A stretch of DNA of 64,000 nucleotides, from contig JBIIRM010000003.1 of NCBI GenBank assembly GCA_044341565.1, positions 45,187 through 109,186 of the forward strand, given 5' to 3'. The notes under the pieces are model-generated. The model was not told the DNA's origin and did not search any database. It saw only the letters and a program-made list of their open reading frames with translations. Shown one piece after another: positions 1 through 64,000 of the stretch; position 1 is the stretch's first letter, and each line of letters starts with the position of its first letter. Source of the DNA: Minisyncoccia bacterium. GTDB taxonomy: Bacteria > Patescibacteriota > Minisyncoccia > SW-4-49-11. The position numbers and the translations under genes are program-made.

Positions 1-2
1 AA

Positions 3-1067
3 GGTGGTCCAGGAACAGGTAAATCAGTTGTAGCTATCAATCTTCTTGTAGAATTAAATCGTCGAGGTAAAATGTCTCAATATGTTACTAAAACATCCGC
101 CCCTCGAGATGTTTATTTTGAAAAACTAAGAGGAGAGAAAAGGATGATTGAATTAAGGTCTTTATTTGTCGGTTCTGGTACTTTTATCAATGCTCCTGAG
201 AATATAATCAACACATTGATAATCGATGAGGCTCACCGTTTAACAGAGAAAACAGGTTTCTTAAAAAGGGGGGATAATCAAATTAAGGAAATTCTAAAAT
301 CTTCCTTGTCTTCAGTATTTTTTATTGATGAAGACCAACGGGTTTCTGTTGCTGACTATGGGGAAATAGGTGTCATAGAAGAGTTAGCTAAAGAGCTTGG
401 AATAACTGTTCATAAGCAGAAACTAGAATCTCAATTTAGATGTAATGGTTCAGATGGCTATTTAGCTTGGGTAGATAATATTCTTCAGATTAAAGAAACC
501 GCAAATTACGATTTAAGTTCTCTTGACTATGAGTTTGATTTTAAAGTATTTGATAATCCGCTAAAGCTACAAGAGGCTATTTACGAGAAAAATGAGATTA
601 ATAATAAAGCTCGTTTAGTAGCAGGTTATTGTTGGAAATGGGTTAGTAAAAACGATCCATCCGCATATGATTTTAAGGAAGAGGAATTTGGCTTCAATAT
701 GCGTTGGAATATGACGGATTATGGAGGTAAGTGGATAATAGACCCTAACTCAGTTTCTGAAATAGGCTGTATACACACAGCTCAAGGACTAGAGGTCGAT
801 TATGTAGGGGTTATTATTGGGAATGATTTAATCGTTAGGGATGGTGAAGTATTAGTCAATCCAAAAGAGAGAGATAGTGGCGATAGAACTATTTTTGGTT
901 GGAAAAAAGGAATTAAAGAAAACCCAGATTACTGGAATCCATTATTGAAAATGATAATAAAAAATACCTATAGAACTTTAATGACAAGAGGAATGAAAGG
1001 GTGCTATATCTATTGTACTGATCCAGAGACACAAGAATATTTTAGAAAATTATTAGAGAGAAAGTAA
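3..1067 (+). CDS. DUF2075-type P-loop NTPase / helicase-like protein, 5'-truncated by the window edge
   Basis: The ORF runs in frame from the window edge (GGPGTGKSVVAINLL = Walker A at nt 3-47). IIDEAHRL is a DEAH-like Walker B. The C-terminal region (AGYCWKWVS...IHTAQGLEVDYVGVIIGNDL...) matches the UvrD_C-like tail typical of the DUF2075 family. Confidence 0.6.
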   Translation, partial: GGPGTGKSVVAINLLVELNRRGKMSQYVTKTSAPRDVYFEKLRGEKRMIELRSLFVGSGTFINAPENIINTLIIDEAHRLTEKTGFLKRGDNQIKEILKSSLSSVFFIDEDQRVSVADYGEIGVIEELAKELGITVHKQKLESQFRCNGSDGYLAWVDNILQIKETANYDLSSLDYEFDFKVFDNPLKLQEAIYEKNEINNKARLVAGYCWKWVSKNDPSAYDFKEEEFGFNMRWNMTDYGGKWIIDPNSVSEIGCIHTAQGLEVDYVGVIIGNDLIVRDGEVLVNPKERDSGDRTIFGWKKGIKENPDYWNPLLKMIIKNTYRTLMTRGMKGCYIYCTDPETQEYFRKLLERK

Positions 1068-1188
1068 AAATATGAATGTGAAGGATGTAAATATAATCAA
1101 CCACATAAACATAAGGGGAAATATGCCAAAATTATGGATTGGGAAAAGGGGAAAGTTATTAGGTTTGTTGATCTCATAAAAAAATAAT

Positions 1189-3066
1189 ATAAAAATTAAA
1201 TCTCTCCAAATCTCAAATATACTTAGCTTCCCCCATGTCGAAAATATAGAAGTTGCTCCAAAAATCATCTTTGATAAAGATTTAAGTATTCTTATTGGTC
1301 AAAATGGTTCAGGAAAATCAACAGTCCTAGAAATAATAAACTTTATTTTTAGGAGAGTGATTTTTATTCCATATAACAGAAATACAGATTTATATACTAA
1401 AAGAAACACAATTAATTCTAATGAAAAGAAGCAAATATTATCACAAATACATAATATTTCATACTATCATGGTTTTCGTCTTGATAGGAATTACGATTTT
1501 GAAAATAATGAACAAAAAATACGAGTTGTTGTTGAGTTGGATAATATTGATTTAGATAATATTGCACATCTTAAAAATAATACAGACCAGTTATCACCAA
1601 TAATTGATATGTATTCGGCTGAGCAAATGTTTGGAGATGGGGTAATACAAGAGGAGTATCAATTAGATATTATCTTAAATAGTACAAATAAAACCTATAT
1701 CGTCGAAACTAATCAAGATATTGGATATACTTATTTAAGAGCATATAATCTATATAAAGAGATGATAGAAATATATAATGAAGAGAACTTTGATGCTCCA
1801 ATCAAAAATTTAGCTGAATCATTTTCATTGATTGGGGGATACAGGAATTATAATTCTTATGCTACTCATGTTTCTCTTGGTGCTGGAGAAACCTCAATAA
1901 AACAAATTCAGGAGATTAGGGTTTCTGAGTCTTCAAGGAGTGCAAATTCTGTAGAAAATACTGAGCCTTCCATTTTTAGTTTAGTTCGATTGAAAATGGC
2001 TGGTCAATGTTTTGACTTAATAGGTACTAATGCAAATCAGCAAGAATGTGAAGCTACTGCAAATAATATGGATTTTATAAGAAGTATCAATGATAAACTC
2101 AAAATTATTAATCTTAGAGTAGAAATTAAGCTTCTTGATTATTCACGCTGGAATTTTACTTTTTCTTTTGTTGATATCAAAAGAGGTAGAGATATTTCTG
2201 ATATAAATGTTTTGAGTGCTGGGCAAAAGGCAATTATTCATTTAATATTTGAGGCGTATGGACGAGGTTATTTACAAGGTGGGTTAGTGATTATCGATGA
2301 GCCTGAAATACATTTACATTATCAGTTTCAAAGTGAATATATTCGTGTGATAGAGAAATTAAACAGCGAACAGGATTGTCAGTACATCTTAGTTACGCAT
2401 TCTGAATCTCTCATAAATTCGGAGACTATAGATAATGTTGTACGCTTATCTCTGGATGAAAAGGGTTATACTAAAGTTAATCAACCAGTCATTAAAACTG
2501 ATCAAAAATGGCTTGTTAAGATTTTAGATAATATGCGTTCTACTCACGCATTTTTTGGAAGTAAGATTTTATTGGTAGAAGGAGAAACAGATCGTTATTT
2601 TTTCCGTGAGGTTCTAGGAGAGATAGAGGAGAAGTTAGGGAAAGGATTAATTCAAGATATAACTATATTATCTGTTGATAGTAAAAATAATTTTACAGAG
2701 TGGAAAAACTTATTCAGTACCTTTGGGCTAAAAGCTTTTTGTATTGGTGATTTAGATTATGCATTTATTTTTTATCCTAAGGAGAAACAAAGTAAGATTA
2801 AAAACTTAAAACAAGTTACCGAGTTTTTAAATGATCATCCAGACGTTATTTCAAAGATAGAAGGAGAGTATCAAAATGGAACATATATTTTAAAAGAGGG
2901 GGATTTAGAGATGTATTTAAATATTAAAAAAGATCTTAGTAACGTAATATATTTTTGTCAGAACAATCTCAAAACATATCTTGCAGATAGTAAAAACTCC
3001 AAAGTACAAGAATTGAAAAGAATTATGGCTTGTATTACGGGTGAGAATGAAGCTGATTTGTGGTGA
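1189..3066 (+). CDS. OLD-family ATP-dependent endonuclease (ABC-type ATPase head + C-terminal Toprim)
   Basis: Walker A GQNGSGKST lies at 1303-1329, upstream of the GTG at 1357 called by the ORF track. The ABC signature is LSAGQK, Walker B is LVIIDEPEIHLH and the H-loop is ILVTHSE. The Toprim motifs are LLVEGETD and CIGDLD. The in-frame reading has no ATG/GTG/TTG between the TAA at 1177-1179 and the Walker A, so the placed start (ATA 1189, which would give MKIKSLQISNILSF) is provisional. Confidence 0.75.
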   Translation: MKIKSLQISNILSFPHVENIEVAPKIIFDKDLSILIGQNGSGKSTVLEIINFIFRRVIFIPYNRNTDLYTKRNTINSNEKKQILSQIHNISYYHGFRLDRNYDFENNEQKIRVVVELDNIDLDNIAHLKNNTDQLSPIIDMYSAEQMFGDGVIQEEYQLDIILNSTNKTYIVETNQDIGYTYLRAYNLYKEMIEIYNEENFDAPIKNLAESFSLIGGYRNYNSYATHVSLGAGETSIKQIQEIRVSESSRSANSVENTEPSIFSLVRLKMAGQCFDLIGTNANQQECEATANNMDFIRSINDKLKIINLRVEIKLLDYSRWNFTFSFVDIKRGRDISDINVLSAGQKAIIHLIFEAYGRGYLQGGLVIIDEPEIHLHYQFQSEYIRVIEKLNSEQDCQYILVTHSESLINSETIDNVVRLSLDEKGYTKVNQPVIKTDQKWLVKILDNMRSTHAFFGSKILLVEGETDRYFFREVLGEIEEKLGKGLIQDITILSVDSKNNFTEWKNLFSTFGLKAFCIGDLDYAFIFYPKEKQSKIKNLKQVTEFLNDHPDVISKIEGEYQNGTYILKEGDLEMYLNIKKDLSNVIYFCQNNLKTYLADSKNSKVQELKRIMACITGENEADLW

Positions 3067-3118
3067 AGTATGGAATCGCCTTATATAGATGCTATAATAA
3101 ATCTATAAACAATAATCT

Positions 3119-3358
3119 ATGAAACTCTTTCGTTATCGTAAACCATCTCTCAAAACATTACTTGGAGTGACAAAGCTGAAGCGTAGGATAAAGAAGGCTA
3201 CGGGAATTTCTGCTATTCAATCTCTCAGTCCTTCTCGAGTTAAGCAAAAAATAAAATACAATATAGGGTATAATAAACCTATTTTTAAACATACCAGAGA
3301 ACTGAGCAAGGGCAAAGTCCCAAGTTTATTCGGCTGGTTTTCAAAATTATTTAAGTAA
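3119..3358 (+). CDS. small basic hypothetical protein (79 aa, Lys/Arg-rich)
   Basis: The ORF lies immediately downstream of the OLD gene on the same strand. No recognisable domain. Confidence 0.3.
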   Translation: MKLFRYRKPSLKTLLGVTKLKRRIKKATGISAIQSLSPSRVKQKIKYNIGYNKPIFKHTRELSKGKVPSLFGWFSKLFK

Positions 3359-3387
3359 TAAAAAAAATCCCCCGGCTAGGCGGGGGT
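3358..3387 (-). terminator. GC hairpin (CCCCCG...CGGGGG) with an A-run on the plus strand, i.e. a T-run on the minus strand
   Basis: Seen in sequence at 3369-3386 with A10 at 3358-3367. Orientation fits a minus-strand transcript arriving from the right (ORF 3457..3741). Confidence 0.45.
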
Positions 3388-3456
3388 GGGGGAGATGTTG
3401 ATTGACTTCAGATTTCCCCTGTGAGTTGCAGCACGAGAATGCGCTGCTTCTCCCGC

Positions 3457-3741
3457 TCAGGGGGGGAGAGGATGTTTTTGTCCTTCATGAACAAAGAATC
3501 CGTCCTCTATTCCTTCTTGGAGCAAGCTGTCTGCCAACTTCTGCTGGCTGAATGTGAGTCGACTGAGGTTGGGCTTCTGGTTTGCCAAACGGCGGAGAGC
3601 ATCTTGCATCCCCGAAGAATAAACACCCATGATGCAGTTGCAATTTGCTAAGACAACATAGCATATTTTATCAATTTTGTCAATAGGTAATAACTGAAAA
3701 TTCCTTATATCAAAAAGCAAAATCCAATTAAATTCACTCAA
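3457..3741 (-). CDS. hypothetical protein (94 aa) in a GC-richer segment
   Basis: The ORF ends just upstream of the minus-oriented terminator hairpin. No domain recognised, and the competing plus-strand ORF 3421..3651 overlaps it. Confidence 0.25.
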   Translation of the reverse strand: MSEFNWILLFDIRNFQLLPIDKIDKICYVVLANCNCIMGVYSSGMQDALRRLANQKPNLSRLTFSQQKLADSLLQEGIEDGFFVHEGQKHPLPP

Positions 3742-3782
3742 AGCCTGGTTAAGCGGCTGACCGCAAGACTATTTTCGAGCAA

Positions 3783-4184
3783 ATGCTCCTCGCTACAGGG
3801 AAGTATACCGTTCTAAAAGGGGGGTATGAGCATACTATGCCCTTGGTTGCTCAGATTTCTCGGGAGTTAGAAGAGGATAAGGTTCTGGAAGGAGTAAGAA
3901 AATCTCCTGATTTTATCCTTATTAATAAAAAGCATCCACATGTTGATTTTATTGAAGTAAAATATCATAAAGATAGAAACTCGACTTATATTCTGGAAGA
4001 TACTCAGGAAATTCACGCATTCTGGCCGCATGCAAAATTATTTGTTGCAACACGAGAAGGATTCTTCCTGGATACCTGTTCTGACATTATTAAATATCAC
4101 AATATTCAGCCCTTCTCAGACCATATTGTGTCATCAGAGCTACAAGAAGATTATCTAAAGATTTTGAAGAAGTTTTTGAGGTAA
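3783..4184 (+). CDS. hypothetical protein with PD-(D/E)xK-like motif (candidate nuclease fold)
   Basis: SPDFILINKKHPHVDFIEVKY gives PD ... D-x-E-V-K spacing typical of the PD-(D/E)xK restriction-endonuclease-like core. The assignment rests on the motif only. Confidence 0.35.
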   Translation: MLLATGKYTVLKGGYEHTMPLVAQISRELEEDKVLEGVRKSPDFILINKKHPHVDFIEVKYHKDRNSTYILEDTQEIHAFWPHAKLFVATREGFFLDTCSDIIKYHNIQPFSDHIVSSELQEDYLKILKKFLR

Positions 4185-4265
4185 GAAAAAGCAAGTAATA
4201 AAAACGTTGAGTTCAAGTAATATCAGAAGAAGTATGATAGTATATAAGATAGAATATTATATACT

Positions 4266-5192
4266 ATGAGTGAGGATATTATTGATACTAAAAAATTAGA
4301 GAGGCTAAAGGCTCGGGTGAGTACTATTGGAAATCTGATAGGTATTGTTGGGTGGTTGAGTGTGCTGGTGATGACTCCGATATATGTATATTTGGGGTAT
4401 AAAGACAATATATTTACTGGTTTTGTTGGGATTACGGATATTGTATTAAGTATTTTATTGTCCAGTGTTTTTATTATTCTTGGAGCTCGTATTCGAGATG
4501 GGGTGGATATGAATATCAAGAAGTATGTGCAGGTCCTGATAACTATATTGATCTGTATATTAATATTATATTGGTTGGCTGAGAGTTTAGGAGGTGTCAT
4601 TATGTGGCTGGGTATAGGCTTACTTGTGTTTTTGATATGTTCTTGGTTTATAGTTGGTAATATAGTTAAGAAAAAAGAATTTGCAAAAACTCTTTCTAAA
4701 CCTGTATATAAGTATTTTGATAAGAAGGGTTGGATTATATTTGTGTTATCTAGTGTGATTTTGATGACCGGGGCTGTGTTTATTGATCTGACATTAGATG
4801 ATGAGATGTATTGGGACTCATTGTCAGAAGAGGAGTATAGTGAAGAGACAGATAATAAGCTTGCTGCTATGGTGGCGATATTAAATGATAGACCTTTTCC
4901 GAGTAAATTGAGTGATAACATTACTCTGTTAGGAATTAAGGAGCAGCAATCTGGTTCTATTCAATATACATATGAAATACAAAATATAGATTCGAGTCAA
5001 TTATCTACGGAATTCCTTAAGGATTTAATGGTTCAAGAGTACTGTAGTAGTGAATTTTTTAATTATATTCTAGACCAAGAGATAGATATTGCGCATTCAT
5101 TTACAACGGAGAAAGGTGAGAATTATTTTGTTACTCTTGATTTTAGTAGTTGTAAATCTTCTTCATCTAATCTTCTATACAAATCCATATAA
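4266..5192 (+). CDS. membrane protein (4 predicted TM helices) with acidic soluble C-terminal domain
   Basis: Hydrophobic stretches (IGIVGWLSVLVMTPIYVYL etc.) with coding-like composition. The overlapping minus ORF 4223..4921 is low-complexity and is rejected. Confidence 0.5.
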   Translation: MSEDIIDTKKLERLKARVSTIGNLIGIVGWLSVLVMTPIYVYLGYKDNIFTGFVGITDIVLSILLSSVFIILGARIRDGVDMNIKKYVQVLITILICILILYWLAESLGGVIMWLGIGLLVFLICSWFIVGNIVKKKEFAKTLSKPVYKYFDKKGWIIFVLSSVILMTGAVFIDLTLDDEMYWDSLSEEEYSEETDNKLAAMVAILNDRPFPSKLSDNITLLGIKEQQSGSIQYTYEIQNIDSSQLSTEFLKDLMVQEYCSSEFFNYILDQEIDIAHSFTTEKGENYFVTLDFSSCKSSSSNLLYKSI

Positions 5193-5203
5193 ATTGGTAT
5201 AAT

Positions 5204-5647
5204 ATGGGATATATGAATGCTGAGATGGCTATACAAATTAATCAATGGATAGATAGATTTCATAATCCTAGTTATTGGATTATATTTTGGGTTATTGCCT
5301 TGTATATCCTATTAGAATATACGATTTTACCCACAAAGAAAATCCTATTGAATACGGTATATAGTCGTATAGTCTTATATACTAAATTTGGTCTTCTCCT
5401 CTTTACCTTTTCTATTGCCTTATCTCAAAGTGTATTGGGTGGTTGTGCTATTCAGTTAATTCAGAATTATCTGGCGGTCAATTATCTAGACAGAGAATAT
5501 TGGTATCCTTTTGGTTTGGTATTCCGTGAGCAATTAGCTCCTCAATTTTGGATTTGGCTCAGATTATTATATGGGGTGCTTACTATAGGATATGGATTCT
5601 GGATTTATCGGTATTATCGTTTTGTGAAAGGAAAGGTGGGGGAGTAG
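5204..5647 (+). CDS. small membrane protein (3-4 TM)
   Basis: Hydrophobic ORF, Trp/Tyr-rich, immediately after the previous membrane protein. Confidence 0.45.
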   Translation: MGYMNAEMAIQINQWIDRFHNPSYWIIFWVIALYILLEYTILPTKKILLNTVYSRIVLYTKFGLLLFTFSIALSQSVLGGCAIQLIQNYLAVNYLDREYWYPFGLVFREQLAPQFWIWLRLLYGVLTIGYGFWIYRYYRFVKGKVGE

Positions 5648-5653
5648 AAAACT

Positions 5654-5697
5654 GTCCACACCCACCACTGACGTGGTCCCCCCTCGCCAGCGAGGGG
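5654..5697 (+). repeat. GC-rich double-hairpin dispersed repeat, copy 1 (GTCCACACCCACCACT..GTGGTCCCCCCTCGCCAGCGAGGGG)
   Basis: A near-identical copy lies at 12888-12930 and an inverted copy at 62290-62334. Each copy contains two hairpins (ACCAC..GTGGT and CCCTCGC..GCGAGGG). Confidence 0.8.
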
Positions 5698-5791
5698 CAA
5701 AGATGGGTGTCGTATATATTAAACTACTGACAATCTTTGACAAAAGATACTGTTTTTGATACTATTAGCTAGACCTTAAAAGGTGTACTTT

Positions 5792-6391
5792 ATGATTCGT
5801 CCTCTTGCAGCCCTTGGTGCTGCAATGCTTCTCACTACTGCTTGTGCCTCGGCTCCAACCAAGATATCTGCAGCGCCTGTTCAAACGCCTTCTTTTCTGA
5901 GGGCTGTGGGGACGGGTGAGAGCAATCGCTTCGGCAATCCTCTTATTCGAGTGGAGATGTACGCTGAGGGTCAGCTTCAAGGCTCTGTATTGGCTGTTTC
6001 TGGAAGAGCTCACACTCAAAACAGGAATAGGCATATTGCAGGGACAGAGGCTCCTTTGCCAGATGGTCTCTATACGGTGGATAATCAGGTTTATCCTTCC
6101 ACCAATCCACAGACTGCTGGTCAATTCCTCCCGATTTGGCCACAATTCCCAACTGGGCGTACTGAGCTTGGATTCCATCTGGATCCTAGCTACAATATTG
6201 ACCCAAAAGAGGATGGTACTCAAGGCTGTATTGGTTTCACCACTGCAGCAGATAGAGCCAAGCTATTCGGTTGGATTTCTAAGCATAAACCACGCTATCT
6301 CGAGGTGAATCTCTCATGGAAAATTCCTCCCGCCAAGTCGCTATCGGCCTTGGGGCTTTTGCCCTCTCGCTGGCATCAGTACCGGCATTGA
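5792..6391 (+). CDS. secreted protein, divergent YkuD-like (L,D-transpeptidase-fold) candidate
   Basis: ATG at 5792 with SD AAAAGG upstream, signal peptide MIRPLAALGAAMLLTTACASAP. Motif FHLD-x13-TQGCIG parallels the YkuD H-x(14-17)-[ST]HGC[IV] spacing with His replaced by Gln. GC is ~53% against the AT-rich backbone. Confidence 0.4.
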   Translation: MIRPLAALGAAMLLTTACASAPTKISAAPVQTPSFLRAVGTGESNRFGNPLIRVEMYAEGQLQGSVLAVSGRAHTQNRNRHIAGTEAPLPDGLYTVDNQVYPSTNPQTAGQFLPIWPQFPTGRTELGFHLDPSYNIDPKEDGTQGCIGFTTAADRAKLFGWISKHKPRYLEVNLSWKIPPAKSLSALGLLPSRWHQYRH

Positions 6392-6633
6392 GTCAAGTTG
6401 GTCCAGGTTATGTTCCGGTGATTCGGGCTTATGTCTGCGTCTGGGATGCATCTACCACACTCAATCTCCGCGCCGGCCCTAGCCGAGCTACCAGAGCAAT
6501 TGGGAGTCTCTGGCATGGTACTCCTGTTCAAATCATCAATCGCTTTGTGGCGAGCGATGGAATGTACTGGAATTTCGTCCGGGTCAATGGTGGCTCTGGT
6601 TATGTGCGTGATGATTATGTCTGTATCGGCTGA
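6316..6633 (+). CDS. secreted bacterial SH3 (SH3b)-domain protein
   Basis: Signal peptide MENSSRQVAIGLGAFALSLASVPALSQ, SD GAGGTGA 9 nt upstream. LNLRAGPSRATRAIGSLWHGTPVQIIN..DGMYWNFVRVNGGSGYVRDDYV matches the SH3_3 pattern. The ORF overlaps the previous one by 76 nt in another frame. Confidence 0.6.
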   Translation: MENSSRQVAIGLGAFALSLASVPALSQVGPGYVPVIRAYVCVWDASTTLNLRAGPSRATRAIGSLWHGTPVQIINRFVASDGMYWNFVRVNGGSGYVRDDYVCIG

Positions 6634-6663
6634 GGATTCTCCTTTTGCTACCGATTACAATAT

Positions 6664-6695
6664 CTCCCTGCCTTGCGTAGGGAGATTTTTATTTT
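6664..6695 (+). terminator. intrinsic terminator (CTCCCTGCCTTGCGTAGGGAG + TTTTTATTTT)
   Basis: Perfect 7-bp stem followed by a T-run, 30 nt after the stop of the SH3b gene. Confidence 0.7.
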
Positions 6696-6713
6696 GTAAG
6701 AAAAACTCCCCCC

Positions 6714-7031
6714 TCAAAGAGGGGGGAGAGAGAAAGCTTGGGGTTGAGATTTGTTGCAGGAGACTTGTCCTCCATCAAGGAGTCCAAGTACTAGACCTGT
6801 AGCTTTTGTATCGGGGTATTTCTTCAAATACCAAGAGGGAATTTTATTTCCCTCAAAAACCGCTGTGACCTCTACAGTTCCCCCTGTGGGGGTGTTGTAT
6901 TGGCAGTATCTTTGTTGCTCCCACTCAACGCGTGAGGAGCGAGTACCCACCCATGCATTGGGTGTGGCTGTGGCGGGGGAAGAAAAGGCTACAATGAGCA
7001 AAAGAGCCTTGAAAATGTGAGAAATGGACAT
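6714..7031 (-). CDS. small secreted hypothetical protein (105 aa)
   Basis: N-terminal signal-like MSISHIFKALLLIVAFSSPATA. The stop lies inside the minus-oriented hairpin 6706-6728 (CTCCCCCCTC..GAGGGGGGAG), which carries an A-run on plus = T-run on minus. Confidence 0.35.
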   Translation of the reverse strand: MSISHIFKALLLIVAFSSPATATPNAWVGTRSSRVEWEQQRYCQYNTPTGGTVEVTAVFEGNKIPSWYLKKYPDTKATGLVLGLLDGGQVSCNKSQPQAFSLPPL

Positions 7032-7100
7032 AATGTCAAAAATTGACGGTTCTGCTGGAATATAGCATATTTTAGCTATTTTGTAAAGGGGTTATAACAT

Positions 7101-7290
7101 AAAAGAAAAAGCCCCCCTCGTCGTAAATGGGATTTACTCCTGGGAAACCTCTCGGTGTTCCAACCTTCCTCCACGGGAAAACTCCCGTTTCCCCGACCCC
7201 TTTCCCAGACTATCTTGAGGTGGAATTTTTATACCGTTTAGAAATAACTGAGAATTGATAAAAAAAACCACCTCAGGATAGAGGTGGATA
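7101..7290 (+). repeat. ~160-190 bp intergenic repeat, copy 1 (second copy at 8752-8915)
   Basis: AAAGCCC(C/G)CCTCGTCGTAAATGGGATTTACTCCTGGGAAACCT(C/T)TCGGTGT(T/C)CCAACC ... CTTGAGGTG.A.TTTTTATAC.G.TTAGAAATAACT.AGAATTGATAA.AAAAAAC is shared by both copies. Copy 1 carries a ~30 nt insertion (TTCCTCCACGGGAAAACTCCCGTTTCCCCGA). Both copies sit in the 5' upstream region of minus-strand genes, in the same relative orientation. Confidence 0.75.
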
Positions 7291-7305
7291 TTGTGGGGAG
7301 GTGAG

Positions 7306-15423: not shown

Positions 15424-15492
15424 TAGGGGCGACCTTTCAGTCGCTCGTTTTTTATAACTATAATCTATTTCGGGAGACTGAAAGGTCGAATA
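15424..15492. repeat. hairpin/inverted-repeat element GTAGGGGCGACCTTTCAGTCGC ... GACTGAAAGGTCG (second family copy at 62383-62404)
   Basis: GCGACCTTTCAGTCGC hairpin + T-run at 15429-15453. The 13-bp partner GACTGAAAGGTCG lies 30 nt downstream, with a TATAAT hexamer (15459-15464) between them. The near-identical GTAGGGGCGACCTTACAGTCGCC recurs at 62383-62404. Confidence 0.6.
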
Positions 15493-15529
15493 GTATATGA
15501 TATAAAAATAATGTCCTTCAAGTTGAGGT

Positions 15530-15799
15530 TTGAGGATGCAAAGTTTGGCTGATTTTGCCCCACTAGAATTGGCGTGTTTATGTTTCATTAGATATGCTAC
15601 TGATATACATTACGACAATCTGAGGGAGATGATTCACTTTACTCTGAGGAGGGGATTAGAGGCTGGTATTGATATAAGATTTATTCAGAGAAATCCTATA
15701 TTTATAAAAGCCTGGGATCTTTTTATAGGCTATAAAGAGCCAAATAGTCAACACCCTAGTAATATCATTTATTTGTCTGGGAGACTTACTCCGTACTAA
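15530..15799 (+). CDS. hypothetical protein (89 aa)
   Basis: ORF with the probable true start at ATG 15536. Followed by hairpin CTCCTCC..GGAGGAG + T-run at ~15816-15850. Confidence 0.3.
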   Translation: MRMQSLADFAPLELACLCFIRYATDIHYDNLREMIHFTLRRGLEAGIDIRFIQRNPIFIKAWDLFIGYKEPNSQHPSNIIYLSGRLTPY

Positions 15800-15888
15800 G
15801 TTTTCAGTTCAATTTTTACTCCTCCCGTCGACTGATGAGGAGGAGATTTTCTTTTTAAGGAGAGGGAGATTTTAAAATCTCCTAAATA

Positions 15889-18252
15889 TTATTTTACCAA
15901 TTTACCGACTCGAAGGGCTTTTGTGAGGAACACTTCGTATGGGCTTAAATCCTGAGTTGAGGTGTATGTAAAACTTTCGATTTCCTTACCGAGTGATATG
16001 CTATTTTGTGATTTGTAGGCTCTCACGCCTTCTACTACGGATAATATATCTGTCATCAAATTATTCTCCTCTTCGGACAATTGCCAAGTTGTGTTGGTCT
16101 GTGGCCAAGCTGAATTATGTATACTCTTTGATTCGATATTGGAATATAATCCTTGATATAGCTCTTCGGTAATAAATGGCAAAATAGGAGCATATAATTT
16201 GAGTAGGCTCTCAATATAAATGTAGAGAGTATATTGGGCCGCTTTTCGTGAATTTTGCCCTTCAGGAGACTCGTCATATAGTCGATATTTGATCAGCTCA
16301 AGATAATAATCAGTGAATTTATTCCAGAATAATTGGTCTATTGCGGTTCGAGCTTTATAATATTCATATTGCTCAAAACTATGAGTAGCAATTTCAATCG
16401 TTTGATTGAGCTCGGATAATATCCATTTGTCTATTAATTCTAATTCTGGAGCTGTATCAGGTAAAGTGAAATTGACTAAATGCATTTCAGCAAATTTACC
16501 TGCATTGAAGAGTTTATTGACGGTCTTTTTCCCTTTTTTGATTTCCTCTTCATTATAGCGAATATTTTCACCAAGAGTGGTTCCTGTAGCCCAATATCTC
16601 ATGGCGTCAGCCCCATAGGTAGCGATTGTAGTCTCAGGTGGGGTGAAATTCCCTAATCTCTTAGAGATTTTGCGTCCTTGGGTATCGAGTCCATGACCTG
16701 ATATCATCACATCAGTGAAGGGGAGGGTATTATGATGAAAATAGGCTTTGGTGACTGTATAGAATAACCATGTTCTGATTATCTCAAAGGCTTGTGGCCG
16801 CAGGCTAGATGGGAAAAGTTTAGCGGCAATATCTGGGTTCTCCACAAGCTTAGCTCCGATTTCTGGTGACATAGAAGATGTCATCCAAGTATCCAGCACA
16901 TCTTGTTCTGCTATTAAGTCCTCAGCTTTATATCCGCGTGGAGTATATTCGGTTGGGTCTACTGGAAGCTCATCTTCTTGAGGGAGTATGATTTTTCCGG
17001 TTTTTCGATGATACCAGACAGGAATTGGTACTCCGTAATAGCGTTGGCGGGATATACACCAATCCCATTTGAGTGAGCTTACCCAATCTGAGTAAATAGA
17101 AAACATTCGCTTTGGATTCCAATTGAGTTTGCGACCTTGTTCTAATAATGCCTCTTTATGTTCTACAACATTGATAAACCATTGTTTGGTGATAATGAAT
17201 TCAATAGGGGTTCCTGATCTTTCGGATACTTGTATGGTATGAGTAATAGGAGTTTGTTTGATAAGAAGATTTTGAGTTTTCAGATCTTCTAATATAGTAT
17301 TGCGAAGTTTACTAATATGTGTACCAGCATAGGCTCCCGCAAGTTCCCCGAGAATTCCTCGTTCATTAAATATAAGGCGAGTTTCTAGATTATATTTTTT
17401 CCATTTAGCAATATCCTCACTATCTCCCCATGTACATACCATCATAAGTCCTGTTCCAAATTCTCGGTCTACTGTCTCATCGGTGAGTATAGGGATACTA
17501 TGTCCTGAAATAGGAGTAATAGCTTTTGTCCCAATCAGATGCTGATAACGCTTATCCTCGGGGTGGAAGAATAAGGCTACTGCAGCGGGGATAAGTTCGG
17601 GCCGGGTGGTCGCAATAATAAGGTCTTCTCCTGTGTCCTCGGACTTAAAAATAATATCATTAAGATGAGATTTTTGCTCTAAGTCTTCTAAATCGGTTTG
17701 AGCGAGGGCAGACTGAAAACTAATATCCCACATAATAGGTTCTTCTCTTTGGGATAGGAATCCTTTGCGATAAAGGTCAATAAATGACCATTGGGCAATT
17801 TTTTGGGAATGAGGATTAATAGATGAATATGTTTTTGACCAATCAACAGAAATACCAAGTAATGACCAGAGATTACGATATGTTTCTATCCCTTTTTGGG
17901 TTTCCTCGAGGCATAACTTTACGAATTCAGAGCGACTTATGGCGTCTTTATTCTTGATCTTATATTTTTTCTCCACATGGCGCTCAGTGGGCAGTCCATT
18001 ATCATCAAATCCCATTGGATAAAATACATTATAGCCTTGCATTCTCTTGAAGCGTACGACAAATTCAGCTTGAGAATAACTCATTATATGTCCAGGATGC
18101 AAATGATCAGCCGATACATAAGGTGGGGGAGTATCTACGGAGAATATAGGCCTATTTGATATCTCATCAAAAGCATAAATATTGTGCTTTGCCCAGAATT
18201 CACGCCAATAGGCTTCTCGTTCGCTAATTTCGTATTTGGAGGGAAGTGACAT
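15889..18252 (-). CDS. valS: class I aminoacyl-tRNA synthetase, valyl-tRNA synthetase-like (short form, 787 aa)
   Basis: HIGH-type motif HLHPGH, KMSKS-type KISKRLGN, and editing-domain motif ATTRPELIPAAVALFFHPEDKRYQHLIG resembling the ValRS TTRPET..HPED.RY..LIG signature. Valine versus leucine specificity is not certain. Confidence 0.7.
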   Translation of the reverse strand: MSLPSKYEISEREAYWREFWAKHNIYAFDEISNRPIFSVDTPPPYVSADHLHPGHIMSYSQAEFVVRFKRMQGYNVFYPMGFDDNGLPTERHVEKKYKIKNKDAISRSEFVKLCLEETQKGIETYRNLWSLLGISVDWSKTYSSINPHSQKIAQWSFIDLYRKGFLSQREEPIMWDISFQSALAQTDLEDLEQKSHLNDIIFKSEDTGEDLIIATTRPELIPAAVALFFHPEDKRYQHLIGTKAITPISGHSIPILTDETVDREFGTGLMMVCTWGDSEDIAKWKKYNLETRLIFNERGILGELAGAYAGTHISKLRNTILEDLKTQNLLIKQTPITHTIQVSERSGTPIEFIITKQWFINVVEHKEALLEQGRKLNWNPKRMFSIYSDWVSSLKWDWCISRQRYYGVPIPVWYHRKTGKIILPQEDELPVDPTEYTPRGYKAEDLIAEQDVLDTWMTSSMSPEIGAKLVENPDIAAKLFPSSLRPQAFEIIRTWLFYTVTKAYFHHNTLPFTDVMISGHGLDTQGRKISKRLGNFTPPETTIATYGADAMRYWATGTTLGENIRYNEEEIKKGKKTVNKLFNAGKFAEMHLVNFTLPDTAPELELIDKWILSELNQTIEIATHSFEQYEYYKARTAIDQLFWNKFTDYYLELIKYRLYDESPEGQNSRKAAQYTLYIYIESLLKLYAPILPFITEELYQGLYSNIESKSIHNSAWPQTNTTWQLSEEENNLMTDILSVVEGVRAYKSQNSISLGKEIESFTYTSTQDLSPYEVFLTKALRVGKLVK

Positions 18253-18364
18253 AGATAGGGTATAGTTATACTAATTACTGCGTAGTATATCAGAGAATAG
18301 TATCTTATTCAATAATGGGTATTATGTAGTCAGGAGTTGACAAATATGATAATTTATGATATAT

Positions 18365-18665
18365 AATATATACAATGCCTTTTTGTGATGACTGCCCTCA
18401 TCCCGCCTCCCGTCCTCCCAAAGAGGGGTTGTCCGCCGTCTCGTTGGAGATTGGTGACTACCCCTTCGGGGGTGAAAAAAATTGAGGAGATCAATTCTCC
18501 TCTACTACTTCCGAGTGAAGTAGTAATCACTCCGTTTCCCGTCATTGAGATGAACTCTCATGCGTGGAAGCGTCTCAGAAAGCGGGAGCTCTATGTCACT
18601 AATCCCGCCCCCCGACCTCCAATGGGAGGCGTTAATGGTAAGGGCTTCGGTCCTCGTCATTAATC
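18365..18665 (+). ncRNA. candidate structured RNA: promoter-preceded ~300-nt GC-rich segment without convincing ORF
   Basis: TTGACA at 18327-18332 plus an AT-rich -10 (TATAAT 18352-18357) upstream. ~50% GC, UUCG-tetraloop hairpins (CCCCTTCGGGGG at 18461-18472, GGGCTTCGGTCC near 18643), ORFs in multiple overlapping frames. No match to the RNase P, tmRNA or SRP core motifs I can recognise. Confidence 0.25.
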
Positions 18666-18761
18666 ATCATTCTTTCAATTCAACTAAACTAAACCTCATA
18701 GTTTGCTATGGGGTTTTTACTTTATGCTATAATAAAAGAAGTAATAATTAATACTATACCT

Positions 18762-19049
18762 ATGTTGGAATTATATCAAAGAGAAGAATGTCCTTTTTGC
18801 CGTAAGGTAAGAGTAGTACTTAATGAATTGGAATTAGATTATATATGTAGAATTTCTCATACAGGATCTCAGCAAAGAGAAATTATGTTGAAATTGGGAG
18901 GACAACCTCAAGTACCCTTTCTAGTGGATCAATCTAAAGGTATTATGATGTATGAATCTGATGCTATTGTGGAATATCTTCAGAAAACGTATGGTAAATC
19001 ACCTCAAAATGAAACTAATAATAATCCAAAAGTATGTCCGATAGAATAA
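18762..19049 (+). CDS. glutaredoxin-like protein
   Basis: MLELYQREECPFCRKV: CPFC active site at the N-terminus of a thioredoxin fold. The start is taken at the internal Met (18762) rather than the ORF-track start. Confidence 0.7.
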   Translation: MLELYQREECPFCRKVRVVLNELELDYICRISHTGSQQREIMLKLGGQPQVPFLVDQSKGIMMYESDAIVEYLQKTYGKSPQNETNNNPKVCPIE

Positions 19050-19576
19050 ATCTATCTCCTACAGAAACACCCAAAGCCTCCAATAAACGTTGGATACGCA
19101 ATGGCATTGCAATTGTATTAGTAATAATTGTCACTACTATATTTACTATTTTTAGTCCTACAACTGAGATTATTAAACATAGTCTTAGTGCTGAAGGTTG
19201 TAGTGAAACCGAAGCGATAGGAGCAAAATGTATATTCAAATCAGGAGAAAAAGAATTGACATTGCGAGAATGTACTACAGATAAACCTTGTGATAAATCA
19301 GAGTATATGTTAGGGAAAAAAGATAAGAATACGCAATATGTTATTGTGAAATCTCAAGTTTTTGGTGAGTCTATACAAATACTTTCAATTGATGTTGAAG
19401 CTATGAGTCAATCTGAAATTGGTAATGCTTTTTATACTGAGGTGAGTGAAGAATGTAAATCCAAGGATACCTATGAGGAAAAATGTTTTAGCTTTCCCGT
19501 AAATGAAGAGCAGAGAAAAGATATTGCTGAACAGAATAAAAAATATAATACTTTGCTAAAAGATTATAGTAAATAA
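19034..19576 (+). CDS. membrane-anchored hypothetical protein (N-terminal TM, Cys-containing ectodomain)
   Basis: The ORF has a single TM helix (IAIVLVIIVTTIFTIF). Confidence 0.45.
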   Translation: MSDRINLSPTETPKASNKRWIRNGIAIVLVIIVTTIFTIFSPTTEIIKHSLSAEGCSETEAIGAKCIFKSGEKELTLRECTTDKPCDKSEYMLGKKDKNTQYVIVKSQVFGESIQILSIDVEAMSQSEIGNAFYTEVSEECKSKDTYEEKCFSFPVNEEQRKDIAEQNKKYNTLLKDYSK

Positions 19577-19578
19577 AT

Positions 19579-20478
19579 TTATTTCTTCTTTATCTCATGC
19601 CCACCAAATTCATTGCGAAGGGCAGCGAGAGTTTTACCCGCAAAGGATTCTTCTTGTCGGGAACGGAAGCGAGTATATACCGCATCAGTAATGATGGGTA
19701 GGGGTACGGCATGTTCTATAGCAGTATTAACTGTCCAGCGTCCCATACCATTATCATCTACATAATCGGTAAGAGCGTCTAAATTTGTATCTTTTTGGAA
19801 AGCGTCATAAGCTAAGTCCATTAGGAATGAGCGAATAATAGAACCATTTTTCCAAACCTTGGATACTTCTTGCATATTGAGATTAGAATAAGGTCCTTCT
19901 TTAACAAGTTCAAATCCTTCAGCCATGGCCTGCATAATTCCATATTCAATTCCATTATGCACCATTTTTACAAAATGACCTGAGCCCGAGGCTCCCATAT
20001 AGGCATAGGCATCAGGAGCTGCAAGAGCTTCCCATAGAGGATTATAGGATTCTATAAGTGATTTATTACCACCTATCATTAAAGAAAATCCAATTTCCTC
20101 ACCTTTGAGGCCTCCACTGGTTCCAACGTCAATAAAATGAATAGATTTAGACTCGAGTAACTCGGCTTGAATTTGGGAATCTTTAAAATAACTATTTCCT
20201 CCATCAATTATAGTGTCTCCAGGGGCAAGAATTTCGGATAGCGTAATAATAGTGGAGCGGGTAATTTCACCGGCTGGGACCATAAGCCAAATAGTACGAG
20301 GAGTAGGTAAATGTGATATGAGATCGGCTACTGACTCATAGGTAGTGACTCCAAAAGTGTTAGCTAAATTACGAGTTTCCTCTGAGGGTGCAAATCCAGA
20401 TACGGTATGATTATGCTGTATAGCTCTCTTGGCTATAGCAAGTCCCATTTTCCCGAGCCCAATAATTCCAATATTCAT
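19579..20478 (-). CDS. gnd: 6-phosphogluconate dehydrogenase (decarboxylating)-like, short (~300 aa) form
   Basis: N-terminal NAD(P) fold MNIGIIGLGKMG, ...GGNS... and GHFVKMVHNGIEYG motifs typical of 6PGDH. Confidence 0.8.
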   Translation of the reverse strand: MNIGIIGLGKMGLAIAKRAIQHNHTVSGFAPSEETRNLANTFGVTTYESVADLISHLPTPRTIWLMVPAGEITRSTIITLSEILAPGDTIIDGGNSYFKDSQIQAELLESKSIHFIDVGTSGGLKGEEIGFSLMIGGNKSLIESYNPLWEALAAPDAYAYMGASGSGHFVKMVHNGIEYGIMQAMAEGFELVKEGPYSNLNMQEVSKVWKNGSIIRSFLMDLAYDAFQKDTNLDALTDYVDDNGMGRWTVNTAIEHAVPLPIITDAVYTRFRSRQEESFAGKTLAALRNEFGGHEIKKK

Positions 20479-20517
20479 ATATGTTATAATTTAAATATAA
20501 TAATAGTATAGCATGAT

Positions 20518-21108
20518 ATGAAAATAATTTTGACGGGAGCACATGGTACGGGTAAAAGCACTTTATTGGAGCATTTAAGAGAATATTATCAGTTAAATAC
20601 TCTCAAAAGAACAGTGAGGAATTTTTGGGAGGATAATGGTGTAGTTGATTTTGAAAAATTACCGAGTGATGTACGGGCTATATTCCAAAAGCATTTATTA
20701 TTAAATCAATTAGATAAAGAAAATGATTTGTGGGAAGGGGGATTTATTACTGATAGATCAGTACTCGATTATCTTGGGTATACGGTGGTATCAAGTACTA
20801 TGTCTGATATTGATTTAGAGTTATATAAAGCTCTCATTCGAGAGAGATTATTGCAATATGATTATATTATTTATTGTCCGGTAGAATTCCCAGCAGAGGC
20901 AGAATATTTGAGGGCCGATCCCAAATCACAAATACAAGTTGCAGATGTATTAGAAGAGCATTTAGCTTTATGGCTAAAACCAGAACAATATTGTATTGCA
21001 AGAGGTAGTGTCGAAGAGAGGCTAGAGCAAATTAAGCAATTTATTGGGACTCCAAATATCTCTGTAGACTATATTTCCAATGAGGAATCGGAGAATTTAC
21101 TATGGTAG
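20518..21108 (+). CDS. P-loop ATPase/kinase-like protein (AAA_28-like)
   Basis: Walker A GAHGTGKST at the N-terminus, 196 aa. Convergently overlaps rfbD by ~68 nt. Confidence 0.55.
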   Translation: MKIILTGAHGTGKSTLLEHLREYYQLNTLKRTVRNFWEDNGVVDFEKLPSDVRAIFQKHLLLNQLDKENDLWEGGFITDRSVLDYLGYTVVSSTMSDIDLELYKALIRERLLQYDYIIYCPVEFPAEAEYLRADPKSQIQVADVLEEHLALWLKPEQYCIARGSVEERLEQIKQFIGTPNISVDYISNEESENLLW

Positions 21109-21877
21109 TAATGCGTCTTTTATCGAGTACAGAATAATAGGGTCTTTGAGCAGGAGTAGGATAATCTGTGGTTGGAATTGGTATTATTTGGCATTCAATA
21201 TGTTGTAGGTTTACAATTTCATAAGCAAAATCATACCAAGATGCCACACCTTGATTAGAATAATGTAAAATTTGTTTTGTCCCAGATGGGAGTTTGGGTA
21301 ATAATTCAAGAATAGCTTTAGCTAAATCAGGAGCATAAGTTGGGCTTCCAATTTGATCTGAAACTATATTGAGTATATCTCGCTCTTGGGCAAGGCGGGT
21401 GATTGACTTTACAAAATTATTGCCATAAGGAGAATATAGCCAAGAAGTTCGAATAATATATGCTGAATGCGCAAGTTCTATAATAGCCTTCTCACCCTCT
21501 AATTTGGATTTACCATATATGGAAAGGGGATTAGTATTATCATCTTCTGTATAGGGAATATGATTTGTCCCATCGAATACATAATCAGTGGAAATATGTA
21601 TAAGGGGAATTGTGAATTGCTGACTAATAAGGGCAAGATTATGAGCTCCCTCACTATTTACTTGATAGGCAATTTCAATTTCTTGCTCGGCTTTATCTAC
21701 TGTGGTATAGGCGGCCGCATTGATAATAGAATTAATAAAATTTTTCTCTACAAAATCTTGTAGAGCTGATATATTAGTAATATCTAATTCACGACCTTTG
21801 AATATAGCTTGCTCGTCAGTGAGAATAGCTCTTAGACATTGTCCCAATTGCCCATTGGCTCCTGTTACCAATATCAT
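21041..21877 (-). CDS. rfbD: dTDP-4-dehydrorhamnose reductase
   Basis: MILVTGANGQLGQ Rossmann start plus an SDR-type YxxxK region. The start is placed at the Met giving a 4-nt overlap with rfbC. Confidence 0.8.
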   Translation of the reverse strand: MILVTGANGQLGQCLRAILTDEQAIFKGRELDITNISALQDFVEKNFINSIINAAAYTTVDKAEQEIEIAYQVNSEGAHNLALISQQFTIPLIHISTDYVFDGTNHIPYTEDDNTNPLSIYGKSKLEGEKAIIELAHSAYIIRTSWLYSPYGNNFVKSITRLAQERDILNIVSDQIGSPTYAPDLAKAILELLPKLPSGTKQILHYSNQGVASWYDFAYEIVNLQHIECQIIPIPTTDYPTPAQRPYYSVLDKRRITTIVNSPIPHWKYSLQRYLESQ

Positions 21878-22458
21878 AGCTTTCCTAAATATTCTTCTAA
21901 ACTCGGCCATTGCAAATCTCTATCGGCAACTATTTGTTTATCTTGTGGAATTTGCCAGTCGATATTAAGCGTGGAATCAGAAAAAATAATTCCTCCTTCA
22001 GCTTCTTTATTATAATTATTATCGCATTTATAGGCAAAAATTGCTGTCTCAGACAATACGGCAAATCCATGAGCAAAACCTCGAGGAATAAGTAATTGTC
22101 TAAAGTTTTTGTCAGATAATTCTACAGCTATATATTGCCCCCGAGTTGGGGAGTTGGGTCTTAAATCTACTGCTACATCGAGTACAATTCCCGATACAGC
22201 TCTTACTAATTTAGCTTGTGCTGATTCTCCTGTTTGAAAATGTAATCCCCGAATAGTGCCATATTGAGAGAATGACTGATTGTCTTGTACAAAACTATAA
22301 TTTAGATTTTTATCTGCAAACTTTATCTGACTATATGTTTCTACAAAATATCCTCGTGTATCTGTGAAAACCTGAGGTTCTATAATAAGTAAATCTGGAA
22401 TTGAGGTTGATATAATATTCATATATATAAGTATATCATAAAGTAGTTTAAATGGCAT
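21874..22458 (-). CDS. rfbC: dTDP-4-dehydrorhamnose 3,5-epimerase
   Basis: Cupin motifs TDTRGYFVETY and RGLHFQ, ~190 aa. Confidence 0.85.
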   Translation of the reverse strand: MPFKLLYDILIYMNIISTSIPDLLIIEPQVFTDTRGYFVETYSQIKFADKNLNYSFVQDNQSFSQYGTIRGLHFQTGESAQAKLVRAVSGIVLDVAVDLRPNSPTRGQYIAVELSDKNFRQLLIPRGFAHGFAVLSETAIFAYKCDNNYNKEAEGGIIFSDSTLNIDWQIPQDKQIVADRDLQWPSLEEYLGKL

Positions 22459-22483
22459 TAATATTAATATAAGTTAGTTGCTC

Positions 22484-22511
22484 TTGACAATTTAAATAAA
22501 AAGAGTATAAT
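22484..22511 (+). promoter_or_regulatory. near-consensus sigma70 promoter TTGACA-16-TATAAT
   Basis: Hexamers at 22484-22489 and 22506-22511. The ATG at 22513 is too close to be in the transcript, so the promoter reads into the GC-rich segment. Confidence 0.65.
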
Positions 22512-22517
22512 TATGAG

Positions 22518-22790
22518 CGTTGTTCATTCGAGAACTGTTTTGACCAGTGATGCTTGGGACTTGATCACAACCCGCAAGGGTGATTCCCTCTCGGTACCTC
22601 GGAGACCAACTACCTGCACAGAGACGGGAGACTCCTGTCTCTGTGGGCCGGGGGAATGCCGATTCCTCAACCCTCTCCCACCACATCCTGTGGAGTCGGT
22701 GGAGGTGCTCTTCACGGTTGGTCGCTAGTAGGCCAATTCTCACAAAATCAAAAAGAGAGTCACCCACATTTGGGTTGACTCTTTTCATTT
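22518..22790 (+). ncRNA. candidate ~270-nt structured RNA (GC-rich, promoter- and terminator-bounded) upstream of ileS
   Basis: ~52% GC, overlapping ORFs in four frames. It ends in a strong plus-strand terminator (22756-22794), ~230 nt before the ileS start. No T-box (AGGGTGGnACCGCG), RNase P, tmRNA or SRP motifs were found by eye. Confidence 0.3.
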
Positions 22791-22794
22791 TATT
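22756..22794 (+). terminator. intrinsic terminator AGAGTCACCCA-CATT-TGGGTTGACTCT + TTTCATTTTATT
   Basis: 11-bp stem with one bulge followed by a T-rich tract. Confidence 0.7.
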
Positions 22795-22802
22795 AACAAT
22801 AA

Positions 22803-22835
22803 AAAAAGCCCTCAATGCAGGGGCTTACATTTGCA
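22803..22835 (-). terminator. minus-oriented intrinsic terminator (GCCCT..AGGGC with A7 on plus = T7 on minus)
   Basis: Seen in sequence. It could insulate the candidate RNA from antisense read-through, or terminate a short minus transcript. Confidence 0.5.
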
Positions 22836-23019
22836 TGCTGCGTCTGAATCCCTTATTATAGACATCGGAAAATAATATATTTTTCCCTTGAAGTTAAGGT
22901 GGGTTTCAATTTTTCGCAGCCCCATTCTGAAGGCTTTATACCAGTATATAGTATTTTAGGTGAATTGAAAAGGAAGTAATTTTATGCTATGATAAATGCA
23001 ATGATTAATCAATTTTGTT

Positions 23020-25905
23020 ATGTTTAATAAACCTCCCTTTAATGTTTCTTTTCCTGATTTGGAAAAAGATATACTTGAGTTTTGGAAAATTGAGAATATT
23101 CTACAAAAATCTATAGAGTTACGGCCCGCAGATAAGACCAAAACATTTTATGATGGGCCTATTACGGCCAATGGGGAGCCTCATTCAGGACATATGCTTA
23201 CTTTTGCATTGAAGGATATTATGCCTCGTTATTGGACTATGAAAGGATATAGAGTTACTCGTAGTCTTGGTTGGGACTGTCAGGGTATTCCAGTTGAATA
23301 TGAGATTGAAAAGAAGCTTGGATTTCAACAAAAAAAGGATATAGAAGAATATGGAATAGCCAAATTTAATCAATTATGTCGTGAATCGGTATCTACTCAT
23401 CGTGAGGGTATTATTGAATTAGAAGAAAAATTAGGAAGACTTACCAATTCGGATGAAGAATATGCTACTATGGATGCTGATTATATTGAATCAGTATGGT
23501 GGAGTTTATCAGAATTATATCGCAAGGGGCTTTTGTATGAAGGGTTCAAAGTAGTGCCGTATTCTACTCGGGCAGGGACAACACTTTCTAATGCTGAGGT
23601 GGCTCTGGGAGGGTATAAAAAACAAATTGACCCAGCTGTTACGATTAAATTTGAGCTTATAGATAAGCCCAATACTTTTGTATTAGCTTGGACTACTACT
23701 CCTTGGACTTTACCTACTAATTTTGCTTTAGCTGTAGGTAAGGATATTGATTATATTGAAGTTAGCATACTGAATACAGAAGAGCATTATATTGTGGCTC
23801 GGGATTTAGCCGAGAATATATTTGGTACGGATTATACCGTAGTGGAAGAATATAAGGGTTCGGATTTGATTGGAAAATCTTATAAACCTTTATTTGATTT
23901 TTTTGAGGGAAAAGAACATTCTTTTGTCATTTATGATGGCGCCCATGTTACGACAGAATCTGGTACTGGTATTGTACATCTTGCTCCTTATGGTGCTGAG
24001 GACAATGAAATTTTCCAGCAAGTAGGAATTCTATCGGTAGATGTGATTAATGATCAAGGTGATTTTATTGATGAAATTAAGCCTTATGCAGGGATGTTTT
24101 ATCGTAAAGCTAACAAATATATTATTGAGGATTTGAGAACAGCAAATAAGCTTTATAAAGTGGAGTATTATGAGCATGATTTGCCTATGTGTTGGCGTAC
24201 GAATACTCCTTTGATTTATAAGCCTATTACTTCTTGGTATATAGCAATGAGTACTTTGCGTGATAGATTAGCAGAGAATAATAATGCTATTGGCTGGATT
24301 CCTGATCATATTAAAGAGGGGAGATTTGGTAATTGGCTTAGAGAAATCAAAGATTGGGGGATTTCTCGGACACGATATTGGGGTACTCCACTTCCAATAT
24401 GGAAATCTGAATCAGGTAAGACGAAAATTATTGGTTCATTTACTGAATTAAAAGAATTATCTGGAATTGAGTTGGATGATCCTCATAGACCTTTTGTAGA
24501 TGATATATCATTTACCTTTGAGGGAGAGACATATAACAGAATTCCTGATGTATTAGATGTTTGGTATGATTCAGGGTCTATGCCTTTTGCTCGATTTCAT
24601 TATCCTTTTGAAAATAAAGAATTATTTGACTCTAAATTCCCAGCAGAATATATCGCTGAAGGGGTGGATCAGACTAGAGGTTGGTTTTATTCTCTTCTTG
24701 CTCTCTCTACCGCATTATTTGATCAGCCAAGCTATCGCAATGTGATTGTAAATGGATTAGTTTTAGCTGATGATGGACAAAAATTATCTAAGAGTAAGAA
24801 AAATTATACTAATCCAATTGAGCTTATTGATCAATTTGGAGCTGATGCTGTGAGACTTAACTTTTTCTCTACTCCAATCTCAGCAGGAGAAGATACTATT
24901 ATTTCAGGGAAGACAGTCAAACTTATGACTCAAGAATATATATTGCCTCTATGGAATATATATAGTTTTCTCGTTACCTATGCTAATGTGAGTGATTGGA
25001 CTCCTGCTTCTCAATCTAAAAAACCCAAAAACCCTAAAAATGAATGGTTATATACCAGGCTTAATTATACTATTCAAGAGGTGAATATGTCTCTAGATAA
25101 TTATCGTATACCTCAGGCTACTCGTGAGATTAAAGCTTGTATGGATGATATGTCTAAATGGTATATTCGTACAGCTCGTAATGATTTTGCAAGCGGAGAT
25201 ATTGAATTCTTACAAACTTTATATGATAATTTTGTAAGATTATTGCACCTCTTAGCACCATTTGCTCCATTTATTACGGAATATCTCTATCAGCAATTAG
25301 TGGTATCACAAAATTTTGAGGCGAGTCAGTCAATTCATTTGAGTCAATATCCAGAATATGAGGGTGAAATTGATGAGTTGGTATTGAATCAAGTAGAGCA
25401 GGTAAAAGTTATTCTGGAGCAAGGATTTAAGCTTCGAGAAGTATCGAGTATCAAGGTAAGGCAGCCGTTACAATCACTCGGAGTAGAGGGATTAGAACTT
25501 ACTGATTGGATGCAAGATATTATCAAGACAGAAATTAATGTAAAAGAAGTTGTAACTCATAAAGTTTCAGATAATAGTATTGAACATTTAGGATATATAT
25601 TAAGTCTGGATGATATTATTACAGATGAGCTAAGAGAAGAGGGATTGGTGCGAGAATTAATTCGTAATCTTCAAATTACTCGTAAGAATACTCGTCTTTC
25701 TAAGGAACAGAATATTAAGCTCACCGTAGATGCCTCGGATACAATTGTTAATCTTATCAAATCACATCAGGCAATTATTAGTGAGCCTGTAGGTGTGGTG
25801 GAATGGGAATTTAAGTCTCTATCGGAACAAGAAAATACGCAAAAAGTAAAAGTAGAACAAGAGGAATTTTTGATTTATATCACCGTACTTGAGGAGACAA
25901 AATAG
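23020..25905 (+). CDS. ileS: isoleucyl-tRNA synthetase
   Basis: HIGH-type GEPHSGHMLT, editing-domain motif WTTTPWTLPTN, KMSKS-type KLSKSKKN. 961 aa. Confidence 0.95.
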   Translation: MFNKPPFNVSFPDLEKDILEFWKIENILQKSIELRPADKTKTFYDGPITANGEPHSGHMLTFALKDIMPRYWTMKGYRVTRSLGWDCQGIPVEYEIEKKLGFQQKKDIEEYGIAKFNQLCRESVSTHREGIIELEEKLGRLTNSDEEYATMDADYIESVWWSLSELYRKGLLYEGFKVVPYSTRAGTTLSNAEVALGGYKKQIDPAVTIKFELIDKPNTFVLAWTTTPWTLPTNFALAVGKDIDYIEVSILNTEEHYIVARDLAENIFGTDYTVVEEYKGSDLIGKSYKPLFDFFEGKEHSFVIYDGAHVTTESGTGIVHLAPYGAEDNEIFQQVGILSVDVINDQGDFIDEIKPYAGMFYRKANKYIIEDLRTANKLYKVEYYEHDLPMCWRTNTPLIYKPITSWYIAMSTLRDRLAENNNAIGWIPDHIKEGRFGNWLREIKDWGISRTRYWGTPLPIWKSESGKTKIIGSFTELKELSGIELDDPHRPFVDDISFTFEGETYNRIPDVLDVWYDSGSMPFARFHYPFENKELFDSKFPAEYIAEGVDQTRGWFYSLLALSTALFDQPSYRNVIVNGLVLADDGQKLSKSKKNYTNPIELIDQFGADAVRLNFFSTPISAGEDTIISGKTVKLMTQEYILPLWNIYSFLVTYANVSDWTPASQSKKPKNPKNEWLYTRLNYTIQEVNMSLDNYRIPQATREIKACMDDMSKWYIRTARNDFASGDIEFLQTLYDNFVRLLHLLAPFAPFITEYLYQQLVVSQNFEASQSIHLSQYPEYEGEIDELVLNQVEQVKVILEQGFKLREVSSIKVRQPLQSLGVEGLELTDWMQDIIKTEINVKEVVTHKVSDNSIEHLGYILSLDDIITDELREEGLVRELIRNLQITRKNTRLSKEQNIKLTVDASDTIVNLIKSHQAIISEPVGVVEWEFKSLSEQENTQKVKVEQEEFLIYITVLEETK

Positions 25906-25908
25906 TCT

Positions 25909-26712
25909 ATGAAAATAACCAAAGAACAAGAATTTATACAGCTTGTTTGGGATTATTATTATCAGTATAAGCGGCCAATGCCTTGGCGGGATAATATTAA
26001 TCCTTATTGGGTAGTTGTTTCTGAGATTATGCTACAGCAAACTCAAGTGGCGAGAGTTCTTGAGAAATTCCCTGTATTTATAGAACAGTTTCCGAGTTTT
26101 AAAGTTTTGGCAGAATCTAGTCTTTTGGAAGTATTGCAAGCTTGGCAGGGATTGGGTTATAATCGGCGAGGTAAATATCTTTGGGAAATTGCCCAAAAAA
26201 TAATGCAGGAATATGATGGGGTTCTACCAGATAATCCTGATATATTAATTCATTTTCCTGGTATTGGTAAGGCCACAGCCGCTTCAATTATAGCCTTTGC
26301 TTATAATAAACCTACCATATTTATTGAAACAAATATTCGGCGAGTTTATATACATCATTTTTTCTCTGAAGCAGAGAATATTTCTGATAATGATTTACTC
26401 CCCTTTGTTGAGAGAACGGTTTCCAAAGATAATCCAAGAGAATGGTATTATGCTTTGATGGATTATGGAACTTATCTGAAAACTCAAATTAGTAATCCTA
26501 ATCGTAAAAGCAAACATTATACACGCCAAAGTGTATTTGAGGGTTCTAATAGACAAATACGCTCTCAAATTATAAAACTATTATTACAGGGATCAAAAAC
26601 TTTGTCAGAGATACAGGATATGATTTCAGATAGTAGGGTTGAGGATAATATAGAATCTTTAGTAAAAGAAGAATTAATAAAAAAGGAAAAAAATCAGTAT
26701 ATAATTCGTTAA
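25909..26712 (+). CDS. HhH-GPD family DNA glycosylase (MutY/Nth-like, short)
   Basis: LLQQTQVARV ... helix-hairpin-helix FPGIGKATAASI. No obvious 4Fe-4S Cys cluster and no NUDIX tail. Confidence 0.65.
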   Translation: MKITKEQEFIQLVWDYYYQYKRPMPWRDNINPYWVVVSEIMLQQTQVARVLEKFPVFIEQFPSFKVLAESSLLEVLQAWQGLGYNRRGKYLWEIAQKIMQEYDGVLPDNPDILIHFPGIGKATAASIIAFAYNKPTIFIETNIRRVYIHHFFSEAENISDNDLLPFVERTVSKDNPREWYYALMDYGTYLKTQISNPNRKSKHYTRQSVFEGSNRQIRSQIIKLLLQGSKTLSEIQDMISDSRVEDNIESLVKEELIKKEKNQYIIR

Positions 26713-26760
26713 ATAGTAACATTTATGCTATACTATATGTAATATAATGTAGTATAAAAT

Positions 26761-28029
26761 ATGCCGCAAAACCCTAAAAAAATTCTAATTCTTTCTTGGG
26801 AAATATTGCCTTTGATGGAAGGTGGATTAGGGGTATTGGTGCGAAGCTTAGTGGATGAATTACGCCGACAGGGGGCAGAGGTTACTATACTTACACCTCA
26901 CAATACTGATGATATTGAGGATGTTATTTCACTTGAATTGGGAGTGAGAAAATATAGTAAATCAGATACGCCTATTCCTGGACTCAAGGATTTTGTATTA
27001 AAAGAATTTATTCCAAAAGGGAAAAAGAAATATGTAAAATGGCCACAATTATATAGTGAATCAGTAGTAAAAAGAGCTACTCTGTATCCTAATCATACTC
27101 CTATTTCAACGAGAGCTTATGCCTATGCAGTTTATGATTGGCTACAAGAAAATGGACAAGATTTTGATGTAATATATGGTATGGATTGGATGGCTATACC
27201 AGCGCATTTACTTTTGGTACATCATAATATTACTATTCCATTTTATTATCATATTAATTCTACGGAAGTTGATCGCTCAGGTGGACATGTACATAATAAT
27301 GATCACACAGCAAGAGCTTTATATGAACTTGAGAAAAAGGGATTTTATTTGGCACAAAAAATTGCAGTAGTATCAGATATATCTAAACAAATATTAATTG
27401 AGGATTATAATATTCCTGAGGAGAGAATTTATCCTATATATAATGATATTAGTTTTGAACCTGAAAAAATTGGATTTGAGCATTTGGATCGCGGTAAAAA
27501 TGTATTATTTATGGGACGTGTTGTGGCACAGAAAGGATTATTCTTTTTGATTGAAACAGCGGCTCGGGTTCTTCAAATTGATTCTCAAGTTACTTTTATT
27601 ATTGCAGGGGATGGATCTACAGAAGGAAATCTTTTACCCGAAATTGTGGAGCATGTAGCAAAAAGAAAATTGGAGCGAAATATTGTATTTACAGGTTGGG
27701 TAAATAGTGAATCCAAAAAACAATTATATAAAACTAGCCAATTATTTGTTATGCCATCTCCTAATGAGCCATTTGGACTTACCGCCTTGGAGGCTATTCG
27801 CTCAGGTGTCCCTACTATTGCCTCAGAGACAAGCGGATTTATTAGTGTAGTGCCCTCAACTCCAACCTTTGCTTATTATGATATTGAAGCCTTTGCTAAT
27901 ACAATACTCCATTTTATTCAAAATAAAGATGCTCGAATTGATTTATTAAAAAGACAACAGGAAGATTTATCTCATCATAATTGGCCACAAGAAGTGAAAA
28001 AATTATTGAGTTTAATAGAAGCGGTATGA
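26761..28029 (+). CDS. GT4-family glycosyltransferase (glycogen/alpha-glucan synthase-like)
   Basis: GT-B architecture. The C-terminal EPFGLTALEA (E-x7-E motif region) is typical of GT4 / Glycos_transf_1. Confidence 0.75.
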   Translation: MPQNPKKILILSWEILPLMEGGLGVLVRSLVDELRRQGAEVTILTPHNTDDIEDVISLELGVRKYSKSDTPIPGLKDFVLKEFIPKGKKKYVKWPQLYSESVVKRATLYPNHTPISTRAYAYAVYDWLQENGQDFDVIYGMDWMAIPAHLLLVHHNITIPFYYHINSTEVDRSGGHVHNNDHTARALYELEKKGFYLAQKIAVVSDISKQILIEDYNIPEERIYPIYNDISFEPEKIGFEHLDRGKNVLFMGRVVAQKGLFFLIETAARVLQIDSQVTFIIAGDGSTEGNLLPEIVEHVAKRKLERNIVFTGWVNSESKKQLYKTSQLFVMPSPNEPFGLTALEAIRSGVPTIASETSGFISVVPSTPTFAYYDIEAFANTILHFIQNKDARIDLLKRQQEDLSHHNWPQEVKKLLSLIEAV

Positions 28030-29117
28030 CAAAAGATATAAAAACACCAATTTTGCTCAAAGAGGAATATCCCGTAGTGATTTCTTTGTCTTTAATTTTT
28101 TCTTATACTTCTAAATCTTTAGTGGATATTTTGAAAAACCCAAAACTTCTTTTTGTAGATAAGAGGCGAAGTGATACTATTTGGGAAAAAGAATTCAATA
28201 CCATATATATTCCCTTATTTGAATTTCTGTATAAGCAAAATATTAAAGCTGCAGTAATTATTACAGGACATTTTCTTGATATTGCTGCTCGTAAATATCC
28301 AGTATTCTTAGATATTTTACAAAAAATGATTCAAAAAGATTTACTATATATTATTCCAGATGCCTATTGGGGAAGTAGTCATCTTAGTATGTATTATTTT
28401 GATTGGTGGAAAGATGAAATTGCAGGAACTATAGAGCGAATAAAAGAGTATTTAAACATTATACCAACTTCCGTATATGTGCCTTTACTGTATCGACAAT
28501 TACCATTAGAAAAATTATTAACAAGTTTTAGAATAGTAGATTTTGTGACCATAGTAGATGAACGTAAAGGAGGGATTTTGACTATGCCATTAAAATCATT
28601 TCGGCGTTTTCGAGGGGGGAGAGTAACTTGGATAAAAGAGGTGGAGAAAACAGATATTAATATTCATTGGTATCCTTATACCCATTATTTTGATTTGATG
28701 AATGTAAAAAATCATCAAACAATAGAATTGATGACAAAATCAATAGGACTTGAAATAGCACTTGCCTCAACCAAAGCTCAAATTGTGAAAAGTAAACCAA
28801 AAAAGAAGTCCTCTCTTCGTATACAAGAAGAGCGTAATTGGTCACGATATAGTAATCTTCAAAAAGGAGTATTTAGGCTATGGGAATATGCTACCTATAT
28901 GCTCGGAAAAGAACATGCAGAAATTGATACCATTGATGATGATCCCTTAATGCGAAATTTGTTTTATAGTATGAATAGAGATTTCTTTTATTATCTTGGA
29001 TATGATAATTATACCAAAAAACAACAAATTCCTTTTACTTCACCATATGAATCATTTATTCATATTCAGAATACCAATATACAATTAGAAATTTTATTTA
29101 ATCAGAGAGAAACATAG
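28026..29117 (+). CDS. hypothetical protein in glycogen-type cluster (possible GH57-like fold, uncertain)
   Basis: The start ATG overlaps the upstream TGA (ATGA coupling) at 28026-28029. Weak resemblance to the GH57 N-terminal region, without clear catalytic residues. Confidence 0.4.
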   Translation: MTKDIKTPILLKEEYPVVISLSLIFSYTSKSLVDILKNPKLLFVDKRRSDTIWEKEFNTIYIPLFEFLYKQNIKAAVIITGHFLDIAARKYPVFLDILQKMIQKDLLYIIPDAYWGSSHLSMYYFDWWKDEIAGTIERIKEYLNIIPTSVYVPLLYRQLPLEKLLTSFRIVDFVTIVDERKGGILTMPLKSFRRFRGGRVTWIKEVEKTDINIHWYPYTHYFDLMNVKNHQTIELMTKSIGLEIALASTKAQIVKSKPKKKSSLRIQEERNWSRYSNLQKGVFRLWEYATYMLGKEHAEIDTIDDDPLMRNLFYSMNRDFFYYLGYDNYTKKQQIPFTSPYESFIHIQNTNIQLEILFNQRET

Positions 29118-29123
29118 TATATA

Positions 29124-30743
29124 TTAATGCTTATATCCTTTACGAATATATTCTAATACCATGCGCTGCGTATTATAATAGCTTCCAATGAGGGATATTG
29201 CAGATCTTTGCATTCGGGTAAATTTTTCTCTATTATTATAAAATACATCTAGAGCATTCCCAATATTATCATACATACTATTGATTTCCTGATACTCATC
29301 TTCCCCCGATATTGTCCATCCATTAACATGATGTATACCACTTTCAGGCCACCAACCATCATAGGTGGATATATTGAGCACTCCATTGAGAGAGGCCTTC
29401 ATACCACTAGTTCCTGAGGCTTCATAGGATATACGAGGGGTATTAAGCCAAACATCTACACCACTAACAAGAAGTTTGGATAGCTCAATATTATAATTGG
29501 GTAAATATATAATTTTGAGATAATCATTAGAATGTTCCCGAGCAATATCTAATATTCGTTTAATAATATCAAATCCTACATTATCGGTGTGATAGGCCTT
29601 CCCTGCAAAAATAATATTAAGTCCTTTATATTGCTCAGCAAGTTTAGCCAGTCTCTCAATATCAGAAAATATAAGATGAGCTCTTTTGTACTCAGTAGCA
29701 CGACGGGCAAATCCTATGGTGAAGGCATTGGGTAGAAAATTGATATCAGGCTGTTGTTTGAGATATTCAGCTAATATATCTTTATTGATTTGATGAGCTT
29801 GTTGTATATCAGCAATTGGAATCCCATCAATATAGCGTAAAATTTCTGGATGTGTTTCCCAGCTAGGATAATATGATTGAAATACTTTATTCATAGATTC
29901 AGAAATCCAAGTAGGACTATGAATTCCATTAGTAATAGAATCAATTATGTGTTCTGGGAACATAGCCTGAGATACTTCTTGATGTTTTTGGGAGACGGCA
30001 TTAGAATAATCAGCAAGAGACAAAGCAAGTCGCGTAAGATTAATAGTATGCTCATCTTCAAAGGCATCTTTTGGTAAATGCTGTAATTGCTCTGATGTAC
30101 ATATTCCTTGTAACCATTCTATAGGAAGACGAGTATGCCCGCCCAGAAGGGGAGTATGAGTAGTGAATACTACCTGAGAAATAGGATGATCAATCACCAG
30201 TGAAATAAGGGCACTATGGCTTTCATTGAGATGAAAGGTATCAATATTATTAAGCCCAAGACTATCAAGAGCATATTTGCTCCCAAGTCCTAATATGAGT
30301 AATTGTCTTCTGAATATTTCGGGATCTGGGGAATATACTTTATCGGAAACTGCTCTGAATAAATCTGAATTCTCAGGTAAATCAGTATCTAATAAAAGTA
30401 TGGATACTGATTTATTAGAAAGAGAAGAAGTATAACTATATTCCCAAATATTGATTTGTACGGTTTCCTTTGCAAATTGAATACTTGTTTTCCCAATTAG
30501 ATTGAGTAATTTGGTATAATCCCATTCTTGAGGATTTGCAATTTGCCCTTGCTCAGCATCTAATACTTGGTCTAGATATCCATGTTTATATAATATCCCA
30601 ACACCAATTACAGGAAGTCCCAAATCAGCAAAACTTTTCATAGTGTCTCCAGCCAAAATTCCAAGACCTCCAGTATAAATTTTGATATCATCAGAAAACC
30701 CAAATTCCATACAGATATAGGCGGTACTCGGGATATAATTCAT
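29124..30743 (-). CDS. glgP: alpha-glucan (glycogen/maltodextrin) phosphorylase, short GT35 form
   Basis: YICMEFGFSDDIKIYTGGLGILAGD N-terminal signature and a PLP-lysine region. 539 aa. Confidence 0.85.
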   Translation of the reverse strand: MNYIPSTAYICMEFGFSDDIKIYTGGLGILAGDTMKSFADLGLPVIGVGILYKHGYLDQVLDAEQGQIANPQEWDYTKLLNLIGKTSIQFAKETVQINIWEYSYTSSLSNKSVSILLLDTDLPENSDLFRAVSDKVYSPDPEIFRRQLLILGLGSKYALDSLGLNNIDTFHLNESHSALISLVIDHPISQVVFTTHTPLLGGHTRLPIEWLQGICTSEQLQHLPKDAFEDEHTINLTRLALSLADYSNAVSQKHQEVSQAMFPEHIIDSITNGIHSPTWISESMNKVFQSYYPSWETHPEILRYIDGIPIADIQQAHQINKDILAEYLKQQPDINFLPNAFTIGFARRATEYKRAHLIFSDIERLAKLAEQYKGLNIIFAGKAYHTDNVGFDIIKRILDIAREHSNDYLKIIYLPNYNIELSKLLVSGVDVWLNTPRISYEASGTSGMKASLNGVLNISTYDGWWPESGIHHVNGWTISGEDEYQEINSMYDNIGNALDVFYNNREKFTRMQRSAISLIGSYYNTQRMVLEYIRKGYKH

Positions 30744-30796
30744 TGTATTTGTATTATGTATATCTATTAGTATAGCATATTATTGGGATAACAAAA

Positions 30797-30816
30797 AATC
30801 CCCTTATCGGGGACAT
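30797..30816 (-). terminator. small intrinsic terminator downstream of rpmA (TCCCC-TTATC-GGGGA, T-run on minus)
   Basis: A-run on plus precedes the hairpin, so on minus the hairpin is followed by a T-run. Confidence 0.5.
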
Positions 30817-30834
30817 CTTGTTATGAGAGCTAAT

Positions 30835-31107
30835 TTAGATTACAGATACTGTTTTGATGATATGCTTTTTTCCAGTAAATGAAACTTTACGAGCTTTTCC
30901 AAATTCAATAACTCCATTTGCAATTGCATATAATGTGTCATCTGCTCCACGAGAAACATTTTTTCCAGCATGAAATTTAGTTCCACGTTGTCGAATAATG
31001 ATATTCCCTTTTTCTACTTTTTGTCCAGCATATAACTTAACTCCAAGATATTTTGGGTTTGAATCTCTACCTAAGGCTGTAGAACCACCAGCTTTTCTAT
31101 GTGCCAT
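30835..31107 (-). CDS. rpmA: 50S ribosomal protein L27
   Basis: [29 protein letters not shown] matches the L27 N-terminus. The start is taken at the internal Met, not the longer ORF-track start. Confidence 0.9.
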
Positions 31108-31144
31108 ATCAAATAATGTTACTATATATGGTATAATAATACAT

Positions 31145-31528
31145 ATGAAATACCAATTTGTCAAGAATAGTGAAATTGTACTGTTGATTATATCTGCAAT
31201 ATTGATAGGAGGGATTGCGTATTTTATTGGAAAAATTCAAACTTTAGAATCCCAACCAAATACAATACAAGTTGTGTATCCAGATGCTATTGCAATAAAA
31301 AAGGATACTATCAATACGTCTAATCAAGCCGCGGCCTCCATCAATAGTACTATTGAGACAAAATTACAAACAGGTAAAATTATAGCGAGTAAAAATGGAA
31401 AACGATATTATTATGAATCCTGTAGCGGTGTAAATCGTATTAAGCCAGAAAACAGAATATATTTTGATACGAAAGAACAAGCTGAAGCCAAGGGATTAAC
31501 TATTGCTTCTGGATGTAAAGCCTTATGA
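31145..31528 (+). CDS. membrane-anchored small protein with C-terminal Cys-containing motif ([34 protein letters not shown])
   Basis: N-terminal TM helix. The start is placed at Met 31145 to avoid antisense overlap with rpmA. Confidence 0.45.
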
Positions 31529-32334
31529 GAAAAACCTATATTCCCCGAACATATACCAAAAAGAAATCACCTGCTCGCAAAGCAAATCGATTCATAGAAA
31601 TATTCCAATTTTTTATTTGGATTATATTTTTTGGGGGAATTGGATATGCCTTATATTCACCCATATTAAATATTGTGAATATAGATATTCGAGTAGATAA
31701 TGAAATATTACAAAAAAATATTAAATCAAAGTCTGAAGATTTAATACAAGCTCATAATCATTGGTATTATAATAATAAGAATATTCTCCTTGCTCGTAGT
31801 GATATTCTTGAGAGAGAATTACAAAAAGAATTCCCACAAATTAAACATATTACTATTAAAAGGACAATAAATCGTTCATTGGAACTCACCATTCAACTTA
31901 GAAATTCCTTATTCACTATTTGTGAAAATACTATCTGCTCCAATATTAGTGATGATGGCGTCAATATTGGTAATGATTCTCTATCGGCTTCACTCATATC
32001 ATTAACTGGGATTACTCCTAAGTCTCGTGGAGAAATTGTATTTTCAGAGAGAGAAATAGCTTGGTTTAAAACTATTGTGGAAATGTATAATCAAATTGAT
32101 GGCGTAAAAGTATCCTCAATTGCCATACAGCAAAAAGCAGAGAATAGAATATTGGGGGTATTCGTCTATACAGAACAAGGATATTATATTATGCTAGATT
32201 TAGATACAGATATTATTTATCAAGCAGGGGCTTTAAAACAAGTCTTTATATCCCAGCTGCCTCCAGATCAAAGGCCTAATCTTCAATATATTGATTTACG
32301 GGTAAAGGATAGAGTATATTATAAGTTTAAATAA
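31525..32334 (+). CDS. FtsQ/DivIB-like cell-division protein candidate (N-terminal TM + POTRA-like region)
   Basis: Basic N-terminus, a single TM, ~270 aa, directly upstream of envelope glycosyltransferase genes. Weak similarity. Confidence 0.4.
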   Translation: MRKTYIPRTYTKKKSPARKANRFIEIFQFFIWIIFFGGIGYALYSPILNIVNIDIRVDNEILQKNIKSKSEDLIQAHNHWYYNNKNILLARSDILERELQKEFPQIKHITIKRTINRSLELTIQLRNSLFTICENTICSNISDDGVNIGNDSLSASLISLTGITPKSRGEIVFSEREIAWFKTIVEMYNQIDGVKVSSIAIQQKAENRILGVFVYTEQGYYIMLDLDTDIIYQAGALKQVFISQLPPDQRPNLQYIDLRVKDRVYYKFK

Positions 32335-32337
32335 TGT

Positions 32338-34131
32338 ATGAAACAGCATATTATCAAGTGGTATAATAAAATTCCCCTATGGGGATATGTTTTAGGTATT
32401 ACGATAATACTTGCTGTGTTGGCATTTGGATCAAGTGCTGGAGATTCGTTAACAGTTGATGAAAGTCCTCATATTGGAGCTGGATATTCATATATTGCAA
32501 AGGGGGATTATCGACTGAATCCAGAACATCCACCTTTATTAAAAATGTTATCAGGGTCTTCTATTTGGCTTGGAGCAAAGCTCACGGGGAATACCGTTAA
32601 TTTCCCAGATACTATTCCTGCTTGGACAGAAAAGGTTAATGCCCAATGGGATATTGGATATGCATTTCTCTTTCAATCAGGTAATGATGCTAATACTATT
32701 ATATGGTGGGCTCGACTACCAACTATATTGATATTACTTTTAGGGGGGATTTATTTGACCTATTCGGTATATTATCATACTAAGAGTAAAGCTATTAGTG
32801 TTATTAGCATTATATTATATGCATTTTCTCCTAATGTAATTGCTCACGGACGTCTTGTGACAACTGATATTATTGCAAGTATATCATTTATTATTGCTAT
32901 TGATATTTGGGTGCGTTATCTCAAAAATCCTACCATTAAATATATTGGTTTACTTATTGTAGCTATATCATTTGCCTTTTTGTCTAAATTTTCTACTATT
33001 CTTTTTTTGCCATTATTTTTTGTGACCGGATTTGGGTATATTGCAGTAAAGTATTGGGGTAAAAAAAATATAATACGTAAAGGTGGTATTCTATTGCGAG
33101 ATGCTCTTATTATAGCTATGGGAGTATTTGTAATTATCAATGGAGTATATTATTATACTATGCGAAATATGAGTGTTGATACACAAATGAAATTAATTCA
33201 AGAATCATTCCCGCAAGATAATGCTATATCTCAAATTACAAAAAACAGTTTATCCCAGGTGGTTAATACTCCAGGGCTACAATATTTTGGACAATATCTT
33301 TTAGGTCAGTCTATGGCAATACAAAGAGTAGGTGGGGGGAATACTACCTTTTTATTAGGGAGATTTACTAATCAGAGTTTTACTGAATATTTTCCAATCA
33401 CCTATATATTAAAAGAACATTTAGGTATACTTGCGGTGTTAGCAAGCTTACTACTAGTGAGTATAGTTCTTGGGATTCGAGCTATTCAGCATAAAAAGTT
33501 GAAATTCAATAGAAAATGGTTGCTCAAATACTGGTATGAATGGACGATAATCACTATGATACTCTTATATTGGTTTATTAGTATAAGAGGGAATTTGAAT
33601 CTTGGAATACGACATATATTACCTGCCGTCATATTAACTTATATAATTATTGCTATTGGAATTGTACGTATATTATTACCTTTGAAATTTTCAAAAATAA
33701 TTCTTGGTATATTTTTGATATGGTATATTGCTGCCACATTACTTACATATCCTTCTTATCTCTCTCATTTAAATGTATTGGCAGGTCATGATCAAGGCTA
33801 TCAAATCTTTACTGATTCTAATCTTGATTGGGGTCAGGACTTAAAACGATTGCATACATGGACGAAAGAGCAAAATATTGATACACTATATATAGATTAT
33901 TTTGGAACTGGAGATGTGAAATATTATCTTCCAGATATCAATATAATACCAGTAAAATCGAATGATGGACCTAAAATTGGCTATACTGCAATTAGTGCGA
34001 CTATGTTTCAAGATTCATTTTATCTGAAACAAAAAAATCCAAATTATCAAGAATATTGGTGGTTAGCATGGAAAAAGCCAGATTATATTATTGGGAATTC
34101 CATATTAATTTATTATAATAGCAGATATTAA
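32338..34131 (+). CDS. GT-C fold membrane glycosyltransferase (PMT/ArnT family, GT39/GT83-like)
   Basis: Polytopic membrane protein with the DE-type motif DESPH in the first extracytoplasmic loop, ~600 aa. Confidence 0.7.
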   Translation: MKQHIIKWYNKIPLWGYVLGITIILAVLAFGSSAGDSLTVDESPHIGAGYSYIAKGDYRLNPEHPPLLKMLSGSSIWLGAKLTGNTVNFPDTIPAWTEKVNAQWDIGYAFLFQSGNDANTIIWWARLPTILILLLGGIYLTYSVYYHTKSKAISVISIILYAFSPNVIAHGRLVTTDIIASISFIIAIDIWVRYLKNPTIKYIGLLIVAISFAFLSKFSTILFLPLFFVTGFGYIAVKYWGKKNIIRKGGILLRDALIIAMGVFVIINGVYYYTMRNMSVDTQMKLIQESFPQDNAISQITKNSLSQVVNTPGLQYFGQYLLGQSMAIQRVGGGNTTFLLGRFTNQSFTEYFPITYILKEHLGILAVLASLLLVSIVLGIRAIQHKKLKFNRKWLLKYWYEWTIITMILLYWFISIRGNLNLGIRHILPAVILTYIIIAIGIVRILLPLKFSKIILGIFLIWYIAATLLTYPSYLSHLNVLAGHDQGYQIFTDSNLDWGQDLKRLHTWTKEQNIDTLYIDYFGTGDVKYYLPDINIIPVKSNDGPKIGYTAISATMFQDSFYLKQKNPNYQEYWWLAWKKPDYIIGNSILIYYNSRY

Positions 34132-34135
34132 TTCC

Positions 34136-34597
34136 ATGGCAGAAATACAAAACAATTCAGAATCAATACCCCCACTAGAACACAATACTCCATCAGAACA
34201 AAGTATTGAGCGTAATTTCGAACAAATTACTCCTTTAGAGCAAAATAATCCAGTGGTGGAAAAGCATATAGAGAGTTCAGCATATCAGGAGGCGCAAACT
34301 CATATCAAACAAGTAGTAGAAGAACAAAAAGTTGTACATCAACAAAATCCTATTGCAAAACCTTTATCTCCAAAATTACAAGAAAAATATGGATGGTTAT
34401 TATCAATTCCAGAAGAGACAAGAACAGAAGTTTCTGTTAAATTGATTACCACAAAAGGTAAAGATATATTAGAGGTAATACATGCTTTTTTAGCTATTGA
34501 AGATTATGTAGGATTAGATAGATTGGAGGAATCTCTAAATGAAGTCTATCCAACTTTGATTCAAGAAGGTATACTAACAGATATACACGATAAATAA
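34136..34597 (+). CDS. hypothetical acidic protein (153 aa)
   Basis: ORF 5 nt after the upstream stop. No domain recognised. Confidence 0.4.
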   Translation: MAEIQNNSESIPPLEHNTPSEQSIERNFEQITPLEQNNPVVEKHIESSAYQEAQTHIKQVVEEQKVVHQQNPIAKPLSPKLQEKYGWLLSIPEETRTEVSVKLITTKGKDILEVIHAFLAIEDYVGLDRLEESLNEVYPTLIQEGILTDIHDK

Positions 34598-34605
34598 ATA
34601 TCAAT

Positions 34606-37029
34606 ATGATAATTGTACTCTATGTACTGCTGGTGCTATGGGTTATTGCTATAACATTTATTATAGCAACGGTTATTATACATCCATTTTGGGAAAAACG
34701 TCGTATTAATCGGGGACTTGCAATGACACAATATCAAATTATTGTACCTCGCAATATCCCTAATCCAGAAGCTAATATCAAAGATTTAATTAGTGTGATG
34801 GAACAGGTATATGCGGGGTTCTCTTATCTCAAATTAGAGAAATTAGTCAATCGTCTTAGATATGGGAGTCCTTATATTTCTCTTGAAATTGTAAGCCCTA
34901 CCGAGCGAGATGAAATTAATTTTTATATTGGAGTTCCAAAAGGGTATGAATCTATTTTTGAAAAACAAATTCATGGAGTATATCCAGAAGCTGAGCTGAA
35001 GCATATTACTGATTATAATGTATTAATCCCTGAAGGAGAAATTCGGGCCGGATACTTACAGCTTAAAAAACCCTATATTCTCCCTATTAGAACCTATAAA
35101 GAATTAGAAACTAATCCTTTGAATGTGATTACCTCGGCTCTGTCTAAAATTCAGGAAGATGAAAGTGCAGTGGTACAGATTTTAATACAAAGAGTATCGG
35201 ATGATTGGAGTAGTAGTGGTAAGAAGGTAGTGAAGAAAATGCAAAAAGGAGAAAGCTTCAAAAATGCATATAATGAAGTTTTTGGGGGGATTGATAAGCA
35301 ATTTTTGAAAACTTTAGGTTCTGCTACAAAGTCTAAATCAACGGAAGTCTCTGAGCCAAAAATGTTAAGTCCTCAAGAGTCTATTATGATGGAGAAAATT
35401 AGTCAAAAAACAGGTAAAATTGCCTATGCGACTAATATTAGATTATTAACTATATCTCGAGATAGCCAAAGAGCAGATGTATTATTTGATCAATTAGAGG
35501 GTGCTTTTTCTCAATTTGCCAATGGAGATCTGAATCAATTTAAAGTAATCAAATATCCTATAAAGAATATTAAACAATTTATTTATACCTTTATATTCCG
35601 ATTATTCTCAGTAAAAGAATCAATGTTATTAAATAGTGAGGAATTGACGAGTATATATCATATTCCTGCTGTGGGAGTGGAGACTCCAAAAGTAACTTGG
35701 ATTACTTCTAAAACCTCACATCCTCCAGTTGATTTGCCAAAGGAAGGATTATTATTAGGGAAGAATATATATCGTGGTGAAGAAATTGAGGTAAGAATTG
35801 CAGAAGAGGATAGGAGACGTCATATGTATCTTATTGGACAAACAGGAACAGGTAAAAGTTCTTTGATGAAAAAAATGATACAAGAAGATTTGCAAGCAGG
35901 ACATGGTCTTGCTCTATTAGATCCTAATGGAGATTTTGCCGTGGAAGTATTGGGTATGATTCCAGAGCATCGTATGCAAGATGTGATTTATTTTAATCCT
36001 GCTGATACTAATTATCCTATGGGACTTAATATTCTGGAAGCCCGCACACATGAGGAAAAAGATTTCTTGATACAAGAAATGATTTCTATTTTTTATAAAT
36101 TGGTATCTGATCCAAGTATGATAGGGCCAATATTTGAGCATAATATGCGAATGGCAATGTCAGCTTTAATGTCAGATGTCAATAATCCAAGAACTCTAGT
36201 AGAAATACCTCTTATGTTTACTGATGAGGCATTTAGGAGACAAGTATTATTAACAGTTGACGATCCTGTCATACGGCATTTTTGGGAAAAAGAATTTCCT
36301 GCTACACAAAAAGGTTCACAAGCAGGGGATACACTTGGGTATCTATTAAGTAAATTGGGCCGATTTATTGAAAATGAAATGGTGCGTAATATTATTGGGC
36401 AATCTCGTTCAGCCTTTGATTTTCAAGATATTATGAATTCAGGTAAAATTTTGATTGGTAATCTTTCTAAAGGAGGGTTGGGGGAACAAAATAGTAATTT
36501 ATTAGGTATGTTGCTGGTATCCAAATTACAAATGGCAGCCTTTAAGCGAAATGAAATTCCAGAAGAACAGAGAAGAGATTTTTATTTGTATTTAGATGAG
36601 TTTCAAAACTTTACCACAGATAGTATATCTACCATTCTCTCTGAGGCTCGCAAATATCGATTATGTCTCATATTGGCCCATCAATATATAGGACAATTAT
36701 CTGAGGGGATAAAGAATGCAGTATTTGGGAATGTGGGTACTGTGGTAAGTTTCCGTATTGGATCCGAGGATGCTGAAATTATTGCTCAGCGTATGCAACC
36801 ATATTATAGTGCTGAGGATTTAGTGTCAATTGACAATCTAAAGTCAGTAATAACCTTGATGATACAGGGTAAGACCAGTAAAGCTTTTAATATGGATATT
36901 ATATTCGCTGATAAGACGAATGCATCTTTACAACAACGGGTAATATTAGAGTCTCGCAATAAATATGCCAAGCCGGCAGCTGAAATACGAGCGGATATAT
37001 CGAGTCGTACGCAAAGTATGTTCGAATAG
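34606..37029 (+). CDS. FtsK/HerA-superfamily P-loop ATPase, VirB4/TraC- or VirD4/TraG-like (type IV secretion-type)
   Basis: N-terminal TM helix. Walker A IGQTGTGKSS around residue 412 followed by LALLDPNGDF, and Walker B FYLYLDEFQNF. 807 aa. Confidence 0.6.
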   Translation: MIIVLYVLLVLWVIAITFIIATVIIHPFWEKRRINRGLAMTQYQIIVPRNIPNPEANIKDLISVMEQVYAGFSYLKLEKLVNRLRYGSPYISLEIVSPTERDEINFYIGVPKGYESIFEKQIHGVYPEAELKHITDYNVLIPEGEIRAGYLQLKKPYILPIRTYKELETNPLNVITSALSKIQEDESAVVQILIQRVSDDWSSSGKKVVKKMQKGESFKNAYNEVFGGIDKQFLKTLGSATKSKSTEVSEPKMLSPQESIMMEKISQKTGKIAYATNIRLLTISRDSQRADVLFDQLEGAFSQFANGDLNQFKVIKYPIKNIKQFIYTFIFRLFSVKESMLLNSEELTSIYHIPAVGVETPKVTWITSKTSHPPVDLPKEGLLLGKNIYRGEEIEVRIAEEDRRRHMYLIGQTGTGKSSLMKKMIQEDLQAGHGLALLDPNGDFAVEVLGMIPEHRMQDVIYFNPADTNYPMGLNILEARTHEEKDFLIQEMISIFYKLVSDPSMIGPIFEHNMRMAMSALMSDVNNPRTLVEIPLMFTDEAFRRQVLLTVDDPVIRHFWEKEFPATQKGSQAGDTLGYLLSKLGRFIENEMVRNIIGQSRSAFDFQDIMNSGKILIGNLSKGGLGEQNSNLLGMLLVSKLQMAAFKRNEIPEEQRRDFYLYLDEFQNFTTDSISTILSEARKYRLCLILAHQYIGQLSEGIKNAVFGNVGTVVSFRIGSEDAEIIAQRMQPYYSAEDLVSIDNLKSVITLMIQGKTSKAFNMDIIFADKTNASLQQRVILESRNKYAKPAAEIRADISSRTQSMFE

Positions 37030-37084
37030 AAATATAGCTAGTATATGATATACTTAATAGTATATTGAAATTATAATAGAGATT

Positions 37085-38059
37085 ATGAGTAATATTTGTC
37101 TTACAGGAATACAGCCGACAGGAAAATTACATATTGGGAATTATTTTGGGGCAATGAAACCTCTATTAGAATTGTCACAGAATTCTGAAATTGATAGCAT
37201 ATTTATTTTTGTGGCGAATCTTCATGCTCTTAATAGTATTAAAGATGCGGAGACATTAAAGGCTTATACTACTGATATTGTACTTGATTATCTTGCTTTG
37301 GGGCTCGATATCAATAAAACCAGTTTATTCCTACAATCAGATATACGAGAGCTTACTGAGCTTACTTGGATATTCAATAATCTTGTTAGTGTTGCCTATC
37401 TCGAGCGTTCACATGCCTATAAAGATGCTATTGCTAATGGGAAAGAGGCAAGTATGGGATTATTTGATTATCCGGTATTAATGGCAGCAGATATATTATT
37501 ATATAAATCAACTATTGTACCCGTAGGGCAAGATCAAAAACAACATATTGAGATAGCACAAAAAATTGCAGATAAATTTAATTCTCAATATGGAGAAATT
37601 TTTATTAGACCAAAGCCCTATATTCAATTAGACACTGCTATTGTACAGGGACTTGATGGGAGGAAAATGAGTAAATCATATAAGAATACCATAGAATTAT
37701 TTGAAGCTGAGGATAGTATTCGCTTAAAAGTGAGTAAAATAATTACAGACTCCAAAGCACCAAATGAACCAAAAGACCCAACAAACTGTAATATATTATC
37801 TTTATATCGTCTATTTGCATCTCCAGAGGAAATTACTCATATTGAGGGTCAATATCGAGAGGGGACTATATCATATCGTGAAGCAAAAGAATTATTAGCT
37901 GAAGCAATTTTAAGCTATTTTGCCGCTATTCGCCAAAAGCGACAAGAATTATTATCACAACCAGAATATATACAAGATATATTACATAAAGGATCTCAAA
38001 ATGCTCAAACTATTGCAAAAGAAACTATGAATCAAGTTCGACAAGTAGTAGGTATATAA
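37085..38059 (+). CDS. trpS: tryptophanyl-tRNA synthetase
   Basis: HIGH-type TGKLHIGNYFGA and KMSKS, ~324 aa class Ic. Confidence 0.95.
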   Translation: MSNICLTGIQPTGKLHIGNYFGAMKPLLELSQNSEIDSIFIFVANLHALNSIKDAETLKAYTTDIVLDYLALGLDINKTSLFLQSDIRELTELTWIFNNLVSVAYLERSHAYKDAIANGKEASMGLFDYPVLMAADILLYKSTIVPVGQDQKQHIEIAQKIADKFNSQYGEIFIRPKPYIQLDTAIVQGLDGRKMSKSYKNTIELFEAEDSIRLKVSKIITDSKAPNEPKDPTNCNILSLYRLFASPEEITHIEGQYREGTISYREAKELLAEAILSYFAAIRQKRQELLSQPEYIQDILHKGSQNAQTIAKETMNQVRQVVGI

Positions 38060-38065
38060 TAAAAA

Positions 38066-39676
38066 TTATAAACTATCTTTAAAGATATCAGCAATGGTAT
38101 CATTCATATCTTTTGGCTCATCATTGTCTATTGAATGAGAGAGTTCATAGTTATGAGCTGGAGCGGTGATTTTTTGCGCAATAAAATTAATACCAACAAT
38201 GGATTCTATAAATTCAGCAATACTATCTAATATAATATTGCTATGTTTTTCTAATCTATCTCGATAAAAATTAGACTCAACTGCAATAGTTAAGGTTTCA
38301 TCAGATAATTCAATAGGTTGGGTTTTAGCAAATATAACACTAAGACTTTTATTTGATTTGCTAAGAGACTTATTAATTTCAGGATAGAGTTTTTGGACAT
38401 TATCAATATCAGGAGATACAGTTTTTCTGATGGGAGCTGGAGCTTTGATCTCAGCTTTAATAGGTTCTTGTATTTTAGGTTCGATTTCATATTTAGCTTT
38501 AGACTCTTTAATCTCGGTTTTTGTGATAGATTTTTTTAATTCTTTTGTCCTAGGGATAGTATCAATTTCAGTATCAGATGGGGGAGTATTCTGGCCCCAT
38601 ATTTGAGCAATAATTAATTCTAGGGGTAAATAGGGGATATAGGCAGAATGAGTTTGAGATTTTACTCTTTCTAATTCTTGTATGAATATAATAATTTTTG
38701 ACTGAGTAATAGCTTTAGAGAGCTTGGTAAGCTTATCATACTCAGACTCTAATAATGGGCTTATATCAAGTAAATTAGGGCTAATTTGTATCAGGAATAT
38801 TGAATGAGATATGGTCAGTAAGTTCAATAACAATTGTGGTATTCCAAATCCCTCATCATAAAGATTATGAATATGTCTAATGGCGGGATACAAATCTCCC
38901 TTGGAGAGAAATTCTAATAATGTATAGGCTTCAAAATAGGAGTTTTTACCAAGAATTGTGGAGGCAAATTCAGTATTAATATCTTTTATTCCAGAGGAAA
39001 TAAGTTTGCCCAAAATACTCTCAGCATCTCTGGCTCCTCCCATAGCCTGTAGGATAATTTGATTTACAACGGAGTCATCAATAGTAACTTTTTCGGCTTT
39101 TGTAATATACAGAATTTTTTCTCTAAGCTCAGCTGAAGATAGGGGTTTGAAATCAAATTTTTGTACACGAGACAAAATGGTAGGGAGCATTTTATGGGCA
39201 TCGGTTGTGGCGAGTATAAATATGGTGTTCTTGGGAGGTTCTTCAAGTGTCTTTAATAATGCATTAGATGCATCCTTGGTGAGCATATGAGACTCATCAA
39301 TAATATAAATTTTATATCCATTTTTTTGAGAGGGGGCAAAGCGTACCGCTTCCTTGAGATTGCGAATCTCATCAATACCACGATTAGAAGCAGCATCTAT
39401 TTCAATCAAATCAATAAAAGCATTATCATTAATTGCCTTACAATTATCACAACTATTACATGGTTCAGCAGAATTCTCTTTGCGCTTGAGACAATTGAGT
39501 GCCTTGGCAAAAATTCTTGCCATAGTAGTCTTACCTGTACCACGAGGCCCACTAAATAAATAAGAATGCACCGTACGATTATGAATAATGGCATTCTGAA
39601 GTGTGGTCTTCACAATTTCTTGTCCAACAATTTGTGTGAAAATCTGGGGTCTATAAGTTCGGTATAAGGCTGGCAT
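38066..39676 (-). CDS. dnaX: DNA polymerase III subunit gamma/tau
   Basis: GPRGTGKTT Walker A, Zn-module CNSCDNC, and a clamp-loader SRC-like region. Confidence 0.9.
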   Translation of the reverse strand: MPALYRTYRPQIFTQIVGQEIVKTTLQNAIIHNRTVHSYLFSGPRGTGKTTMARIFAKALNCLKRKENSAEPCNSCDNCKAINDNAFIDLIEIDAASNRGIDEIRNLKEAVRFAPSQKNGYKIYIIDESHMLTKDASNALLKTLEEPPKNTIFILATTDAHKMLPTILSRVQKFDFKPLSSAELREKILYITKAEKVTIDDSVVNQIILQAMGGARDAESILGKLISSGIKDINTEFASTILGKNSYFEAYTLLEFLSKGDLYPAIRHIHNLYDEGFGIPQLLLNLLTISHSIFLIQISPNLLDISPLLESEYDKLTKLSKAITQSKIIIFIQELERVKSQTHSAYIPYLPLELIIAQIWGQNTPPSDTEIDTIPRTKELKKSITKTEIKESKAKYEIEPKIQEPIKAEIKAPAPIRKTVSPDIDNVQKLYPEINKSLSKSNKSLSVIFAKTQPIELSDETLTIAVESNFYRDRLEKHSNIILDSIAEFIESIVGINFIAQKITAPAHNYELSHSIDNDEPKDMNDTIADIFKDSL

Positions 39677-39687
39677 ATATCTGGGTA

Positions 39688-40134
39688 TTATTTACGGAAG
39701 ACAAAAAATTTATATCCAACAAAGCTCACAATCATTGATCCCCCTGTTCCTAATAGTTTACCAATAATTGCCGGATCTATCAATTGAGAGGGGATAAAAG
39801 ATAAGGATAATGGGAGGAGAATAGTTGCTGGCAATATTAATATGGTGAGTCTTAATATAGTAGTATTCACAATAAATCCTAAAGCATTTACCATGAGAAA
39901 ACTCCCAAATTCTCGAGGCTTGGTCTTTTTCTTATGCTGAAAGGTAATATATTTATTGGCAAAATAACTAAATATAATAGCAGTGATTACCGAGATAAGA
40001 TTAATATAGATAATTAGATGTGATTCATTAGAAATATTAAAGCTATATTTCAATAAAGCAAATACCCCGATATCAATCGAGGTATTCAGAATTCCAATAA
40101 TAGCAAAGAGTATTATTTCGCGATTTTTTACCAA
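39688..40134 (-). CDS. GtrA-family membrane protein
   Basis: 4-TM ~150 aa protein with a GtrA-like pattern. Confidence 0.55.
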   Translation of the reverse strand: MVKNREIILFAIIGILNTSIDIGVFALLKYSFNISNESHLIIYINLISVITAIIFSYFANKYITFQHKKKTKPREFGSFLMVNALGFIVNTTILRLTILILPATILLPLSLSFIPSQLIDPAIIGKLLGTGGSMIVSFVGYKFFVFRK

Positions 40135-40820
40135 GGCTGTATTTTTAGTGGTTCATCAGAATTTTCTTCTTCAGATTTAGTATCCTCTGAAGCTTCCTCA
40201 AGAAGGGGAGTATCATCTACAATTTCTTCATCAATATCAATATTAGGAGCAACTTCTGGAGTATCATTGAGATTAGACGGTGCATTCGTATTTACAATTC
40301 CAAGTGCTTGAGCTGATACTACATTTTCAATAGCTGCCCATTCACTTTTTTTAGTAAGTGGGGTAAGAATAGTCACCTCATCACCAGGAGATAATCTAAA
40401 ATAAGTTACAGAAGCAGTTAAGAGTCGATATAATTCATCTCCAACTTTTGCAAAATAACTATTATCTTGATATATAATATTCCCAATAGCACGACGACGT
40501 GGAGCTGGTCCAATTTGCTTATAAATAAATGCTCCATCAGCCGTAATAGTAAGTTTTAATTGATCTCCTTCAATCAATTTAGATTTACTCGCATAATTGG
40601 CAGGGACTGGATATTGTTTTTTAGTATCATCTACCATATATTCACCGGTAAATTCTCCCAATACAACTTTTTCTGCTTGCCCTACTACACTCACATAGGA
40701 TTGATTAGCTCCTGCAACTTGAGTCAGCATAGCACGAGCTTGATTGAGCCGAGCTTCTGCTTCTTTTACGATTTGTTCTAACTCAGCAATTTGCTGAGAT
40801 TTGTCCTCAGTATTTGACAT
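40128..40820 (-). CDS. hypothetical protein with N-terminal coiled coil and acidic C-terminus
   Basis: The ORF overlaps the downstream gene by 7 nt. Confidence 0.45.
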   Translation of the reverse strand: MSNTEDKSQQIAELEQIVKEAEARLNQARAMLTQVAGANQSYVSVVGQAEKVVLGEFTGEYMVDDTKKQYPVPANYASKSKLIEGDQLKLTITADGAFIYKQIGPAPRRRAIGNIIYQDNSYFAKVGDELYRLLTASVTYFRLSPGDEVTILTPLTKKSEWAAIENVVSAQALGIVNTNAPSNLNDTPEVAPNIDIDEEIVDDTPLLEEASEDTKSEEENSDEPLKIQPW

Positions 40821-40879
40821 ATCTGTGCTTTTATTTTGATATTATTACTACAATATTAGTATATCATATTGTAAATTTA

Positions 40880-40909
40880 TTGACAAGGGGATGATGAAAT
40901 GGATATAAT
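40880..40909 (+). promoter_or_regulatory. sigma70-like promoter TTGACA-18-TATAAT for tRNA-Leu
   Basis: Consensus hexamers ~20 nt upstream of the tRNA 5' end. Confidence 0.6.
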
Positions 40910-40926
40910 AGATTAGTTCGCATAAA

Positions 40927-41009
40927 GCTGGTGTGGTGGAATGGTAGACACGAAGGACTCAAAATCCTTTGGAGGCAACTCCGTAACGGTTCAAGTCCGT
41001 TCACCAGCA
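40927..41009 (+). tRNA. tRNA-Leu (anticodon CAA), class II with long variable arm
   Basis: Acceptor GCTGGTG/CACCAGC + discriminator A, anticodon stem AAGGA/TCCTT with loop CTCAAAA, variable hairpin GGAG-GCAA-CTCC, T-arm ACGG-TTCAAGT-CCGT. Confidence 0.85.
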
Positions 41010-41016
41010 CAATATT

Positions 41017-41044
41017 ATAAAACCGCCTTGAAGGCGGTTTTATA
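41017..41044. terminator. bidirectional terminator AAAACCGCC-TTGAA-GGCGGTTTT
   Basis: Seen in sequence directly after the tRNA. Confidence 0.7.
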
Positions 41045-41198
41045 ATATTGTTGACTGGATCTGATATAAGTAATAGTCCGTTTGGACTATTACTCTAGGA
41101 CTTGAAAGTCGGAGCGATGTGTGAGTTTGGGCATAAGCCCAAGGCGAACACCGCGAGACGGGGTAGCGAGAATTTTTCGTCAGAAAAATTACTTGTGA

Positions 41199-41218
41199 TC
41201 AAGTCCGTTCACCAGCAC
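41199..41218 (+). repeat. 20-nt exact direct repeat of the tRNA-Leu 3' end (TCAAGTCCGTTCACCAGCAC)
   Basis: Identical to 40991-41010 but without the upstream 5' half of the T-stem, so it is not a functional tRNA. Sits ~190 bp downstream of the tRNA. Confidence 0.8.
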
Positions 41219-41223
41219 TAAAT

Positions 41224-41253
41224 AAAAAACTCCCAATTCTTTGGGAGTTTTTT
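41224..41253. terminator. bidirectional terminator AAAAAACTCCCAATTCTTTGGGAGTTTTTT
   Basis: It serves the 3' end of the minus-strand pilin-like gene. Confidence 0.7.
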
Positions 41254-41260
41254 ATTTACT

Positions 41261-43654
41261 CTATTGTGCTCGGCTCCCATCAGTATTAAGACGAGCTATA
41301 TATTGCGCCGCTACTCCTTGATATTGAGTAAAACTTCCTCCTACTACAAATTTACCATCATTTTGTGTTATTATACTATACACCATCTGATCAAATCCCG
41401 TGCCTATACTAAAACTATAGTCCCTACTCCCATTACTATTTAGTCGTATAATATAATTAGCTCCTACTCCTTGATATGTACCAAAATCTCCCCCTATTAT
41501 TAATTTCCCATCACTCTGCTGTATAATACCTCTTACTGGAACAATCAAAAGATTATTAAAGCCTGTACCTATAGCAAAAGTATTATCTGGAGACCCATCA
41601 CTGTTTAGTCGTATAATATAGTTAGCTCCTGCTCCCTGATAAGTAGTAAAAGTTCCACCCAATACTAATTTTCCATCGCTTTGCTGTATAACCGCGTATG
41701 GTACATTATTAAATCCCGTACCTATATTAAAAGTATTATCTTGAGATCCATTACTATTTAACCGTGTTATTCTATTTGTAGACACACCCTGATACGTACT
41801 AAATGACCCTCCAATAATAATTTTCCCATCACTTTGTTGGTAAACCTTGTTTACCGTACCATTAAATCCTGTACCTATATTAAAACTCGTATCTATACTC
41901 CCATCAGCATTTAACCTTATGATTCCATTTGCTGATACTCCTTGATAAGTGGTAAAAAAGCCACCTATAACTATTTTCCCATCACTTTGTTGTATAATGC
42001 TCATTACGCTACTATTAAATCCTGTACCTATATTAAAAGTATTGTCTCTACTTCCATCACTATTTAGTCGTATAATATAATTGGCTGCCACTCCTTGATA
42101 AGTAGTGAAATCTCCCCCTAGTACTATTTTACCATCACTTTGTTGTATAATACTCGCAGGAGGATTATTAAACCCTACCCCTATATTAAAGCTACTGTCT
42201 CTTGTTCCATCATTATTTAAGCGTGTTATTTTATTAACTGACACCCCTTGATAAGTGGTAAAAAAGCCACCTATAACTAATTTCCCATCACTTTGTTGTA
42301 TTATACTCTGAGTAGAACTATTAAACCCAGTAAAACCTAGAGGTGGGGTTTGAATTCCTCTGTTGACACAACGGAAACCAATACGGCTATTAAAATCAGA
42401 GGGAATATACGACATATTGAGCGAAAAAACTCCTGTAAAGCTATGATCAGACAACTGGCTACCACGAATGAAACCGTAAATGGTATTATTTCCAGGAGTC
42501 CCATCACTCCATACTGCTCCCACATTCTGGCTAGTATCCCAACTTGTATTACTTGCTCTATAATCATCATAATTAAGGATTCCATTAGTGGTTAACAGAG
42601 TAAATGGTCTCCAACCACCAAATCCTGGACTTGCTGTTATTGTTGGTTGATCAGCTCCAGTTATAGTGTTATTAGTCCATTCCCATACATTTCCACTTAA
42701 GTCCCATATTACTGATCCATTGGATAAAGTATGTGTTCTTTTTTGTATACTAGGAGATATGTCCCCTGTCCCGCTATAGGGAGCTGTATCAATTCCTGCT
42801 ACTAATCCTAAGGCTGGAGTATTATCACTATGTCCTCTCCATAATCCTCCCGACCCTACTGTTCCACCTGTCCAATTACTTGGCTGAGCCTCTATATTAC
42901 GGGCTATTGTCATCCATTCTTTATTCGTAATAAGACTTCCTCCAGCATTAATACAATATGTAGCTGCCGTTATCTGGCTTATCTTTACTATTGGATAACC
43001 ACTTGCTACACTAGCTACAGCCCTACCATTAGCTGATGTAGTTGCGGTTATAGTATTGTCTATGGTATTTGCCCCTTCGTCGGGTGTAGTTAGTCCTACT
43101 GTAGGAGAGGCTATTGCTACTGCCTTAGCCTCATATTTCATCACACAAAAGTCCTCAGTATTATAAAGACTATTTCCTGGGACTTTAATATATCCTGTTG
43201 GACACACAATATTGGTATAGATAGATTGTCCACGAGTAAAAATGGTATTATCAACTGAATTGACTCCACTAATGGTGAAGCGCCCTATATCATCGGTAAC
43301 AATAGAGAAACCACTTAAGACGGGATCAGTCCCATAAAAGGGTATGCTTTGAATATATGTAGGGACAAGAAAAGTAATATCAATACAACCTGCTCCAGGT
43401 GTCTTACAGATAGGAGTGGTGGAATTAGCAGTAAGGGCAGATATTTGTGGGTGATGAGATCCTGTCTTGAGAGCATATTGTTCTAATGCCTGATAAATAG
43501 TCAGGGCATCGGCTTTGCGTTCATTATCATTTGCTTCCGAAATAATTCTGCTGGGGTTTAGAGCATATAATACTGTGGCAAATAGAATAGCAAGAAGAGC
43601 AATGACGAGAAGTATCTCGAGTAGGGTAAAACCTTTTTTTGTAGTGTGTTTCAT
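41261..43654 (-). CDS. type IV pilin-like protein with FGE-sulfatase-like (C-type-lectin-fold) domain and 8 C-terminal delta-60/DUF5122-type beta-propeller repeats
   Basis: Prepilin-type N-terminus KKGFTLLEILLVIALLAIL. The mid region has NVWEWT ... GFRCV (FGE-sulfatase family signature). The C-terminus has ~48-aa tandem repeats FNIGTGFN..IIQQSDGKIVIGGFFTTYQGVS.N.IIRLN.DGS.D, which are also tandem at DNA level (~41300-42330). Confidence 0.85.
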   Translation of the reverse strand: MKHTTKKGFTLLEILLVIALLAILFATVLYALNPSRIISEANDNERKADALTIYQALEQYALKTGSHHPQISALTANSTTPICKTPGAGCIDITFLVPTYIQSIPFYGTDPVLSGFSIVTDDIGRFTISGVNSVDNTIFTRGQSIYTNIVCPTGYIKVPGNSLYNTEDFCVMKYEAKAVAIASPTVGLTTPDEGANTIDNTITATTSANGRAVASVASGYPIVKISQITAATYCINAGGSLITNKEWMTIARNIEAQPSNWTGGTVGSGGLWRGHSDNTPALGLVAGIDTAPYSGTGDISPSIQKRTHTLSNGSVIWDLSGNVWEWTNNTITGADQPTITASPGFGGWRPFTLLTTNGILNYDDYRASNTSWDTSQNVGAVWSDGTPGNNTIYGFIRGSQLSDHSFTGVFSLNMSYIPSDFNSRIGFRCVNRGIQTPPLGFTGFNSSTQSIIQQSDGKLVIGGFFTTYQGVSVNKITRLNNDGTRDSSFNIGVGFNNPPASIIQQSDGKIVLGGDFTTYQGVAANYIIRLNSDGSRDNTFNIGTGFNSSVMSIIQQSDGKIVIGGFFTTYQGVSANGIIRLNADGSIDTSFNIGTGFNGTVNKVYQQSDGKIIIGGSFSTYQGVSTNRITRLNSNGSQDNTFNIGTGFNNVPYAVIQQSDGKLVLGGTFTTYQGAGANYIIRLNSDGSPDNTFAIGTGFNNLLIVPVRGIIQQSDGKLIIGGDFGTYQGVGANYIIRLNSNGSRDYSFSIGTGFDQMVYSIITQNDGKFVVGGSFTQYQGVAAQYIARLNTDGSRAQ

Positions 43655-43760
43655 AAGGATATATTTTATTTCTAGATTAAGTTTAGTATAGCATAAAACT
43701 ATTATTGAGTGTATAGTGACTTTATGCTATACTTATACACATAAATCATTAACATAATAT

Positions 43761-45083
43761 ATGTTGGATATACTATATATAAAAGCAAATCGAGATTTTA
43801 TTATTGAAGTTGCCAAAAATAAAAAGGTTGGTATAGATATCGATAAGCTATTGTCATTATATGAAGAGCGTCAAAATCTTTTGCAACAAATAGAGCAATT
43901 GCGGGCAGATAAAAATGTTATTGCTGAGCAAATGAAGCAAATAGCTATTTTATCAGGAGATGAAAAATCTAAATTAATTGAACAAGGGAAAAGTATTAAA
44001 GATACTCTTGCAAATTTGGAAACTCAATATGAGAAAATAGATAGTGAGTATCAAAACATTCTTTATCAGGTACCTAATATATATTCCGAGGATACCCCTA
44101 TTGGACTTACTGAAGATGAGAATCACGTTGTGAAACAGGTGGGGGAGAAGCCTAATTTTAACTTTACTCCTTTGGAGCATTGGCAATTGGGTAAAGATTT
44201 GAATCTTATTGATACTGAGAAATCAGCTGAAGTCTCAGGTTCACGATTTGCTTATATTAAAGGAGATTTAGTATTATTACAATTTGCTTTAATACAATGG
44301 GTATTATCGCTGTTACAAGATACTAATTTGATTGATTCTATAGCAAAACAGGCTGGTTTAGAGGTGTCCAATAAAGCCTATACTCCCGTATTGCCTCCTG
44401 TATTGATGAAGCCAGAAGTGATGAAGCGTATGGGGAGATTGGATCCTATTGATGATAGGTATCAGACTACAGAGGATGGATTAATGTTAGTGGGGAGCGC
44501 TGAGCATACTTTAGGACCAATACATATAGATGAGATATTAGATTATAAGCAATTACCACTTCGATATGTCGGGTATTCTACAGCTTTTCGGCGTGAGGCA
44601 GGAACCTATGGTAAGGATATGAAGGGAATATTGCGATTACATCAATTTGATAAAATTGAAATTGAGGTATTTAGTAATAAAGATAATGGATTTGTTGAGC
44701 AGGAATTGATTCTTGCCATACAAGAATATTTGATGAAACAATTGGAATTACCATATCAAGTGGTACTCAAATGTTCAGGAGATATGGGAACTCCCGATGT
44801 GAGAGCCTATGATATTGAGACTTGGTTACCTGGGCAAAATCAATATAGAGAAACCCACACCTCAGATTATATGGGAGATTTTCAAGCTCGAAGATTACAA
44901 ACTCGATATAAAGATAGCGATGGGCAAAAACATTTCATACATATGAATGATGCCACCGTATTTGCAATTGGCCGAATATTAATTGCTATTATGGAAAATT
45001 ATCAGCAGGCTGATGGAAGTATTCGTATTCCACAAATCCTACAATCATATATTCATAAAGATAGTATTACCAATACAAAATAA
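43761..45083 (+). CDS. serS: seryl-tRNA synthetase
   Basis: N-terminal coiled-coil arm, class II motif 2 FRREAG, 440 aa. Confidence 0.95.
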   Translation: MLDILYIKANRDFIIEVAKNKKVGIDIDKLLSLYEERQNLLQQIEQLRADKNVIAEQMKQIAILSGDEKSKLIEQGKSIKDTLANLETQYEKIDSEYQNILYQVPNIYSEDTPIGLTEDENHVVKQVGEKPNFNFTPLEHWQLGKDLNLIDTEKSAEVSGSRFAYIKGDLVLLQFALIQWVLSLLQDTNLIDSIAKQAGLEVSNKAYTPVLPPVLMKPEVMKRMGRLDPIDDRYQTTEDGLMLVGSAEHTLGPIHIDEILDYKQLPLRYVGYSTAFRREAGTYGKDMKGILRLHQFDKIEIEVFSNKDNGFVEQELILAIQEYLMKQLELPYQVVLKCSGDMGTPDVRAYDIETWLPGQNQYRETHTSDYMGDFQARRLQTRYKDSDGQKHFIHMNDATVFAIGRILIAIMENYQQADGSIRIPQILQSYIHKDSITNTK

Positions 45084-45084
45084 T

Positions 45085-46320
45085 ATGTTAATCAGATTAA
45101 TAAAATCTTCTTGCTTAGTAATCGGGATCTTGTTGATTTTAGGTTTTCCTATATTTAGTTTTGCTCAAGATGACATAATCACTGAACCTAATATTTCAGA
45201 GTCTAATAATACTGTTACGGAAGACTTGGGTTCCCCAGAGGCTATATCCTATAATAAGCCAGATTCTTTTTATCGTGCAGAAGTACAAGGAGTTGAGAGT
45301 AAAGAAACAGAGATTTTAGGAAGAAAAGTAACTTCTCAAAATCTTACAATGAAAATTTTAGATAAAGATAAAAAAGGAGAAATTATCGTTGTAGATAATG
45401 GGGGAGGAGCTGATTTACAAGAAAGTCAAATATATAAAAAAGGAGATATATTAATTGTAGTTAAGACAAGAGTTGGGGGGGCTGATCAATATTATGTCCA
45501 AGATAGATATCGATTACCAGGACTATTTGGAATGATAGCAGTATTCTTAATTCTTACAATTGTTTTTGCTCGAAGGCAGGGGATAGGATCTATTATTGGA
45601 CTTATTGCAAGTGTAGGAATTCTGATTGGATATCTGGTCCCTGCATTACTCGGGGGTCAGAATCCTGTTTTAGTAACCTTTATAGCGAGTATAGCTATTA
45701 TTACTTTGACTTTATTTATTTCACATGGATTTAGAGTGAGAACCTTTATCTCCTTTGTTGCTATGAATATTACACTTGGACTTGCATATGGCATATCCGT
45801 AGTATTTGTGTATATGGCACATATGTTTGGAGTAGGGAATGAAGATACATTTTATCTTGCCTCTATTAGTAGTGTAGATCTTGACCTAAGAGGAATATTA
45901 TTAGCTGGGGTCATTATTGGTATGCTTGGAGTATTAGATGATGTTACTGTTGCTCAGGCAGCAACAATTGATGAGATAAAGCGGGCTAACCCTAAAACTC
46001 GATTCAAACAATTATATACAGCAGGTATGTCGGTTGGGCGAGATCATATTGCCTCATTAGTGAATACCCTAGCCTTAGCTTATGTGGGGTCTAGTTTACC
46101 ATTATTCTTATTACTTTATATTAATAGTGCCAATATACCAATTTGGGTAACATTAAACTCTGAATTTATTGCTCAAGAATTAATTCGTACAATGGCGGGT
46201 AGTATTGCAATTGTATTAGCCGTTCCGATTACGAGTTTGATAGCAGCTAAAGTATTCGATAATTATATACATAAACCAAGAGATAAACATGATATTGCTC
46301 ATCATGGGCATAGCCATTAA
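45085..46320 (+). CDS. YibE/F-family membrane protein
   Basis: N-terminal signal/TM, extracytoplasmic domain, then a 7-8 TM bundle (GIGSIIGLIASVGILIGYLVPALLGG). Start taken at ATG 45085 (the ORF-track start overlaps serS). Confidence 0.55.
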   Translation: MLIRLIKSSCLVIGILLILGFPIFSFAQDDIITEPNISESNNTVTEDLGSPEAISYNKPDSFYRAEVQGVESKETEILGRKVTSQNLTMKILDKDKKGEIIVVDNGGGADLQESQIYKKGDILIVVKTRVGGADQYYVQDRYRLPGLFGMIAVFLILTIVFARRQGIGSIIGLIASVGILIGYLVPALLGGQNPVLVTFIASIAIITLTLFISHGFRVRTFISFVAMNITLGLAYGISVVFVYMAHMFGVGNEDTFYLASISSVDLDLRGILLAGVIIGMLGVLDDVTVAQAATIDEIKRANPKTRFKQLYTAGMSVGRDHIASLVNTLALAYVGSSLPLFLLLYINSANIPIWVTLNSEFIAQELIRTMAGSIAIVLAVPITSLIAAKVFDNYIHKPRDKHDIAHHGHSH

Positions 46321-46381
46321 TTGATATATTCATAATTCTTATGATATACTATAAAAGAATTATAAAGATTAAGATATAGAT

Positions 46382-47038
46382 ATGAGCGATATAACAGAAA
46401 ATAATTTTATTGGAAAAGGAATACTTATTGTTACGGTATTAGTAGTGATAGGTGCTATTGTTTGGGGACTTAATACTCAAAGTTCAGGATCTCGTAATGT
46501 AAATGTAGAAGTTACAGATGAGGATACTTATCTTGGAAATAAAGATGCCAAAGTTACTCTAGTAGAATATTCTGATTTTCAATGTCCTGCATGTAAGGCT
46601 TATGAAGATATTGTGAAACAACTTCGGGATTCTTATAGTCCAGAGGATTTAAAATTTGTATATAGACATTTCCCACTTCGTAGTATTCACCCTAATGCTG
46701 ATATTGCCGCTCAAGCTGCCGAAGCTGCAGGTGAGGAGGGGAAATTCTGGGAAATGAAATCTCTCTTATTCGAAAAACAATCTGAATGGGAAAAGGAAAA
46801 AGATCCTAAGGGATTATTCGGAGCTTATGCAAAATCATTAGGAATAGATGTAGGTAAATTTGATGAGGATTTGAAAGCAGATGATGATTCAAAAGAGCGA
46901 GTAGAAAAAGATTATCAATCAGGAGTTGCTCTCGATATTGCCTCTACTCCGACCTTTATATTAAATGGAGTAATTATCAAAAACCCTCAAAGTCTAGATG
47001 AATTCAAATCTCTTATTGATGCTGAATTAAAAAAATAA
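46382..47038 (+). CDS. membrane-anchored DsbA-like thiol:disulfide oxidoreductase
   Basis: N-terminal TM plus a thioredoxin fold with CPAC active site (YSDFQCPACKAYE). Confidence 0.75.
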   Translation: MSDITENNFIGKGILIVTVLVVIGAIVWGLNTQSSGSRNVNVEVTDEDTYLGNKDAKVTLVEYSDFQCPACKAYEDIVKQLRDSYSPEDLKFVYRHFPLRSIHPNADIAAQAAEAAGEEGKFWEMKSLLFEKQSEWEKEKDPKGLFGAYAKSLGIDVGKFDEDLKADDDSKERVEKDYQSGVALDIASTPTFILNGVIIKNPQSLDEFKSLIDAELKK

Positions 47039-47046
47039 TCCAGTCC

Positions 47047-47604
47047 ATGATAGCAAAGCCTGACTTTGAACATGTCGTATTAGTAACTGAGCTCGATGAA
47101 GTAATTGGAGTATCACCTAAATCTGAGGTACATACTCTTAATACCCCCCTTCATCGAGCTTTTTCTTTATTCCTATTTCGTCCGGAGGATAAACAATTCC
47201 TCATTCAACAAAGATGGCATGGGAAGAAAACATGGCCACTAGTTTGGTCTAATAGTTGTTGCGGACATCCGGAATTAGAGGAGTCTACTATTGATGCGGT
47301 GAGAAGACGCGCTCAATATGAACTTGGTATACAACATTTTGATATACTAGAAGAGGCAAGCCCTTATCGCTATACCTTTGAGCGAGATGGAGTAGTTGAA
47401 AATGAAATATGTCCTATTTATTTTGGTATTAGCTCAGATCCAATTAACCCTCATCCAGAAGAAGTAGAGGCTTATCGTTGGATTAGCTGGGATCAATTTG
47501 TGAGTGAGGCTTTCGCTGATGATAAAACATTCTCCGAATGGTGTCGTGAGGAATTACGACTATTAGAGCAAACACAAATATTTAAGGATTTTATGAAAAT
47601 GTAA
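47047..47604 (+). CDS. idi: isopentenyl-diphosphate delta-isomerase, type 1 (NUDIX)
   Basis: WSNSCCGHP (the WxNxCCxHP IDI-1 signature) and NUDIX-box-like RRAQYELGI. Confidence 0.85.
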   Translation: MIAKPDFEHVVLVTELDEVIGVSPKSEVHTLNTPLHRAFSLFLFRPEDKQFLIQQRWHGKKTWPLVWSNSCCGHPELEESTIDAVRRRAQYELGIQHFDILEEASPYRYTFERDGVVENEICPIYFGISSDPINPHPEEVEAYRWISWDQFVSEAFADDKTFSEWCREELRLLEQTQIFKDFMKM

Positions 47605-47694
47605 TATAATTATTATTTTTTGACATTATATAAATACAGGATATACTATAAATACATGCTGTTCGGCATGCCTGTCCCATTATCATGGGGAAAT

Positions 47695-47994
47695 GACATG
47701 GCTCAGACTCAGTTTGGATTCTTAACTCGAGAAAGAGAAGAGGAAATTGTGGGGCGAGGAGTATTAGCTTTACAACCACAATTCCATTCTTTTTTTCCTC
47801 GTCGTGAACTTCGAGTTCGTGATTGGGAAAAATCAATTCAAATATTGAAGCAACAGATGTATCATTTTTTTCTCGGAGAAGGTATGAAGGCAAAGCATGC
47901 TGATAATCTTTCTACCCATATTCTTGAGTCCATTATCTCTCAGCTTGTACTTAAGGAATTTGCCCATATCATCAATCCCAATGAAAACATATAA
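47695..47994 (+). CDS. hypothetical protein (~99 aa)
   Basis: Promoter TTGACA at 47621 followed by a -10-like TATACT. SD GGGGA before ATG 47695. The longer ORF-track start would lie upstream of the predicted TSS. Confidence 0.3.
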   Translation, partial: DMAQTQFGFLTREREEEIVGRGVLALQPQFHSFFPRRELRVRDWEKSIQILKQQMYHFFLGEGMKAKHADNLSTHILESIISQLVLKEFAHIINPNENI

Positions 47995-48265
47995 AGCTCT
48001 GTATATCCCGCCTTCTCTTATGTTGGCGGGAATTTTTTCTTTTGACCATATAAACATATTATGGTATATACACTATGTCCTCATTGGGTATTACCTTATG
48101 TCATCATATCAATCATTCTCCTTGCCTCGGCGCTGGAAAATTGTTGTAGCCATATTGCTTTTACTATGGTTAGTACCGACAATATGGATGATTCCAATTC
48201 TGTTGGGTAATTCCTCATTAAAGCAAATTTTACCCGATGATATTTCACAAAAATATGAAGTATGA
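47981..48265 (+). CDS. small membrane protein (~94 aa, 2-3 TM)
   Basis: Hydrophobic ORF, followed by hairpin + T-run at ~48428-48460. Confidence 0.3.
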   Translation: MKTYKALYIPPSLMLAGIFSFDHINILWYIHYVLIGYYLMSSYQSFSLPRRWKIVVAILLLLWLVPTIWMIPILLGNSSLKQILPDDISQKYEV

Positions 48266-48457
48266 GCAAGGCGCACTTTCAACTTGGCTCCCAATCAATG
48301 TGAATTGGGAGGTATCAAACCTTATCTAGTGGATCATGCAATTGGCACATCTCAATCAATAATTCTCGTATGTGGTAAAAAACTTGACGCTAGAGTTGTC
48401 AGTACCTCTCCATAATACTCTCATTGTATGAGCCATCTTTTGGGGTGGCTTTTTCTT

Positions 48458-49408
48458 TTATTCTATATGCTTTTCTTCTAATTGATGAATATAGCTATAG
48501 GCTGATAAGGCAGCTTTGACAGCGTCTCCGGCGGAGATATTATTTTGCTTATAAGCCTCATCAGTTATATCTCCCGCTGCAAATATTCCTGCTCGAGAAG
48601 TAGTAGCATATTTATGATCGAGTATAATTTCTCCAATTTGATTAGTATCAACCAGATGTTTGACTATATCTGAATTAGGTAGAGATCCAATTTCAATAAA
48701 TAATCCTGTAATATCAAGCTCACTAATCTCTTGTGTTTTGAGATTCTGATAATGAATTCCTGTCATTAATTTTTCTCCGAATATATCAGTAACTACCGTA
48801 TTATAAAGTATACCTTTGAAATTAGGATGTTTTTGAATTTTCTCAGCAGTTTGGGGGTCTCCTTTGAGCTCATCACTACGATTAAAGAGATATACTTCAC
48901 TGGCATAAGAGAGTAAATCGAGTACACTTTCGAGCCCAGCATTACCTCCTCCCACAACAGCAACTTTTTGCCCTTCAAAAAATGGAGCATCACACGTAGC
49001 ACAATAAGCTACTCCCTTAGCAGAGAACTCTGCTTCTCCTGGAATATCTAATTTGCGTCGATGTGCTCCCATACCAAGAATTAAGGTTTTGGTTTGAAAA
49101 GTTTTACCTCCTTCAGTTATTACTTCATATAGAGGATAAGGGGTTTCGCTGACTTGACTGATAGCAGATACTCGGTCTATTAGAGTCTCAAGTCCTGGCT
49201 GGGCTTTGATATGGGCTTCGAATTTTTGAGCTAAATCAAAGCCAGAAATTCTAATATCTCCAATCCAATTATCAATATCATTAGATACTACAGACTGTCC
49301 TCCAAAACTATCAGTAATCAAAATGGCTTTGAGTTGTTTACGGGCGGCATATATAGAGGCTGCTGTCCCTGTAGGACCTCCTCCAATAATAATAGTGTCA
49401 TAAATCAT
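48458..49408 (-). CDS. trxB: thioredoxin-disulfide reductase
   Basis: FAD motif IIGGGPTG, redox-active CATCD, NADPH motif GGGNAG. Confidence 0.9.
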   Translation of the reverse strand: MIYDTIIIGGGPTGTAASIYAARKQLKAILITDSFGGQSVVSNDIDNWIGDIRISGFDLAQKFEAHIKAQPGLETLIDRVSAISQVSETPYPLYEVITEGGKTFQTKTLILGMGAHRRKLDIPGEAEFSAKGVAYCATCDAPFFEGQKVAVVGGGNAGLESVLDLLSYASEVYLFNRSDELKGDPQTAEKIQKHPNFKGILYNTVVTDIFGEKLMTGIHYQNLKTQEISELDITGLFIEIGSLPNSDIVKHLVDTNQIGEIILDHKYATTSRAGIFAAGDITDEAYKQNNISAGDAVKAALSAYSYIHQLEEKHIE

Positions 49409-49491
49409 ATATACTTGCGTTTAATTTGAATATACTTTGATAATATAGGAATATTTGATATACTTATATCATAATAGAATAATAATATACT

Positions 49492-50238
49492 ATGCAAAAT
49501 AAATCAATTTTATTGGTGGTGGCTTCCATCTTACTTTCTGGTATGATGATTGCCTCAGCAATTATATTCAATGGGTCTCAGAATAGAGCAAATAGTAATA
49601 ATACGGCTACTAATGATTTACCACCAGTTGATAATAATGACCCAGTAGAGGCGCGCGATATTAATGTTGATATTTCTGATGATACTCCATATCTTGGAAA
49701 AAAATCAGAGGCCAAAATTGCAATTATAGAGTTTAGCGATTATGAATGTCCTTTTTGTAAAAAATTCCATGAAGGAGCAAGGCCTGATATAATTGACAAA
49801 TATGTAAATACTGGAAAAGCAATATTAGCTTGGAAAGATTATCCATTAGAATTCCATGATCCTCTTGCAACCAAGCAAGCGATAGCAGCTCAATGTGCAT
49901 ATGAACAAAAAGGAAATGAGGGATATTTTGCATATGCTGATTTGATATTCAATAAAACTGAAAGTGGTGGAGATGGAATGAAAGAAGAAGAATTAAATAT
50001 ATTAGCTAAAGGGATAGAGGGGCTTGATACTGCGAAATTTGATACTTGTCTGAAAGAAGAAAAAACTCTCAATAAAGTAAAAGCAGGCACAAAATTTGGT
50101 AATGATAATGGAATTACGGGAACTCCTGGATTTATTATTGGAAAATTAGAAAATGGTAAATTAGTTGGGGGTATTCGAATTGCAGGGGCTTTACCACTCG
50201 CAACATTCCAAGGATATCTTGATGACCTTTTGAAATAA
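49492..50238 (+). CDS. membrane-anchored DsbA-like thiol:disulfide oxidoreductase (second copy)
   Basis: N-terminal TM plus CPFC active site (YECPFCKKFHE). Confidence 0.75.
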   Translation: MQNKSILLVVASILLSGMMIASAIIFNGSQNRANSNNTATNDLPPVDNNDPVEARDINVDISDDTPYLGKKSEAKIAIIEFSDYECPFCKKFHEGARPDIIDKYVNTGKAILAWKDYPLEFHDPLATKQAIAAQCAYEQKGNEGYFAYADLIFNKTESGGDGMKEEELNILAKGIEGLDTAKFDTCLKEEKTLNKVKAGTKFGNDNGITGTPGFIIGKLENGKLVGGIRIAGALPLATFQGYLDDLLK

Positions 50239-50270
50239 TATGCTATACTAATAATGTAAATTAATAATAA

Positions 50271-50522
50271 ATGATTATGAGTACTCCCAATATACAAATT
50301 TATTCAACTCCTACTTGTGGGTTTTGTAAACAAGCTAAAGAATTCTTAGCTGAGAATAATATTCCTTTTGTTGACTATAATGTAGCGGCTGATGCTGAAA
50401 AGCGAAATGAATTAGTTGAAAAAAGTGGTCAGCTTGGTGTCCCAGTTATTGATGTAGATGGTCAAATTCTCATCGGTTATGATAGAGCTACTTTAGCAAA
50501 ACTTGTAGGAATTGAGGCCTAA
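50271..50522 (+). CDS. glutaredoxin / NrdH-like redoxin
   Basis: TPTCGFCKQAKEFL (CxxC) with ..GVPVI.. glutaredoxin fold, 83 aa. Confidence 0.75.
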   Translation: MIMSTPNIQIYSTPTCGFCKQAKEFLAENNIPFVDYNVAADAEKRNELVEKSGQLGVPVIDVDGQILIGYDRATLAKLVGIEA

Positions 50523-50535
50523 ATCAATTCCAAAC

Positions 50536-50568
50536 AAAAAAGACAGACTGTAAAATCTGTCTTTTTTG
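50536..50568. terminator. bidirectional terminator AAGACAGA-CTGTAAAA-TCTGTCTT flanked by A/T runs
   Basis: Between convergent grx-like (+) and peroxiredoxin (-) genes. Confidence 0.75.
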
Positions 50569-50586
50569 TTTTATGAAGAGAATAGA

Positions 50587-51108
50587 CTATAAAGTAGCCT
50601 CTCCTTCTTCCCATTCTACAGGACATAGACCTCCATTTTTTAGAGCTGAGAGAACTCTTACTGTCTCATCAATACTTCGCCCGACATTTAGGTCAGATAC
50701 TACTGCGTATCGTAATATTCCAAGAGGATCAATAATGAAAGTTCCACGAAGGGCAACTCCGCCATCATTATCTACAAGAATATTATAATCATCTGCAGTT
50801 TCTTTACGAAAATCTGAGAGAAGTGGAAATTCTAATTTTCCTAAATCTTTTTCTACCCAAGCTTTATGTGAATGTACGCTATCTACACTAGCTCCAAGTA
50901 CTTGAGCTCCAAGTTTATTGAATTCCTCAATTTGTTTGTTGAACCCTGTGATTTCAGTTGGACATACAAAGGTGAAATCAAGAGGGTAAAAGAATAGAAC
51001 TACCCATTTCCCAGATCCAGTGATATGGGATAATGAATATTCTGCAAATTTTCCATCTTGATATCCTTGTAAGGTGAAATCAGGGGCTGGTTGTCCTACT
51101 TTGATCAT
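50587..51108 (-). CDS. peroxiredoxin (AhpC/Prx1-type)
   Basis: Peroxidatic Cys motif FTFVCPTEI, 173 aa. Confidence 0.9.
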   Translation of the reverse strand: MIKVGQPAPDFTLQGYQDGKFAEYSLSHITGSGKWVVLFFYPLDFTFVCPTEITGFNKQIEEFNKLGAQVLGASVDSVHSHKAWVEKDLGKLEFPLLSDFRKETADDYNILVDNDGGVALRGTFIIDPLGILRYAVVSDLNVGRSIDETVRVLSALKNGGLCPVEWEEGEATL

Positions 51109-51240
51109 AATTATAGTATTTATTGAATATCTAGTATATATGAATATACCATGTGTAGTATATCATAAAATAGCCTATATTTGAACCTATCTACAATGAC
51201 ATCTAATTATGATATACTGGTATAAGAATAATACAATATT

Positions 51241-51837
51241 ATGATTGCGAGCTTATCCGGAAAAATTCAATATAAAAATCAGAATAGTCTTATTGTGGAT
51301 GTGAATGGAGTGGGGTATGCTGTATTAGTAAATAGTATTACCTTGAGTTCACTGGGATTAGTAGGGGATGAGGTGTCACTCATTACCTATCTTGATGTTA
51401 AAGAGGATAGTTTAATTTTATTTGGATTTTTGGATATGTTATCATTTGAATTATTTAAGTATTTGATTTCAGTGAATGGAGTGGGGGCAAAAAGTGCCTT
51501 AGCTTTATTAGATCTTGATCAGCCTGAAGCTTTGATGAGAGCTATACAACAAGAAAGAGTCAATATACTCAATCAAGCTTCTGGTATTGGTAAAAAAACA
51601 GCCGAGAGAATTGTATTGGAGCTTCGAGATAAATTAGGTGCTTTAGCTTATATAGATGGGGGAGAGAATATTTCCTCCGATTCAACTCAAGAATATCAAG
51701 GTACTCAAGATGTTTGGGATGCTCTGGAGTCTCTTGGGTATAAGTCAATACAAATTCAGAGAATTATGCCTCAATTAGATTCTAATCTTGAGGTGTCAGA
51801 GCAAATTCGCCAAGCCCTCAAATTATTACAAAAATAA
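51241..51837 (+). CDS. ruvA: Holliday junction DNA helicase RuvA
   Basis: MIASLSGKI...VDVNGVGY N-terminal OB domain, HhH pairs, C-terminal domain III. Confidence 0.85.
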   Translation: MIASLSGKIQYKNQNSLIVDVNGVGYAVLVNSITLSSLGLVGDEVSLITYLDVKEDSLILFGFLDMLSFELFKYLISVNGVGAKSALALLDLDQPEALMRAIQQERVNILNQASGIGKKTAERIVLELRDKLGALAYIDGGENISSDSTQEYQGTQDVWDALESLGYKSIQIQRIMPQLDSNLEVSEQIRQALKLLQK

Positions 51838-51847
51838 CAATAATCAT

Positions 51848-52306
51848 ATGAGTATCTCAACTATATATATTGGATCTGATCATAGAGGATTTGAGCTCAA
51901 GCAACATATTATACAGTTTCTAAAGACAAAAGGAATAGAAATTATTGATATTGGGAATACAGTATATGATGAGCATGATGATTATCCTGACTATGCTACT
52001 GAGGTGGCTCGTGAAGTTGCGTCTAATTCAGATTCACTTGGTATTTTAGTTTGTGGAACAGGAGTAGGTGTGAGTATAGTGGCAAATAAAATAAATGGTA
52101 TTAGATCGGCGGTATTGAGTGCTATTGAGACAGTTGCTATAGCCCGAGCACATAATCATATTAATGTATTGGCCCTATCTGCTAATCTTGAAATTGAGCA
52201 AATCCCCGATATAGTAGGAACTTTTATTGATACAGAACCATCTTTAGAAGAGAGGCATATTCGACGTCTGGCTAAAATAACTGAATTAGAACATAATCAA
52301 TTATAA
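51848..52306 (+). CDS. rpiB: ribose-5-phosphate isomerase B
   Basis: MSISTIYIGSDHRGFELK .. VCGTGVG, the LacAB_rpiB family pattern. Start taken at the internal Met. Confidence 0.85.
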   Translation: MSISTIYIGSDHRGFELKQHIIQFLKTKGIEIIDIGNTVYDEHDDYPDYATEVAREVASNSDSLGILVCGTGVGVSIVANKINGIRSAVLSAIETVAIARAHNHINVLALSANLEIEQIPDIVGTFIDTEPSLEERHIRRLAKITELEHNQL

Positions 52307-52307
52307 T

Positions 52308-54149
52308 ATGGCAAATTCTCCTGAAAAATTAGAAGTATTGTCAGCTCTTGCTCGTTATTGGAGTCTTTATGCAACAACTCAAGCAGGCTCAGGTCATCCG
52401 AGCTCTTCTTTATCAGTAGCTGAATTGGGGGTTGGATTATTTTTTGGGGGAGAATTTCATTATGATATTACAGATTCTAAAAGTCCTTATAATGATAGAT
52501 TTATTTTATCAAAAGGTCATGCAGCACCTTTGCTGTATAGTCTTTGGTTATTAGCGGGAGTTATTACCCCAGAGGAAATACAAGAATTACGCGAATTCGA
52601 CAGTGTATTAGAGGGACATCCGAGTAAACGATTTATTTTTACTGATGCTGCCACAGGTTCTCTCGGGCAAGGCGTAGGTATTGGAATAGGATATGCTCTC
52701 AATGCTAAAAATTTTGATAAAACTAATATATATACCTATGTTTTATTGGGAGACAGTGAACTTGCAGAAGGTTCAATATGGGAAAGCGTTGAGAGTGCAG
52801 CCTATTATCAATTGAATAATCTTATTGCATTAATTGACATTAATCGATTAGGGCAAAGAGGTGAGACTATGCAGGGATATCATATAGATGTATATCGCCA
52901 GCGATTTGAGGCCTTTGGTTGGAATGTCATTGCAATTGATGGACATAATGTCACTGAAGTAGTGTCAGCTTTAACTAATGCCAAAAAATCAGAGAACCCA
53001 ACAGTAATACTGGCTCAAACCATTAAAGGAAAAGGGATATCATTGATAGAGGATAAAGACAATTGGCATGGTAAGGCATTAAGTCAAGAACAATTTGATG
53101 AATATATTCATGAATTAGGGGATATAGATTTGACTTTAAGAGCAGAAATACCAGCCCCCACAATTACCGGAATTACCCCCTATACTCCACCAGCTTTTGA
53201 TGTAAATTCCTATCCCCGCTATGATTTGGATACATTGGTATCTGCCCGTAAAGCTTTTGGAGATGCTCTTGATATTTTGACCCGCAATTATTCAGATATT
53301 ATTGTCTTAGATGCTGAGGTAAGTAATTCTACTTTTGCGAGTCACGCCGACCCAGAACGATTTATAGAGATGTTTATTGCAGAGCAAAATATGATTGAGG
53401 TTGCAATAGGATTGTCTCTGTCTGGTAAAAAACCTTTTGCCTCATCTTTTGCAGGATTTTTAACCAGAGCCTATGATCAAATTCGTATGGCACAATATAA
53501 TAATCCTAATATGGTTATTATAGGTACTCATGCAGGTATATCTATTGGAGCTGATGGACCATCTCAAATGGCACTTAATGATATTGCTTTTTTTAGAGGA
53601 TTATTTGGCTCAATAGTATTATATCCAAGTGATGCGGTATCAGCTCTTAAATTGACTGAACAAGCTTATCTATATCAGGGTCTTAGTTATCTTCGTATAA
53701 CGCGAGCAGATGTCCCAGTATTATACTCTCCAGATGAAACCTTTGTAGTGGGGGGGAGTAAAGTATTACATCAAAGCGAGGCGGATGAATATACATTAAT
53801 TGGAGCTGGAATTACTGTCTATGAATGTTTGAAAGCCTATGATATACTACAATCAAGAGGAGTCAGAGTTCGAGTTATTGACTTATATAGTATAAAACCT
53901 CTTGATACAGCGACTTTACATAGTGCGGCTCGGGAGACCAAAGGATTTATTATTGTAGAAGATCATCATATTTCAGGAGGAATTGCAGAGGCAATACGAT
54001 CTGAGTTAGAAGATATATTAATACCAATACGATCTTTATCAGTACAAGAAATTCCACGTAGTGGTAGGCCAGAAGAATTATTAGCCTTTGAGCAAATTAA
54101 TGTGGATAGTATAATAGGACAAGTAGAAAGTCTAAGACAAGATATATGA
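52308..54149 (+). CDS. tkt: transketolase
   Basis: TPP-binding GHPSS-like region (GSGHPSSSLS), GDSELAEG (GDG motif), 613 aa covering the N, Pyr and C domains. Confidence 0.9.
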   Translation: MANSPEKLEVLSALARYWSLYATTQAGSGHPSSSLSVAELGVGLFFGGEFHYDITDSKSPYNDRFILSKGHAAPLLYSLWLLAGVITPEEIQELREFDSVLEGHPSKRFIFTDAATGSLGQGVGIGIGYALNAKNFDKTNIYTYVLLGDSELAEGSIWESVESAAYYQLNNLIALIDINRLGQRGETMQGYHIDVYRQRFEAFGWNVIAIDGHNVTEVVSALTNAKKSENPTVILAQTIKGKGISLIEDKDNWHGKALSQEQFDEYIHELGDIDLTLRAEIPAPTITGITPYTPPAFDVNSYPRYDLDTLVSARKAFGDALDILTRNYSDIIVLDAEVSNSTFASHADPERFIEMFIAEQNMIEVAIGLSLSGKKPFASSFAGFLTRAYDQIRMAQYNNPNMVIIGTHAGISIGADGPSQMALNDIAFFRGLFGSIVLYPSDAVSALKLTEQAYLYQGLSYLRITRADVPVLYSPDETFVVGGSKVLHQSEADEYTLIGAGITVYECLKAYDILQSRGVRVRVIDLYSIKPLDTATLHSAARETKGFIIVEDHHISGGIAEAIRSELEDILIPIRSLSVQEIPRSGRPEELLAFEQINVDSIIGQVESLRQDI

Positions 54150-54814
54150 TAGAAGTCAAAAATTTATCAAAAATCTATCAAATGAATGCAGAGAACAAAG
54201 TCTTTGCATTAAATGATATTTCATTTATCGCCGAGACCAAAGAAATGGTGGCTATTATTGGAAGTTCTGGATCTGGAAAATCTACTCTTTTGAATATATT
54301 GGGGGGACTTGATCGTATTTATGAGGGTGAGGTAATTGTAGATAATAAAGATATTAAAGATTATAACCCCAATATATATCGAAGATTTAAAGTTGGGACT
54401 ATTTTTCAGCAATTTAATCTTATATCTGCTTTGAATGTACTGGAGAATATATTGCTTCCAGTCAAATTTGGAAAACAATTATCAGTGAAGGAATCGGAAG
54501 ATAGAGCAAAATATCTATTGGATAAAGTAGGTTTGTTAGATAGATTAAAGCATAAGCCAAGCGAACTATCAGGAGGACAAATGCAAAGAGTAGCTATTGC
54601 CCGAGCTTTGCTTGCGAAGCCAGAAATATTATTAGCTGATGAGCCAACAGGAAATCTGGACTCAGTTACCGGTAAGGAAATAATGCATTTATTATTCGAA
54701 TTAAATGCTGAAGAGAGTATGACTATGTTTCTTGTTACTCATGATTTACATTTGGCTGAGGGAATAGACAGGAAACTATTCTTACGTGATGGTAGAATAG
54801 TAGATAATATATAA
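54146..54814 (+). CDS. ABC transporter ATP-binding protein (MacB/LolD/FtsE-like)
   Basis: Walker A GSSGSGKST, signature LSGGQMQR, Walker B ILLADEPT. Confidence 0.9.
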   Translation: MIEVKNLSKIYQMNAENKVFALNDISFIAETKEMVAIIGSSGSGKSTLLNILGGLDRIYEGEVIVDNKDIKDYNPNIYRRFKVGTIFQQFNLISALNVLENILLPVKFGKQLSVKESEDRAKYLLDKVGLLDRLKHKPSELSGGQMQRVAIARALLAKPEILLADEPTGNLDSVTGKEIMHLLFELNAEESMTMFLVTHDLHLAEGIDRKLFLRDGRIVDNI

Positions 54815-54817
54815 TAT

Positions 54818-56098
54818 ATGATTGGATATGCCATTAGTTTAGTCACAAGACGAAAATTAAGAACAATATTAACGAGTTTAGGTATTACTATTGCAGTCAT
54901 TCTATTATCTTTGATTATTTTTGGAATGCAGGATCTTAAAAAATTATTAGTGAGTGCCATTCAGACACAATTCAAATCAAATGAAATATTTATTTCTAAT
55001 TCCGGGGGAGCTGGAGCTTTTGCGCCTCCATCAGCTGAAGAAACTGATGCGAATGAAACTACGCTTATTACTCAAGATGTGGTGAATAATATTAAAAAAA
55101 TAGAAGGGGTAGACAATACAGTACCTGTTACTATTGTGAATAATCTTGAGATTAAAGTAGACGGTAAAGATAAAGCCTATAGCCCAGCTTTTATATCGGG
55201 ATGGGATATAAAGGGAGATGACACCTATTTTACTGATTTCTGGGGTGATAAAAGTAAGCCAGAAGGAAATAGTATTTTTGTTTCAAAATCAGTAGCTGAA
55301 TTCTATGATATTAAACCAGAAGAATTAATAGGAAAAAAAGTAAGTTTTATTACCTCAAAAAGTGCTTTATTTGGCACAGTAAAGACAAAAGAAATTCTTG
55401 ATAAAAAATTTGACTATACTATTAAAGGAGTATTTGATCCAGGGTCTGATCGTAATGATGCTATTGTTTCCCTTGATACTTCTGTCGCAATTCTCACCGA
55501 TATTGGGGGATTTGATTCTAAAGATGAATATATTTCATCAGTAGGATATGATTTACTTCGAGTAACAGGGGATGAGGCTAATATTAAAGGTATTAAACAG
55601 GAAATAAAAGATACATATAATTTTAAAGGAATATTTACCGCAGATGATGTATTAGGATTCTTGAATCAAATTATTCAGGCCTTTACTATTGCTCTTATAG
55701 CATTTGGTACCATATCAGCAGTGATTGCAGCCATTGGAATTACCAATACTATGGTAATGAGTATTTATGAGCAAACCAAAGAAATTGGTATATTAAAGGC
55801 AATGGGGGCATCCAATGGACAGATTTTAGGAGTATTCTTGATACAATCAGCTTTAATAGGATTATTAGGAGGTATAGTTGGGTTACTCGTAGTAATTGCA
55901 AGTATGCAAGTTGGTAATATATTTATTGTAAAACAATTGAATGATATTGGTTTTGAGGTTGATACATTTTTCCATTTTAATCTTGGCTCAACTCTAATAA
56001 TTGTTGCAATTAGTATCGCTATTGGAATATTAGCAGGAATTTATCCGGCTCTTAAGGCTGCTACACTCAATCCAGTAAAAGCTTTAAGATCAGAATAA
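54818..56098 (+). CDS. ABC transporter permease, FtsX/MacB-type
   Basis: N-terminal TM, large periplasmic-type domain, C-terminal 3-TM FtsX-like bundle, 426 aa. Confidence 0.8.
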   Translation: MIGYAISLVTRRKLRTILTSLGITIAVILLSLIIFGMQDLKKLLVSAIQTQFKSNEIFISNSGGAGAFAPPSAEETDANETTLITQDVVNNIKKIEGVDNTVPVTIVNNLEIKVDGKDKAYSPAFISGWDIKGDDTYFTDFWGDKSKPEGNSIFVSKSVAEFYDIKPEELIGKKVSFITSKSALFGTVKTKEILDKKFDYTIKGVFDPGSDRNDAIVSLDTSVAILTDIGGFDSKDEYISSVGYDLLRVTGDEANIKGIKQEIKDTYNFKGIFTADDVLGFLNQIIQAFTIALIAFGTISAVIAAIGITNTMVMSIYEQTKEIGILKAMGASNGQILGVFLIQSALIGLLGGIVGLLVVIASMQVGNIFIVKQLNDIGFEVDTFFHFNLGSTLIIVAISIAIGILAGIYPALKAATLNPVKALRSE

Positions 56099-56139
56099 TT
56101 ATACAAAGATCAAAAATAGGGTATAATAGAAAAGAGAAA

Positions 56140-57387
56140 ATGAAAAAAATGCAAAAAAAAGGATTTACATTATTAGAGGTATTACTGGTTATCGCTTTAA
56201 TAGGGATATTATTGACTATTATATTGGTAGTCCTCAATCCAAGGGAGCGTTTTGCTGTAGCTCGTAATGATGTTAGGAAATCTGATATACAAAAATTAGA
56301 AGGAGCTCTTACCCAATATCGCCTACAAGAGGGTTCATATCCAGCTGGACTTACTTCAACCTTACAAGAAATTTGTGACCCAGATATTAGTAATCCTTCC
56401 GTAAATTGTGGTAGCTATATTAACTTATCATCTCTTGTCCCAACTTATATTCAATCAATACCACAAGATCCCCAAGACACTGATTCAACAGGAGGTTCTG
56501 GATATCAAGTTGCGGTAGATGTGACACGAAATGTAGTAGCACTAAAAGCAATACAGGCAGAATCCTCAGCTACAATATCTATTAATAACCCCTTATCATC
56601 GGCTCTATCAAGTACAGCGGTGAATACACCCCTTGCAGCAAGTAACCCTCCCATAACTAGTCAAACTCCACCTTTAGTACCTAATACAGGAGATGTATCG
56701 CTACTGCTCCACGCGGATGGCAGTTTTGCAGACAGTAGTCCTAATAATTTTGTTCCGATGAGTACCGGAGGGAGTGGCGGGGGTGTGCAAATTAGCACTA
56801 CTCAGAGCAAGTTTGGTGGTTCAAGCCTATTCTTCCCAGATGTGGACATAAACAATGCCCCCTATCCCGCGTTGTCATATTGGACACCTGAGTCTGGTGG
56901 ATATAATTATTTCCCTGAGTTTAGCCTAGGAAATACTTATACAATTGAAGCATGGGTCTACGCAATTACACCCAGGGGAGGAATAGTTGAGAGGCTTGCT
57001 GGAGCTTTTTCACAGGAATATGGGTACTCTATGACGTTTGAAGGAACACGAATAAAATGTTACTTTTACGGAACCTTCGACGGTTCAGGATTTCAACAGT
57101 ATATCTTAGCTCCTTCTGCGTTTCCCACCTCAACCTGGGTTCATGTAGCAATGGTTCGTAGTGGAACAAACGGAGCCTTATACATTAACGGTGAGTCAGT
57201 TGGTACTATAAATAATCTTAACACTCCGCAAGGAAGTGTCAAGCCGGTTCTTATAGGTTCAAAAAGTGTTGGAAGCGGAGGAAATTATAACACTATCTTC
57301 TTCAACGGTTACATAGATGATCTACGTATCACTAAAGGAGTTGCCATATACACCTCTAACTTCACCCCACCTACTTCAGCTTTTTGA
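56140..57387 (+). CDS. type IV pilin-like protein with C-terminal LamG-like (concanavalin A-type lectin/glucanase) domain
   Basis: Prepilin N-terminus KKGFTLLEVLLVIALIGIL. C-terminal LLLHADGSF..KFGGSSLFF....FTIEAWVY....WVHVAMV..G.LYINGESVG....FNGYIDDLRI is the LamG_3 pattern. Confidence 0.8.
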   Translation: MKKMQKKGFTLLEVLLVIALIGILLTIILVVLNPRERFAVARNDVRKSDIQKLEGALTQYRLQEGSYPAGLTSTLQEICDPDISNPSVNCGSYINLSSLVPTYIQSIPQDPQDTDSTGGSGYQVAVDVTRNVVALKAIQAESSATISINNPLSSALSSTAVNTPLAASNPPITSQTPPLVPNTGDVSLLLHADGSFADSSPNNFVPMSTGGSGGGVQISTTQSKFGGSSLFFPDVDINNAPYPALSYWTPESGGYNYFPEFSLGNTYTIEAWVYAITPRGGIVERLAGAFSQEYGYSMTFEGTRIKCYFYGTFDGSGFQQYILAPSAFPTSTWVHVAMVRSGTNGALYINGESVGTINNLNTPQGSVKPVLIGSKSVGSGGNYNTIFFNGYIDDLRITKGVAIYTSNFTPPTSAF

Positions 57388-57450
57388 TGGGTTATATGTG
57401 ACCACTTTTTCTGTTGATTAAATAATTATTATTACCGCTAGAGTAGTATA

Positions 57451-57633
57451 TTGATCAGAGGTGATGGGTCTCGAGATAATACCTTTAATATCGGGGCAGG
57501 ATTTATGAGTACTGCTCAGACTATTATACAACAAAATGATGGGAACTTCGTTATAGGTAGCTATTTTGATACTTATCAAGGAGTAGCAGCTTATATAGCT
57601 CGTCTTAATACTGATGGAAGTAGAGCTCAGTAA
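57451..57633 (+). pseudogene. orphan 3' fragment of a delta-60 beta-propeller repeat gene (paralogous to the 3' end of 41261..43654)
   Basis: It encodes a single repeat ending ...YQGVAAYIARLNTDGSRAQ*, almost identical at protein and DNA level to the C-terminus ...YQGVAAQYIARLNTDGSRAQ* of the 797-aa pilin-like gene. No prepilin N-terminus. Confidence 0.55.
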
Positions 57634-57695
57634 TACATTACCCTATCTTTTTTATCATAAATATTCTATACTAGGTCTAAGATAATGTATTATAT

Positions 57696-58358
57696 ATGAG
57701 TATTATAGTCCCTGCGATATTGGCAAGTACCAAACAAGAATTCAGAGAATATCTATCTCAAATTAAATCTGTAGCTCATAATATTCAAATAGATATTATG
57801 GATGGTGAATTTGTGGAGAGTAAATCTTTATTCCCGAGAGAGTTTTTCTATGAAGATTTTGGAAGTCTCAAAGTGGAAATTCATATTATGGCTACTTTCA
57901 AAAATACCCAAGATATTATTGAAAGCCTAAAATCATTTGCTCCTCTTACTCGTATTATTGTACATCAAGAAAGTTGTGAAAATCTTGAGCAATTGCGTCA
58001 ATTAGTAAATCAAGTAAAGGGTATTAATAAAGAGATCTCTATTGCAATTAACCCCGATACTGATATACGAGATATTGGTAAAGTAGTAAAGAAAATTGAA
58101 GGAGTACAATTCATGGGTGTTAATCCCGGATTTTATGGAGCAGCATTGCAAGAAAAGGTTTATAATAAAGTAACTGAATTCAAAGAGCGTTATACTATGT
58201 ATGAGGGAGATATAGCTTGGGATGGGGGAGTTAATAAAGACAATATTAAGACTATTCAAGATTTAGGTGTGAATCGTATTGCTATTGGAAGTGTTATATT
58301 CAAATCAGATAATCCAGCTCAAAGTTATCAGGAATTAATTATTCTATTAAAGGCATAA
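57696..58358 (+). CDS. rpe: ribulose-phosphate 3-epimerase
   Basis: TIM-barrel Rpe pattern (IVPAILAS..., ...IDIMDG..., HIM...), 220 aa. Confidence 0.85.
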   Translation: MSIIVPAILASTKQEFREYLSQIKSVAHNIQIDIMDGEFVESKSLFPREFFYEDFGSLKVEIHIMATFKNTQDIIESLKSFAPLTRIIVHQESCENLEQLRQLVNQVKGINKEISIAINPDTDIRDIGKVVKKIEGVQFMGVNPGFYGAALQEKVYNKVTEFKERYTMYEGDIAWDGGVNKDNIKTIQDLGVNRIAIGSVIFKSDNPAQSYQELIILLKA

Positions 58359-58369
58359 TTGAGACAATT

Positions 58370-59665
58370 ATGGCAAATTCACTTATATCAAAACTAAAAT
58401 CATATTATCATATTGGGATTACCTATGGAGCTCATATTATAACGGGTCGCCCAAGTGAATCAATGATAGTAATAGGAATTACGGGAACTAAGGGTAAGAC
58501 GAGTACTGTCTATGCTCTCTATCAAGTGCTTATCAAATTAGGGCTTAAGGTGGGATTGTCCTCTTCCGTATATACCAGTAATGGTAAAGAATTAATCAAA
58601 AATCCTATTCGCAATTCCATGCCAGGAAGAGGCCGAATTCATCAATTAATGAGAGAATCTCAACAAAATGGGGCGACTGTATTCATTGTAGAGGTTACTA
58701 GTGAGGGATTGGCTCAAAATCGTCATCTTGGTATTCATTTTGACTCTGTTGTAATTACCAATTTATATCCAGAGCATTTGGAAGCTCATGGAGGTTTTGA
58801 GAATTATAAAAGAGCTAAAGGAATATTATTCAACGTTTTTGATACAGCTAAGACTAAAACTGTTCAAGGCAAAGTCATTCAGCCTATATCTTGGGTGAAT
58901 CAAGATGATGAACATCAAGAATATTATCGCAACTTAACACAAAAAACAGTATATTCAATTGGGAAATCAGATAAGGCTCGTATACAAATGAAATCGATTG
59001 AATCAGATGAAAATGGATTGGTATTCACCTATACTGATAAAAATCTTAATACATCCTATCAAGTTACAACCCCAGTTCTAGGAGAATTTATGGGATATAA
59101 TCTGTTATTTGTAATTGGTATAGCTCATTGGTTAGGTTTTGAATATGAAGCTATTAACAAAACTCTAGCTACATTAAATGATATTCCGGGGCGTATGAAT
59201 AAAATTGCTACAAATCCAACAATTTTTGTTGATTATGCCCATATTCCAGAAGCTTTAGAAAAAGTATATCAAACTATTAATTTAAGTTTTAAGGGTAAGG
59301 GAAAAACTATTGCCATATTAGGTTCTTGTGGTGGGGGAAGAGATACTTGGAAGCGATTCCCAATGGGAAAAATTGCAGCCCAGATGAATGATTATGTTAT
59401 TGTAACAGATGAAGATCCCTATGATGAAAATCCGCAGTCTATTATTGATGAGGTATTCTCAGGGGTACTTGAGTCAGGAAAAATTGAGAATACGAATGCC
59501 TGGAAAGTATTATCTCGCCGAGATGCTATTATAAAAGCACTTGCTTTAGCTGAGAGAGAAGATGTGATTATTGTAACAGGGAAGGGGAGTGAAACTAGTA
59601 TTATGAGAGCCAAGGGAGAAAAAGAAAATTGGAATGATACCGAGGTTATTTTAAGCTTATTATGA
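58370..59665 (+). CDS. Mur ligase family protein (central + C-terminal domains)
   Basis: ATP-binding GITGTKGKTST and DYAHIPEAL. There is no N-terminal UDP-binding domain, so the specific member (MurE/MurF/MurT-like) is not resolved. Confidence 0.7.
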   Translation: MANSLISKLKSYYHIGITYGAHIITGRPSESMIVIGITGTKGKTSTVYALYQVLIKLGLKVGLSSSVYTSNGKELIKNPIRNSMPGRGRIHQLMRESQQNGATVFIVEVTSEGLAQNRHLGIHFDSVVITNLYPEHLEAHGGFENYKRAKGILFNVFDTAKTKTVQGKVIQPISWVNQDDEHQEYYRNLTQKTVYSIGKSDKARIQMKSIESDENGLVFTYTDKNLNTSYQVTTPVLGEFMGYNLLFVIGIAHWLGFEYEAINKTLATLNDIPGRMNKIATNPTIFVDYAHIPEALEKVYQTINLSFKGKGKTIAILGSCGGGRDTWKRFPMGKIAAQMNDYVIVTDEDPYDENPQSIIDEVFSGVLESGKIENTNAWKVLSRRDAIIKALALAEREDVIIVTGKGSETSIMRAKGEKENWNDTEVILSLL

Positions 59666-59717
59666 ACATAAAATAATCATATGGTATACTAAAAAATAAG
59701 TAACCAATATATATAGT

Positions 59718-60983
59718 ATGCAAAATAAAAAAGAAAAAGGCTTTACATTATTGGAGATATTACTAGTAATAGCAGTAATAGGAATATTAGCAGCTATAGT
59801 ATTAATTGCTATTAATCCTAATAAACAAATAGTGCAAGCTCGTAATACTGCTAGGAAAGTTGATATTAATACATTAGAAAAAGCCTTAAGACAATATTCT
59901 ATAGATAATGCAGGTCAGCTCCCAAATGTAATACTGAATCAATATAAAGTAATTTGTAGACAAGGTATTACTGATCCTTCTTGTATTAATCTTGATGTTT
60001 TGGTACCCACATATATTGCGGCTATTCCTCGGGATACACAATCAAATACTATTAATACAGGATATTCGGTAGCAGTAAATCCCAATAATACGAATGTTTC
60101 TATTGTTGCAAATTTAGCTGAACAGTTTGTAGAAATTTCAATTAATAAATTTAATGAAGGAAGTGGCGCTTCGGCTTTATTAGCAGCTAATTCTTGTCAA
60201 TCTATTTTGTCTTCTGGATACTCAACTGGAAATGGAGTATATTGGATTAATTTACCTACTTCAGGTGCTACACAGATATATTGTCTTATGGATACATTAT
60301 TTGATGGTGGTGGCTGGATGTTGGCTATGAAAGCTACTCGCGGCACTACATTTAATTATGACTCTGCTCATTGGACTACAACAACAACATTAAATCCCAC
60401 CGATCTAACGAGAAACGATGCGGATGCTAAGTATCATACTATGAACTATTACCCCACCAGGGATTTAATGGCCGTGTGGCCAGATATCCCAACAGCTGGA
60501 GGAAGTATTCCTAATACTGGAAGCTGGACTTGGTTGGAAAAGAATTTTTACAATGGTGGTAATCGAACTACTCCTATAAATTTCTTTAGCACAATGGGAA
60601 CATATAATAATGGCGGAACACCTAGTACGGGTGATTATGGCGGCTATTTTATTAAAGACGCTAAGACATTTAGTGGCTGGGCAAATGGTGTGTTTTCGAG
60701 CCAGGTAGATATTAGATTTTATGGATTCAACTTTATCAATCATCCTAATTATGGATTTAATGGTAGAGTCCGTTGGGGATTTGGATGGAATGAGAATGGT
60801 GAGGGACTATATACTAGTCCTGCTACACTAGCCACCGGCTGGGCACCTGGGTCGGATGACGTAAGTGGTGGTATAGGTATGGCAAGTCAATTTGGTAGTT
60901 ATTCAGCTGGAGATATAATTAACTGCTGTCAAGATAATACAGGTATAAACCGATCCGCTAGAGTTGAATTATATATTAGATAA
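59718..60983 (+). CDS. type IV pilin-like protein fused to a fibrinogen-related (FReD-like) domain
   Basis: Prepilin N-terminus KEKGFTLLEILLVIAVIGIL. ANSCQSILSSGYSTGNGVYWINLPTSGATQIYCLMDTLFDGGGWMLAMK parallels the fibrinogen C-terminal-domain opening (C..I...G...SG.Y.I........VYCDM.TDGGGWTV). Later FReD landmarks are less clear. Confidence 0.6.
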   Translation: MQNKKEKGFTLLEILLVIAVIGILAAIVLIAINPNKQIVQARNTARKVDINTLEKALRQYSIDNAGQLPNVILNQYKVICRQGITDPSCINLDVLVPTYIAAIPRDTQSNTINTGYSVAVNPNNTNVSIVANLAEQFVEISINKFNEGSGASALLAANSCQSILSSGYSTGNGVYWINLPTSGATQIYCLMDTLFDGGGWMLAMKATRGTTFNYDSAHWTTTTTLNPTDLTRNDADAKYHTMNYYPTRDLMAVWPDIPTAGGSIPNTGSWTWLEKNFYNGGNRTTPINFFSTMGTYNNGGTPSTGDYGGYFIKDAKTFSGWANGVFSSQVDIRFYGFNFINHPNYGFNGRVRWGFGWNENGEGLYTSPATLATGWAPGSDDVSGGIGMASQFGSYSAGDIINCCQDNTGINRSARVELYIR

Positions 60984-60992
60984 CAAAATTAT

Positions 60993-62264
60993 ATGGCAAA
61001 ATTTAAGATTAAAGGAAAGCAATTTGGTAAAAAGGGTTTAATTCCCGTATATGGAGCCAAGAATTCAGCAATAAAATTATTACCAGCTACACTCTTGATT
61101 GATGGAGTAATAACTCTTCATAATATTCCCGATATTGATGATATTCGCGATATGATTGCGATATTGATTGCACTGGGGGCAAAGGTAGATAAAATCGCCC
61201 AACATTCTTATACTATTGATACCACTACTATTGATAATAATAAAATTCCTATTGAACTTGCAATCAAAATGCGAGCCTCATTTTTGTTTATTGCTCCATT
61301 ATTAATTCGTTTTGGAGAAGTTGAATTTCCTCATCCTGGAGGAGATGCAATTGGTCGTAGGCCAATTGATATGACATTAGAAAGTCTTAGATTAATGGGA
61401 GCTGAAGTGATTGAGGATAATCAAAAATATATATTCCGATTACCCAATAAAAGTCTTAAAGGAATAGAATATATATTCAAATGGATTTCGCATACATCTA
61501 CAGAGAATTTAATTATGGCGGCGGTAAAGGCAGAAGGGAAGACAATCATTTATAATGCTGCTCTTGAGCCAGAAATTACTGCTCTTTGTGATATGTTACG
61601 AGGAGCGGGAGCTCAGATTACTGGAGATGGTACCTCACAAATTGAAATTGAAGGAGTTCAAGAATTATCCTCAGTAGAATATACTAATATACCAGATAGA
61701 CTTGAGGCAGGTACATTTGCAATTTTAGCGGCTCTCACCCGAAGTAATATTATGGTTACTGATATTAATCCTAATCATTTGAGAGTATTCTGGAAATTCC
61801 TTGATATGGCGGGTATACAATATGAATTAGGGGATGACTTTGTACATATTATTCCTCATCATAATAGCTATAAGGCTCTACAGCTTAAAACACATGAATA
61901 TCCTGGTTTTGTAACTGATTTACAAGCCCCATTTACCCTTTTATTAACACAGGCTATTGGTACTTCGGTAGTGCAGGAGACTATATTTGATGGAAGATTA
62001 TTTTATACGGATACTTTGAATCAAATGGGTGCTAATATCATTATGTGTGATCCCTATCGCGTAGTAGTAAATGGACCTACTCAATTATATGGACGCAAAA
62101 TAGAAAGCCCTGATGTAAGAGCTGGCATGACATTTTTATTAGCAGCTTTAATTGCTGAGAGAGATAGTGAAATTCATAATATTTATCATATTGATAGAGG
62201 ATATGAGAAAATAGAAGAGCGCCTCACCAATATAGGCTTTGATATTATACGAGAAAATACATAG
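60993..62264 (+). CDS. murA: UDP-N-acetylglucosamine 1-carboxyvinyltransferase
   Basis: EPSP-synthase fold. GKNSAIKLL at the N-terminus and typical MurA length (423 aa). Confidence 0.9.
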   Translation: MAKFKIKGKQFGKKGLIPVYGAKNSAIKLLPATLLIDGVITLHNIPDIDDIRDMIAILIALGAKVDKIAQHSYTIDTTTIDNNKIPIELAIKMRASFLFIAPLLIRFGEVEFPHPGGDAIGRRPIDMTLESLRLMGAEVIEDNQKYIFRLPNKSLKGIEYIFKWISHTSTENLIMAAVKAEGKTIIYNAALEPEITALCDMLRGAGAQITGDGTSQIEIEGVQELSSVEYTNIPDRLEAGTFAILAALTRSNIMVTDINPNHLRVFWKFLDMAGIQYELGDDFVHIIPHHNSYKALQLKTHEYPGFVTDLQAPFTLLLTQAIGTSVVQETIFDGRLFYTDTLNQMGANIIMCDPYRVVVNGPTQLYGRKIESPDVRAGMTFLLAALIAERDSEIHNIYHIDRGYEKIEERLTNIGFDIIRENT

Positions 62265-62289
62265 TCTTCTTTTAGGTTTTTTTACATAT

Positions 62290-62334
62290 TGTCCCTCGCT
62301 GGCGAGGGGGGACCACAAAGTGGTGGGTGTGGAC
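62290..62334 (-). repeat. GC-rich double-hairpin dispersed repeat, copy 3 (inverted orientation)
   Basis: The reverse complement GTCCACACCCACCACTTTGTGGTCCCCCCTCGCCAGCGAGGGACA matches copies at 5654 and 12888. Confidence 0.8.
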
Positions 62335-62382
62335 CTGATTATGAATAAGATGAGGAATATCATAGACAAAATATGAGTTATG

Positions 62383-62573
62383 TAGGGGCGACCTTACAGT
62401 CGCCTGTATTCCACCCCGTCCGCCTAAAGGCGACCACCCCTCAAGAGGGAAATATATAAAAATGTAGTGTTCTAAATATTTCCTGCCTAGGTTGTGGGTA
62501 TATAGGACCGCTCTATATCATAAAATACATTGTCCTGAAAATTCCCCTCTTGAGGGGTGCCATCTTTGATGGC
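62383..62573. repeat. cluster of short GC-rich hairpin motifs in a 430-bp intergenic region (GTAGGGGCGACCTTACAGTCGCC; CCGCCTAAAGGCG; CCACCCCTCAAGAGGG; CCCCTCTTGAGGGG; GCCATCTTTGATGGC)
   Basis: CCACCCCTCAAGAGGG also occurs at 8012-8029, and CCCCTCTTGAGGGG is its reverse complement. GTAGGGGCGACCTT.CAGTCGC also occurs at 15424-15445. Confidence 0.7.
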
Positions 62574-62695
62574 GGGATGGAGGACACTATTGTGTACCTA
62601 TCTACATTTTAAATTTACCTCTTTGTCTACAAGCTCCTCATCTCAATCTCATACAAATTAATCATATATTCATAATTTCATGATATACTTTCTAT

Positions 62696-64000
62696 ATGTA
62701 TATGCATAATATTAGTAGAGATAATTTAGAAATTGCCAGTAAACAACTTTGGGATTTTTTGAAACCGTATATATCTTATCTTAATTCAGCTGATTTAGAG
62801 CAAGTAGAAATTGCTTTTATGCAAATGGTAGAAGCTCATCAGGAGCAAAGACGAAAAAGTGGAGAATATTATATTACTCACCCAGTCTCAGCTTGTATTA
62901 CTTTGGCTGATATGAAATTAGATAGGGATACATTAATTGCAGTATTACTTCATGATGTACCAGAAGACACCGAGGTAAGCCTAAGACAATTAGAAAAAGT
63001 ATTTAGTCATGAAGTGATTTTTCTCATTTCAGGAGTAACTAAATTATCTAGTATCAAATATCAAGGAGAAGATAGATATGCCGAGAATTTACGGCGTATG
63101 TTTGTTGCTATGAGTCGTGATATTCGGGTTATTTTTATCAAATTAGCTGATAGAATTCATAATCTCGAAACTCTTGATGCTCTACCTCTTGATAAGGCTC
63201 ATCGTATTGCTCTTGAGAGTTTAGAAATATATGCCCCTATTGCCGAGAGATTAGGTATGGGAAAATTTCAAGATAGATTAGAGAATTTAAGCTTTCCCTA
63301 TGCTTACCCTCAAGAATATAAAGCTTTAGTAGATGAGGTAAAGCAAGAATATAATATTCGCCAAAATGTATTAGAATATATTCAAAAGAATATCGAGCAT
63401 ATATTTGATGAAGAAGATATTGAGCATATTACTATTTATGGAAGAGCAAAAAAATATTATTCTTTGTATAAAAAATTAGATGCCGGGAAAACGGTAGATG
63501 AAGTATATGATTTGATTGCGCTAAGGATTATTACAAAAGATATTGCAATGTGTTATCAGGTATTCTCAATAATTCAATCTCATTTTGAGCCTCTTGAGAA
63601 TAGAGTAAAAGATTATATTGCCAAGCCAAAAGATAATGGATATCAAAGTATTCATACAACGGTTCAAGATAAGGATACAGGAATGGTATTTGAAGTACAA
63701 ATTCGCACGGAGGAAATGCATGAATATTGTGAATATGGAGTTGCATCACATTGGTCGTATAAACAAAAATCAGATATAGATACTCATTCTTTTATTGATA
63801 CAGATAAATTTAAATGGATACAAGATTTAGTTAATTTAGGTAAAGAGCCATTGTCGGAAGAAGAGTATTTACAATATGTAAAATTAGATTTATTTCAGGA
63901 TCAAATTTTTGTTATGACACCAAAGGGGGATGCTATTCGTTTACTTGAAGGTGCTACGGCTCTTGATTTTGCTTTTCGTATTCATCAAGATATTGGAAGA
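62696..64000 (+). CDS. bifunctional (p)ppGpp synthetase/hydrolase RelA/SpoT family, 3'-truncated by the window end
   Basis: HD-domain motifs (YITHPVSACITLA, LLHDVPED), a RelA_SpoT synthetase region (DLIALRIIT..., YQSIHTTV) and the start of a TGS domain. The ORF continues past nt 64000. It is not listed in the ORF track because it has no stop in the window. Confidence 0.85.
   Translation, partial: MYMHNISRDNLEIASKQLWDFLKPYISYLNSADLEQVEIAFMQMVEAHQEQRRKSGEYYITHPVSACITLADMKLDRDTLIAVLLHDVPEDTEVSLRQLEKVFSHEVIFLISGVTKLSSIKYQGEDRYAENLRRMFVAMSRDIRVIFIKLADRIHNLETLDALPLDKAHRIALESLEIYAPIAERLGMGKFQDRLENLSFPYAYPQEYKALVDEVKQEYNIRQNVLEYIQKNIEHIFDEEDIEHITIYGRAKKYYSLYKKLDAGKTVDEVYDLIALRIITKDIAMCYQVFSIIQSHFEPLENRVKDYIAKPKDNGYQSIHTTVQDKDTGMVFEVQIRTEEMHEYCEYGVASHWSYKQKSDIDTHSFIDTDKFKWIQDLVNLGKEPLSEEEYLQYVKLDLFQDQIFVMTPKGDAIRLLEGATALDFAFRIHQDIGR

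Follow-up and report, generated by a model that had tools for sequence, protein, structure and literature searches.

The window analysed here is a 64,000-nucleotide stretch of a Minisyncoccia contig, and it opens inside a gene for a DUF2075 protein, of which the C-terminal 354 of 620 residues lie in the window. The left flank was read from locus L001, which agrees with the window letter for letter (subtracting 2987 from an L001 coordinate gives the window coordinate) and in which the full DUF2075 gene occupies 2192-4054 and a gene for a MazG-like protein 1878-2195. Downstream of DUF2075 lie an OLD-family nuclease gene and several smaller ORFs (Table 1). The IleRS of this genome is 55-64% identical to that of Candidatus Dojkabacteria.

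Table 1. Features of the locus, in window coordinates
Feature	Position	Strand	Basis or remark
DUF2075/SLFN-g3 helicase, C-terminal 354 aa (SF1 helicase core)	3..1067	+	PF09848 E=1.8e-95
DUF2075 Walker A GGPGTGKS	3-26	+	motif position
DUF2075 DEAH	219-236	+	motif position
Spacer, DUF2075 stop to OLD start position, 121 nt	1068..1188	.	sequence
OLD-family nuclease ORF, 625 codons, class-1-like, intact	1189..3066 (frame open from 1180)	+	Pfam, PADLOC, orthologue alignment
OLD Walker A GQNGSGKST	1297-1323	+	alignment
First canonical in-frame OLD start, GTG; 569-aa product without P-loop	1357..1359	+	gene calls
OLD signature LSAGQ	2212-2226	+	motif position
OLD Walker B (IIDEPE)	2287-2307	+	alignment
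OLD H-loop (THS)	2392-2406	+	alignment
OLD Toprim E464 (VEG(E464)) / D468	within 2569-2595	+	alignment
OLD D521xD523	within 2743-2760	+	alignment
OLD E574	within 2893-2916	+	alignment
Portable block with 79-aa basic ORF (3119-3358)	3105..3376	+	92.6% nt identity to other Patescibacteria blocks
G+C-rich hairpin between A-run and T-run, terminator-like in both directions	3369..3386	.	right after 79-aa ORF
133-aa ORF with D...ExK-like motif	3783..4184	+	VRR_NUC E=0.012
308-aa ORF, putative membrane protein (sequence-only reading)	4266..5192	+	strain-specific cargo
147-aa ORF, putative membrane protein (sequence-only reading)	5204..5647	+	conserved in lineage

HMM searches confirmed the DUF2075 and OLD/Toprim assignments that a sequence-only reading of the window had proposed. 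The same reading took the P-loop of the DUF2075 protein to be N-terminal, but it begins at residue 267 of the 620-aa protein, the 5′ part of the gene being outside the window. At full length the protein matches PF09848 at 7e-98 over residues 260-606. In its first ~260 residues, D80, E97, and K99, which compose a PD-(D/E)xK motif, were invariant in the orthologue comparison, and residues 69-141 gave weak matches to NERD (0.007) and SduA (0.005). Because AF2 modelled this protein poorly (pLDDT 56.6), the assignment of an N-terminal nuclease fold depends on that motif and those weak matches. Judged by its sequence, the protein is a predicted PD-(D/E)xK nuclease joined to a DUF2075/SLFN-g3 SF1 helicase. 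Its layout resembles that of Nhi from S. epidermidis and the Nhi-like proteins of Millman et al. (2022), which are single-gene defences composed of a nuclease and DUF2075 (10.1101/776245; 10.1101/2022.05.11.491447) and in which an N-terminal PD-(D/E)xK-type motif likewise precedes a DUF2075 SF1 helicase core. The matches to the PADLOC models PDC-S41 and Nhi were, however, weak (34-53 bits: PDC-S41 4e-15 and Nhi 2e-9, the latter with 34.5 bits over the helicase core only; AbiO matched at 3e-11), and “Nhi-like” therefore denotes an architecture, not orthology. Another difference is that the DUF2075 clade found here is accompanied by an overlapping MazG-like gene.

That overlap is 4 bp long in this genome, and the identical overlap was found in Flavobacteriia relatives. 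A gene for a MazG-like NTP pyrophosphohydrolase adjoins DUF2075 in 70 of 80 orthologous DUF2075 loci: it lies directly upstream on the same strand in 66, of which 54 have it within 30 nt, and nearby but on the opposite strand in 4 further loci. The MazG-like protein matches PF12643 (1e-13) and retains the EXXE(12-28)EXXD metal-binding motif of MazG; among 69 partner sequences the motif shows 100% conservation, and residues E34, E37, E40, E56, and D59 are 99-100% conserved. A MazG-like enzyme is the regular partner of DUF2075, and the two genes form a conserved pair. Related pairs exist in Bacteroidota, Proteobacteria, Patescibacteria, Bacillota, and haloarchaea and are annotated on plasmids of Halalkalicoccus and Priestia; in a B. 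cereus plasmid the two are separated by an HNH gene. The MazG-like protein shares 93% identity with a Patescibacteria copy, and the two nearest relatives of the DUF2075 protein show 92% and 84% identity, the former being a Flavobacteriia protein. As these differing nearest copies suggest, the two genes can recombine. In both of those DUF2075 relatives, efflux or glycosidase genes come after DUF2075. On contigs from Wenyingzhuangia and another member of Flavobacteriia the pair lies amid housekeeping genes, not in a defence island, and its role may lie in repair or nucleotide sanitation.

The OLD ORF matches AAA_15 (4e-22), AAA_21 (7e-17), and OLD-like_TOPRIM (3e-12), and its best PADLOC model is “Old” (5e-27). 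An N-terminal ABC-type ATPase, with Walker A, Walker B, and H-loop, is fused in it to a C-terminal Toprim domain, which is the arrangement that defines the OLD family. GQNGSGKST, IIDEPE, THS, VEG(E464), D521xD523, and E574 are invariant among 13 OLD orthologues, and the metal ligands E464, D468, D521, D523, and E574, all of them invariant, align with E377, D381, D431, D433, and E480 of TsOLD. The best sequence match among solved structures was TsOLD (6P74, 4e-13), and no GajA chain passed 1e-3 in that profile search. The AF2 model of the ORF (pLDDT 82.8) retrieved GajA and TsOLD as top folds, with GajA, a class 2 enzyme, slightly above TsOLD and Foldseek not separating the two, and it is therefore context and sequence that carry the class 1 call. 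The length of the C terminus favours class 1: ~51 residues come after the metal-B Glu (48 in TsOLD), which would leave little room for the long C-terminal helical domain of class 2. Class 2, to which Gabija belongs, was set aside because the gene downstream of OLD is the 79-aa ORF and the recurrent Pfam families of the 116 nearest neighbours of OLD orthologues do not include UvrD; class 3 (retron) because no reverse transcriptase is present among the ORFs of positions 1-9000 and no Rfam match was found in the block; and class 4 (PARIS, with its separate Toprim protein AriB) because a single ORF encodes both ATPase and Toprim.

The gene is consequently predicted to encode a stand-alone, class-1-like OLD nuclease, the nearest relative of which is a Patescibacteria MAG protein with 77% identity. 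Class 1, defined as a single gene (PMC10568477), contains P2 Old, Thermus scotoductus OLD (TsOLD), and Vibrio cholerae Vc OLD, with which the protein shares the N-terminal ABC ATPase with its inserted domain, the C-terminal Toprim domain, and, at the level of its clade, the lack of a conserved partner gene. It exceeds TsOLD, however, by ~100 aa, which are located in the ATPase insertion; its LSAGQ signature is clear, a motif reported to be degenerate in class 1 (PMC7049728); its clade resides mostly in defence islands or at the ends of restriction-modification operons, unlike the description of class 1 in PMC10568477; and this copy has ATA at its start. On the model of P2 Old, TsOLD, and Vc OLD, the last of which acts as a nickase and prevents phage replication (PMC12392090), a dimer of the OLD ABC ATPase would control a two-metal Toprim site, which might nick or cut phage DNA and thereby block its replication.

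The ATA occupies positions 1189-1191, where six relatives have ATG. ATG, GTG, and TTG are all absent from the OLD frame before Walker A, and gene callers therefore begin at GTG 1357; the two database entries of the resulting 569-aa product are one sequence, differing only in V or M at the first residue. With ATG changed to ATA, synthesis of the enzyme might be weak at best, starting at a near-cognate codon, or might start at GTG 1357 and leave out the P-loop, or the gene might be a very young pseudogene. A broader form of the last possibility, that OLD is dead or dying and that the block is decaying island DNA without present function, deserves consideration but seems rather doubtful to us. 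The start-codon change, the N-terminal shortness of the 133-aa gene, and a 94-aa ORF on the minus strand (3457-3741) would all suit decay, but 625 OLD codons have stayed open where a random frame is estimated to meet a stop about every 13 codons (at 29.5% G+C), every catalytic residue is retained, and the MazG-like and DUF2075 genes are intact. The long open frame and the retained catalytic residues suggest that the start change is recent or that a near-cognate start is still used.

The adjacency of DUF2075 and OLD had been read from the sequence as an analogue of Gabija or of class 2 OLD, and the neighbourhoods of 140 related loci do not support that reading. Among 60 orthologous OLD loci, which span Proteobacteria, Nitrospirales, Chlorobiota, Patescibacteria, Actinomycetota, Acidobacteriota, Bacteroidota, Verrucomicrobiota, and cyanobacteria, DUF2075 occurs within 10 kb in one and is the adjacent gene in none (0/60). 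In the exceptional locus, L036, the two genes converge from opposite strands, 1.7 kb apart and both within 4 kb. Conversely, OLD was found in none of the 80 orthologous DUF2075 loci (0/80); in 48 of these the sequence extends 1.5 kb or more downstream. PF09848, like UvrD, is missing from the 25 families listed for the 116 nearest OLD neighbours, a list that extends down to families with one member; no neighbour cluster recurs in more than 4 of the 60 loci, the nearest neighbours are diverse (ResIII 6, HsdR 2, GmrSD 2, Mrr 2, and integrases 3 of 116), and the closest OLD relatives adjoin differing restriction-modification genes. This OLD subfamily has no fixed partner, and its adjacency to DUF2075 is incidental.

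Some features of the locus would nevertheless agree with a two-component system of helicase and OLD nuclease, that is, a Gabija analogue with a swapped helicase. The two genes share one strand, and a consensus scan of the 121-nt spacer found no terminator-like site and no plus-strand promoter-like site, with two minus-strand promoter-like matches (1076-1049 and 1068-1039) touching its 5′ end only, so that DUF2075 and OLD may be co-transcribed. Gabija, in which GajA, a class 2 OLD, adjoins the gene for the UvrD-like helicase GajB on the same strand, demonstrates that cooperation between an OLD nuclease and an SF1 helicase is possible (PMC10568477), and GajA chains were the top fold matches here. 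But the helicase here is of the DUF2075 type, not UvrD/PcrA/Rep-like, and its gene lies upstream, not downstream. DUF2075 and OLD neither overlap nor appear coupled, in contrast to the 4-bp overlap of DUF2075 with its conserved MazG-like partner. Their nearest relatives belong to different lineages, the slot behind the MazG-like and DUF2075 operon in locus L173 is occupied not by OLD but by RadC and a KAP NTPase, and the OLD start codon has been lost. With the neighbourhood counts, these points make the two-component reading highly improbable, and the counts already bring it close to refuted.

A looser coupling, in which the OLD clade is a generic add-on to helicase or translocase systems with interchangeable partners and was recruited here behind DUF2075, is also unlikely. 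OLD frequently comes last, behind HsdR, a type III Res subunit, or a PLD-SNF2 protein, and in the closest relatives it follows restriction-modification genes at a 3-nt gap or 4-nt overlap (L002, ResIII; L033, HsdR; L008, ResIII endonuclease; L055, HsdM; and L003) or follows HsdR after 265 nt (L006). However, a helicase domain is present in only ~6-8 of the 116 nearest OLD neighbours, most of the 60 loci have small, unrelated, or opposite-strand neighbours, and embedding in defence islands accounts for the pattern without functional coupling.

That the block is defence-island DNA, as had been supposed, was borne out. A RhuM/Fic gene upstream, outside the window, is a full-length match (3e-112) to the PADLOC candidate PDC-S23, itself an unvalidated candidate system, and forms the left conserved flank of a variable slot. 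In the sister strain this slot is filled by an EcoRI-like methylase, GmrSD, and DUF3800. DNA shared with that strain resumes at 5172, the right flank. The block does lie next to GC-rich DNA (~5.7-6.7 kb), but this has 85% identity with the sister strain and therefore is not a strain-specific insertion. The 79-aa ORF is very basic (22 K+R against 1 D+E) and had no match in Pfam, PADLOC, NCBIfam, or PHROG. Its block follows HsdR or a KAP NTPase on other Patescibacteria contigs and is not specific to OLD, and neither the 79-aa nor the 133-aa ORF was found in any of the 140 loci (60 OLD and 80 DUF2075). As a marker of the fixed right border of a cargo-swapping Patescibacteria defence hotspot, the 79-aa gene is a weaker lead than the MazG-like pair. 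The 133-aa ORF had been described as PD-(D/E)xK-like; the D...ExK-like motif is visible, and the nuclease call rests on that motif and the weak VRR_NUC match. Compared with its ~158-aa family it is short at the N terminus by ~25 residues: 133 family representatives align to it over their own residues ~26-157, a stop lies 10 codons upstream, and a copy of 159 aa occupies this island position in the sister strain (L172 15291-15795, 75% nt identity). The sister strain lacks the 308-aa ORF, which clusters with no other sequence at 90%. This ORF, the 79-aa block, and the short 133-aa gene would be separate furniture or cargo of the island.

Taken together, the region is probably the right-hand part of a cargo-swapping Patescibacteria defence island that holds independent modules, not one four-gene system. 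The analysis shows which domains are encoded, that the catalytic residues are conserved, how the neighbourhoods are made up, that the hotspot varies, and that the OLD start codon has changed; an anti-phage role and every mechanistic step are inferred. It is an ordinary mosaic defence island, and its lead is the MazG-like and DUF2075 pair. No mention of a pairing of MazG-like genes with this Nhi-like clade of DUF2075 was found in the searchable literature, and we tentatively propose, as a substantial possibility though short of a probable one, that the operon is an undescribed two-gene anti-phage system coupling hydrolysis of a nucleotide pool to Nhi-type destruction of DNA. The PD-(D/E)xK/DUF2075 SF1 nuclease-helicase would, on the Nhi model, bind and degrade invading or replicating phage DNA, and the MazG-like NTP pyrophosphohydrolase might act on a nucleotide pool, either on phage-specific or modified dNTPs or on a nucleotide signal. 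If this is true, half of a two-gene MazG-like/DUF2075 system would lie inside the window.

The DUF2075 frame at the left edge of the window (the family is now named SLFN-g3_helicase) is the C-terminal part of a larger gene, which was completed from L001, a 10-kb public contig that agrees with the window at every base of their overlap and adds 2987 nt leftward. The full protein has 620 residues, of which 267–620, the helicase core, lie inside the window, and its gene is directly preceded, with a 4-bp overlap, by that of a 105-aa MazG-like NTP pyrophosphohydrolase. The sequence-only reading had coupled DUF2075 to the OLD gene behind it as an analog of Gabija or class 2 OLD systems with the helicase type swapped. 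Its family assignments were correct (PF09848 for the one protein; AAA_15, AAA_21, OLD-like_TOPRIM, and PADLOC "Old" for the other), and its observation was real but incomplete: the DUF2075 N terminus lies outside the window, as does the MazG-like partner gene, which was missed for that reason.

The neighborhoods of DUF2075 were compared in 80 metagenomic loci (51–89% identity). A MazG-like gene was present in 70, immediately preceding DUF2075 on its own strand in 66 (at most 30 nt away in 54 of these, and often overlapping) and nearby in the opposite orientation in four; in seven of the 10 loci without it, the upstream sequence was too short to judge. OLD was absent from all 80, 48 of which have at least 1.5 kb of downstream sequence. 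The conserved unit is, therefore, MazG-like plus DUF2075 nuclease-helicase. Its closest relatives keep the 4-bp overlap and are followed downstream by an RND efflux operon or a glycosidase, and the EXXE...EXXD motif is 99–100% conserved among 69 MazG-like partners. According to deposited annotation, a nucleotide pyrophosphohydrolase also adjoins DUF2075 on plasmids of the archaeon Halalkalicoccus and of Priestia (L178; DUF3578-pyrophosphohydrolase-DUF2075), and the order on the Bacillus cereus plasmid NZ_CP095378 (L180) is pyrophosphohydrolase-HNH-DUF2075; because the helicases of L178 and L180 are distant (26–39% identity), the association extends past the orthologous clade. We found no mention of the pairing in the searchable literature (as DUF2075 with MazG or Schlafen with MazG) and no entry for the pair in PADLOC 2.0.0, and MazG has so far been only predicted, without validation, as a defense domain (PMC13092281).

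The N-terminal part of the DUF2075 protein carries D80, E97, and K99, which are invariant in 16 homologs and constitute a PD-(D/E)xK signature; NERD and SduA matches in this part are both weak, as are those of the PADLOC Nhi and PDC-S41 models to the protein. An AF2 model of the full protein built with 16 close homologs was too poor for a fold search (pLDDT 56.6), and no PDB sequence was recovered by profile search. The layout of nuclease plus DUF2075, recognized here by the N-terminal motif, is shared with the Nhi and Nhi-like defense proteins (10.1101/776245; 10.1101/2022.05.11.491447). Homologs number in the thousands; the best reach 84–92% identity, and those among them with a named source belong to Flavobacteriia and other Bacteroidota. 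The operon itself is chimeric: L173, a contig of another Patescibacteria lineage, has the closer MazG-like protein (93% identity, versus 52% for Wenyingzhuangia), whereas Wenyingzhuangia has the closer DUF2075 protein (92%, versus 56% for L173). Such opposite relationships imply recombination near the gene junction and a recent exchange between Bacteroidota and Patescibacteria.

Features of the locus, in window coordinates unless a contig or plasmid is named
Feature	Position	Strand	Remarks
MazG-like gene	L001 1878-2195		PF12643 1e-13
DUF2075, full gene	L001 2192-4054
DUF2075 frame in the window	3-1067	+	PF09848 E=1.8e-95
MazG-like/DUF2075 operon	L001 1878-4054 (window -1109 to 1067)
Pyrophosphohydrolase-DUF2075 arrangement, Priestia plasmid	L178 1048-4366
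Pyrophosphohydrolase-DUF2075 arrangement, B. cereus plasmid	L180 639-4231
OLD open frame	1180-3066	+	AAA_15 4e-22, AAA_21 7e-17, OLD-like_TOPRIM 3e-12
OLD start codon	1189-1191		ATA; G-to-A at 1191
OLD Walker A	1297-1323
First ATG/GTG/TTG of the OLD frame	1357		GTG
Block with 79-aa ORF	3105-3394 (ORF 3119-3358); L082 7988-8257; L173 12886-13173		272-289 bp
G+C-rich patch	3359-3782		up to ~50% G+C; hairpin 3369-3386
94-aa ORF	3457-3741	minus	inside G+C-rich patch
Terminator-like element	7976-8030; 62409-62453		~50 bp
tRNA matches (Rfam)	15198-15261; 15268-15368		64 nt, 53 bits; 101 nt, 45 bits

The OLD side of the comparison covered 60 orthologous loci (one genome per species, 39–75% identity, at least nine phyla, flanks of up to 10 kb), which were queried by tblastn with DUF2075, MazG-like, DUF2726, the 79-aa and 133-aa ORFs, and the two membrane proteins. 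DUF2075 occurs in one of them, L036, accompanied by its own MazG-like gene; both are encoded on the strand opposite to OLD, 1.7 kb past it. No family recurred in more than four loci when the three closest genes to either side were clustered, and Pfam matches among the 116 nearest neighbors were a scatter of restriction and mobile functions (ResIII in six, HsdR, GmrSD, and Mrr in two each, integrases in three); PF09848 and UvrD were both missing from the recurrent families. A true DUF2075-OLD system, to which the adjacency in the window and the single locus L036 could be referred, is thereby rendered very improbable, and the adjacency is an accident of defense-island packing. The defense-island context of the block, on the other hand, held up.

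The closest OLD relatives (L002–L008, L033, and L055; 64–75% identity) are found at the 3′ ends of differing restriction-modification sets or close to them, mostly as the final gene of the operon; in five loci, OLD is separated from the preceding gene by 3 nt or overlaps it by 4 nt. The neighbors are a type III methylase and Res subunit in L002, a PLD-SNF2 protein, an Eco57I-type methylase, and DUF4062 in L003, an EcoRI methylase and GmrSD in L004, HsdR in L006 and L033, and HsdM in L055. One might take OLD from such operons to be a generic passenger of restriction systems that carry a helicase, but across the 60 loci its neighbors scatter as described, and we regard this reading as unlikely. 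The placement conflicts with a statement in the literature that genes for class 1 OLD proteins do not neighbor other defense genes.

By the published definition of class 1, namely a gene on its own, with no UvrD-like, retron, or AriB partner (PMC10568477), the OLD of the window is of class 1 type. The best PADLOC model was "Old" (5e-27), followed by those of AriA and GajA. Among PDB sequences, a profile search recovered only the class 1 enzyme TsOLD (4e-13) and no GajA chain at 1e-3, while the fold search with a good AF2 model (pLDDT 82.8) matched GajA and TsOLD about equally and did not separate class 1 from class 2. The Toprim residues E464, D468, D521, D523, and E574 are present, in columns invariant among orthologs, and correspond in alignment to E377, D381, D431, D433, and E480, the ligands of TsOLD established by experiment (PMC7049728).

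The OLD gene has nevertheless lost its start codon. More than 700 homologs exist, and 12 that were aligned are ∼620–645 aa long with a common N terminus, MK(I/L)(K/I/T)…LQ, ahead of which one has a 13-residue extension; in the DNA alignment, TATGAA at the start in six of six relatives is TATAAA here. Public annotations, consequently, give a 569-aa product from the GTG that lacks the P-loop. Rescue by an upstream ORF or read-through was rejected, as the in-frame ATG at 1123 meets a TAA at 1177 and orthologs have no N-terminal extension; a supposed second strain allele proved to be the same sequence, its two database entries differing just by V versus M at the GTG. The frame is otherwise intact, with Walker A, signature, Walker B, and H-loop all in place and, like the Toprim residues, invariant among the aligned orthologs. 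Random sequence at its G+C content (29.5%) would, by our estimate, have a stop about every 13 codons, so that 625 open codons with catalytic residues kept cannot be old junk. Initiation from AUA or AUU codons is possible at a low level. The lesion is, therefore, recent, or low-level reading from AUA/AUU persists; that OLD is a young pseudogene, as the loss of ATG to ATA would suggest, is a real possibility to which we give somewhat less than even weight.

Left of the MazG-like gene, L001 encodes a DUF2726 protein and a RhuM-Fic protein that matches the PADLOC candidate PDC-S23 (3e-112). The organism is assigned to Patescibacteria from the IleRS of the window, which shares 55–64% identity with proteins labeled Candidatus Dojkabacteria; the IleRS of L172, a sister strain, is 96% identical to it. 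L172 shares the RhuM-Fic gene (95% nt), a 159-aa homolog of the 133-aa ORF (75% nt), and everything from 5172 rightward (85% nt); between these anchors it has an EcoRI-like methylase, GmrSD, and DUF3800, and it lacks DUF2726, MazG-like, DUF2075, OLD, and the 79-aa and 308-aa ORFs. L082, another Patescibacteria contig, was discarded in favor of L172 as the syntenic relative for the empty site because what it has in common with the window genome is limited to the 79-aa block and a RhuM/Fic protein of 49% identity. Since its homolog is common to the sister strain, the 133-aa ORF, ∼25 N-terminal residues shorter than its family, belongs to the island framework. The very basic 79-aa protein (22 K+R, 1 D+E) lies in a 272-bp block that is 92.6% identical between the window and L082/L173, with no flanking similarity. 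L082 and L173 are 96% identical rightward from the gene start and unrelated leftward, the cargo there being a type I restriction-modification operon in L082 and MazG-like, DUF2075, RadC, and a KAP NTPase in L173. The gene always comes last after variable defense cargo (HsdR, KAP NTPase, or, in the window, OLD), and because this cargo is unrelated, it is no OLD accessory. The 79-aa, 308-aa, and 147-aa ORFs had no matches in Pfam, NCBIfam, PADLOC, or PHROG. The locus is a cargo-swapping defense hotspot.

Several other elements were observed. The G+C-rich patch, which may be a gene remnant, contains a strong hairpin and a 94-aa ORF without a family match. The terminator-like element, with a CCCCTC...GAGGGG hairpin and a T-run, occurs twice in the window and is shared with the Patescibacteria contigs L082, L083, and L173 (84–92% identity). 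ARAGORN calls neither of the two adjacent tRNA matches, the longer of which has an apparent insertion after the anticodon-arm region.

We consider it likely that the block consists of independent modules in a defense island, with which a young OLD pseudogene would be compatible. From the established identities, conserved residues, and neighborhoods, we infer the functional steps as follows. OLD would most likely act like other class 1 enzymes, its ATPase controlling a two-metal Toprim site at which phage DNA is nicked or cleaved, so that replication halts (PMC7049728; PMC12392090); in the present genome, the ATA start would cripple it or hold it to a low level. The DUF2075 protein would most likely unwind and degrade phage DNA in an Nhi-like manner, and its MazG-like partner would hydrolyze some nucleotide pool.

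The flagged pairing, which would otherwise have meant a new OLD class, thus matters little. The OLD genes represent a large clade of stand-alone nucleases that sit inside defense islands or end restriction-modification operons, unlike textbook class 1. The worth of the locus rests chiefly on the MazG-like plus DUF2075 nuclease-helicase, a clean, widely conserved, and apparently undescribed gene pair, and on the hotspot bordered by the portable 79-aa gene, a worked example, with defined flanks and at least three alternative cargoes, of a defense hotspot in the reduced genomes of Patescibacteria.

Follow-up and report, generated by a model that had tools for sequence, protein, structure and literature searches.

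The window analyzed here is a 64 kb stretch of a Patescibacteria genome, and all positions are counted from its first letter. At its 5' end lies the 3' part of a helicase gene of the DUF2075/Schlafen-group-3 type (positions 1–1067, + strand; 620 aa in full; Pfam PF09848, E 1.2e-84), and MazG-like and DUF2726 genes are located ahead of the helicase in the parent contig. At a distance of 121 nt downstream begins a second + strand coding region (1189–3066), which comprises 625 codons and a TAA stop when read from its ancestral start, and which was assigned to the OLD-family ATPase-nucleases on the basis of Pfam, PADLOC and homologues. It is followed by a 79-aa ORF, for which we could not detect a Pfam or PHROG match.

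The region in which the OLD gene should begin is unusual. In frame 1 of the + strand, a TAA (1177–1179), visible in both the sequence and its translation, terminates the frame 5' of the gene and is followed by AAA AAT AAT ATA (1189–1191) AAA ATT (1195–1197) AAA TCT CTC, as found in the sequence, the ORF list and the translation. ATG, GTG and TTG are absent from the 59 codons after this TAA, and the first canonical start in the frame is a GTG at 1357–1359. The Walker A of the OLD gene falls within the start-codon-less stretch, upstream of the GTG. The original prediction that no canonical start occurs between the TAA and the Walker A thus agreed with both the sequence and its translation, but the motif itself, placed at 1303–1329, is found at 1297–1323, so that the earlier coordinates were 6 nt off. 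Two further features lie just 5' of the start region. One is a run of seven A residues (1178–1184). The other is a putative coding ORF of 35 codons in the OLD frame (1072–1179, + strand), seen in the translation, with an internal ATG at 1123; its first ATG, at 1072, is located 4 nt past the helicase stop, and its TAA ends 9 nt before the ATA. Given that such codons make up 2.9% of the OLD gene, the chance of finding 56 codons without ATG, GTG or TTG is ~0.19. The start-codon gap is therefore not improbable in itself, and the anomaly depends on homology, that is, on these 56 codons being coding.

Several lines of evidence identify the product. The 625-residue protein matched Pfam AAA_15 (residues 3–409), AAA_21 and SMC_N, as well as the OLD-like TOPRIM family PF20469 (residues 455–523, E 2.8e-12; positions 2551–2757). 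All elements of an N-terminal ABC-type ATPase were found at invariant columns of a 30-sequence alignment: the Walker A or P-loop, GQNGSGKST (invariant residues G37, N39, G40, G42, K43, S44 and T45), the signature motif LSAGQK, the Walker B/D-loop region IIDEPEIHLH (2290–2319, intact, with columns I368–H377 invariant) and the H-loop THS. The C-terminal TOPRIM domain has the conserved Glu and DxD, E464 (in VEGETD) and D521-x-D523 being intact, and E464, D468, D521 and D523 are invariant in the same alignment. The best PADLOC model was Old, and the best PDB match was 6P74, the Class 1 OLD of Thermus scotoductus (E 6.6e-8). A database search yielded 734 relatives, the best of which are ~625 aa long and align over 100% of the length with an identity of up to 77%; where source names were available, they were mostly those of Patescibacteria/CPR lineages.

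Other OLD classes are associated with particular partners, and these were not observed. [quoted passage not shown] Pfam detected no reverse transcriptase in positions 1–6000 of the window, and Rfam no retron family across it, which does not fit a Class 3, retron-associated OLD; an RVT_1 neighbor was seen at one of 33 non-redundant homologue loci. The ATPase and TOPRIM domains share one 625-aa chain, in contrast to Class 4 OLD (PARIS AriA-AriB), and AriA models of PADLOC match only the ATPase part. No conserved partner gene occurs across the 33 loci and, since a fixed partner is lacking, we call this gene Class-1-like. On sequence grounds, it is a stand-alone OLD ATPase/TOPRIM nuclease with a predicted anti-phage role.

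At the 33 loci, OLD genes are neighbored by methyltransferases, HsdS, MutH-like, Mrr, HNH, ResIII, recombinases, DUF2130 and others, a heterogeneous set consisting mostly of restriction-modification or defence genes. In two cases (L021 and L034) the OLD gene is located between hsdM and hsdS. The DUF2075 helicase is absent from the Pfam families that adjoin OLD at these loci. We also considered that the window gene might be an orphan nuclease which lacks its methyltransferase and is hence counter-selected; however, an upstream methyltransferase was present at just 5 loci and the neighbors are heterogeneous, and this idea was rejected. In one ENA contig (L062), a copy of the 79-aa gene with 92% identity was found, but wholly different genes stand in place of the helicase and OLD. 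Neither these replacement genes nor the small ORFs downstream of OLD had a match in the Pfam and PHROG searches. In the protein database, relatives of the housekeeping protein MurE reach 88–100% identity, whereas no OLD relative exceeds 77%. This contrast and the replacement in L062 indicate that the OLD gene lies in a variable island, which is of the defence type.

To locate the start of the gene, we relied on homologues. If the ATA at 1189 is taken as residue 1, position 3 of the AAA_15 profile aligns to residue 3. Most of the 120 best homologues listed open with MKIKSLQISN at exactly this position, the few others being longer or truncated gene calls, and the window copy reads IKIKSLQISN. 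Whereas a metagenome scan with a single protein as a query gave no loci, an alignment-based scan recovered 47, in which the codon aligned to 1189–1191 is ATG in 44, TTG in two and GTG in one. A Walker-A pattern (with IIDEPEIH) scanned against a genome collection retrieved only distant relatives among the matches listed. ATA was found in the window alone; the 20 nt 3' of it are identical to those of one of these loci (L009). Thus, the window copy has no canonical codon at the start position of the family. The profile, the homologues and the 47 loci all bear out the MKIKS-type N-terminus that had been proposed for an ATA read as Met, and they place the true start of OLD at 1189. With ATA only in the window and mostly ATG in its relatives, the most parsimonious explanation is one G-to-A change in an ATG (nt 1191); a point change of this kind had been listed among the options, and the homologous loci, together with an identical independent contig described below, strongly support it. 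On at least three occasions, the family has moved to a weaker start (TTG or GTG); for example, a sub-lineage (L059/L060) whose annotated start is MALQVSN carries TTG at the ancestral start position.

The GTG at 1357 was picked by all gene callers, and the resulting ORF (1357–3066, + strand, 569 aa) appears in the ORF list and in database entries. An AGGAGA is located just 5' of this GTG. However, the AGGAGA abuts the GTG with zero spacer, in a genome that shows no real Shine-Dalgarno use, and the start context of the GTG scores only -0.24 bits. A product lacking residues 1–56 would be devoid of the invariant P-loop and would not be expected to work as an ATPase. The ATPase domain of YbjD, a Class 1 OLD, is reported to be essential (PMC13261556). 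In addition, the protein sequence of the 56 codons 5' of the GTG is conserved to the same level as that of the rest of the gene. That the 569-aa protein is the functional product is therefore hardly credible, and the original view that this GTG, which lies after the Walker A, is not the real start was confirmed by the homologues, which begin at the 1189 position.

A one-base departure from a family consensus is a typical product of sequencing or assembly error, and it had been suggested that the organism may truly have an ATG. However, nt 1191 is outside any homopolymer. When we searched with the neighboring 79-aa gene, we reached the DNA of a Logan contig (L061, from SRR27335585) that is 100% identical to positions 119–6358 of the window (6,240 nt), with both the ATA and the run of seven A present. 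An assembly error is unlikely for this reason. The 569-aa OLD call was also present on Logan contigs and on a contig of a different size (106,013 nt), listed under JGI 3300059473 and NCBI GCA_041447055.1. Gene callers would pick the 625-aa ORF were an ATG present, and these calls thus speak for an ATA there as well. The independent contigs may stem from the same or related samples. Taken together, the ATA does not appear to be an artefact, and we give almost no weight to the suggestion that a genuine ATG was misread.

It is conceivable that translation begins further upstream and that the OLD protein carries an N-terminal extension. The necessary geometry is present in the sequence: ribosomes starting at ATG 1072 or ATG 1123 (contexts of 4.83 bits, which is good, and 1.56 bits, respectively; see below for scoring) would have to read through the TAA at 1177, and one A fewer in the run of seven A, by transcriptional or ribosomal slippage, would join ATG 1134 (frame 3) to the OLD frame. 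In a weaker variant, ribosomes that end the 35-codon ORF would re-initiate 9 nt further on, at the AUA. In 14 of the 33 homologue loci, the OLD start overlaps the stop of the upstream gene or lies within 9 nt of it, which suggests that coupling to an upstream ORF is common in the family. On the other hand, homologues start at the MKIK position and share no conserved extension, and the context of ATG 1134 is poor (-2.56 bits). Searches for homologues of the peptides of the upstream small ORFs (including that of 1072–1179) were negative for both the fetched loci and the rest of the window, and we found no homology of the upstream intergenic region to other loci. A likeness of the upstream peptide to the N-terminal extension of one homologue (P0045) proved unsupported. 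Both UAA read-through and slippage on just seven A residues are rare, and neither would outperform initiation at AUA. An extension and its re-initiation variant, considered together, are very improbable.

We also considered whether this genome uses non-canonical starts in general, and rejected this idea: ~50 long ORFs of the window have ATG, GTG or TTG only a few codons after the preceding stop, and in the seven genes whose leaders devoid of start codons are longest, the Pfam domains are invariably located 3' of the first ATG. OLD was the only tested gene of the window that requires a non-canonical start.

Apart from its first codon, the gene shows no damage. All 625 codons are open, whereas a shuffled ORF meets a stop after ~10 codons, and nonsense accounts for 5.6% of possible point changes in the ORF. 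In a leave-one-out test with 114 full-length family members, private changes were seen in one of 138 columns conserved at >=97% and in four of 214 columns conserved at >=90% (M1I, L294M, V353I and L385I), and the window copy ranked 59 of 114, like peers with similar terminal branches. The frame is uninterrupted and the conserved residues are in place, and with few private changes and a middle rank, the gene has no sign of relaxed constraint. The ATA mutation would then be either young, with less than ~1% neutral divergence since it arose, or consistent with a functional gene; the lack of decay would fit a very recent mutation and a long-standing selected AUA start equally well.

The surroundings of the ATA are those of a normal start. 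Shine-Dalgarno sequences are barely used in this genome; instead, the region upstream of 41 ATG-start genes of the window is rich in A, position -1 is a T in 31 of the 41, and A is found at +4. A position-weight matrix built from these 41 genes gave 6.83 bits for ATA 1189, which is higher than the score of 90% of real starts and of 99.6% of random sites. The ATT at 1195–1197, a second near-cognate codon located two codons 3' of the ATA and a possible alternative weak start, scored 4.0 bits, above 71% of the real starts of the window. The RNA around 1189 is predicted to be unstructured (MFE -4.07 kcal/mol, z -0.43). The context is therefore typical of this Shine-Dalgarno-poor genome, and the start codon is altered only at its third base. 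A sigma-70-like promoter was not detected in positions 900–1500 of the + strand; it is possible that OLD is co-transcribed with the upstream helicase.

We consider it probable that a recent ATG-to-ATA start mutation either crippled an otherwise intact OLD gene or left it with leaky expression from AUA. By this account, one G-to-A transition at nt 1191 would have converted the ancestral ATG, and fMet-tRNA would still form two of the three base pairs with the AUA, which lies in an A-rich context that is unstructured and has T at -1. Given this pairing and the favorable context, ribosomes probably still initiate at 1189, or else at ATT 1195, with ~1% of the efficiency of an ATG. Initiation from AUA in E. 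coli amounts to 1–2% (range 0.02–3%) of that from AUG (bioRxiv 10.1101/063800), a figure obtained with a Shine-Dalgarno sequence that may not hold for the Shine-Dalgarno-poor Patescibacteria ribosome. Translation has probably been cut to ~1% or switched off, and leaky AUA/ATT initiation and a recently dead gene would both fit the sequence as it stands. With initiation at such a level, we read the allele as one that severely reduces the expression of a costly defence gene or has abolished it very recently, and not as a special start that has evolved.

The recurrence of other lesions in the family points in the same direction. In contigs from two JGI samples (L056/L057), a 1-nt deletion is located within the Walker A codons; two further loci (L058 and L033) have frameshifts near codon 83; and another (L044) has a nonsense codon that is not present in its near-twin (L045). 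Thus, four other OLD-family lineages bear different disabling lesions, or five lesions in five lineages when the window is counted. Loss appears to be a common fate in this family, and a hit in the start codon would be one more way to reach it.

An alternative is that selection maintains the AUA as a genuine start, such that the nuclease is deliberately made at a very low level, which may rise if IF3 proofreading is perturbed, for example, during phage infection; the AUU start of infC would be a parallel. The gene has no decay, the context at 1189 is among the best of the window and is unstructured, the family has repeatedly moved to TTG or GTG, and near-cognate codons do initiate at the low rates cited above, all of which would suit such a start. 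However, ATA occurs in this one lineage only, compared with 47 loci and 120 listed proteins, no other non-canonical start was found in 64 kb, and the varied disabling mutations of the family argue for loss rather than regulation. AUG starts are also generally under purifying selection (PMC5622118). We therefore regard a selected AUA start as unlikely. Its more specific form, in which a working AUA would hold a self-toxic OLD nuclease at a trace level and could tie its expression to the stringency of IF3 proofreading, with more nuclease being made when a phage infection puts translation under stress, is more doubtful still.

Conserved near-cognate starts are known. The AUU of infC has been conserved between species and acts in an autoregulatory loop. 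By contrast, the ATA of the window was seen in a single lineage and shows no sign of being conserved, and ATA, ATT or ATC was found at the start position in none of the 47 loci. What the window copy has in common with such starts (AUU of infC and pcnB; AUA, AUU, AUC and CUG in E. coli) is an AUN at a genuine start and low initiation by fMet-tRNA (10.1101/063800). It also resembles start-loss alleles and young defence pseudogenes, which likewise have a lone disabling or attenuating point mutation, an intact ORF, a location in a variable island and relatives with other lesions, although for the window OLD the loss of function is putative. A start-codon mutation of this kind, favored above as the explanation, is ordinary biology.

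[quoted passage not shown] However, it is only distantly similar to these in sequence, the Patescibacteria subfamily is longer (~625 aa versus 528 aa for TsOLD) and, unlike them, the window copy has lost its ATG. Class 1 OLD was also described as a "single isolated gene" (PMC10568477), whereas members of this subfamily usually occur among restriction-modification genes.

These findings have a bearing on annotation. The 569-aa protein deposited at JGI and NCBI results from imposing a canonical start and is wrong as an annotation; the locus should instead be entered as an OLD gene of 625 codons whose start is non-canonical or mutated, or as a pseudogene. The ATA case may be viewed as a further example of the rapid turnover of defence genes. 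If the AUA start were functional, it would offer a natural test case of near-cognate initiation in the Shine-Dalgarno-less translation of Patescibacteria.

Further members of the OLD subfamily, the ATPase/TOPRIM nuclease family to which the gene at 1189..3066 (+) belongs, were found to be disrupted, and the type of lesion varied among them (loci L056, L057, L058, L033 and L044). In L056 (~700-970) and L057, from two JGI samples, a 1-nt deletion lies within the Walker A codons. Frameshifts near codon 83 were detected in L058 (~2250-2510), where the change falls in an A8 run, and in L033 (2336-2800). In L044 the reading frame is interrupted by a nonsense codon, which L045, an almost identical locus, lacks.

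Gene starts in the window (n=41) are preceded by an A-rich region, with T at position -1 in 31 of the 41 and A at +4. A T at -1 was also seen, counting by eye, in ~40 of the 47 starts of OLD homologues on metagenome loci (L009-L055), which include many Patescibacteria contigs. Shine-Dalgarno sequences are almost absent before the same 41 window genes. Between the upstream DUF2075/Schlafen-type helicase gene, whose 3' part occupies 1..1067 (+), and OLD is a candidate ORF of 35 codons (1072-1179, +), which starts 4 nt past the helicase stop. With a position-weight matrix built from the 41 ATG genes, its start scores 4.83 bits, a good context. This ORF shares the OLD frame and ends 9 nt upstream of the ATA at 1189, the site of the family start; a search for its homologues found none.

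Long ORFs are scarce at 6600-9600, where GC is raised to 41-45%. Two copies of a ~170-nt module lie here (7094-7267 and 8744-8884, identity 84-92%), and a terminator-like element, consisting of TAAGAAAAA and a G/C-rich hairpin, is present four times. No Rfam family matched in this stretch. Elsewhere, two adjoining plus-strand Rfam tRNA matches were observed at 15198-15261 (53 bits) and 15268-15368 (45 bits), neither called by ARAGORN. In the former, the middle of the anticodon arm has 3 nt, compared with 11 in the Rfam model; in the latter, the 7-nt anticodon loop is replaced by 28 nt and the variable region is long.

The gene for a 79-aa protein located 3' of OLD is also present, with 92% nucleotide identity, on an ENA contig (L062, compared with window 3105-3393), in which the helicase and OLD are replaced by unrelated, unannotatable genes (>679 aa and 305 aa) and Fic/RhuM and Bro-N genes lie downstream. 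Comparison of the two sequences suggests a site where cargo genes swap.

OLD subfamily genes are often housed in restriction-modification operons (L021, L034/L035, L015/L016, L031/L032, L014, L017 and L024-L026). The OLD ATG forms an ATGA overlap with the stop of HsdM-type or N6/N4 methyltransferase genes, and HsdS is downstream of OLD in three loci. In L021 and L034, in which the upstream gene is HsdM-type, OLD appears to lie between hsdM and hsdS. In other loci, OLD adjoins MutH/Sau3AI-like or HNH genes. This setting departs from the textbook view of Class 1 OLD as an "isolated single gene".

Follow-up and report, generated by a model that had tools for sequence, protein, structure and literature searches.

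Results

A two-gene cassette and its surroundings

Positions 5792-6633 of the window (the whole 64-kb stretch of DNA that was analysed) carry two plus-strand genes, referred to here as the cassette. The first encodes a divergent YkuD-like protein and the second a small SH3b protein. As an earlier note on this DNA had pointed out, the two genes overlap by 76 nt in different frames (5792-6391 and 6316-6633). The cassette, its flanking features and an M23 peptidase gene that the earlier note had grouped with it are as follows.

5645..5701, no strand: GC-rich, intergenic repeat/hairpin element, directly after the backbone gene 5204-5647
5737..5765, plus strand: promoter-like site of the cassette, TTGACA-17-TACTAT with TG, 10/12 matches
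5792..6391, plus strand: predicted peptidoglycan enzyme of divergent YkuD fold and lipoprotein type, 199 aa (Pfam sub-threshold; AF2/Foldseek fold)
6316..6633, plus strand: small exported SH3b (SH3_3) protein, 105 aa (Pfam SH3_3, PF08239)
6662..6696, plus strand: terminator-like hairpin and T-run at the end of the two-gene unit (from the sequence)
6714..7031, minus strand: orf105, a small GC-rich ORF running towards the cassette (105 aa; leader-like N-terminus)
12168..12776, minus strand: predicted secreted M23/LytM-type metallopeptidase, 202 aa (Pfam PF01551, 58.6 bits)

Two convergent genes flank the cassette, which is at the margin of a hypervariable region rich in defence genes. Genes for an SLFN-type helicase and an OLD-family nuclease adjoin it, with a type I restriction system in the same place in the close relative L088. 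The window also codes for pilin-like adhesins and a T4SS coupling protein.

An AAGGTG Shine-Dalgarno (5780-5785) stands ahead of the YkuD ATG at 5792, and the 100-nt stretch that holds it together with the promoter-like site is AT-rich (GC 0.31). The Shine-Dalgarno of the SH3b gene (GAGGTG, 6302-6307) is located within the conserved LEV codons of the YkuD gene. With a promoter at 5737-5765, two genes and a terminator at 6662-6696, the cassette would be a single unit in which the SH3b gene is translationally coupled to the YkuD gene and yields a small, separately exported, wall-binding protein. A convergent terminator (6728-6706) serves orf105, the promoter-like site of which is at 7087-7059.

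Identity of the encoded proteins

Against Pfam YkuD (PF03734), the window protein scored 19.5 bits, below the gathering cut-off of 23.4. Two homologues exceeded this cut-off (L005, 25.8 bits; L030, 30.0 bits), and many database relatives carry a precomputed PF03734 match. The AF2 model has a pLDDT of 84 overall, above 90 in the core and ~50 in the C-terminal tail, and the YkuD beta-sandwich fold is evident in this model. Foldseek matched it with a probability of 1.0 to LdtMt2 (6iyw, 8a1l, 4qr7) and Pgp2 (6xj6), with TMq values of 0.38-0.40. A sequence search against PDB chains gave no match, even at E=10. The SH3b protein scored 28.6 bits for SH3_3 (gathering cut-off 27), and its counterparts at other loci scored 29.5-49.9 bits. 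The fold and domain calls made earlier for the YkuD-like, SH3b and M23 proteins hold. PHROGs and NCBIfam searches with the cassette and the small ORFs around it returned nothing informative.

H129, D131 and C146 are invariant in the YkuD-like family (H129 and C146 were checked in 45 sequences), and a weak hhalign alignment (E 0.12) places TQGC146 on the SHGC of E. coli LdtB. The motif of the window protein is H129-x13-T-Q-G-C146-I. The earlier rendering, FHLD-x13-TQGCIG, miscounted the spacer, as the 13 residues run from the His and only 11 follow FHLD. In canonical L,D-transpeptidases (Ldts), the motif is H-X-X14-17-[S/T]-H-G-C-h, whereas here only 13 residues separate the His from the Thr, the position of the motif His is taken by Q, A, S, E or D across the family, and the residue after C-I is G or A rather than R or N.

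Judged by eye, the N-terminus of the YkuD-like protein, MIRPLAALGAAMLLTTAC, resembles a lipoprotein-type export signal. Its lipobox, L-T-T-A-C18, is non-canonical at the -3 position compared with [LVI][ASTVI][GAS]C; those of homologues are mostly L-L/S-S-C-A or L-G-A-C, and the Cys is kept in most. The SH3b protein begins with MENSSRQVAIGLGAFALSLASVPALS, followed by Q, which also looks like an export signal by eye, and its homologues retain both the mature N-terminus QVGPGYVP and two Cys residues. The dN/dS ratio among clade members is 0.20-0.26 for the YkuD-like gene and 0.05 for the SH3b gene, the latter for the non-overlapping (mature) part only. These low ratios, together with the native-style promoter, Shine-Dalgarnos and terminator, indicate at the sequence level that the cassette consists of functional genes.

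Stop loss as the source of the gene overlap

Could the overlap mark a frameshifted fusion of a catalytic and a targeting domain, as the earlier note had proposed? The two ORFs do share 76 nt in different frames, and fusions of a catalytic domain with SH3b are common among cell-wall hydrolases. On the other hand, a stop separates both genes in every relative examined. The genome-locus counts given here refer to 80 GTDB species loci that were inspected, of 113 GTDB matches. Neither in these loci nor in the phage-type contigs was a fused YkuD-SH3b ORF found, and SH3b is a separate downstream ORF in all 41 loci where it was detected. Even in L024, the only locus with both genes in the same frame, a stop lies between them. 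The long candidate fusion ORFs at L024, L027, L038 and L041 each contained a stop on translation, and the extra length of a long ORF at L056 is N-terminal.

The junction itself is explained more simply. Outside homologues of the YkuD-like protein all end in YLxVxI(Q) before the stop, or more generally in V-x-I/L-(Q). In the window, the YkuD core ends at codon 175 (6314-6316), and codons 176-199 (6317-6388) form a read-through tail, with which the length of the protein varies among relatives (193, 199 and 200 aa). In the junction alignment, the AAA TGA of L030 lines up with TCA TGG in the window. Read from this alignment, the overlap arose by loss of the YkuD stop, TGA to TGG at 6317-6319, as a result of which YkuD reads 24 codons into the DNA for the SH3b signal peptide; an ancestral stop/start overlap, ATGA, would have become ATGG. 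The same alignment, with TGG at 6317-6319, rules out that the stop was lost as TGA to TCA at 6314-6316.

One base change thus suffices for the overlap. Furthermore, the SH3b gene has its own Shine-Dalgarno, ATG and leader, and joining the two would place a signal peptide inside the protein. The YkuD tail differs in length among relatives and is modelled with low confidence (pLDDT ~50), and the sequence agrees across all assemblies. It is exceedingly improbable that 5792-6633 is, or ever was, one YkuD-SH3b gene, whether broken or read by programmed frameshifting, and we abandon the fusion claim, since every relative examined has SH3b as a gene apart, with a start and a leader of its own, and stop loss accounts for the overlap. 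The locus is a worked example of how the loss of one stop codon can create a long gene overlap that mimics a frameshift.

A mosaic GC-rich stretch

The GC content at 5792-6633 is 0.510, compared with a mean of 0.358 (sd 0.040) over all 842-nt windows (z=3.7). It is the GC peak of the entire 64 kb, and only 0.03% of the 842-nt windows are as high. A comparison with backbone genes gave GC3 values of 0.42 (YkuD), 0.47 (SH3b) and 0.53 (M23), against 0.19-0.30 in the backbone, and GC1 and GC2 are higher in these genes as well. The contrast between three GC-rich genes and a backbone of 35% GC is therefore real, but the GC-rich stretch is longer than had been described (~5650-10550, GC 0.44), extends beyond the three genes and is a mosaic, not a single foreign block. 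Tested as one block (5.65-10.55 kb), the island failed: the close relative L088 lacks only YkuD-SH3b and a HAD gene and retains orf105, DUF1653 and M23. The nearest named homologues of this HAD gene are from Kaiserbacteria, Nomurabacteria and Patescibacteria. With such a CPR-type gene inside the stretch, the label "island" was overstated.

The repeat/hairpin element at 5645..5701 forms the left edge of a ~1.07-kb segment that is absent from L088. It belongs to a repeat family (D6) with a second copy at 12878-12934 and an inverted copy at 62281-62334.

The contrast might also be thought an assembly chimera, or a consequence of the amino-acid composition of native secreted proteins, given that the window has further GC-rich patches and that the close homologues of M23 are from the same clade only, with similar GC where DNA is available. 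However, the same junction between the low-GC neighbour and YkuD is present in L001, L002, L003, a JGI 3300059473 contig and the related MAG L008, and this identity across five independent assemblies rules out a chimera. GC3 is raised along with GC1 and GC2, and amino-acid composition does not force a high GC, because a member of the same protein family in a second Minisyncoccia genome (L030) is encoded at 34% GC. Adding the split of the inspected loci into 76 cyanobacterial and 2 CPR (80 inspected of 113), we find an artefact or a native origin scarcely credible for the cassette; the M23 gene may be native.

The M23 gene and orf105

The M23 gene lies between CrtI and UbiA in a carotenoid gene cluster, and its promoter-like site (12857-12829) has 12/12 matches. 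The protein matches Pfam, keeps its zinc ligands (HxxxD, HxH) and catalytic His, and begins with MKIQKAIPAIIGTALAICPMMVRA, followed by N, which looks like an export signal by eye; H79, D83, H132, H164 and H166 are invariant in 13 sequences of clade orthologues. With LytM/lysostaphin-type M23 enzymes, it shares PF01551, HxxxD, HxH, the third catalytic His and an apparent signal peptide. Unlike them, it is a single-domain protein that lacks LysM, SH3b and a coiled coil, and its N-terminal ~75 residues are clade-specific.

In L088, the M23 gene is syntenic (67% amino acid identity, dN/dS 0.20) and has ~51% GC there too. Word-indexed and full HMMER searches for a donor gave clade orthologues and then generic M23 domains at 45% local identity or less; no donor can be named because the close relatives are clade-specific only. 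Its close homologues are confined to the clade and of similar GC in the one whose DNA was read (L088), which is what the earlier note had named as evidence against acquisition. The recent acquisition proposed earlier is overstated for this gene, which is best explained as a separate, older, fast-evolving and intact endopeptidase gene. Similarly, orf105 falls outside the transferred pair because it is present in L088, which lacks the cassette (10505-10852, minus strand). The 47% amino acid identity between the two copies points to fast evolution, and orf105 had no family match in Pfam, PHROGs or NCBIfam.

Distribution and origin of the pair

The YkuD-SH3b pair was found at 41 of the 80 inspected genome loci (of 113), as well as in the phage-type contigs L005, L093, L094, L096 and L097 and in the second Minisyncoccia genome, L030. 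By taxon, the YkuD-like loci are cyanobacterial in 76 of the 80 inspected (of 113) and CPR in 2. All named protein matches of the YkuD-like protein are cyanobacterial, and the cultured-phage matches are cyanophages only, in which the domain forms the C-terminus of lysozyme-type endolysins. The best identities outside the clade are to phage-type and IMG/VR contigs (47-55% for YkuD, 39-47% for SH3b). The search for a donor pool thus led to a family that is essentially cyanobacterial or phage-borne, with the closest relatives phage-borne. In cyanobacteria and phages, the genes differ little from their flanks in GC (mean +0.013), compared with +0.16 over the backbone here.

L088, the IleRS of which is 93% identical, reveals a presence/absence polymorphism. 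It lacks precisely ~5648-6713 (~1.07 kb): the stop of the neighbour gene and the 3' end of the orf105 homologue lie within ~40 nt of each other. The absence could be a deletion and not the ancestral state, because the cassette is present in the same context in L007, which is no less divergent (dS 0.58).

These sequence comparisons support horizontal acquisition of the cassette by the Patescibacteria lineage, since nearly all of its other relatives belong to cyanobacteria and phages. Of the earlier claim of recent horizontal acquisition, the foreign origin stands (76 of 80 loci cyanobacterial, +0.16 in GC, absence from L088), but "recent" was overstated, because the cassette predates the divergence of the clade members (within-clade dS ~0.5-0.6) and evolves under purifying selection. 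Between the window genome and L008, the dS of the cassette is 0.09 and that of the neighbour gene b147 is 0.42. We dropped a recent spread of the cassette between lineages as an explanation, because the IleRS of the two genomes is 98% identical, which makes b147 the outlier.

A freshwater Patescibacteria lineage (Minisyncoccia/Parcubacteria-type) would thus have gained the module horizontally, from a cyanobacterium/phage pool whose closest members are phage-borne, and purifying selection would have maintained it from a time before the sampled members of the clade split. We infer the direction and vector of this transfer from the distribution; the 76:2 split argues against movement from CPR to cyanobacteria at the deepest node. 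The family may nevertheless have an older CPR history than a single transfer implies, because L030 carries the pair at its native GC of 34%. A phage sister clade of the CPR copies is not claimed, as NJ bootstrap values of 27-30%, both for the CPR sequences together and for a CPR-plus-phage clade, are too weak. PhoH, a structural protein and a Kyano_Gp96-domain protein on the phage-type contigs gave mixed hosts, DNA searches for their host gave nothing, and these contigs share no genes of the GC-rich stretch other than the pair.

An exchange of schizorhodopsin between Minisyncoccota and cyanobacteria has been reported (10.1101/2025.10.15.682728). That case involves the same two phyla, and its authors call symbiosis a natural route, but it concerns another gene family and Antarctic lineages, whereas the cargo in the present case is a wall-enzyme cassette with its nearest relatives in phages.

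Discussion

Comparison with known enzymes and a likely function

What might the pair do? It probably trims or re-links the stem peptides of peptidoglycan, SH3b serving as the partner that binds the wall. Cys146, together with His129, would attack the mDAP3-D-Ala4 bond or a 3-3 cross-link of stem peptides; the acyl group would then be passed to water (L,D-carboxy/endopeptidase) or to a neighbouring stem (L,D-transpeptidase). SH3b would hold the enzyme on the wall, be it the bacterium's own or that of a host.

The protein shares its predicted fold with YkuD-fold Ldts (PF03734; B. subtilis YkuD, M. tuberculosis LdtMt2, E. coli LdtB), with a probability of 1.0 to LdtMt2. It also shares the invariant His and Cys, the latter aligning weakly (E 0.12) with the cysteine of the LdtB SHGC, and its N-terminus looks lipoprotein-type, as in several of these enzymes. 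It differs from them in having an obligate-looking SH3b partner gene, in the low TM-score of its model to solved Ldts (just ~0.38-0.40) and in matching no PDB sequence at E=10.

C. jejuni Pgp2 is as good a structural match as LdtMt2. Pgp2, H. pylori Csd6 and Tae5/Tlde1 show that a YkuD fold can hydrolyse mDAP3-D-Ala4 rather than cross-link, but their sequence identity to the window protein is only 12-14%, and the latter has no DUF2778 or NTF2 domain and no T6SS context. Structurally, the closest matches came from phages, the best of all being the endolysin domain of a Nodularia phage (TMq 0.66, rmsd 2.1 A, 24% identity), alongside a tape-measure domain and a "lysin". The cyanophage endolysin C-terminal domains (Nodularia vB_NspS-kac65/68 and vB_NpeS-2AV2; S-2L gp53) are 27-30% identical in sequence and, like the window protein, carry a sub-threshold YkuD signature. 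In the cyanophages, however, the domain follows a PF00959 lysozyme in a ~380-417-aa protein that lacks a signal peptide, whereas the window protein is a stand-alone protein of apparent lipoprotein type with a separate SH3b. Because of these phage neighbours, and because Pgp2 matches as well as LdtMt2, we lean slightly towards hydrolysis as the predicted chemistry; transpeptidation is a possible, less favoured outcome of the same model.

Tae5/Tlde1 (DUF2778), a T6SS L,D-carboxypeptidase toxin, is also small and bicistronic with a shortened His-Cys spacing. Could the cassette be an effector with its immunity protein? The bicistron does pair a small YkuD-related enzyme with a small exported protein encoded downstream, and its His-Cys spacing is below the canonical one, as in the Tae5 family. 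However, the downstream protein is clearly SH3_3, whereas the immunity protein of Tae5 is DUF2195; no DUF2778 match was found at E<=1, the adjacent genes include none of a secretion system, the export signal of the enzyme looks lipoprotein-type, and phages carry the pair. We regard such a role as very improbable.

Role in the Minisyncoccia cell

Taken together, the data are best explained if 5792-6633 is one transcription unit, a conserved two-gene peptidoglycan module that was acquired from the cyanobacterium/phage pool and kept by purifying selection. We assign this reading a probability of roughly 0.6.

Because its closest relatives are among the accessory genes of phage-type contigs, the module might instead be a phage moron that altered the wall to block superinfection and was kept by the CPR cell in the adjacent defence island; the SLFN-type helicase and OLD-family nuclease next door, and the type I restriction system in L088, would fit. 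Yet the pair is widespread in cyanobacterial chromosomes, the PHROGs search gave no match and the island holds no other phage genes, which leaves this explanation improbable.

Another proposal is that an epibiont exports the cassette products, perhaps with M23, and so opens or remodels the peptidoglycan of its cyanobacterial host where it attaches, and that the cyanobacterial/phage ancestry supplied an enzyme already tuned to the cyanobacterial wall. The family is nearly confined to cyanobacteria and their phages, and the nearest structural matches (phage endolysin, tape-measure and lysin) come from wall-breaching contexts. The source metagenome is from eutrophic Lake Mendota (PMC11374980), which is counted in favour, as are the pilin-like adhesins and the T4SS coupling protein coded in the window and the schizorhodopsin exchange between Minisyncoccota and cyanobacteria. 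On the other hand, the schizorhodopsin preprint says that no symbiotic link has been reported (10.1101/2025.10.15.682728), and the same ancestry would also follow from uptake of DNA from the environment, with no physical association. Furthermore, a lipoprotein-type signal would anchor the enzyme to the bacterium's own membrane, the close relative L088 manages without the cassette, and the cyanobacterial pairs occur in ordinary chromosomal contexts, which suggests housekeeping wall remodelling. Such use against a host is unlikely, though it deserves consideration.

Implications

Read as a horizontally acquired and selectively maintained peptidoglycan module, the cassette connects a CPR lineage from fresh water with the gene pool of cyanobacteria and cyanophages and adds to the rhodopsin exchange. 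It also defines an uncharacterised two-gene module, a divergent YkuD-fold enzyme with a stand-alone SH3b, in many cyanobacteria and several phages. Its enzyme has no sequence-detectable solved relative and a non-canonical active-site motif, and both the enzyme chemistry and the role of the partner are directly testable.

Sequence offers few clues to the hosts of Patescibacteria, and genes captured from hosts or their phages are among them. It is conceivable, if distinctly unlikely, that the cassette records a physical association of this Lake Mendota lineage with bloom-forming cyanobacteria, in which a pair that evolved for cyanobacterial peptidoglycan was taken from the host or its phage and now breaches or remodels the host wall, perhaps together with M23. 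If true, this would be the first gene-based prediction of a Minisyncoccia lineage living on cyanobacteria and would provide the first function for a widespread, uncharacterised YkuD-like/SH3b module.

A GC-Rich Gene Pair in a Mosaic Stretch

The three GC-rich open reading frames lie as the earlier note described them, including the overlap in another frame, and promoter- and terminator-like signals accompany them:

5792–6391, + strand: YkuD-like gene, 199 aa from ATG
6316–6633, + strand: SH3b gene, 105 aa; 76-nt overlap with the YkuD-like gene, in a different frame
12168–12776, − strand: M23 metallopeptidase gene, 202 aa
5737–5765, + strand: promoter-like site (TTGACA-17-TACTAT, with TG), 5′ of the YkuD-like/SH3b cassette
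6662–6696, + strand: hairpin and T-run, the 3′ bracket of the two-gene unit
12857–12829, − strand: promoter-like site of the M23 gene, 12/12

A GTG at 5783 sits within the AAGGTG Shine–Dalgarno sequence of the YkuD-like gene. By inspection, the YkuD-like protein carries a putative lipoprotein-type leader (..LLTTAC18), and the SH3b and M23 proteins carry putative Sec leaders. The SH3b protein scores 28.6 bits against Pfam SH3_3 (cut-off 27) and the M23 protein 58.6 bits against Peptidase_M23.

At 51.0% GC against a window mean of 35.8%, 5792–6633 is the most GC-rich of all 842-nt windows (z = 3.7; reached by 0.03% of windows). GC is raised at all three codon positions in the YkuD-like, SH3b and M23 genes, and the contrast in GC3 holds (0.42, 0.47 and 0.53, respectively, versus 0.19–0.30 in backbone genes). 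The surrounding stretch at 5650–10550 (44% GC) is a mosaic: the closest named relatives of its HAD gene are from Kaiserbacteria, Nomurabacteria and Patescibacteria, that is, CPR-type, and the genome's own GC-rich repeat elements are scattered through it, so that "island" was too strong a word. The small ORFs of the stretch had no family matches in Pfam, NCBIfam or PHROGs.

Similar promoter blocks precede other minus-strand genes. A ~46-nt block, which on the minus strand reads TTGACAAAA..TATGCTATA(AT) and forms a near-consensus promoter, is repeated at 3655–3700, 7059–7104, 9131–9176 and 12829–12874, 5′ of several such genes, including M23 and the small orf105 (6714–7031, −). The promoter-like site, the hairpin with its T-run and these genome-recurrent blocks together suggest that the acquired genes stand behind native-style signals. 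GC-rich intergenic repeat/hairpin families are also dispersed in this AT-rich genome; several flank GC-rich genes, and some are terminator-like:

5645–5701, 12878–12934 and 62281–62334 (inverted): GC-rich repeat family
7094–7267 and 8744–8884: GC-rich repeat family
8009–8053 and 12101–12145: GC-rich repeat family

Three other assemblies (L001, L002 and L003) share exactly the junction between the low-GC neighbor gene (5204–5647) and the GC-rich gene, and this junction recurs at 87% nucleotide identity in the related MAG L008, which rules out an assembly artefact. The contig is also found in JGI 3300059473, a Lake Mendota 20-year co-assembly (PMC11374980). Backbone proteins (CrtI, IleRS and ValRS) share 90% clusters with MAG proteins labeled Candidatus Parcubacteria or Minisyncoccia; the nearest genome record, L008 (IleRS 98% identical), is labeled Candidatus Saccharibacteria. 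These labels place the organism within Patescibacteria/CPR, with any finer assignment tentative.

Two Genes and a Lost Stop Codon

Could the 76-nt overlap mark a frameshifted fusion, as the earlier note proposed? Among the loci examined, no YkuD–SH3b fusion was found; the genes are separate, apparently long ORFs contained a stop, and even in L024, where both genes are in one frame, a stop lies in between. Homologues outside the window's clade all end in ..Y-L-x-V-x-I/L-(Q)-stop, and 18–25 extra C-terminal residues occur only in the window, L008, the clade relative L007 and protein P0048. In L030, a second Minisyncoccia MAG, the junction reads AAC ATC AAA TGA, where the stop shares bases with the SH3b start codon (ATGA), versus AAT CTC TCA TGG in the window, with the ATG at the equivalent position. 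A single A-to-G change at 6319 therefore removed the stop, and the YkuD-like ORF now extends 24 codons across the DNA for its partner's signal peptide. The tail-bearing proteins vary in length (193, 199 and 200 aa), and the AlphaFold pLDDT of the tail is ~50 compared with >90 for the core. The frameshift reading is rejected. The Shine–Dalgarno sequence of the SH3b gene (GAGGTG, 6302–6307) lies within the conserved LEV codons of the upstream gene, on which basis the two genes are predicted to be translationally coupled.

Distribution and Source of the Pair

A search with the YkuD-like protein returned 47 relatives, and all the named ones are cyanobacterial (Calothrix, Crocosphaera, Nostocaceae). 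We then scanned one genome per GTDB species and examined 80 loci of 113 matches: 76 were cyanobacterial, one came from the window's own clade (L008), one from L030 and two from "uncultured bacterium", whose sequences adjoin Microcystis/Microseira and Prochloraceae sequences. In 41 of the 80, the YkuD-like gene is followed 0–125 nt downstream by an SH3b ORF that has a leader of its own, a count bounded by tblastn sensitivity. The pair is also adjacent in three phage-type metagenome contigs (L005, L093 and L094), whose genes include HNH, DNA ligase, PhoH, ThyX, DNA polymerase A, a tail-fibre domain and KilA-N/ANT, and is carried by two IMG/VR viral contigs (L096 and L097). The phage SH3b leaders are far shorter (~10–15 residues), which makes export questionable. 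In L030, the pair (219–1078) lies beside RecR, DnaB and ArgRS and has the 34% GC of its flanks; stop and start overlap by 4 nt there and by 1 nt in L097 (2962–3803).

By identity, the closest relatives of both genes outside the clade are the phage-type copies and L030. For YkuD, the values are 47–59% (phage-type), 47% (L030) and 38–50% (cyanobacterial chromosomes); for SH3b, 39–47% (phage-type and L030) versus 27–42% (chromosomes). The window, L030 and L097 all have QVGPGYVP at the start of mature SH3b and RDDY[VI]C as a C-terminal motif. In an NJ tree, the two CPR lineages group together beside a 13-member clade that has the phage-contig sequences L005, P0020 and P0022 among its members, with a bootstrap of only 27–30% for this grouping and neighborhood. 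From these comparisons, we conclude that the cassette probably came, in one or more acquisitions into CPR, from a cyanobacterium/phage gene pool. Horizontal acquisition of the cassette is thus upheld, and the nearest-relative check points to this pool, though to no single donor lineage. A host search for the phage-type contigs identified none.

History within the Clade

"Recent", the earlier note's word for the acquisition, was too strong. L007 is more divergent (YkuD 79% identical, dS 0.58) and carries the cassette together with orf105 and DUF1653 in unchanged order, so the cassette is no younger than the sampled clade. In L088, a relative with 93% identical IleRS and 88% nucleotide identity in the backbone, ~40 nt separate the neighbor gene's stop from the orf105 homologue's 3′ end, which indicates that L088 is without exactly ~1.07 kb at 5648–6713. 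L088 is also without the HAD gene and keeps orf105, DUF1653 and M23; its lack of the cassette may be a loss. With dN/dS of 0.20–0.26 in the enzyme core and 0.05 in mature SH3b, both genes are kept by selection.

The cassette region adjoins a variable hotspot of defense genes, occupied in L088 by NucS and a restriction system of type I:

72–1067: SLFN-group-3 helicase
1357–3066: OLD-like AAA_15/TOPRIM nuclease

RhuM/Fic, DUF2726 and MazG-like genes lie further upstream in the source contig.

The M23 gene, with all zinc and catalytic residues present, fared differently. Its closest homologues are from the same lineage, and the L088 gene, read at the DNA level, has a similar GC, which by the earlier note's own yardstick counts against horizontal acquisition of this gene. 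Neither a word-indexed nor a full HMMER search found M23 relatives outside the clade with more than 45% local identity, so no donor emerges that would account for its high GC; two of the next-best matches have long N-terminal hydrophobic regions. M23 is syntenic in L088 at 67% aa identity (dN/dS 0.20, dS 1.26), compared with 93–96% for the flanking carotenoid genes, and orf105 is at 47% (dN/dS 0.43). These two exported-looking, GC-rich genes evolve far faster than the backbone, with dN/dS below 1. M23 is inserted between CrtI and UbiA of a carotenoid-type cluster (10614–14587) in this CPR genome, laid out like C50/bacterioruberin-type clusters:

10614–12128: CrtI-like desaturase
12950–13789: UbiA prenyltransferase
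13823–14587: Caroten_synth/CruF-like

Other Features of the Window

The segment 14500–15060, spanning the last ~90 nt of Caroten_synth and an entire GC-rich ORF (14630–15031, GC3 0.64; no Pfam, NCBIfam or PHROG match), is 100% identical to L088 over ~560 nt, with flanks at just 72–94%; a recent recombination tract is one possible explanation, an unrecognised conserved element another. Adjacent Rfam tRNA matches at 15198–15261 and 15268–15368 (+; 53 and 45 bits; no ARAGORN call) overlap a sub-threshold YrlA (Y RNA-like) match (33.5 bits versus a gathering score of 69) and are candidates for unusual tRNAs or for a tRNA-like RNA.

34606–37026: T4SS coupling protein
40927–41010: tRNA-Leu(CAA)
41264–43654, − strand: pilin-like protein
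56140–57384, + strand: pilin-like protein

The 3′ end of the tRNA (TCAAGTCCGTTCACCAGCAC) recurs 208 nt downstream (41199–41229), resembling what remains of an integrated element's attachment site. Both pilin-like proteins have an N-terminal methylation motif and large adhesin-type domains (7× DUF5122 beta-propeller with FGE-sulfatase; Laminin_G_3), and their loci (41264–43654; 56140–57384; 57461–57632) contain 153-nt tandem repeats and ~130-nt inverted repeats common to both.

Fold and Predicted Role of the Cassette

An AlphaFold model from a 45-sequence alignment (pLDDT 84) significantly matched only YkuD-fold enzymes in the PDB, LdtMt2 (a transpeptidase) and Pgp2 (an L,D-carboxypeptidase), at TMq ~0.4 and 12–14% identity; LdtA was weaker (E 0.2), and no PDB chain matched by sequence even at E = 10. 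Among viral models, the best matches were a phage tape-measure domain and a Nodularia phage endolysin (TMq 0.66, rmsd 2.1 Å), followed by a marine phage "lysin" (E 0.011). In cyanophage endolysins, the related domain comes after a PF00959 lysozyme domain. H129, D131 and C146 are invariant in the alignment, and C146 falls, in a weak alignment (E 0.12), on the cysteine of the SHGC motif in E. coli LdtB. The protein has the fold and catalytic dyad of a canonical L,D-transpeptidase but misses the Pfam YkuD cut-off (19.5 bits, under 23.4) and the motif HXX14-17[S/T]HGCh, its spacing being 13 residues and the motif His varying across the family. We regard it as a member of a divergent subfamily and not as a canonical L,D-transpeptidase.

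According to the literature, the YkuD fold is capable of either cross-linking or hydrolysis. Because of the phage contexts, we favor hydrolysis as the probable chemistry (roughly 0.55); transpeptidation is a plausible but less probable alternative.

For schizorhodopsins, one earlier report describes gene exchange between Minisyncoccota and cyanobacteria; its authors stated that no symbiosis is known between the two (10.1101/2025.10.15.682728). The cassette may be used against a host, but the putative lipoprotein-type leader and the cassette's dispensability in the close relative L088 urge caution. The module would act on peptidoglycan stem peptides through its YkuD-fold enzyme, with the SH3b protein as a separate subunit for targeting.

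Follow-up and report, generated by a model that had tools for sequence, protein, structure and literature searches.

What does a CPR bacterium make of a large protein in which a prepilin N-terminus precedes a lectin-type domain and a long series of repeats, and do the repeats serve to vary it? An attached life on other cells is generally assumed for CPR/Patescibacteria, with type IV pili as their best-supported attachment organelles, and to our knowledge their adhesins are known solely from oral Saccharibacteria. The present analysis concerns one such gene in a 64-kb stretch of DNA (hereafter the window) from a CPR bacterium of the Parcubacteria group. With a probability of about 0.68, the gene product is a trimodular minor type IV pilin that acts as a tip adhesin and bears a non-enzymatic C-type-lectin/FGE-fold (CLec) domain and a seven-bladed delta-60 propeller.

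Gene and Domain Architecture

As in the initial annotation, the gene is a single ORF of 797 aa (41261..43654); it lies on the minus strand. Its product, with a mature mass of ~84 kDa, is identical to the database protein P0121, and the same protein is found on both contigs of the source species on record. The features of the locus are the following, all on the minus strand.

43754..43783, weak sigma-70-like promoter match (9/12), ~100 nt upstream of the start codon
41261..43654, whole ORF, trimodular type IV pilin-family protein, 797 aa
43631..43654, prepilin leader, aa 1-8, MKHTTKKG (read from the sequence; PF07963, TIGR02532)
43262..43630, pilin module, aa 9-131 (AF2 model, family profile)
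43214..43261, flexible linker, aa 132-147 (pLDDT < 50, AF2)
42353..43213, CLec domain, aa 148-434 (PF03781, AF2, Foldseek)
42380..42472, equivalent of a DGR variable region (VR), aa 395-425, IRGSQLSDHSFTGVFSLNMSYIPSDFNSR (homologous to known VRs)
42308..42352, junction, aa 435-449 (orthologue alignment, DNA comparison, repeat anatomy)
41264..42307, seven delta-60 (DUF5122) units, seven-bladed beta-propeller (HMMs, TRF, AF2, Foldseek)
42155-42307, unit 1
42002-42154, unit 2
41849-42001, unit 3
41696-41848, unit 4
41531-41695, unit 5 (55 aa)
41378-41530, unit 6
41264-41377, unit 7 (truncated, 38 aa)
41261-41263, TAG stop codon, a terminator hairpin lying directly beyond
41219..41258, hairpin terminator, straight after the TAG stop

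The gene is solitary, with serS on one side and tRNA-Leu on the other, and none of the annotated window ORFs encodes PilB, PilC, PilD, or PilM. The promoter candidate, a consensus match that is in itself no proof of function, sits in the divergent intergenic region common to the gene and serS. At the other end, positions 41199-41257, from just past the stop codon into the hairpin, are 98% identical to the DNA of a sister species.

The protein has the layout of a modular pilin, namely a pilin part (1-131), a disordered linker (132-147), the CLec domain (148-434), and the propeller (440-797). What had been described as a middle region of ~50 kDa is in fact composed of a 13-kDa pilin module, the linker, and a CLec domain of 30 kDa.

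Prepilin N-Terminus and Pilin Module

The N-terminus, MKHTTKKG followed by FTLLEILLVIALLAILFATVLYAL, has a short basic leader with Gly as its last residue, Phe and Glu at +1 and +5, and a hydrophobic stretch of about 20 residues. The motif MKHTTKKG/FTLLE scores above the cut-offs of both PF07963 (23.4 bits, cut-off 21.2) and TIGR02532 (25 bits, cut-off 16.3), and the class III signal peptide and pilin-family membership proposed initially are borne out by this canonical G/FTLLE site. In the AF2 model of aa 1-449 (pLDDT 83.5), a pilin lollipop is joined through the linker to a globular domain. The pilin module comprises a hydrophobic alpha1N, a long alpha1 helix (aa 11-64), and a small beta-sheet with strands at aa 79-130, and contains the Cys83-Cys90 pair. 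With the family profile, solved pilins and GspG are recovered over the whole module at E values of 1e-10 to 1e-9 (GspG 5wda, positions 12-125, E 1.3e-9).

The same carrier module occurs in two other pilins of the window, with 40% identity and an invariant LVPTYI..IP, and is reused in the genome with a LamG head and with a fibrinogen-like head. For the head of the third pilin of the window, a PDB sequence search returned nothing, and the identification came from NCBIfam. Large pilin-like genes are numerous in these genomes and lie scattered among housekeeping genes.

C-Type-Lectin/FGE-Fold Domain

The CLec domain matches the FGE-sulfatase family PF03781 with 35.4 bits (cut-off 23.3) and contains both the NVWEWT and the GFRCV motifs. 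Its AF2 model, with pLDDT mostly above 85, is assigned by Foldseek, at probability 1.0, to the fold of TaqVP, FGE (6muj, 2q17, 1y1e), Mtd, and EgtB, the FGE mutant entries 2aft and 2afy being also among the matches. The fold that had been assigned to the middle region from its motifs is thus recovered, and structure prediction, which had been suggested as a check, yields both a lectin-type and a propeller fold (AF2, Foldseek). The top Foldseek match is TaqVP, a DGR variable protein. That the domain belongs to the DGR variable-protein lineage had been missed by the initial annotation.

The cysteines of the entire protein are residues 83, 90, 151, 170, 234, and 429. The copper-binding Cys pair of FGE, which would lie between the RGG motif and GFRC, is absent, and the copper ligands of human FGE, Cys336 and Cys341, have no counterpart in the domain. 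Because there is no cysteine between 234 and 429, the CLec domain is not expected to be an FGE enzyme. Judging from its sequence and model, it is homologous to the DGR variable proteins and probably non-enzymatic.

Relation to DGR Variable Proteins

The homology can be followed to the VR itself. In loci L011, L019, L020, L029, and L030, the VRs encode AFLRGGxW...GFRC, which aligns with aa 393-430, and the VR-equivalent sits just ahead of GFRCV. Distant pilin-fused relatives belong to full DGR cassettes with adenine-only mismatches between the template repeat (TR) and the VR, a reverse transcriptase (RT), and an Avd-like ORF. The homologues include pilin-fused DGR targets in L020 and L029, and both the RT and the Avd gene are present there. 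The DGR targets of CPR are reportedly, according to Roux et al. in 2021, typically without recognizable domains.

The VR-equivalent is the fastest-changing part of the gene and its divergence hot spot, with 28-32% identity between orthologues versus 86% for the pilin module. Indels separate the orthologues here, as do differences at positions without Asn/adenine templating, and 7 strain variants of the sister species are identical over the stretch. In the 64-kb window, no second copy of the CLec domain longer than 20 nt was found that could be a template repeat, and none lies within 10 kb on either side in the sister-species locus L006. Nor was there any RVT match among the window ORFs of at least 250 aa scanned with Pfam, a scan from which two ORFs of that size, 25909-26712 and 31525-32334, were omitted. 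Since the window thus shows neither a template repeat nor a reverse transcriptase, the VR-equivalent is probably an orphan with no local DGR. In every DGR target examined, the VR is located at the 3' end of the gene; here, 1.1 kb of coding sequence follows the VR-equivalent.

Propeller and Its Loss in the Sister Species

The repeats match PF17164 with 317.7 bits, in 7 matched stretches, and TIGR02608 with 160.8 bits (cut-off 76.5). The AF2 model (pLDDT 95.1, pTM 0.91) has seven 4-stranded blades, and its Foldseek matches are seven-bladed CylK, BT4663, PLL lectins, and WD40 proteins, including glycan-sensing and lectin propellers. The C-terminal repeats are therefore confidently predicted to fold as a closed seven-bladed beta-propeller. 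The initial proposal of a delta-60 propeller is accordingly correct as to the fold (pLDDT 95, HMMs), and not as to its eight blades, the AF2 model having seven. In place of eight repeats of 48 aa, there are seven units of 51 aa, or 153 nt, the period also given by TRF.

According to the orthologue alignment, aa 439 is the last residue of the ancestral C-terminus, ...QTPPL. The segment that follows, GFTGFNSSTQ, matches the tail of a repeat unit (NIGTGFN...) and would close the last, truncated blade by providing its outer strand.

At the DNA level, the repeats had been taken to be near-identical. Their pairwise identity is only 54-84% (mean about 70-74%), some units sharing exact runs of 24-34 nt, of which 34 nt is the longest. 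A blade-by-blade comparison with other delta-60 pilins revealed no positional orthology, because all blades lie near a common consensus, and units 1-6 resemble foreign blades at least as closely as they do unit 7 or the relic blade of the sister species (see below). A recent origin of the propeller as a copy from the P0122/P0213 pilin family was also considered; with repeat DNA only 65-68% identical, it was rejected.

The sister-species orthologues are syntenic with the gene and end exactly at the boundary between the CLec domain and the propeller, because a 2-nt TA insertion creates a stop codon. Downstream of this stop, one relic blade is retained, which consists of the head of the array joined to the last unit, and this one-unit relic is fixed in all six sister-species assemblies, from three independent sources. 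Between the two species, identity is 86-96% for the flanking proteins and 76% for the pilin body, and falls to about 30% in the VR-equivalent. The comparison shows that the sister species lost the propeller through inter-blade recombination, which reduced seven units to one, together with the 2-nt insertion. The propeller is an accessory module. A programmed frameshift at the TA insertion was rejected by inspection, because the site lacks a canonical slippery heptamer and one blade on its own could not make up a propeller. The sister species also carries a GC-rich insert of ~270 nt, which has no Rfam match.

The collapse of the array and the frameshift mean that recombination between repeats has indeed remodelled the gene, in the form of an evolutionary loss. 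Of the repeat-driven change envisaged in the initial annotation, this recombinational part stands. Phase or antigenic variation by slippage is not supported: the identity of the repeats is too low for slippage at high frequency, and no copy-number variation was seen within either species (two source-species contigs, six sister-species assemblies). The locus records a collapse through its repeats on an evolutionary time scale instead of phase variation.

Comparison with Known Systems

The closest known class is that of the modular pilins, exemplified by PilB (vWA module) and PilC (lectin module) of Streptococcus sanguinis (Raynaud et al. 2021, PMC8179133), many further examples coming from CPR phyla (PMC8179133). 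The present protein shares with them the N-terminal order of a class III signal peptide, a small pilin module, and a short linker, with bulky ligand-binding modules beyond. It differs in carrying two unrelated heads in series, the CLec domain and the seven-bladed propeller, as predicted from sequence and models. The InterPro survey of that work (PMC8179133, Dataset S1) includes pilins with IPR005532 (SUMF/FGE; 8 proteins), which is the single occurrence of this entry, and pilins with two copies of IPR013431 (4 proteins), while the combination of the two heads is absent from the list.

In our own searches, the pilin plus CLec family has 1,670 matches, mostly of 400-480 aa and largely from CPR, and separate pilin plus delta-60 proteins exist. 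All three modules together occur in this genome only, among the loci and proteins surveyed. With the full protein as query against 1.84 billion representatives, the best 150 matches are all giant multi-propeller delta-60 proteins, which match aa 434-797 only and are thus uninformative on the triple architecture. A word-indexed search with the junction (aa 300-560), which is apparently length-banded, returned exclusively proteins of at most 462 aa and missed P0121 itself; its high-coverage matches P0447, P0377, and P0370 are plain propellers. The pilin with both a CLec domain and a propeller is a new domain combination within a known class; it extends the modular-pilin concept in an expected way and establishes no new principle.

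Among CPR proteins, a close parallel is PilX2 of Nanosynbacter lyticus TM7x (Saccharibacteria), a minor pilin that is needed for host binding and whose deletion halves binding (PMC11623550). PilX2 shares with the present protein, a probable minor pilin, the CPR origin and a C-terminal seven-bladed propeller, that of PilX2 resembling PLL-type lectins, which are also among the structural matches here. The propeller of PilX2 is built of RCC1 repeats instead of delta-60 repeats, however, and PilX2 has no predicted PilD signal peptide, whereas a canonical one is present here; it also has no CLec domain and sits in a pilus locus. The initial suggestion of a host-adhesion pilin is plausible in view of the Parcubacteria-group source and of this TM7x propeller-bearing precedent (PMC11623550).

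With the DGR variable proteins of the CLec/FGE subtype (Thermus TaqVP, 5vf4; Bordetella phage Mtd, 1yu*), the middle domain shares the fold and the scaffold ...RGGxW...GFRC that bears the variable residues, and pilin-fused CLec homologues in Paceibacterota are genuine DGR targets. Unlike in those proteins, no TR or RT was found in the 64-kb window, the VR-equivalent shows drift at non-adenine-templated positions as well as indels, and it is internal, with the propeller behind it, instead of C-terminal.

The PilY1/PilC tip adhesins of Pseudomonas and Neisseria likewise combine a beta-propeller at the pilus tip with variable binding modules (PMC8179133, PMC11623550), but this analogy is functional only. 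PilY1 is a non-pilin that docks on minor pilins, while the present protein is itself a pilin, and the propeller of PilY1 belongs to a different family (IPR008707 / PF05567) from delta-60; no Pfam match to a PilY1-type propeller was obtained in the protein at E <= 1.

Alternative Explanations

The role of the protein outside a filament has to be considered. Class III signal peptides are also used by surface proteins that form no filament, and the prepilin-type N-terminus could serve here for export and as a membrane tether without polymerization, making the product a surface-anchored binding protein akin to the archaeal sugar-binding proteins with class III signal peptides. The solitary gene with no pilus operon nearby, a mature size of 84 kDa that far exceeds that of filament-body pilins, and the dispersal of large pilin-like genes among housekeeping genes would all fit such an anchor. 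We nevertheless regard it as rather unlikely, because the complete GspG-like globular module has been kept at 86% identity with the orthologue, modular pilins of known structure and comparable design do enter pili (PMC8179133), and TM7x PilX2 works together with its major pilin (PMC11623550). That the middle domain is an extracellular, catalytically active oxidase of the FGE/EgtB type, as its PF03781 match, its resemblance to the structures of FGE and EgtB, and weak NCBIfam matches to SenA and EgtB might indicate, is a proposal already largely refuted, and its chances appear negligible: the segment from 234 to 429 is cysteine-free, the NCBIfam scores are far below the cut-offs (SenA 17.6 versus 420 bits, EgtB 12.4 versus 360 bits), the DinB domain of EgtB is absent, and the nearest fold match is a DGR binder without enzyme activity.

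Two further explanations concern the variability of the protein. If the CLec domain were still an active DGR target, an RT and a TR located elsewhere would hypermutate aa 395-425 in trans, and the protein would be a hypervariable adhesin. The homology to bona fide DGR VRs, the best structural match to the DGR protein TaqVP, and the divergence of the VR-equivalent between orthologues, which far exceeds that of any other segment, agree with this. It is very improbable, however, given the lack of a match beyond 20 nt in the window, of an RT in its scanned ORFs, and of either within 10 kb of the sister-species gene, the indels and non-adenine-templated differences between orthologues, the constancy among the 7 strain variants, and the internal position of the stretch. 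Only marginally better prospects are given to the repeats as a contingency locus, in which frequent changes of blade number by slipped-strand or recombinational events would vary the adhesin. The exact seven-to-one collapse, with the array head joined to the last unit, and the 24-34 nt exact runs between some units speak for it. Against a frequent process stand the modest identity of the units, the fixation of an identical collapsed state in 6/6 sister-species assemblies, its association with the inactivating TA insertion, the few blade numbers that a propeller can tolerate, and the absence of intermediate copy numbers among ~90 related loci.

Proposed Mechanism and Implications

For the tip-adhesin pilin that we favor, the following sequence of events can be proposed on the basis of type IV pilin biology. 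The prepilin peptidase would cut the 8-residue leader after Gly8 and methylate Phe9, and the hydrophobic alpha1 helix would keep the subunit in the membrane until the type IV pilus machinery, presumably encoded outside the window, inserts it into a filament. The most likely location is the filament tip, because of the 70 kDa of extra domains. The linker would there present the CLec domain, of the kind hypermutated by DGRs in related CPR pilins, and beyond it the propeller. Both heads would bind ligands, either glycans or surface proteins, so that the pilus becomes fixed to a partner cell or surface and its retraction draws the cell into contact.

A wider reading, which we offer tentatively and consider possible rather than probable, is that the gene is a snapshot of how CPR bacteria retool their pilus-tip adhesins, with a conserved carrier, exchangeable heads, a lost DGR, and divergence of the orphan loop combined with gain and loss of the propeller. 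Specificity may now vary as the orphan loop diverges in the ordinary way and as the whole propeller is gained or lost through inter-blade recombination. As the CLec head comes from a lineage that is hypermutated in other Paceibacterota, some DGR targets of CPR are type IV pilins, and the FGE-like pilin family is now tied to the DGR variable proteins.

For the less-studied Parcubacteria, the protein provides a concrete candidate adhesin with two putative binding domains that are expressible and confidently modelled, and the sister-species orthologues form a natural pair with and without the propeller. If DGR-diversified pilins prove to be a general means for CPR cells to retarget their attachment, two hallmarks of these organisms, abundant DGRs and type IV pili, would be joined in one mechanism of host-range adaptation.

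Architecture and Repeat Anatomy

The trimodular pilin of the window is encoded by a single ORF:

41261..43654 (−): trimodular pilin, 797 aa

All three of its parts score above the curated Pfam and NCBIfam cut-offs, namely a prepilin N-terminal methylation motif (aa 6–28), a PF03781 FGE-sulfatase match (35.4 bits versus a Pfam cut-off of 23.3), and DUF5122/delta-60 repeats (318 and 161 bits, seven stretches matched). The domain-level reading of the initial annotation is thus correct, while its repeat details, eight near-identical copies of 48 aa, are wrong. When the units are delimited by anchoring on the Q(Q/N)(S/N)DGK motif, the array consists of seven 51-aa units, apart from a 55-aa unit 5 and a unit 7 shortened to 38 aa; the TRF period is 153 nt, with 74–77% matches. 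At the DNA level the units are clearly diverged, with pairwise identities of 54–84% and a longest exact run common to two units of 34 nt. The GFTGFNSSTQ stretch preceding unit 1 is unit-tail sequence, and we infer that it would complete the truncated last blade.

Predicted Structure

The AlphaFold2 model of aa 1–449 (93 homologues as input, mean pLDDT 83.5) displays a pilin lollipop, with the α1 helix at 11–64 and a β-sheet to around residue 130, followed by a disordered linker (132–147) and a well-predicted globular domain (aa 148–434) of C-type-lectin/FGE fold, here called CLec. In sequence-based comparison, the family profile matches solved type IV pilins and GspG along the full length of the pilin module (E 1e-10 to 1e-9). 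The propeller model (aa 435–797, pLDDT 95.1, pTM 0.91) has seven four-stranded blades and resembles the seven-bladed propellers of CylK, the BT4663 glycan sensor, PLL fucose lectins, and WD40 domains. The models therefore recover both the propeller and the lectin/FGE fold that had been anticipated, with seven blades instead of eight.

In structural comparison CLec comes closest to TaqVP, a variable protein from a Thermus diversity-generating retroelement (DGR); genuine FGEs, CalU17, Mtd (the tropism determinant of a Bordetella phage), and EgtB rank next. FGEs bind copper through a pair of cysteines located between the RGG and GFRC motifs. Since the only cysteines of the window protein are at 83, 90, 151, 170, 234, and 429, this pair is absent, which rules out an FGE enzyme; CLec is a binder scaffold.

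The pilin + CLec family comprises 1,670 matches, mostly of 400–480 aa, and the propeller is absent from all of the best 120 of these. Pilin + delta-60 proteins without CLec exist as well (P0122, P0124, P0152, P0157, and others). In the family searches, 30 genome loci, and 58 metagenome loci surveyed, all three parts are found together only in P0121, the database copy of the window protein. P0121 is an exact match in the NCBI and JGI collections and forms a singleton cluster; the nearest genome representative is the Parcubacteria-group (CPR) MAG ZE-Oct18-75. A locus of a related genome (L094) encodes, immediately following the gene for ribosomal protein S9, a pilin of 902–903 aa (8001..10709) whose ~14 delta-60 repeats probably form two propellers, and nearby another pilin with an ALK_LTK glycine-rich domain (2324..3643). 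The 117,549-bp contig of P0213, a delta-60 pilin of the 902–903-aa type, matches in length one of the contigs on record for the window protein, which probably makes the two paralogues within one genome.

Loss of the Propeller in a Sister Species

Six loci of a sister species (L001–L006, from ENA, Logan, and NCBI assemblies) carry a 442–444-aa orthologue in the same slot as in the window (serS / pilin / 230-aa protein / gtrA / dnaX), with flanking proteins 86–96% identical. The orthologues stop at ...QTPPL*, the very point from which the window protein runs on into GFTGFN. The DNA at this boundary reads CCACCTTTATAGGTTTC, and removal of one TA restores PPLGFTGFN. A single intact blade lies 3' of the stop in a shifted frame, GFTGFNGTVR(G/S)(V/I)VQQSDGKFVIGGQFTQYQGVAAINIARLNTDGSRAQ*, in which the array head is joined to the unit 7 tail, C-terminus, and stop. 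Its identity to unit 7 is 76%, compared with 55–66% to the other units.

A recent expansion from one unit to seven is unlikely, because units 1–6 are at least as distant from unit 7 as from the blades of unrelated proteins, and the units differ from one another more than the two species differ in the flanking DNA. The parsimonious account is that six units were deleted in the sister lineage by inter-blade recombination, together with a frameshift. The propeller is an accessory module, and the collapse is genuine support for rearrangement mediated by the repeats. The proposal of phase or antigenic variation through repeat number is unsupported: the one-blade state is fixed and inactivating in the sister species, and none of the loci surveyed had an intermediate number of blades. 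A contingency locus is improbable, as the repeats are too diverged for one.

Past the relic blade and ahead of the terminator, the sister species has a GC-rich insert of ~270 nt (L001 7475..7741, equal to L006 ~11480..11745) with no counterpart in the window. Within it are a 42-nt direct repeat (L006 11563–11604 and 11697–11738, 81% identical) with GGGGAAC...GTTCCCC hairpins and short stretches like window 41065–41104 and 40995–41020, near the tRNA-Leu 3' end. The insert has no Rfam match and might represent a small element, either mobile or structured. The sister species also has an extra 573–574-aa pilin-like gene with a weak N_methyl match (L001 10831..12555 (−), same position in L002–L004), between dnaX and a class I W/Y-type tRNA synthetase gene (PF00579). 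These two genes directly adjoin in the window (38059/38066), so pilin gene content differs between close relatives.

Relation to Diversity-Generating Retroelements

As TaqVP was the top structural match, template repeats (TR) were sought. None is present in the 64-kb window, where the longest chance match is 20 nt, and no reverse transcriptase (RT) was found among the window ORFs scanned with Pfam; an active DGR target is therefore unlikely. Many distant family members do have a second copy of the last 113–126 nt of the gene, with mismatches almost solely at the adenines of one copy.

Mismatches between template and variable repeat (VR) that fall at adenines, by locus
L011: 18/18
L012: 16/16
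L019: 17/18
L020: 16/16
L029: 12/13
L030: 8/8

Two cassettes are complete, each with target, Avd-like ORF, TR, and an RT with YMDDF:

L020 9929..12803: complete DGR cassette
L029 9938..13133: complete DGR cassette

Complete or partial cassettes with CLec-homologue targets also occur at L011, L012/L046, L019, and L030, and a crude survey gave further cassettes of this kind (L047, L078, L080, L083, which is pilin-fused, and L088). Since the targets of L020, L029, and L083 start with prepilin-type N-termini, DGR-diversified type IV pilins occur in Paceibacterota. According to Roux et al. 2021 (PMC8144416), CPR DGR targets are typically without recognizable domains, and a GspG-type pilin domain is among the rare VR-bearing domains of a 2024 survey (PMC11661182).

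In the window protein the VR-equivalent is internal, ahead of the propeller, and is the divergence hot spot of the gene.

Identity of window protein segments to the sister-species orthologues
Pilin module: 86%
CLec, first half: 83–86%
CLec aa 281–394: 65–66%
VR-equivalent, aa 395–425: 29–32%, with indels

The segment is unchanged across seven strain variants of the sister species. Our reading is of an orphaned binding loop, once of DGR type, that ordinary mutation alone now diversifies.

Genomic Setting

The gene is solitary, between serS and tRNA-Leu/dnaX, and no pilus machinery genes are found among the annotated ORFs of the window. Two further modular pilins are encoded, each solitary among housekeeping genes:

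56140..57387 (+): Laminin_G_3/concanavalin-like head (73 bits)
59718..60983 (+): fibrinogen-like GGGWT head (NCBIfam YCDxxxxGGGW domain, 41.9 bits, cut-off 30)

They share the carrier module with the window protein at 40% identity, with LVPTYI..IP invariant and the Cys pair conserved. The 230-aa protein (40128..40820 (−)), the most conserved neighbour at 96% identity in the sister species, is without a Pfam match, begins with a coiled coil, ends in an acidic tail, and overlaps the start of the GtrA-family gene.

Elsewhere, the G+C content of 6000..16000 is 0.39–0.45 versus ~0.33 in the rest of the window, and this stretch, bordered by two tRNAs at 15198–15368, carries carotenoid-type genes, listed here with the tRNAs:

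10614–12128: amine-oxidase/phytoene-desaturase-like gene
12950–13789: UbiA prenyltransferase
13823–14587: Caroten_synth
15198..15261 (+): tRNA, Rfam 53 bits, without ARAGORN call
15268..15368 (+): tRNA, 101 nt long, Rfam 45 bits, without ARAGORN call

Such a stretch is unusual in a CPR genome and may have arrived as an island by horizontal transfer; the 101-nt tRNA may have an intron or an unusual arm. At 72..3066, a Schlafen group 3-like helicase (285 bits) adjoins an OLD-family ATPase/TOPRIM nuclease (AAA_15 + OLD-like TOPRIM), which looks like an anti-phage defence gene pair. An 807-aa ORF (34606..37029 (+)) with TrwB/TraG-D/VirD4-type coupling-protein domains may belong to the system of Patescibacteria that resembles type IV secretion or conjugation (PMC12102498).

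Proposed Role

The evidence best fits a trimodular minor pilin: the prepilin would be cleaved at Gly8/Phe9, assembled into a pilus, and presented, probably at the tip, where its two heads, CLec and propeller, would bind ligands. The definition of modular pilins goes back to Raynaud et al. 2021, whose dataset already includes pilin + IPR005532 and pilin + IPR013431 architectures (PMC8179133); the window protein belongs to the same class as a new domain combination. It likewise resembles PilX2 of the CPR bacterium TM7x, a propeller-bearing minor pilin needed for host binding (PMC11623550). The present analysis connects FGE-like pilins with DGR variable proteins, points to an orphan variable loop, and yields a natural pair of orthologues with and without the propeller.
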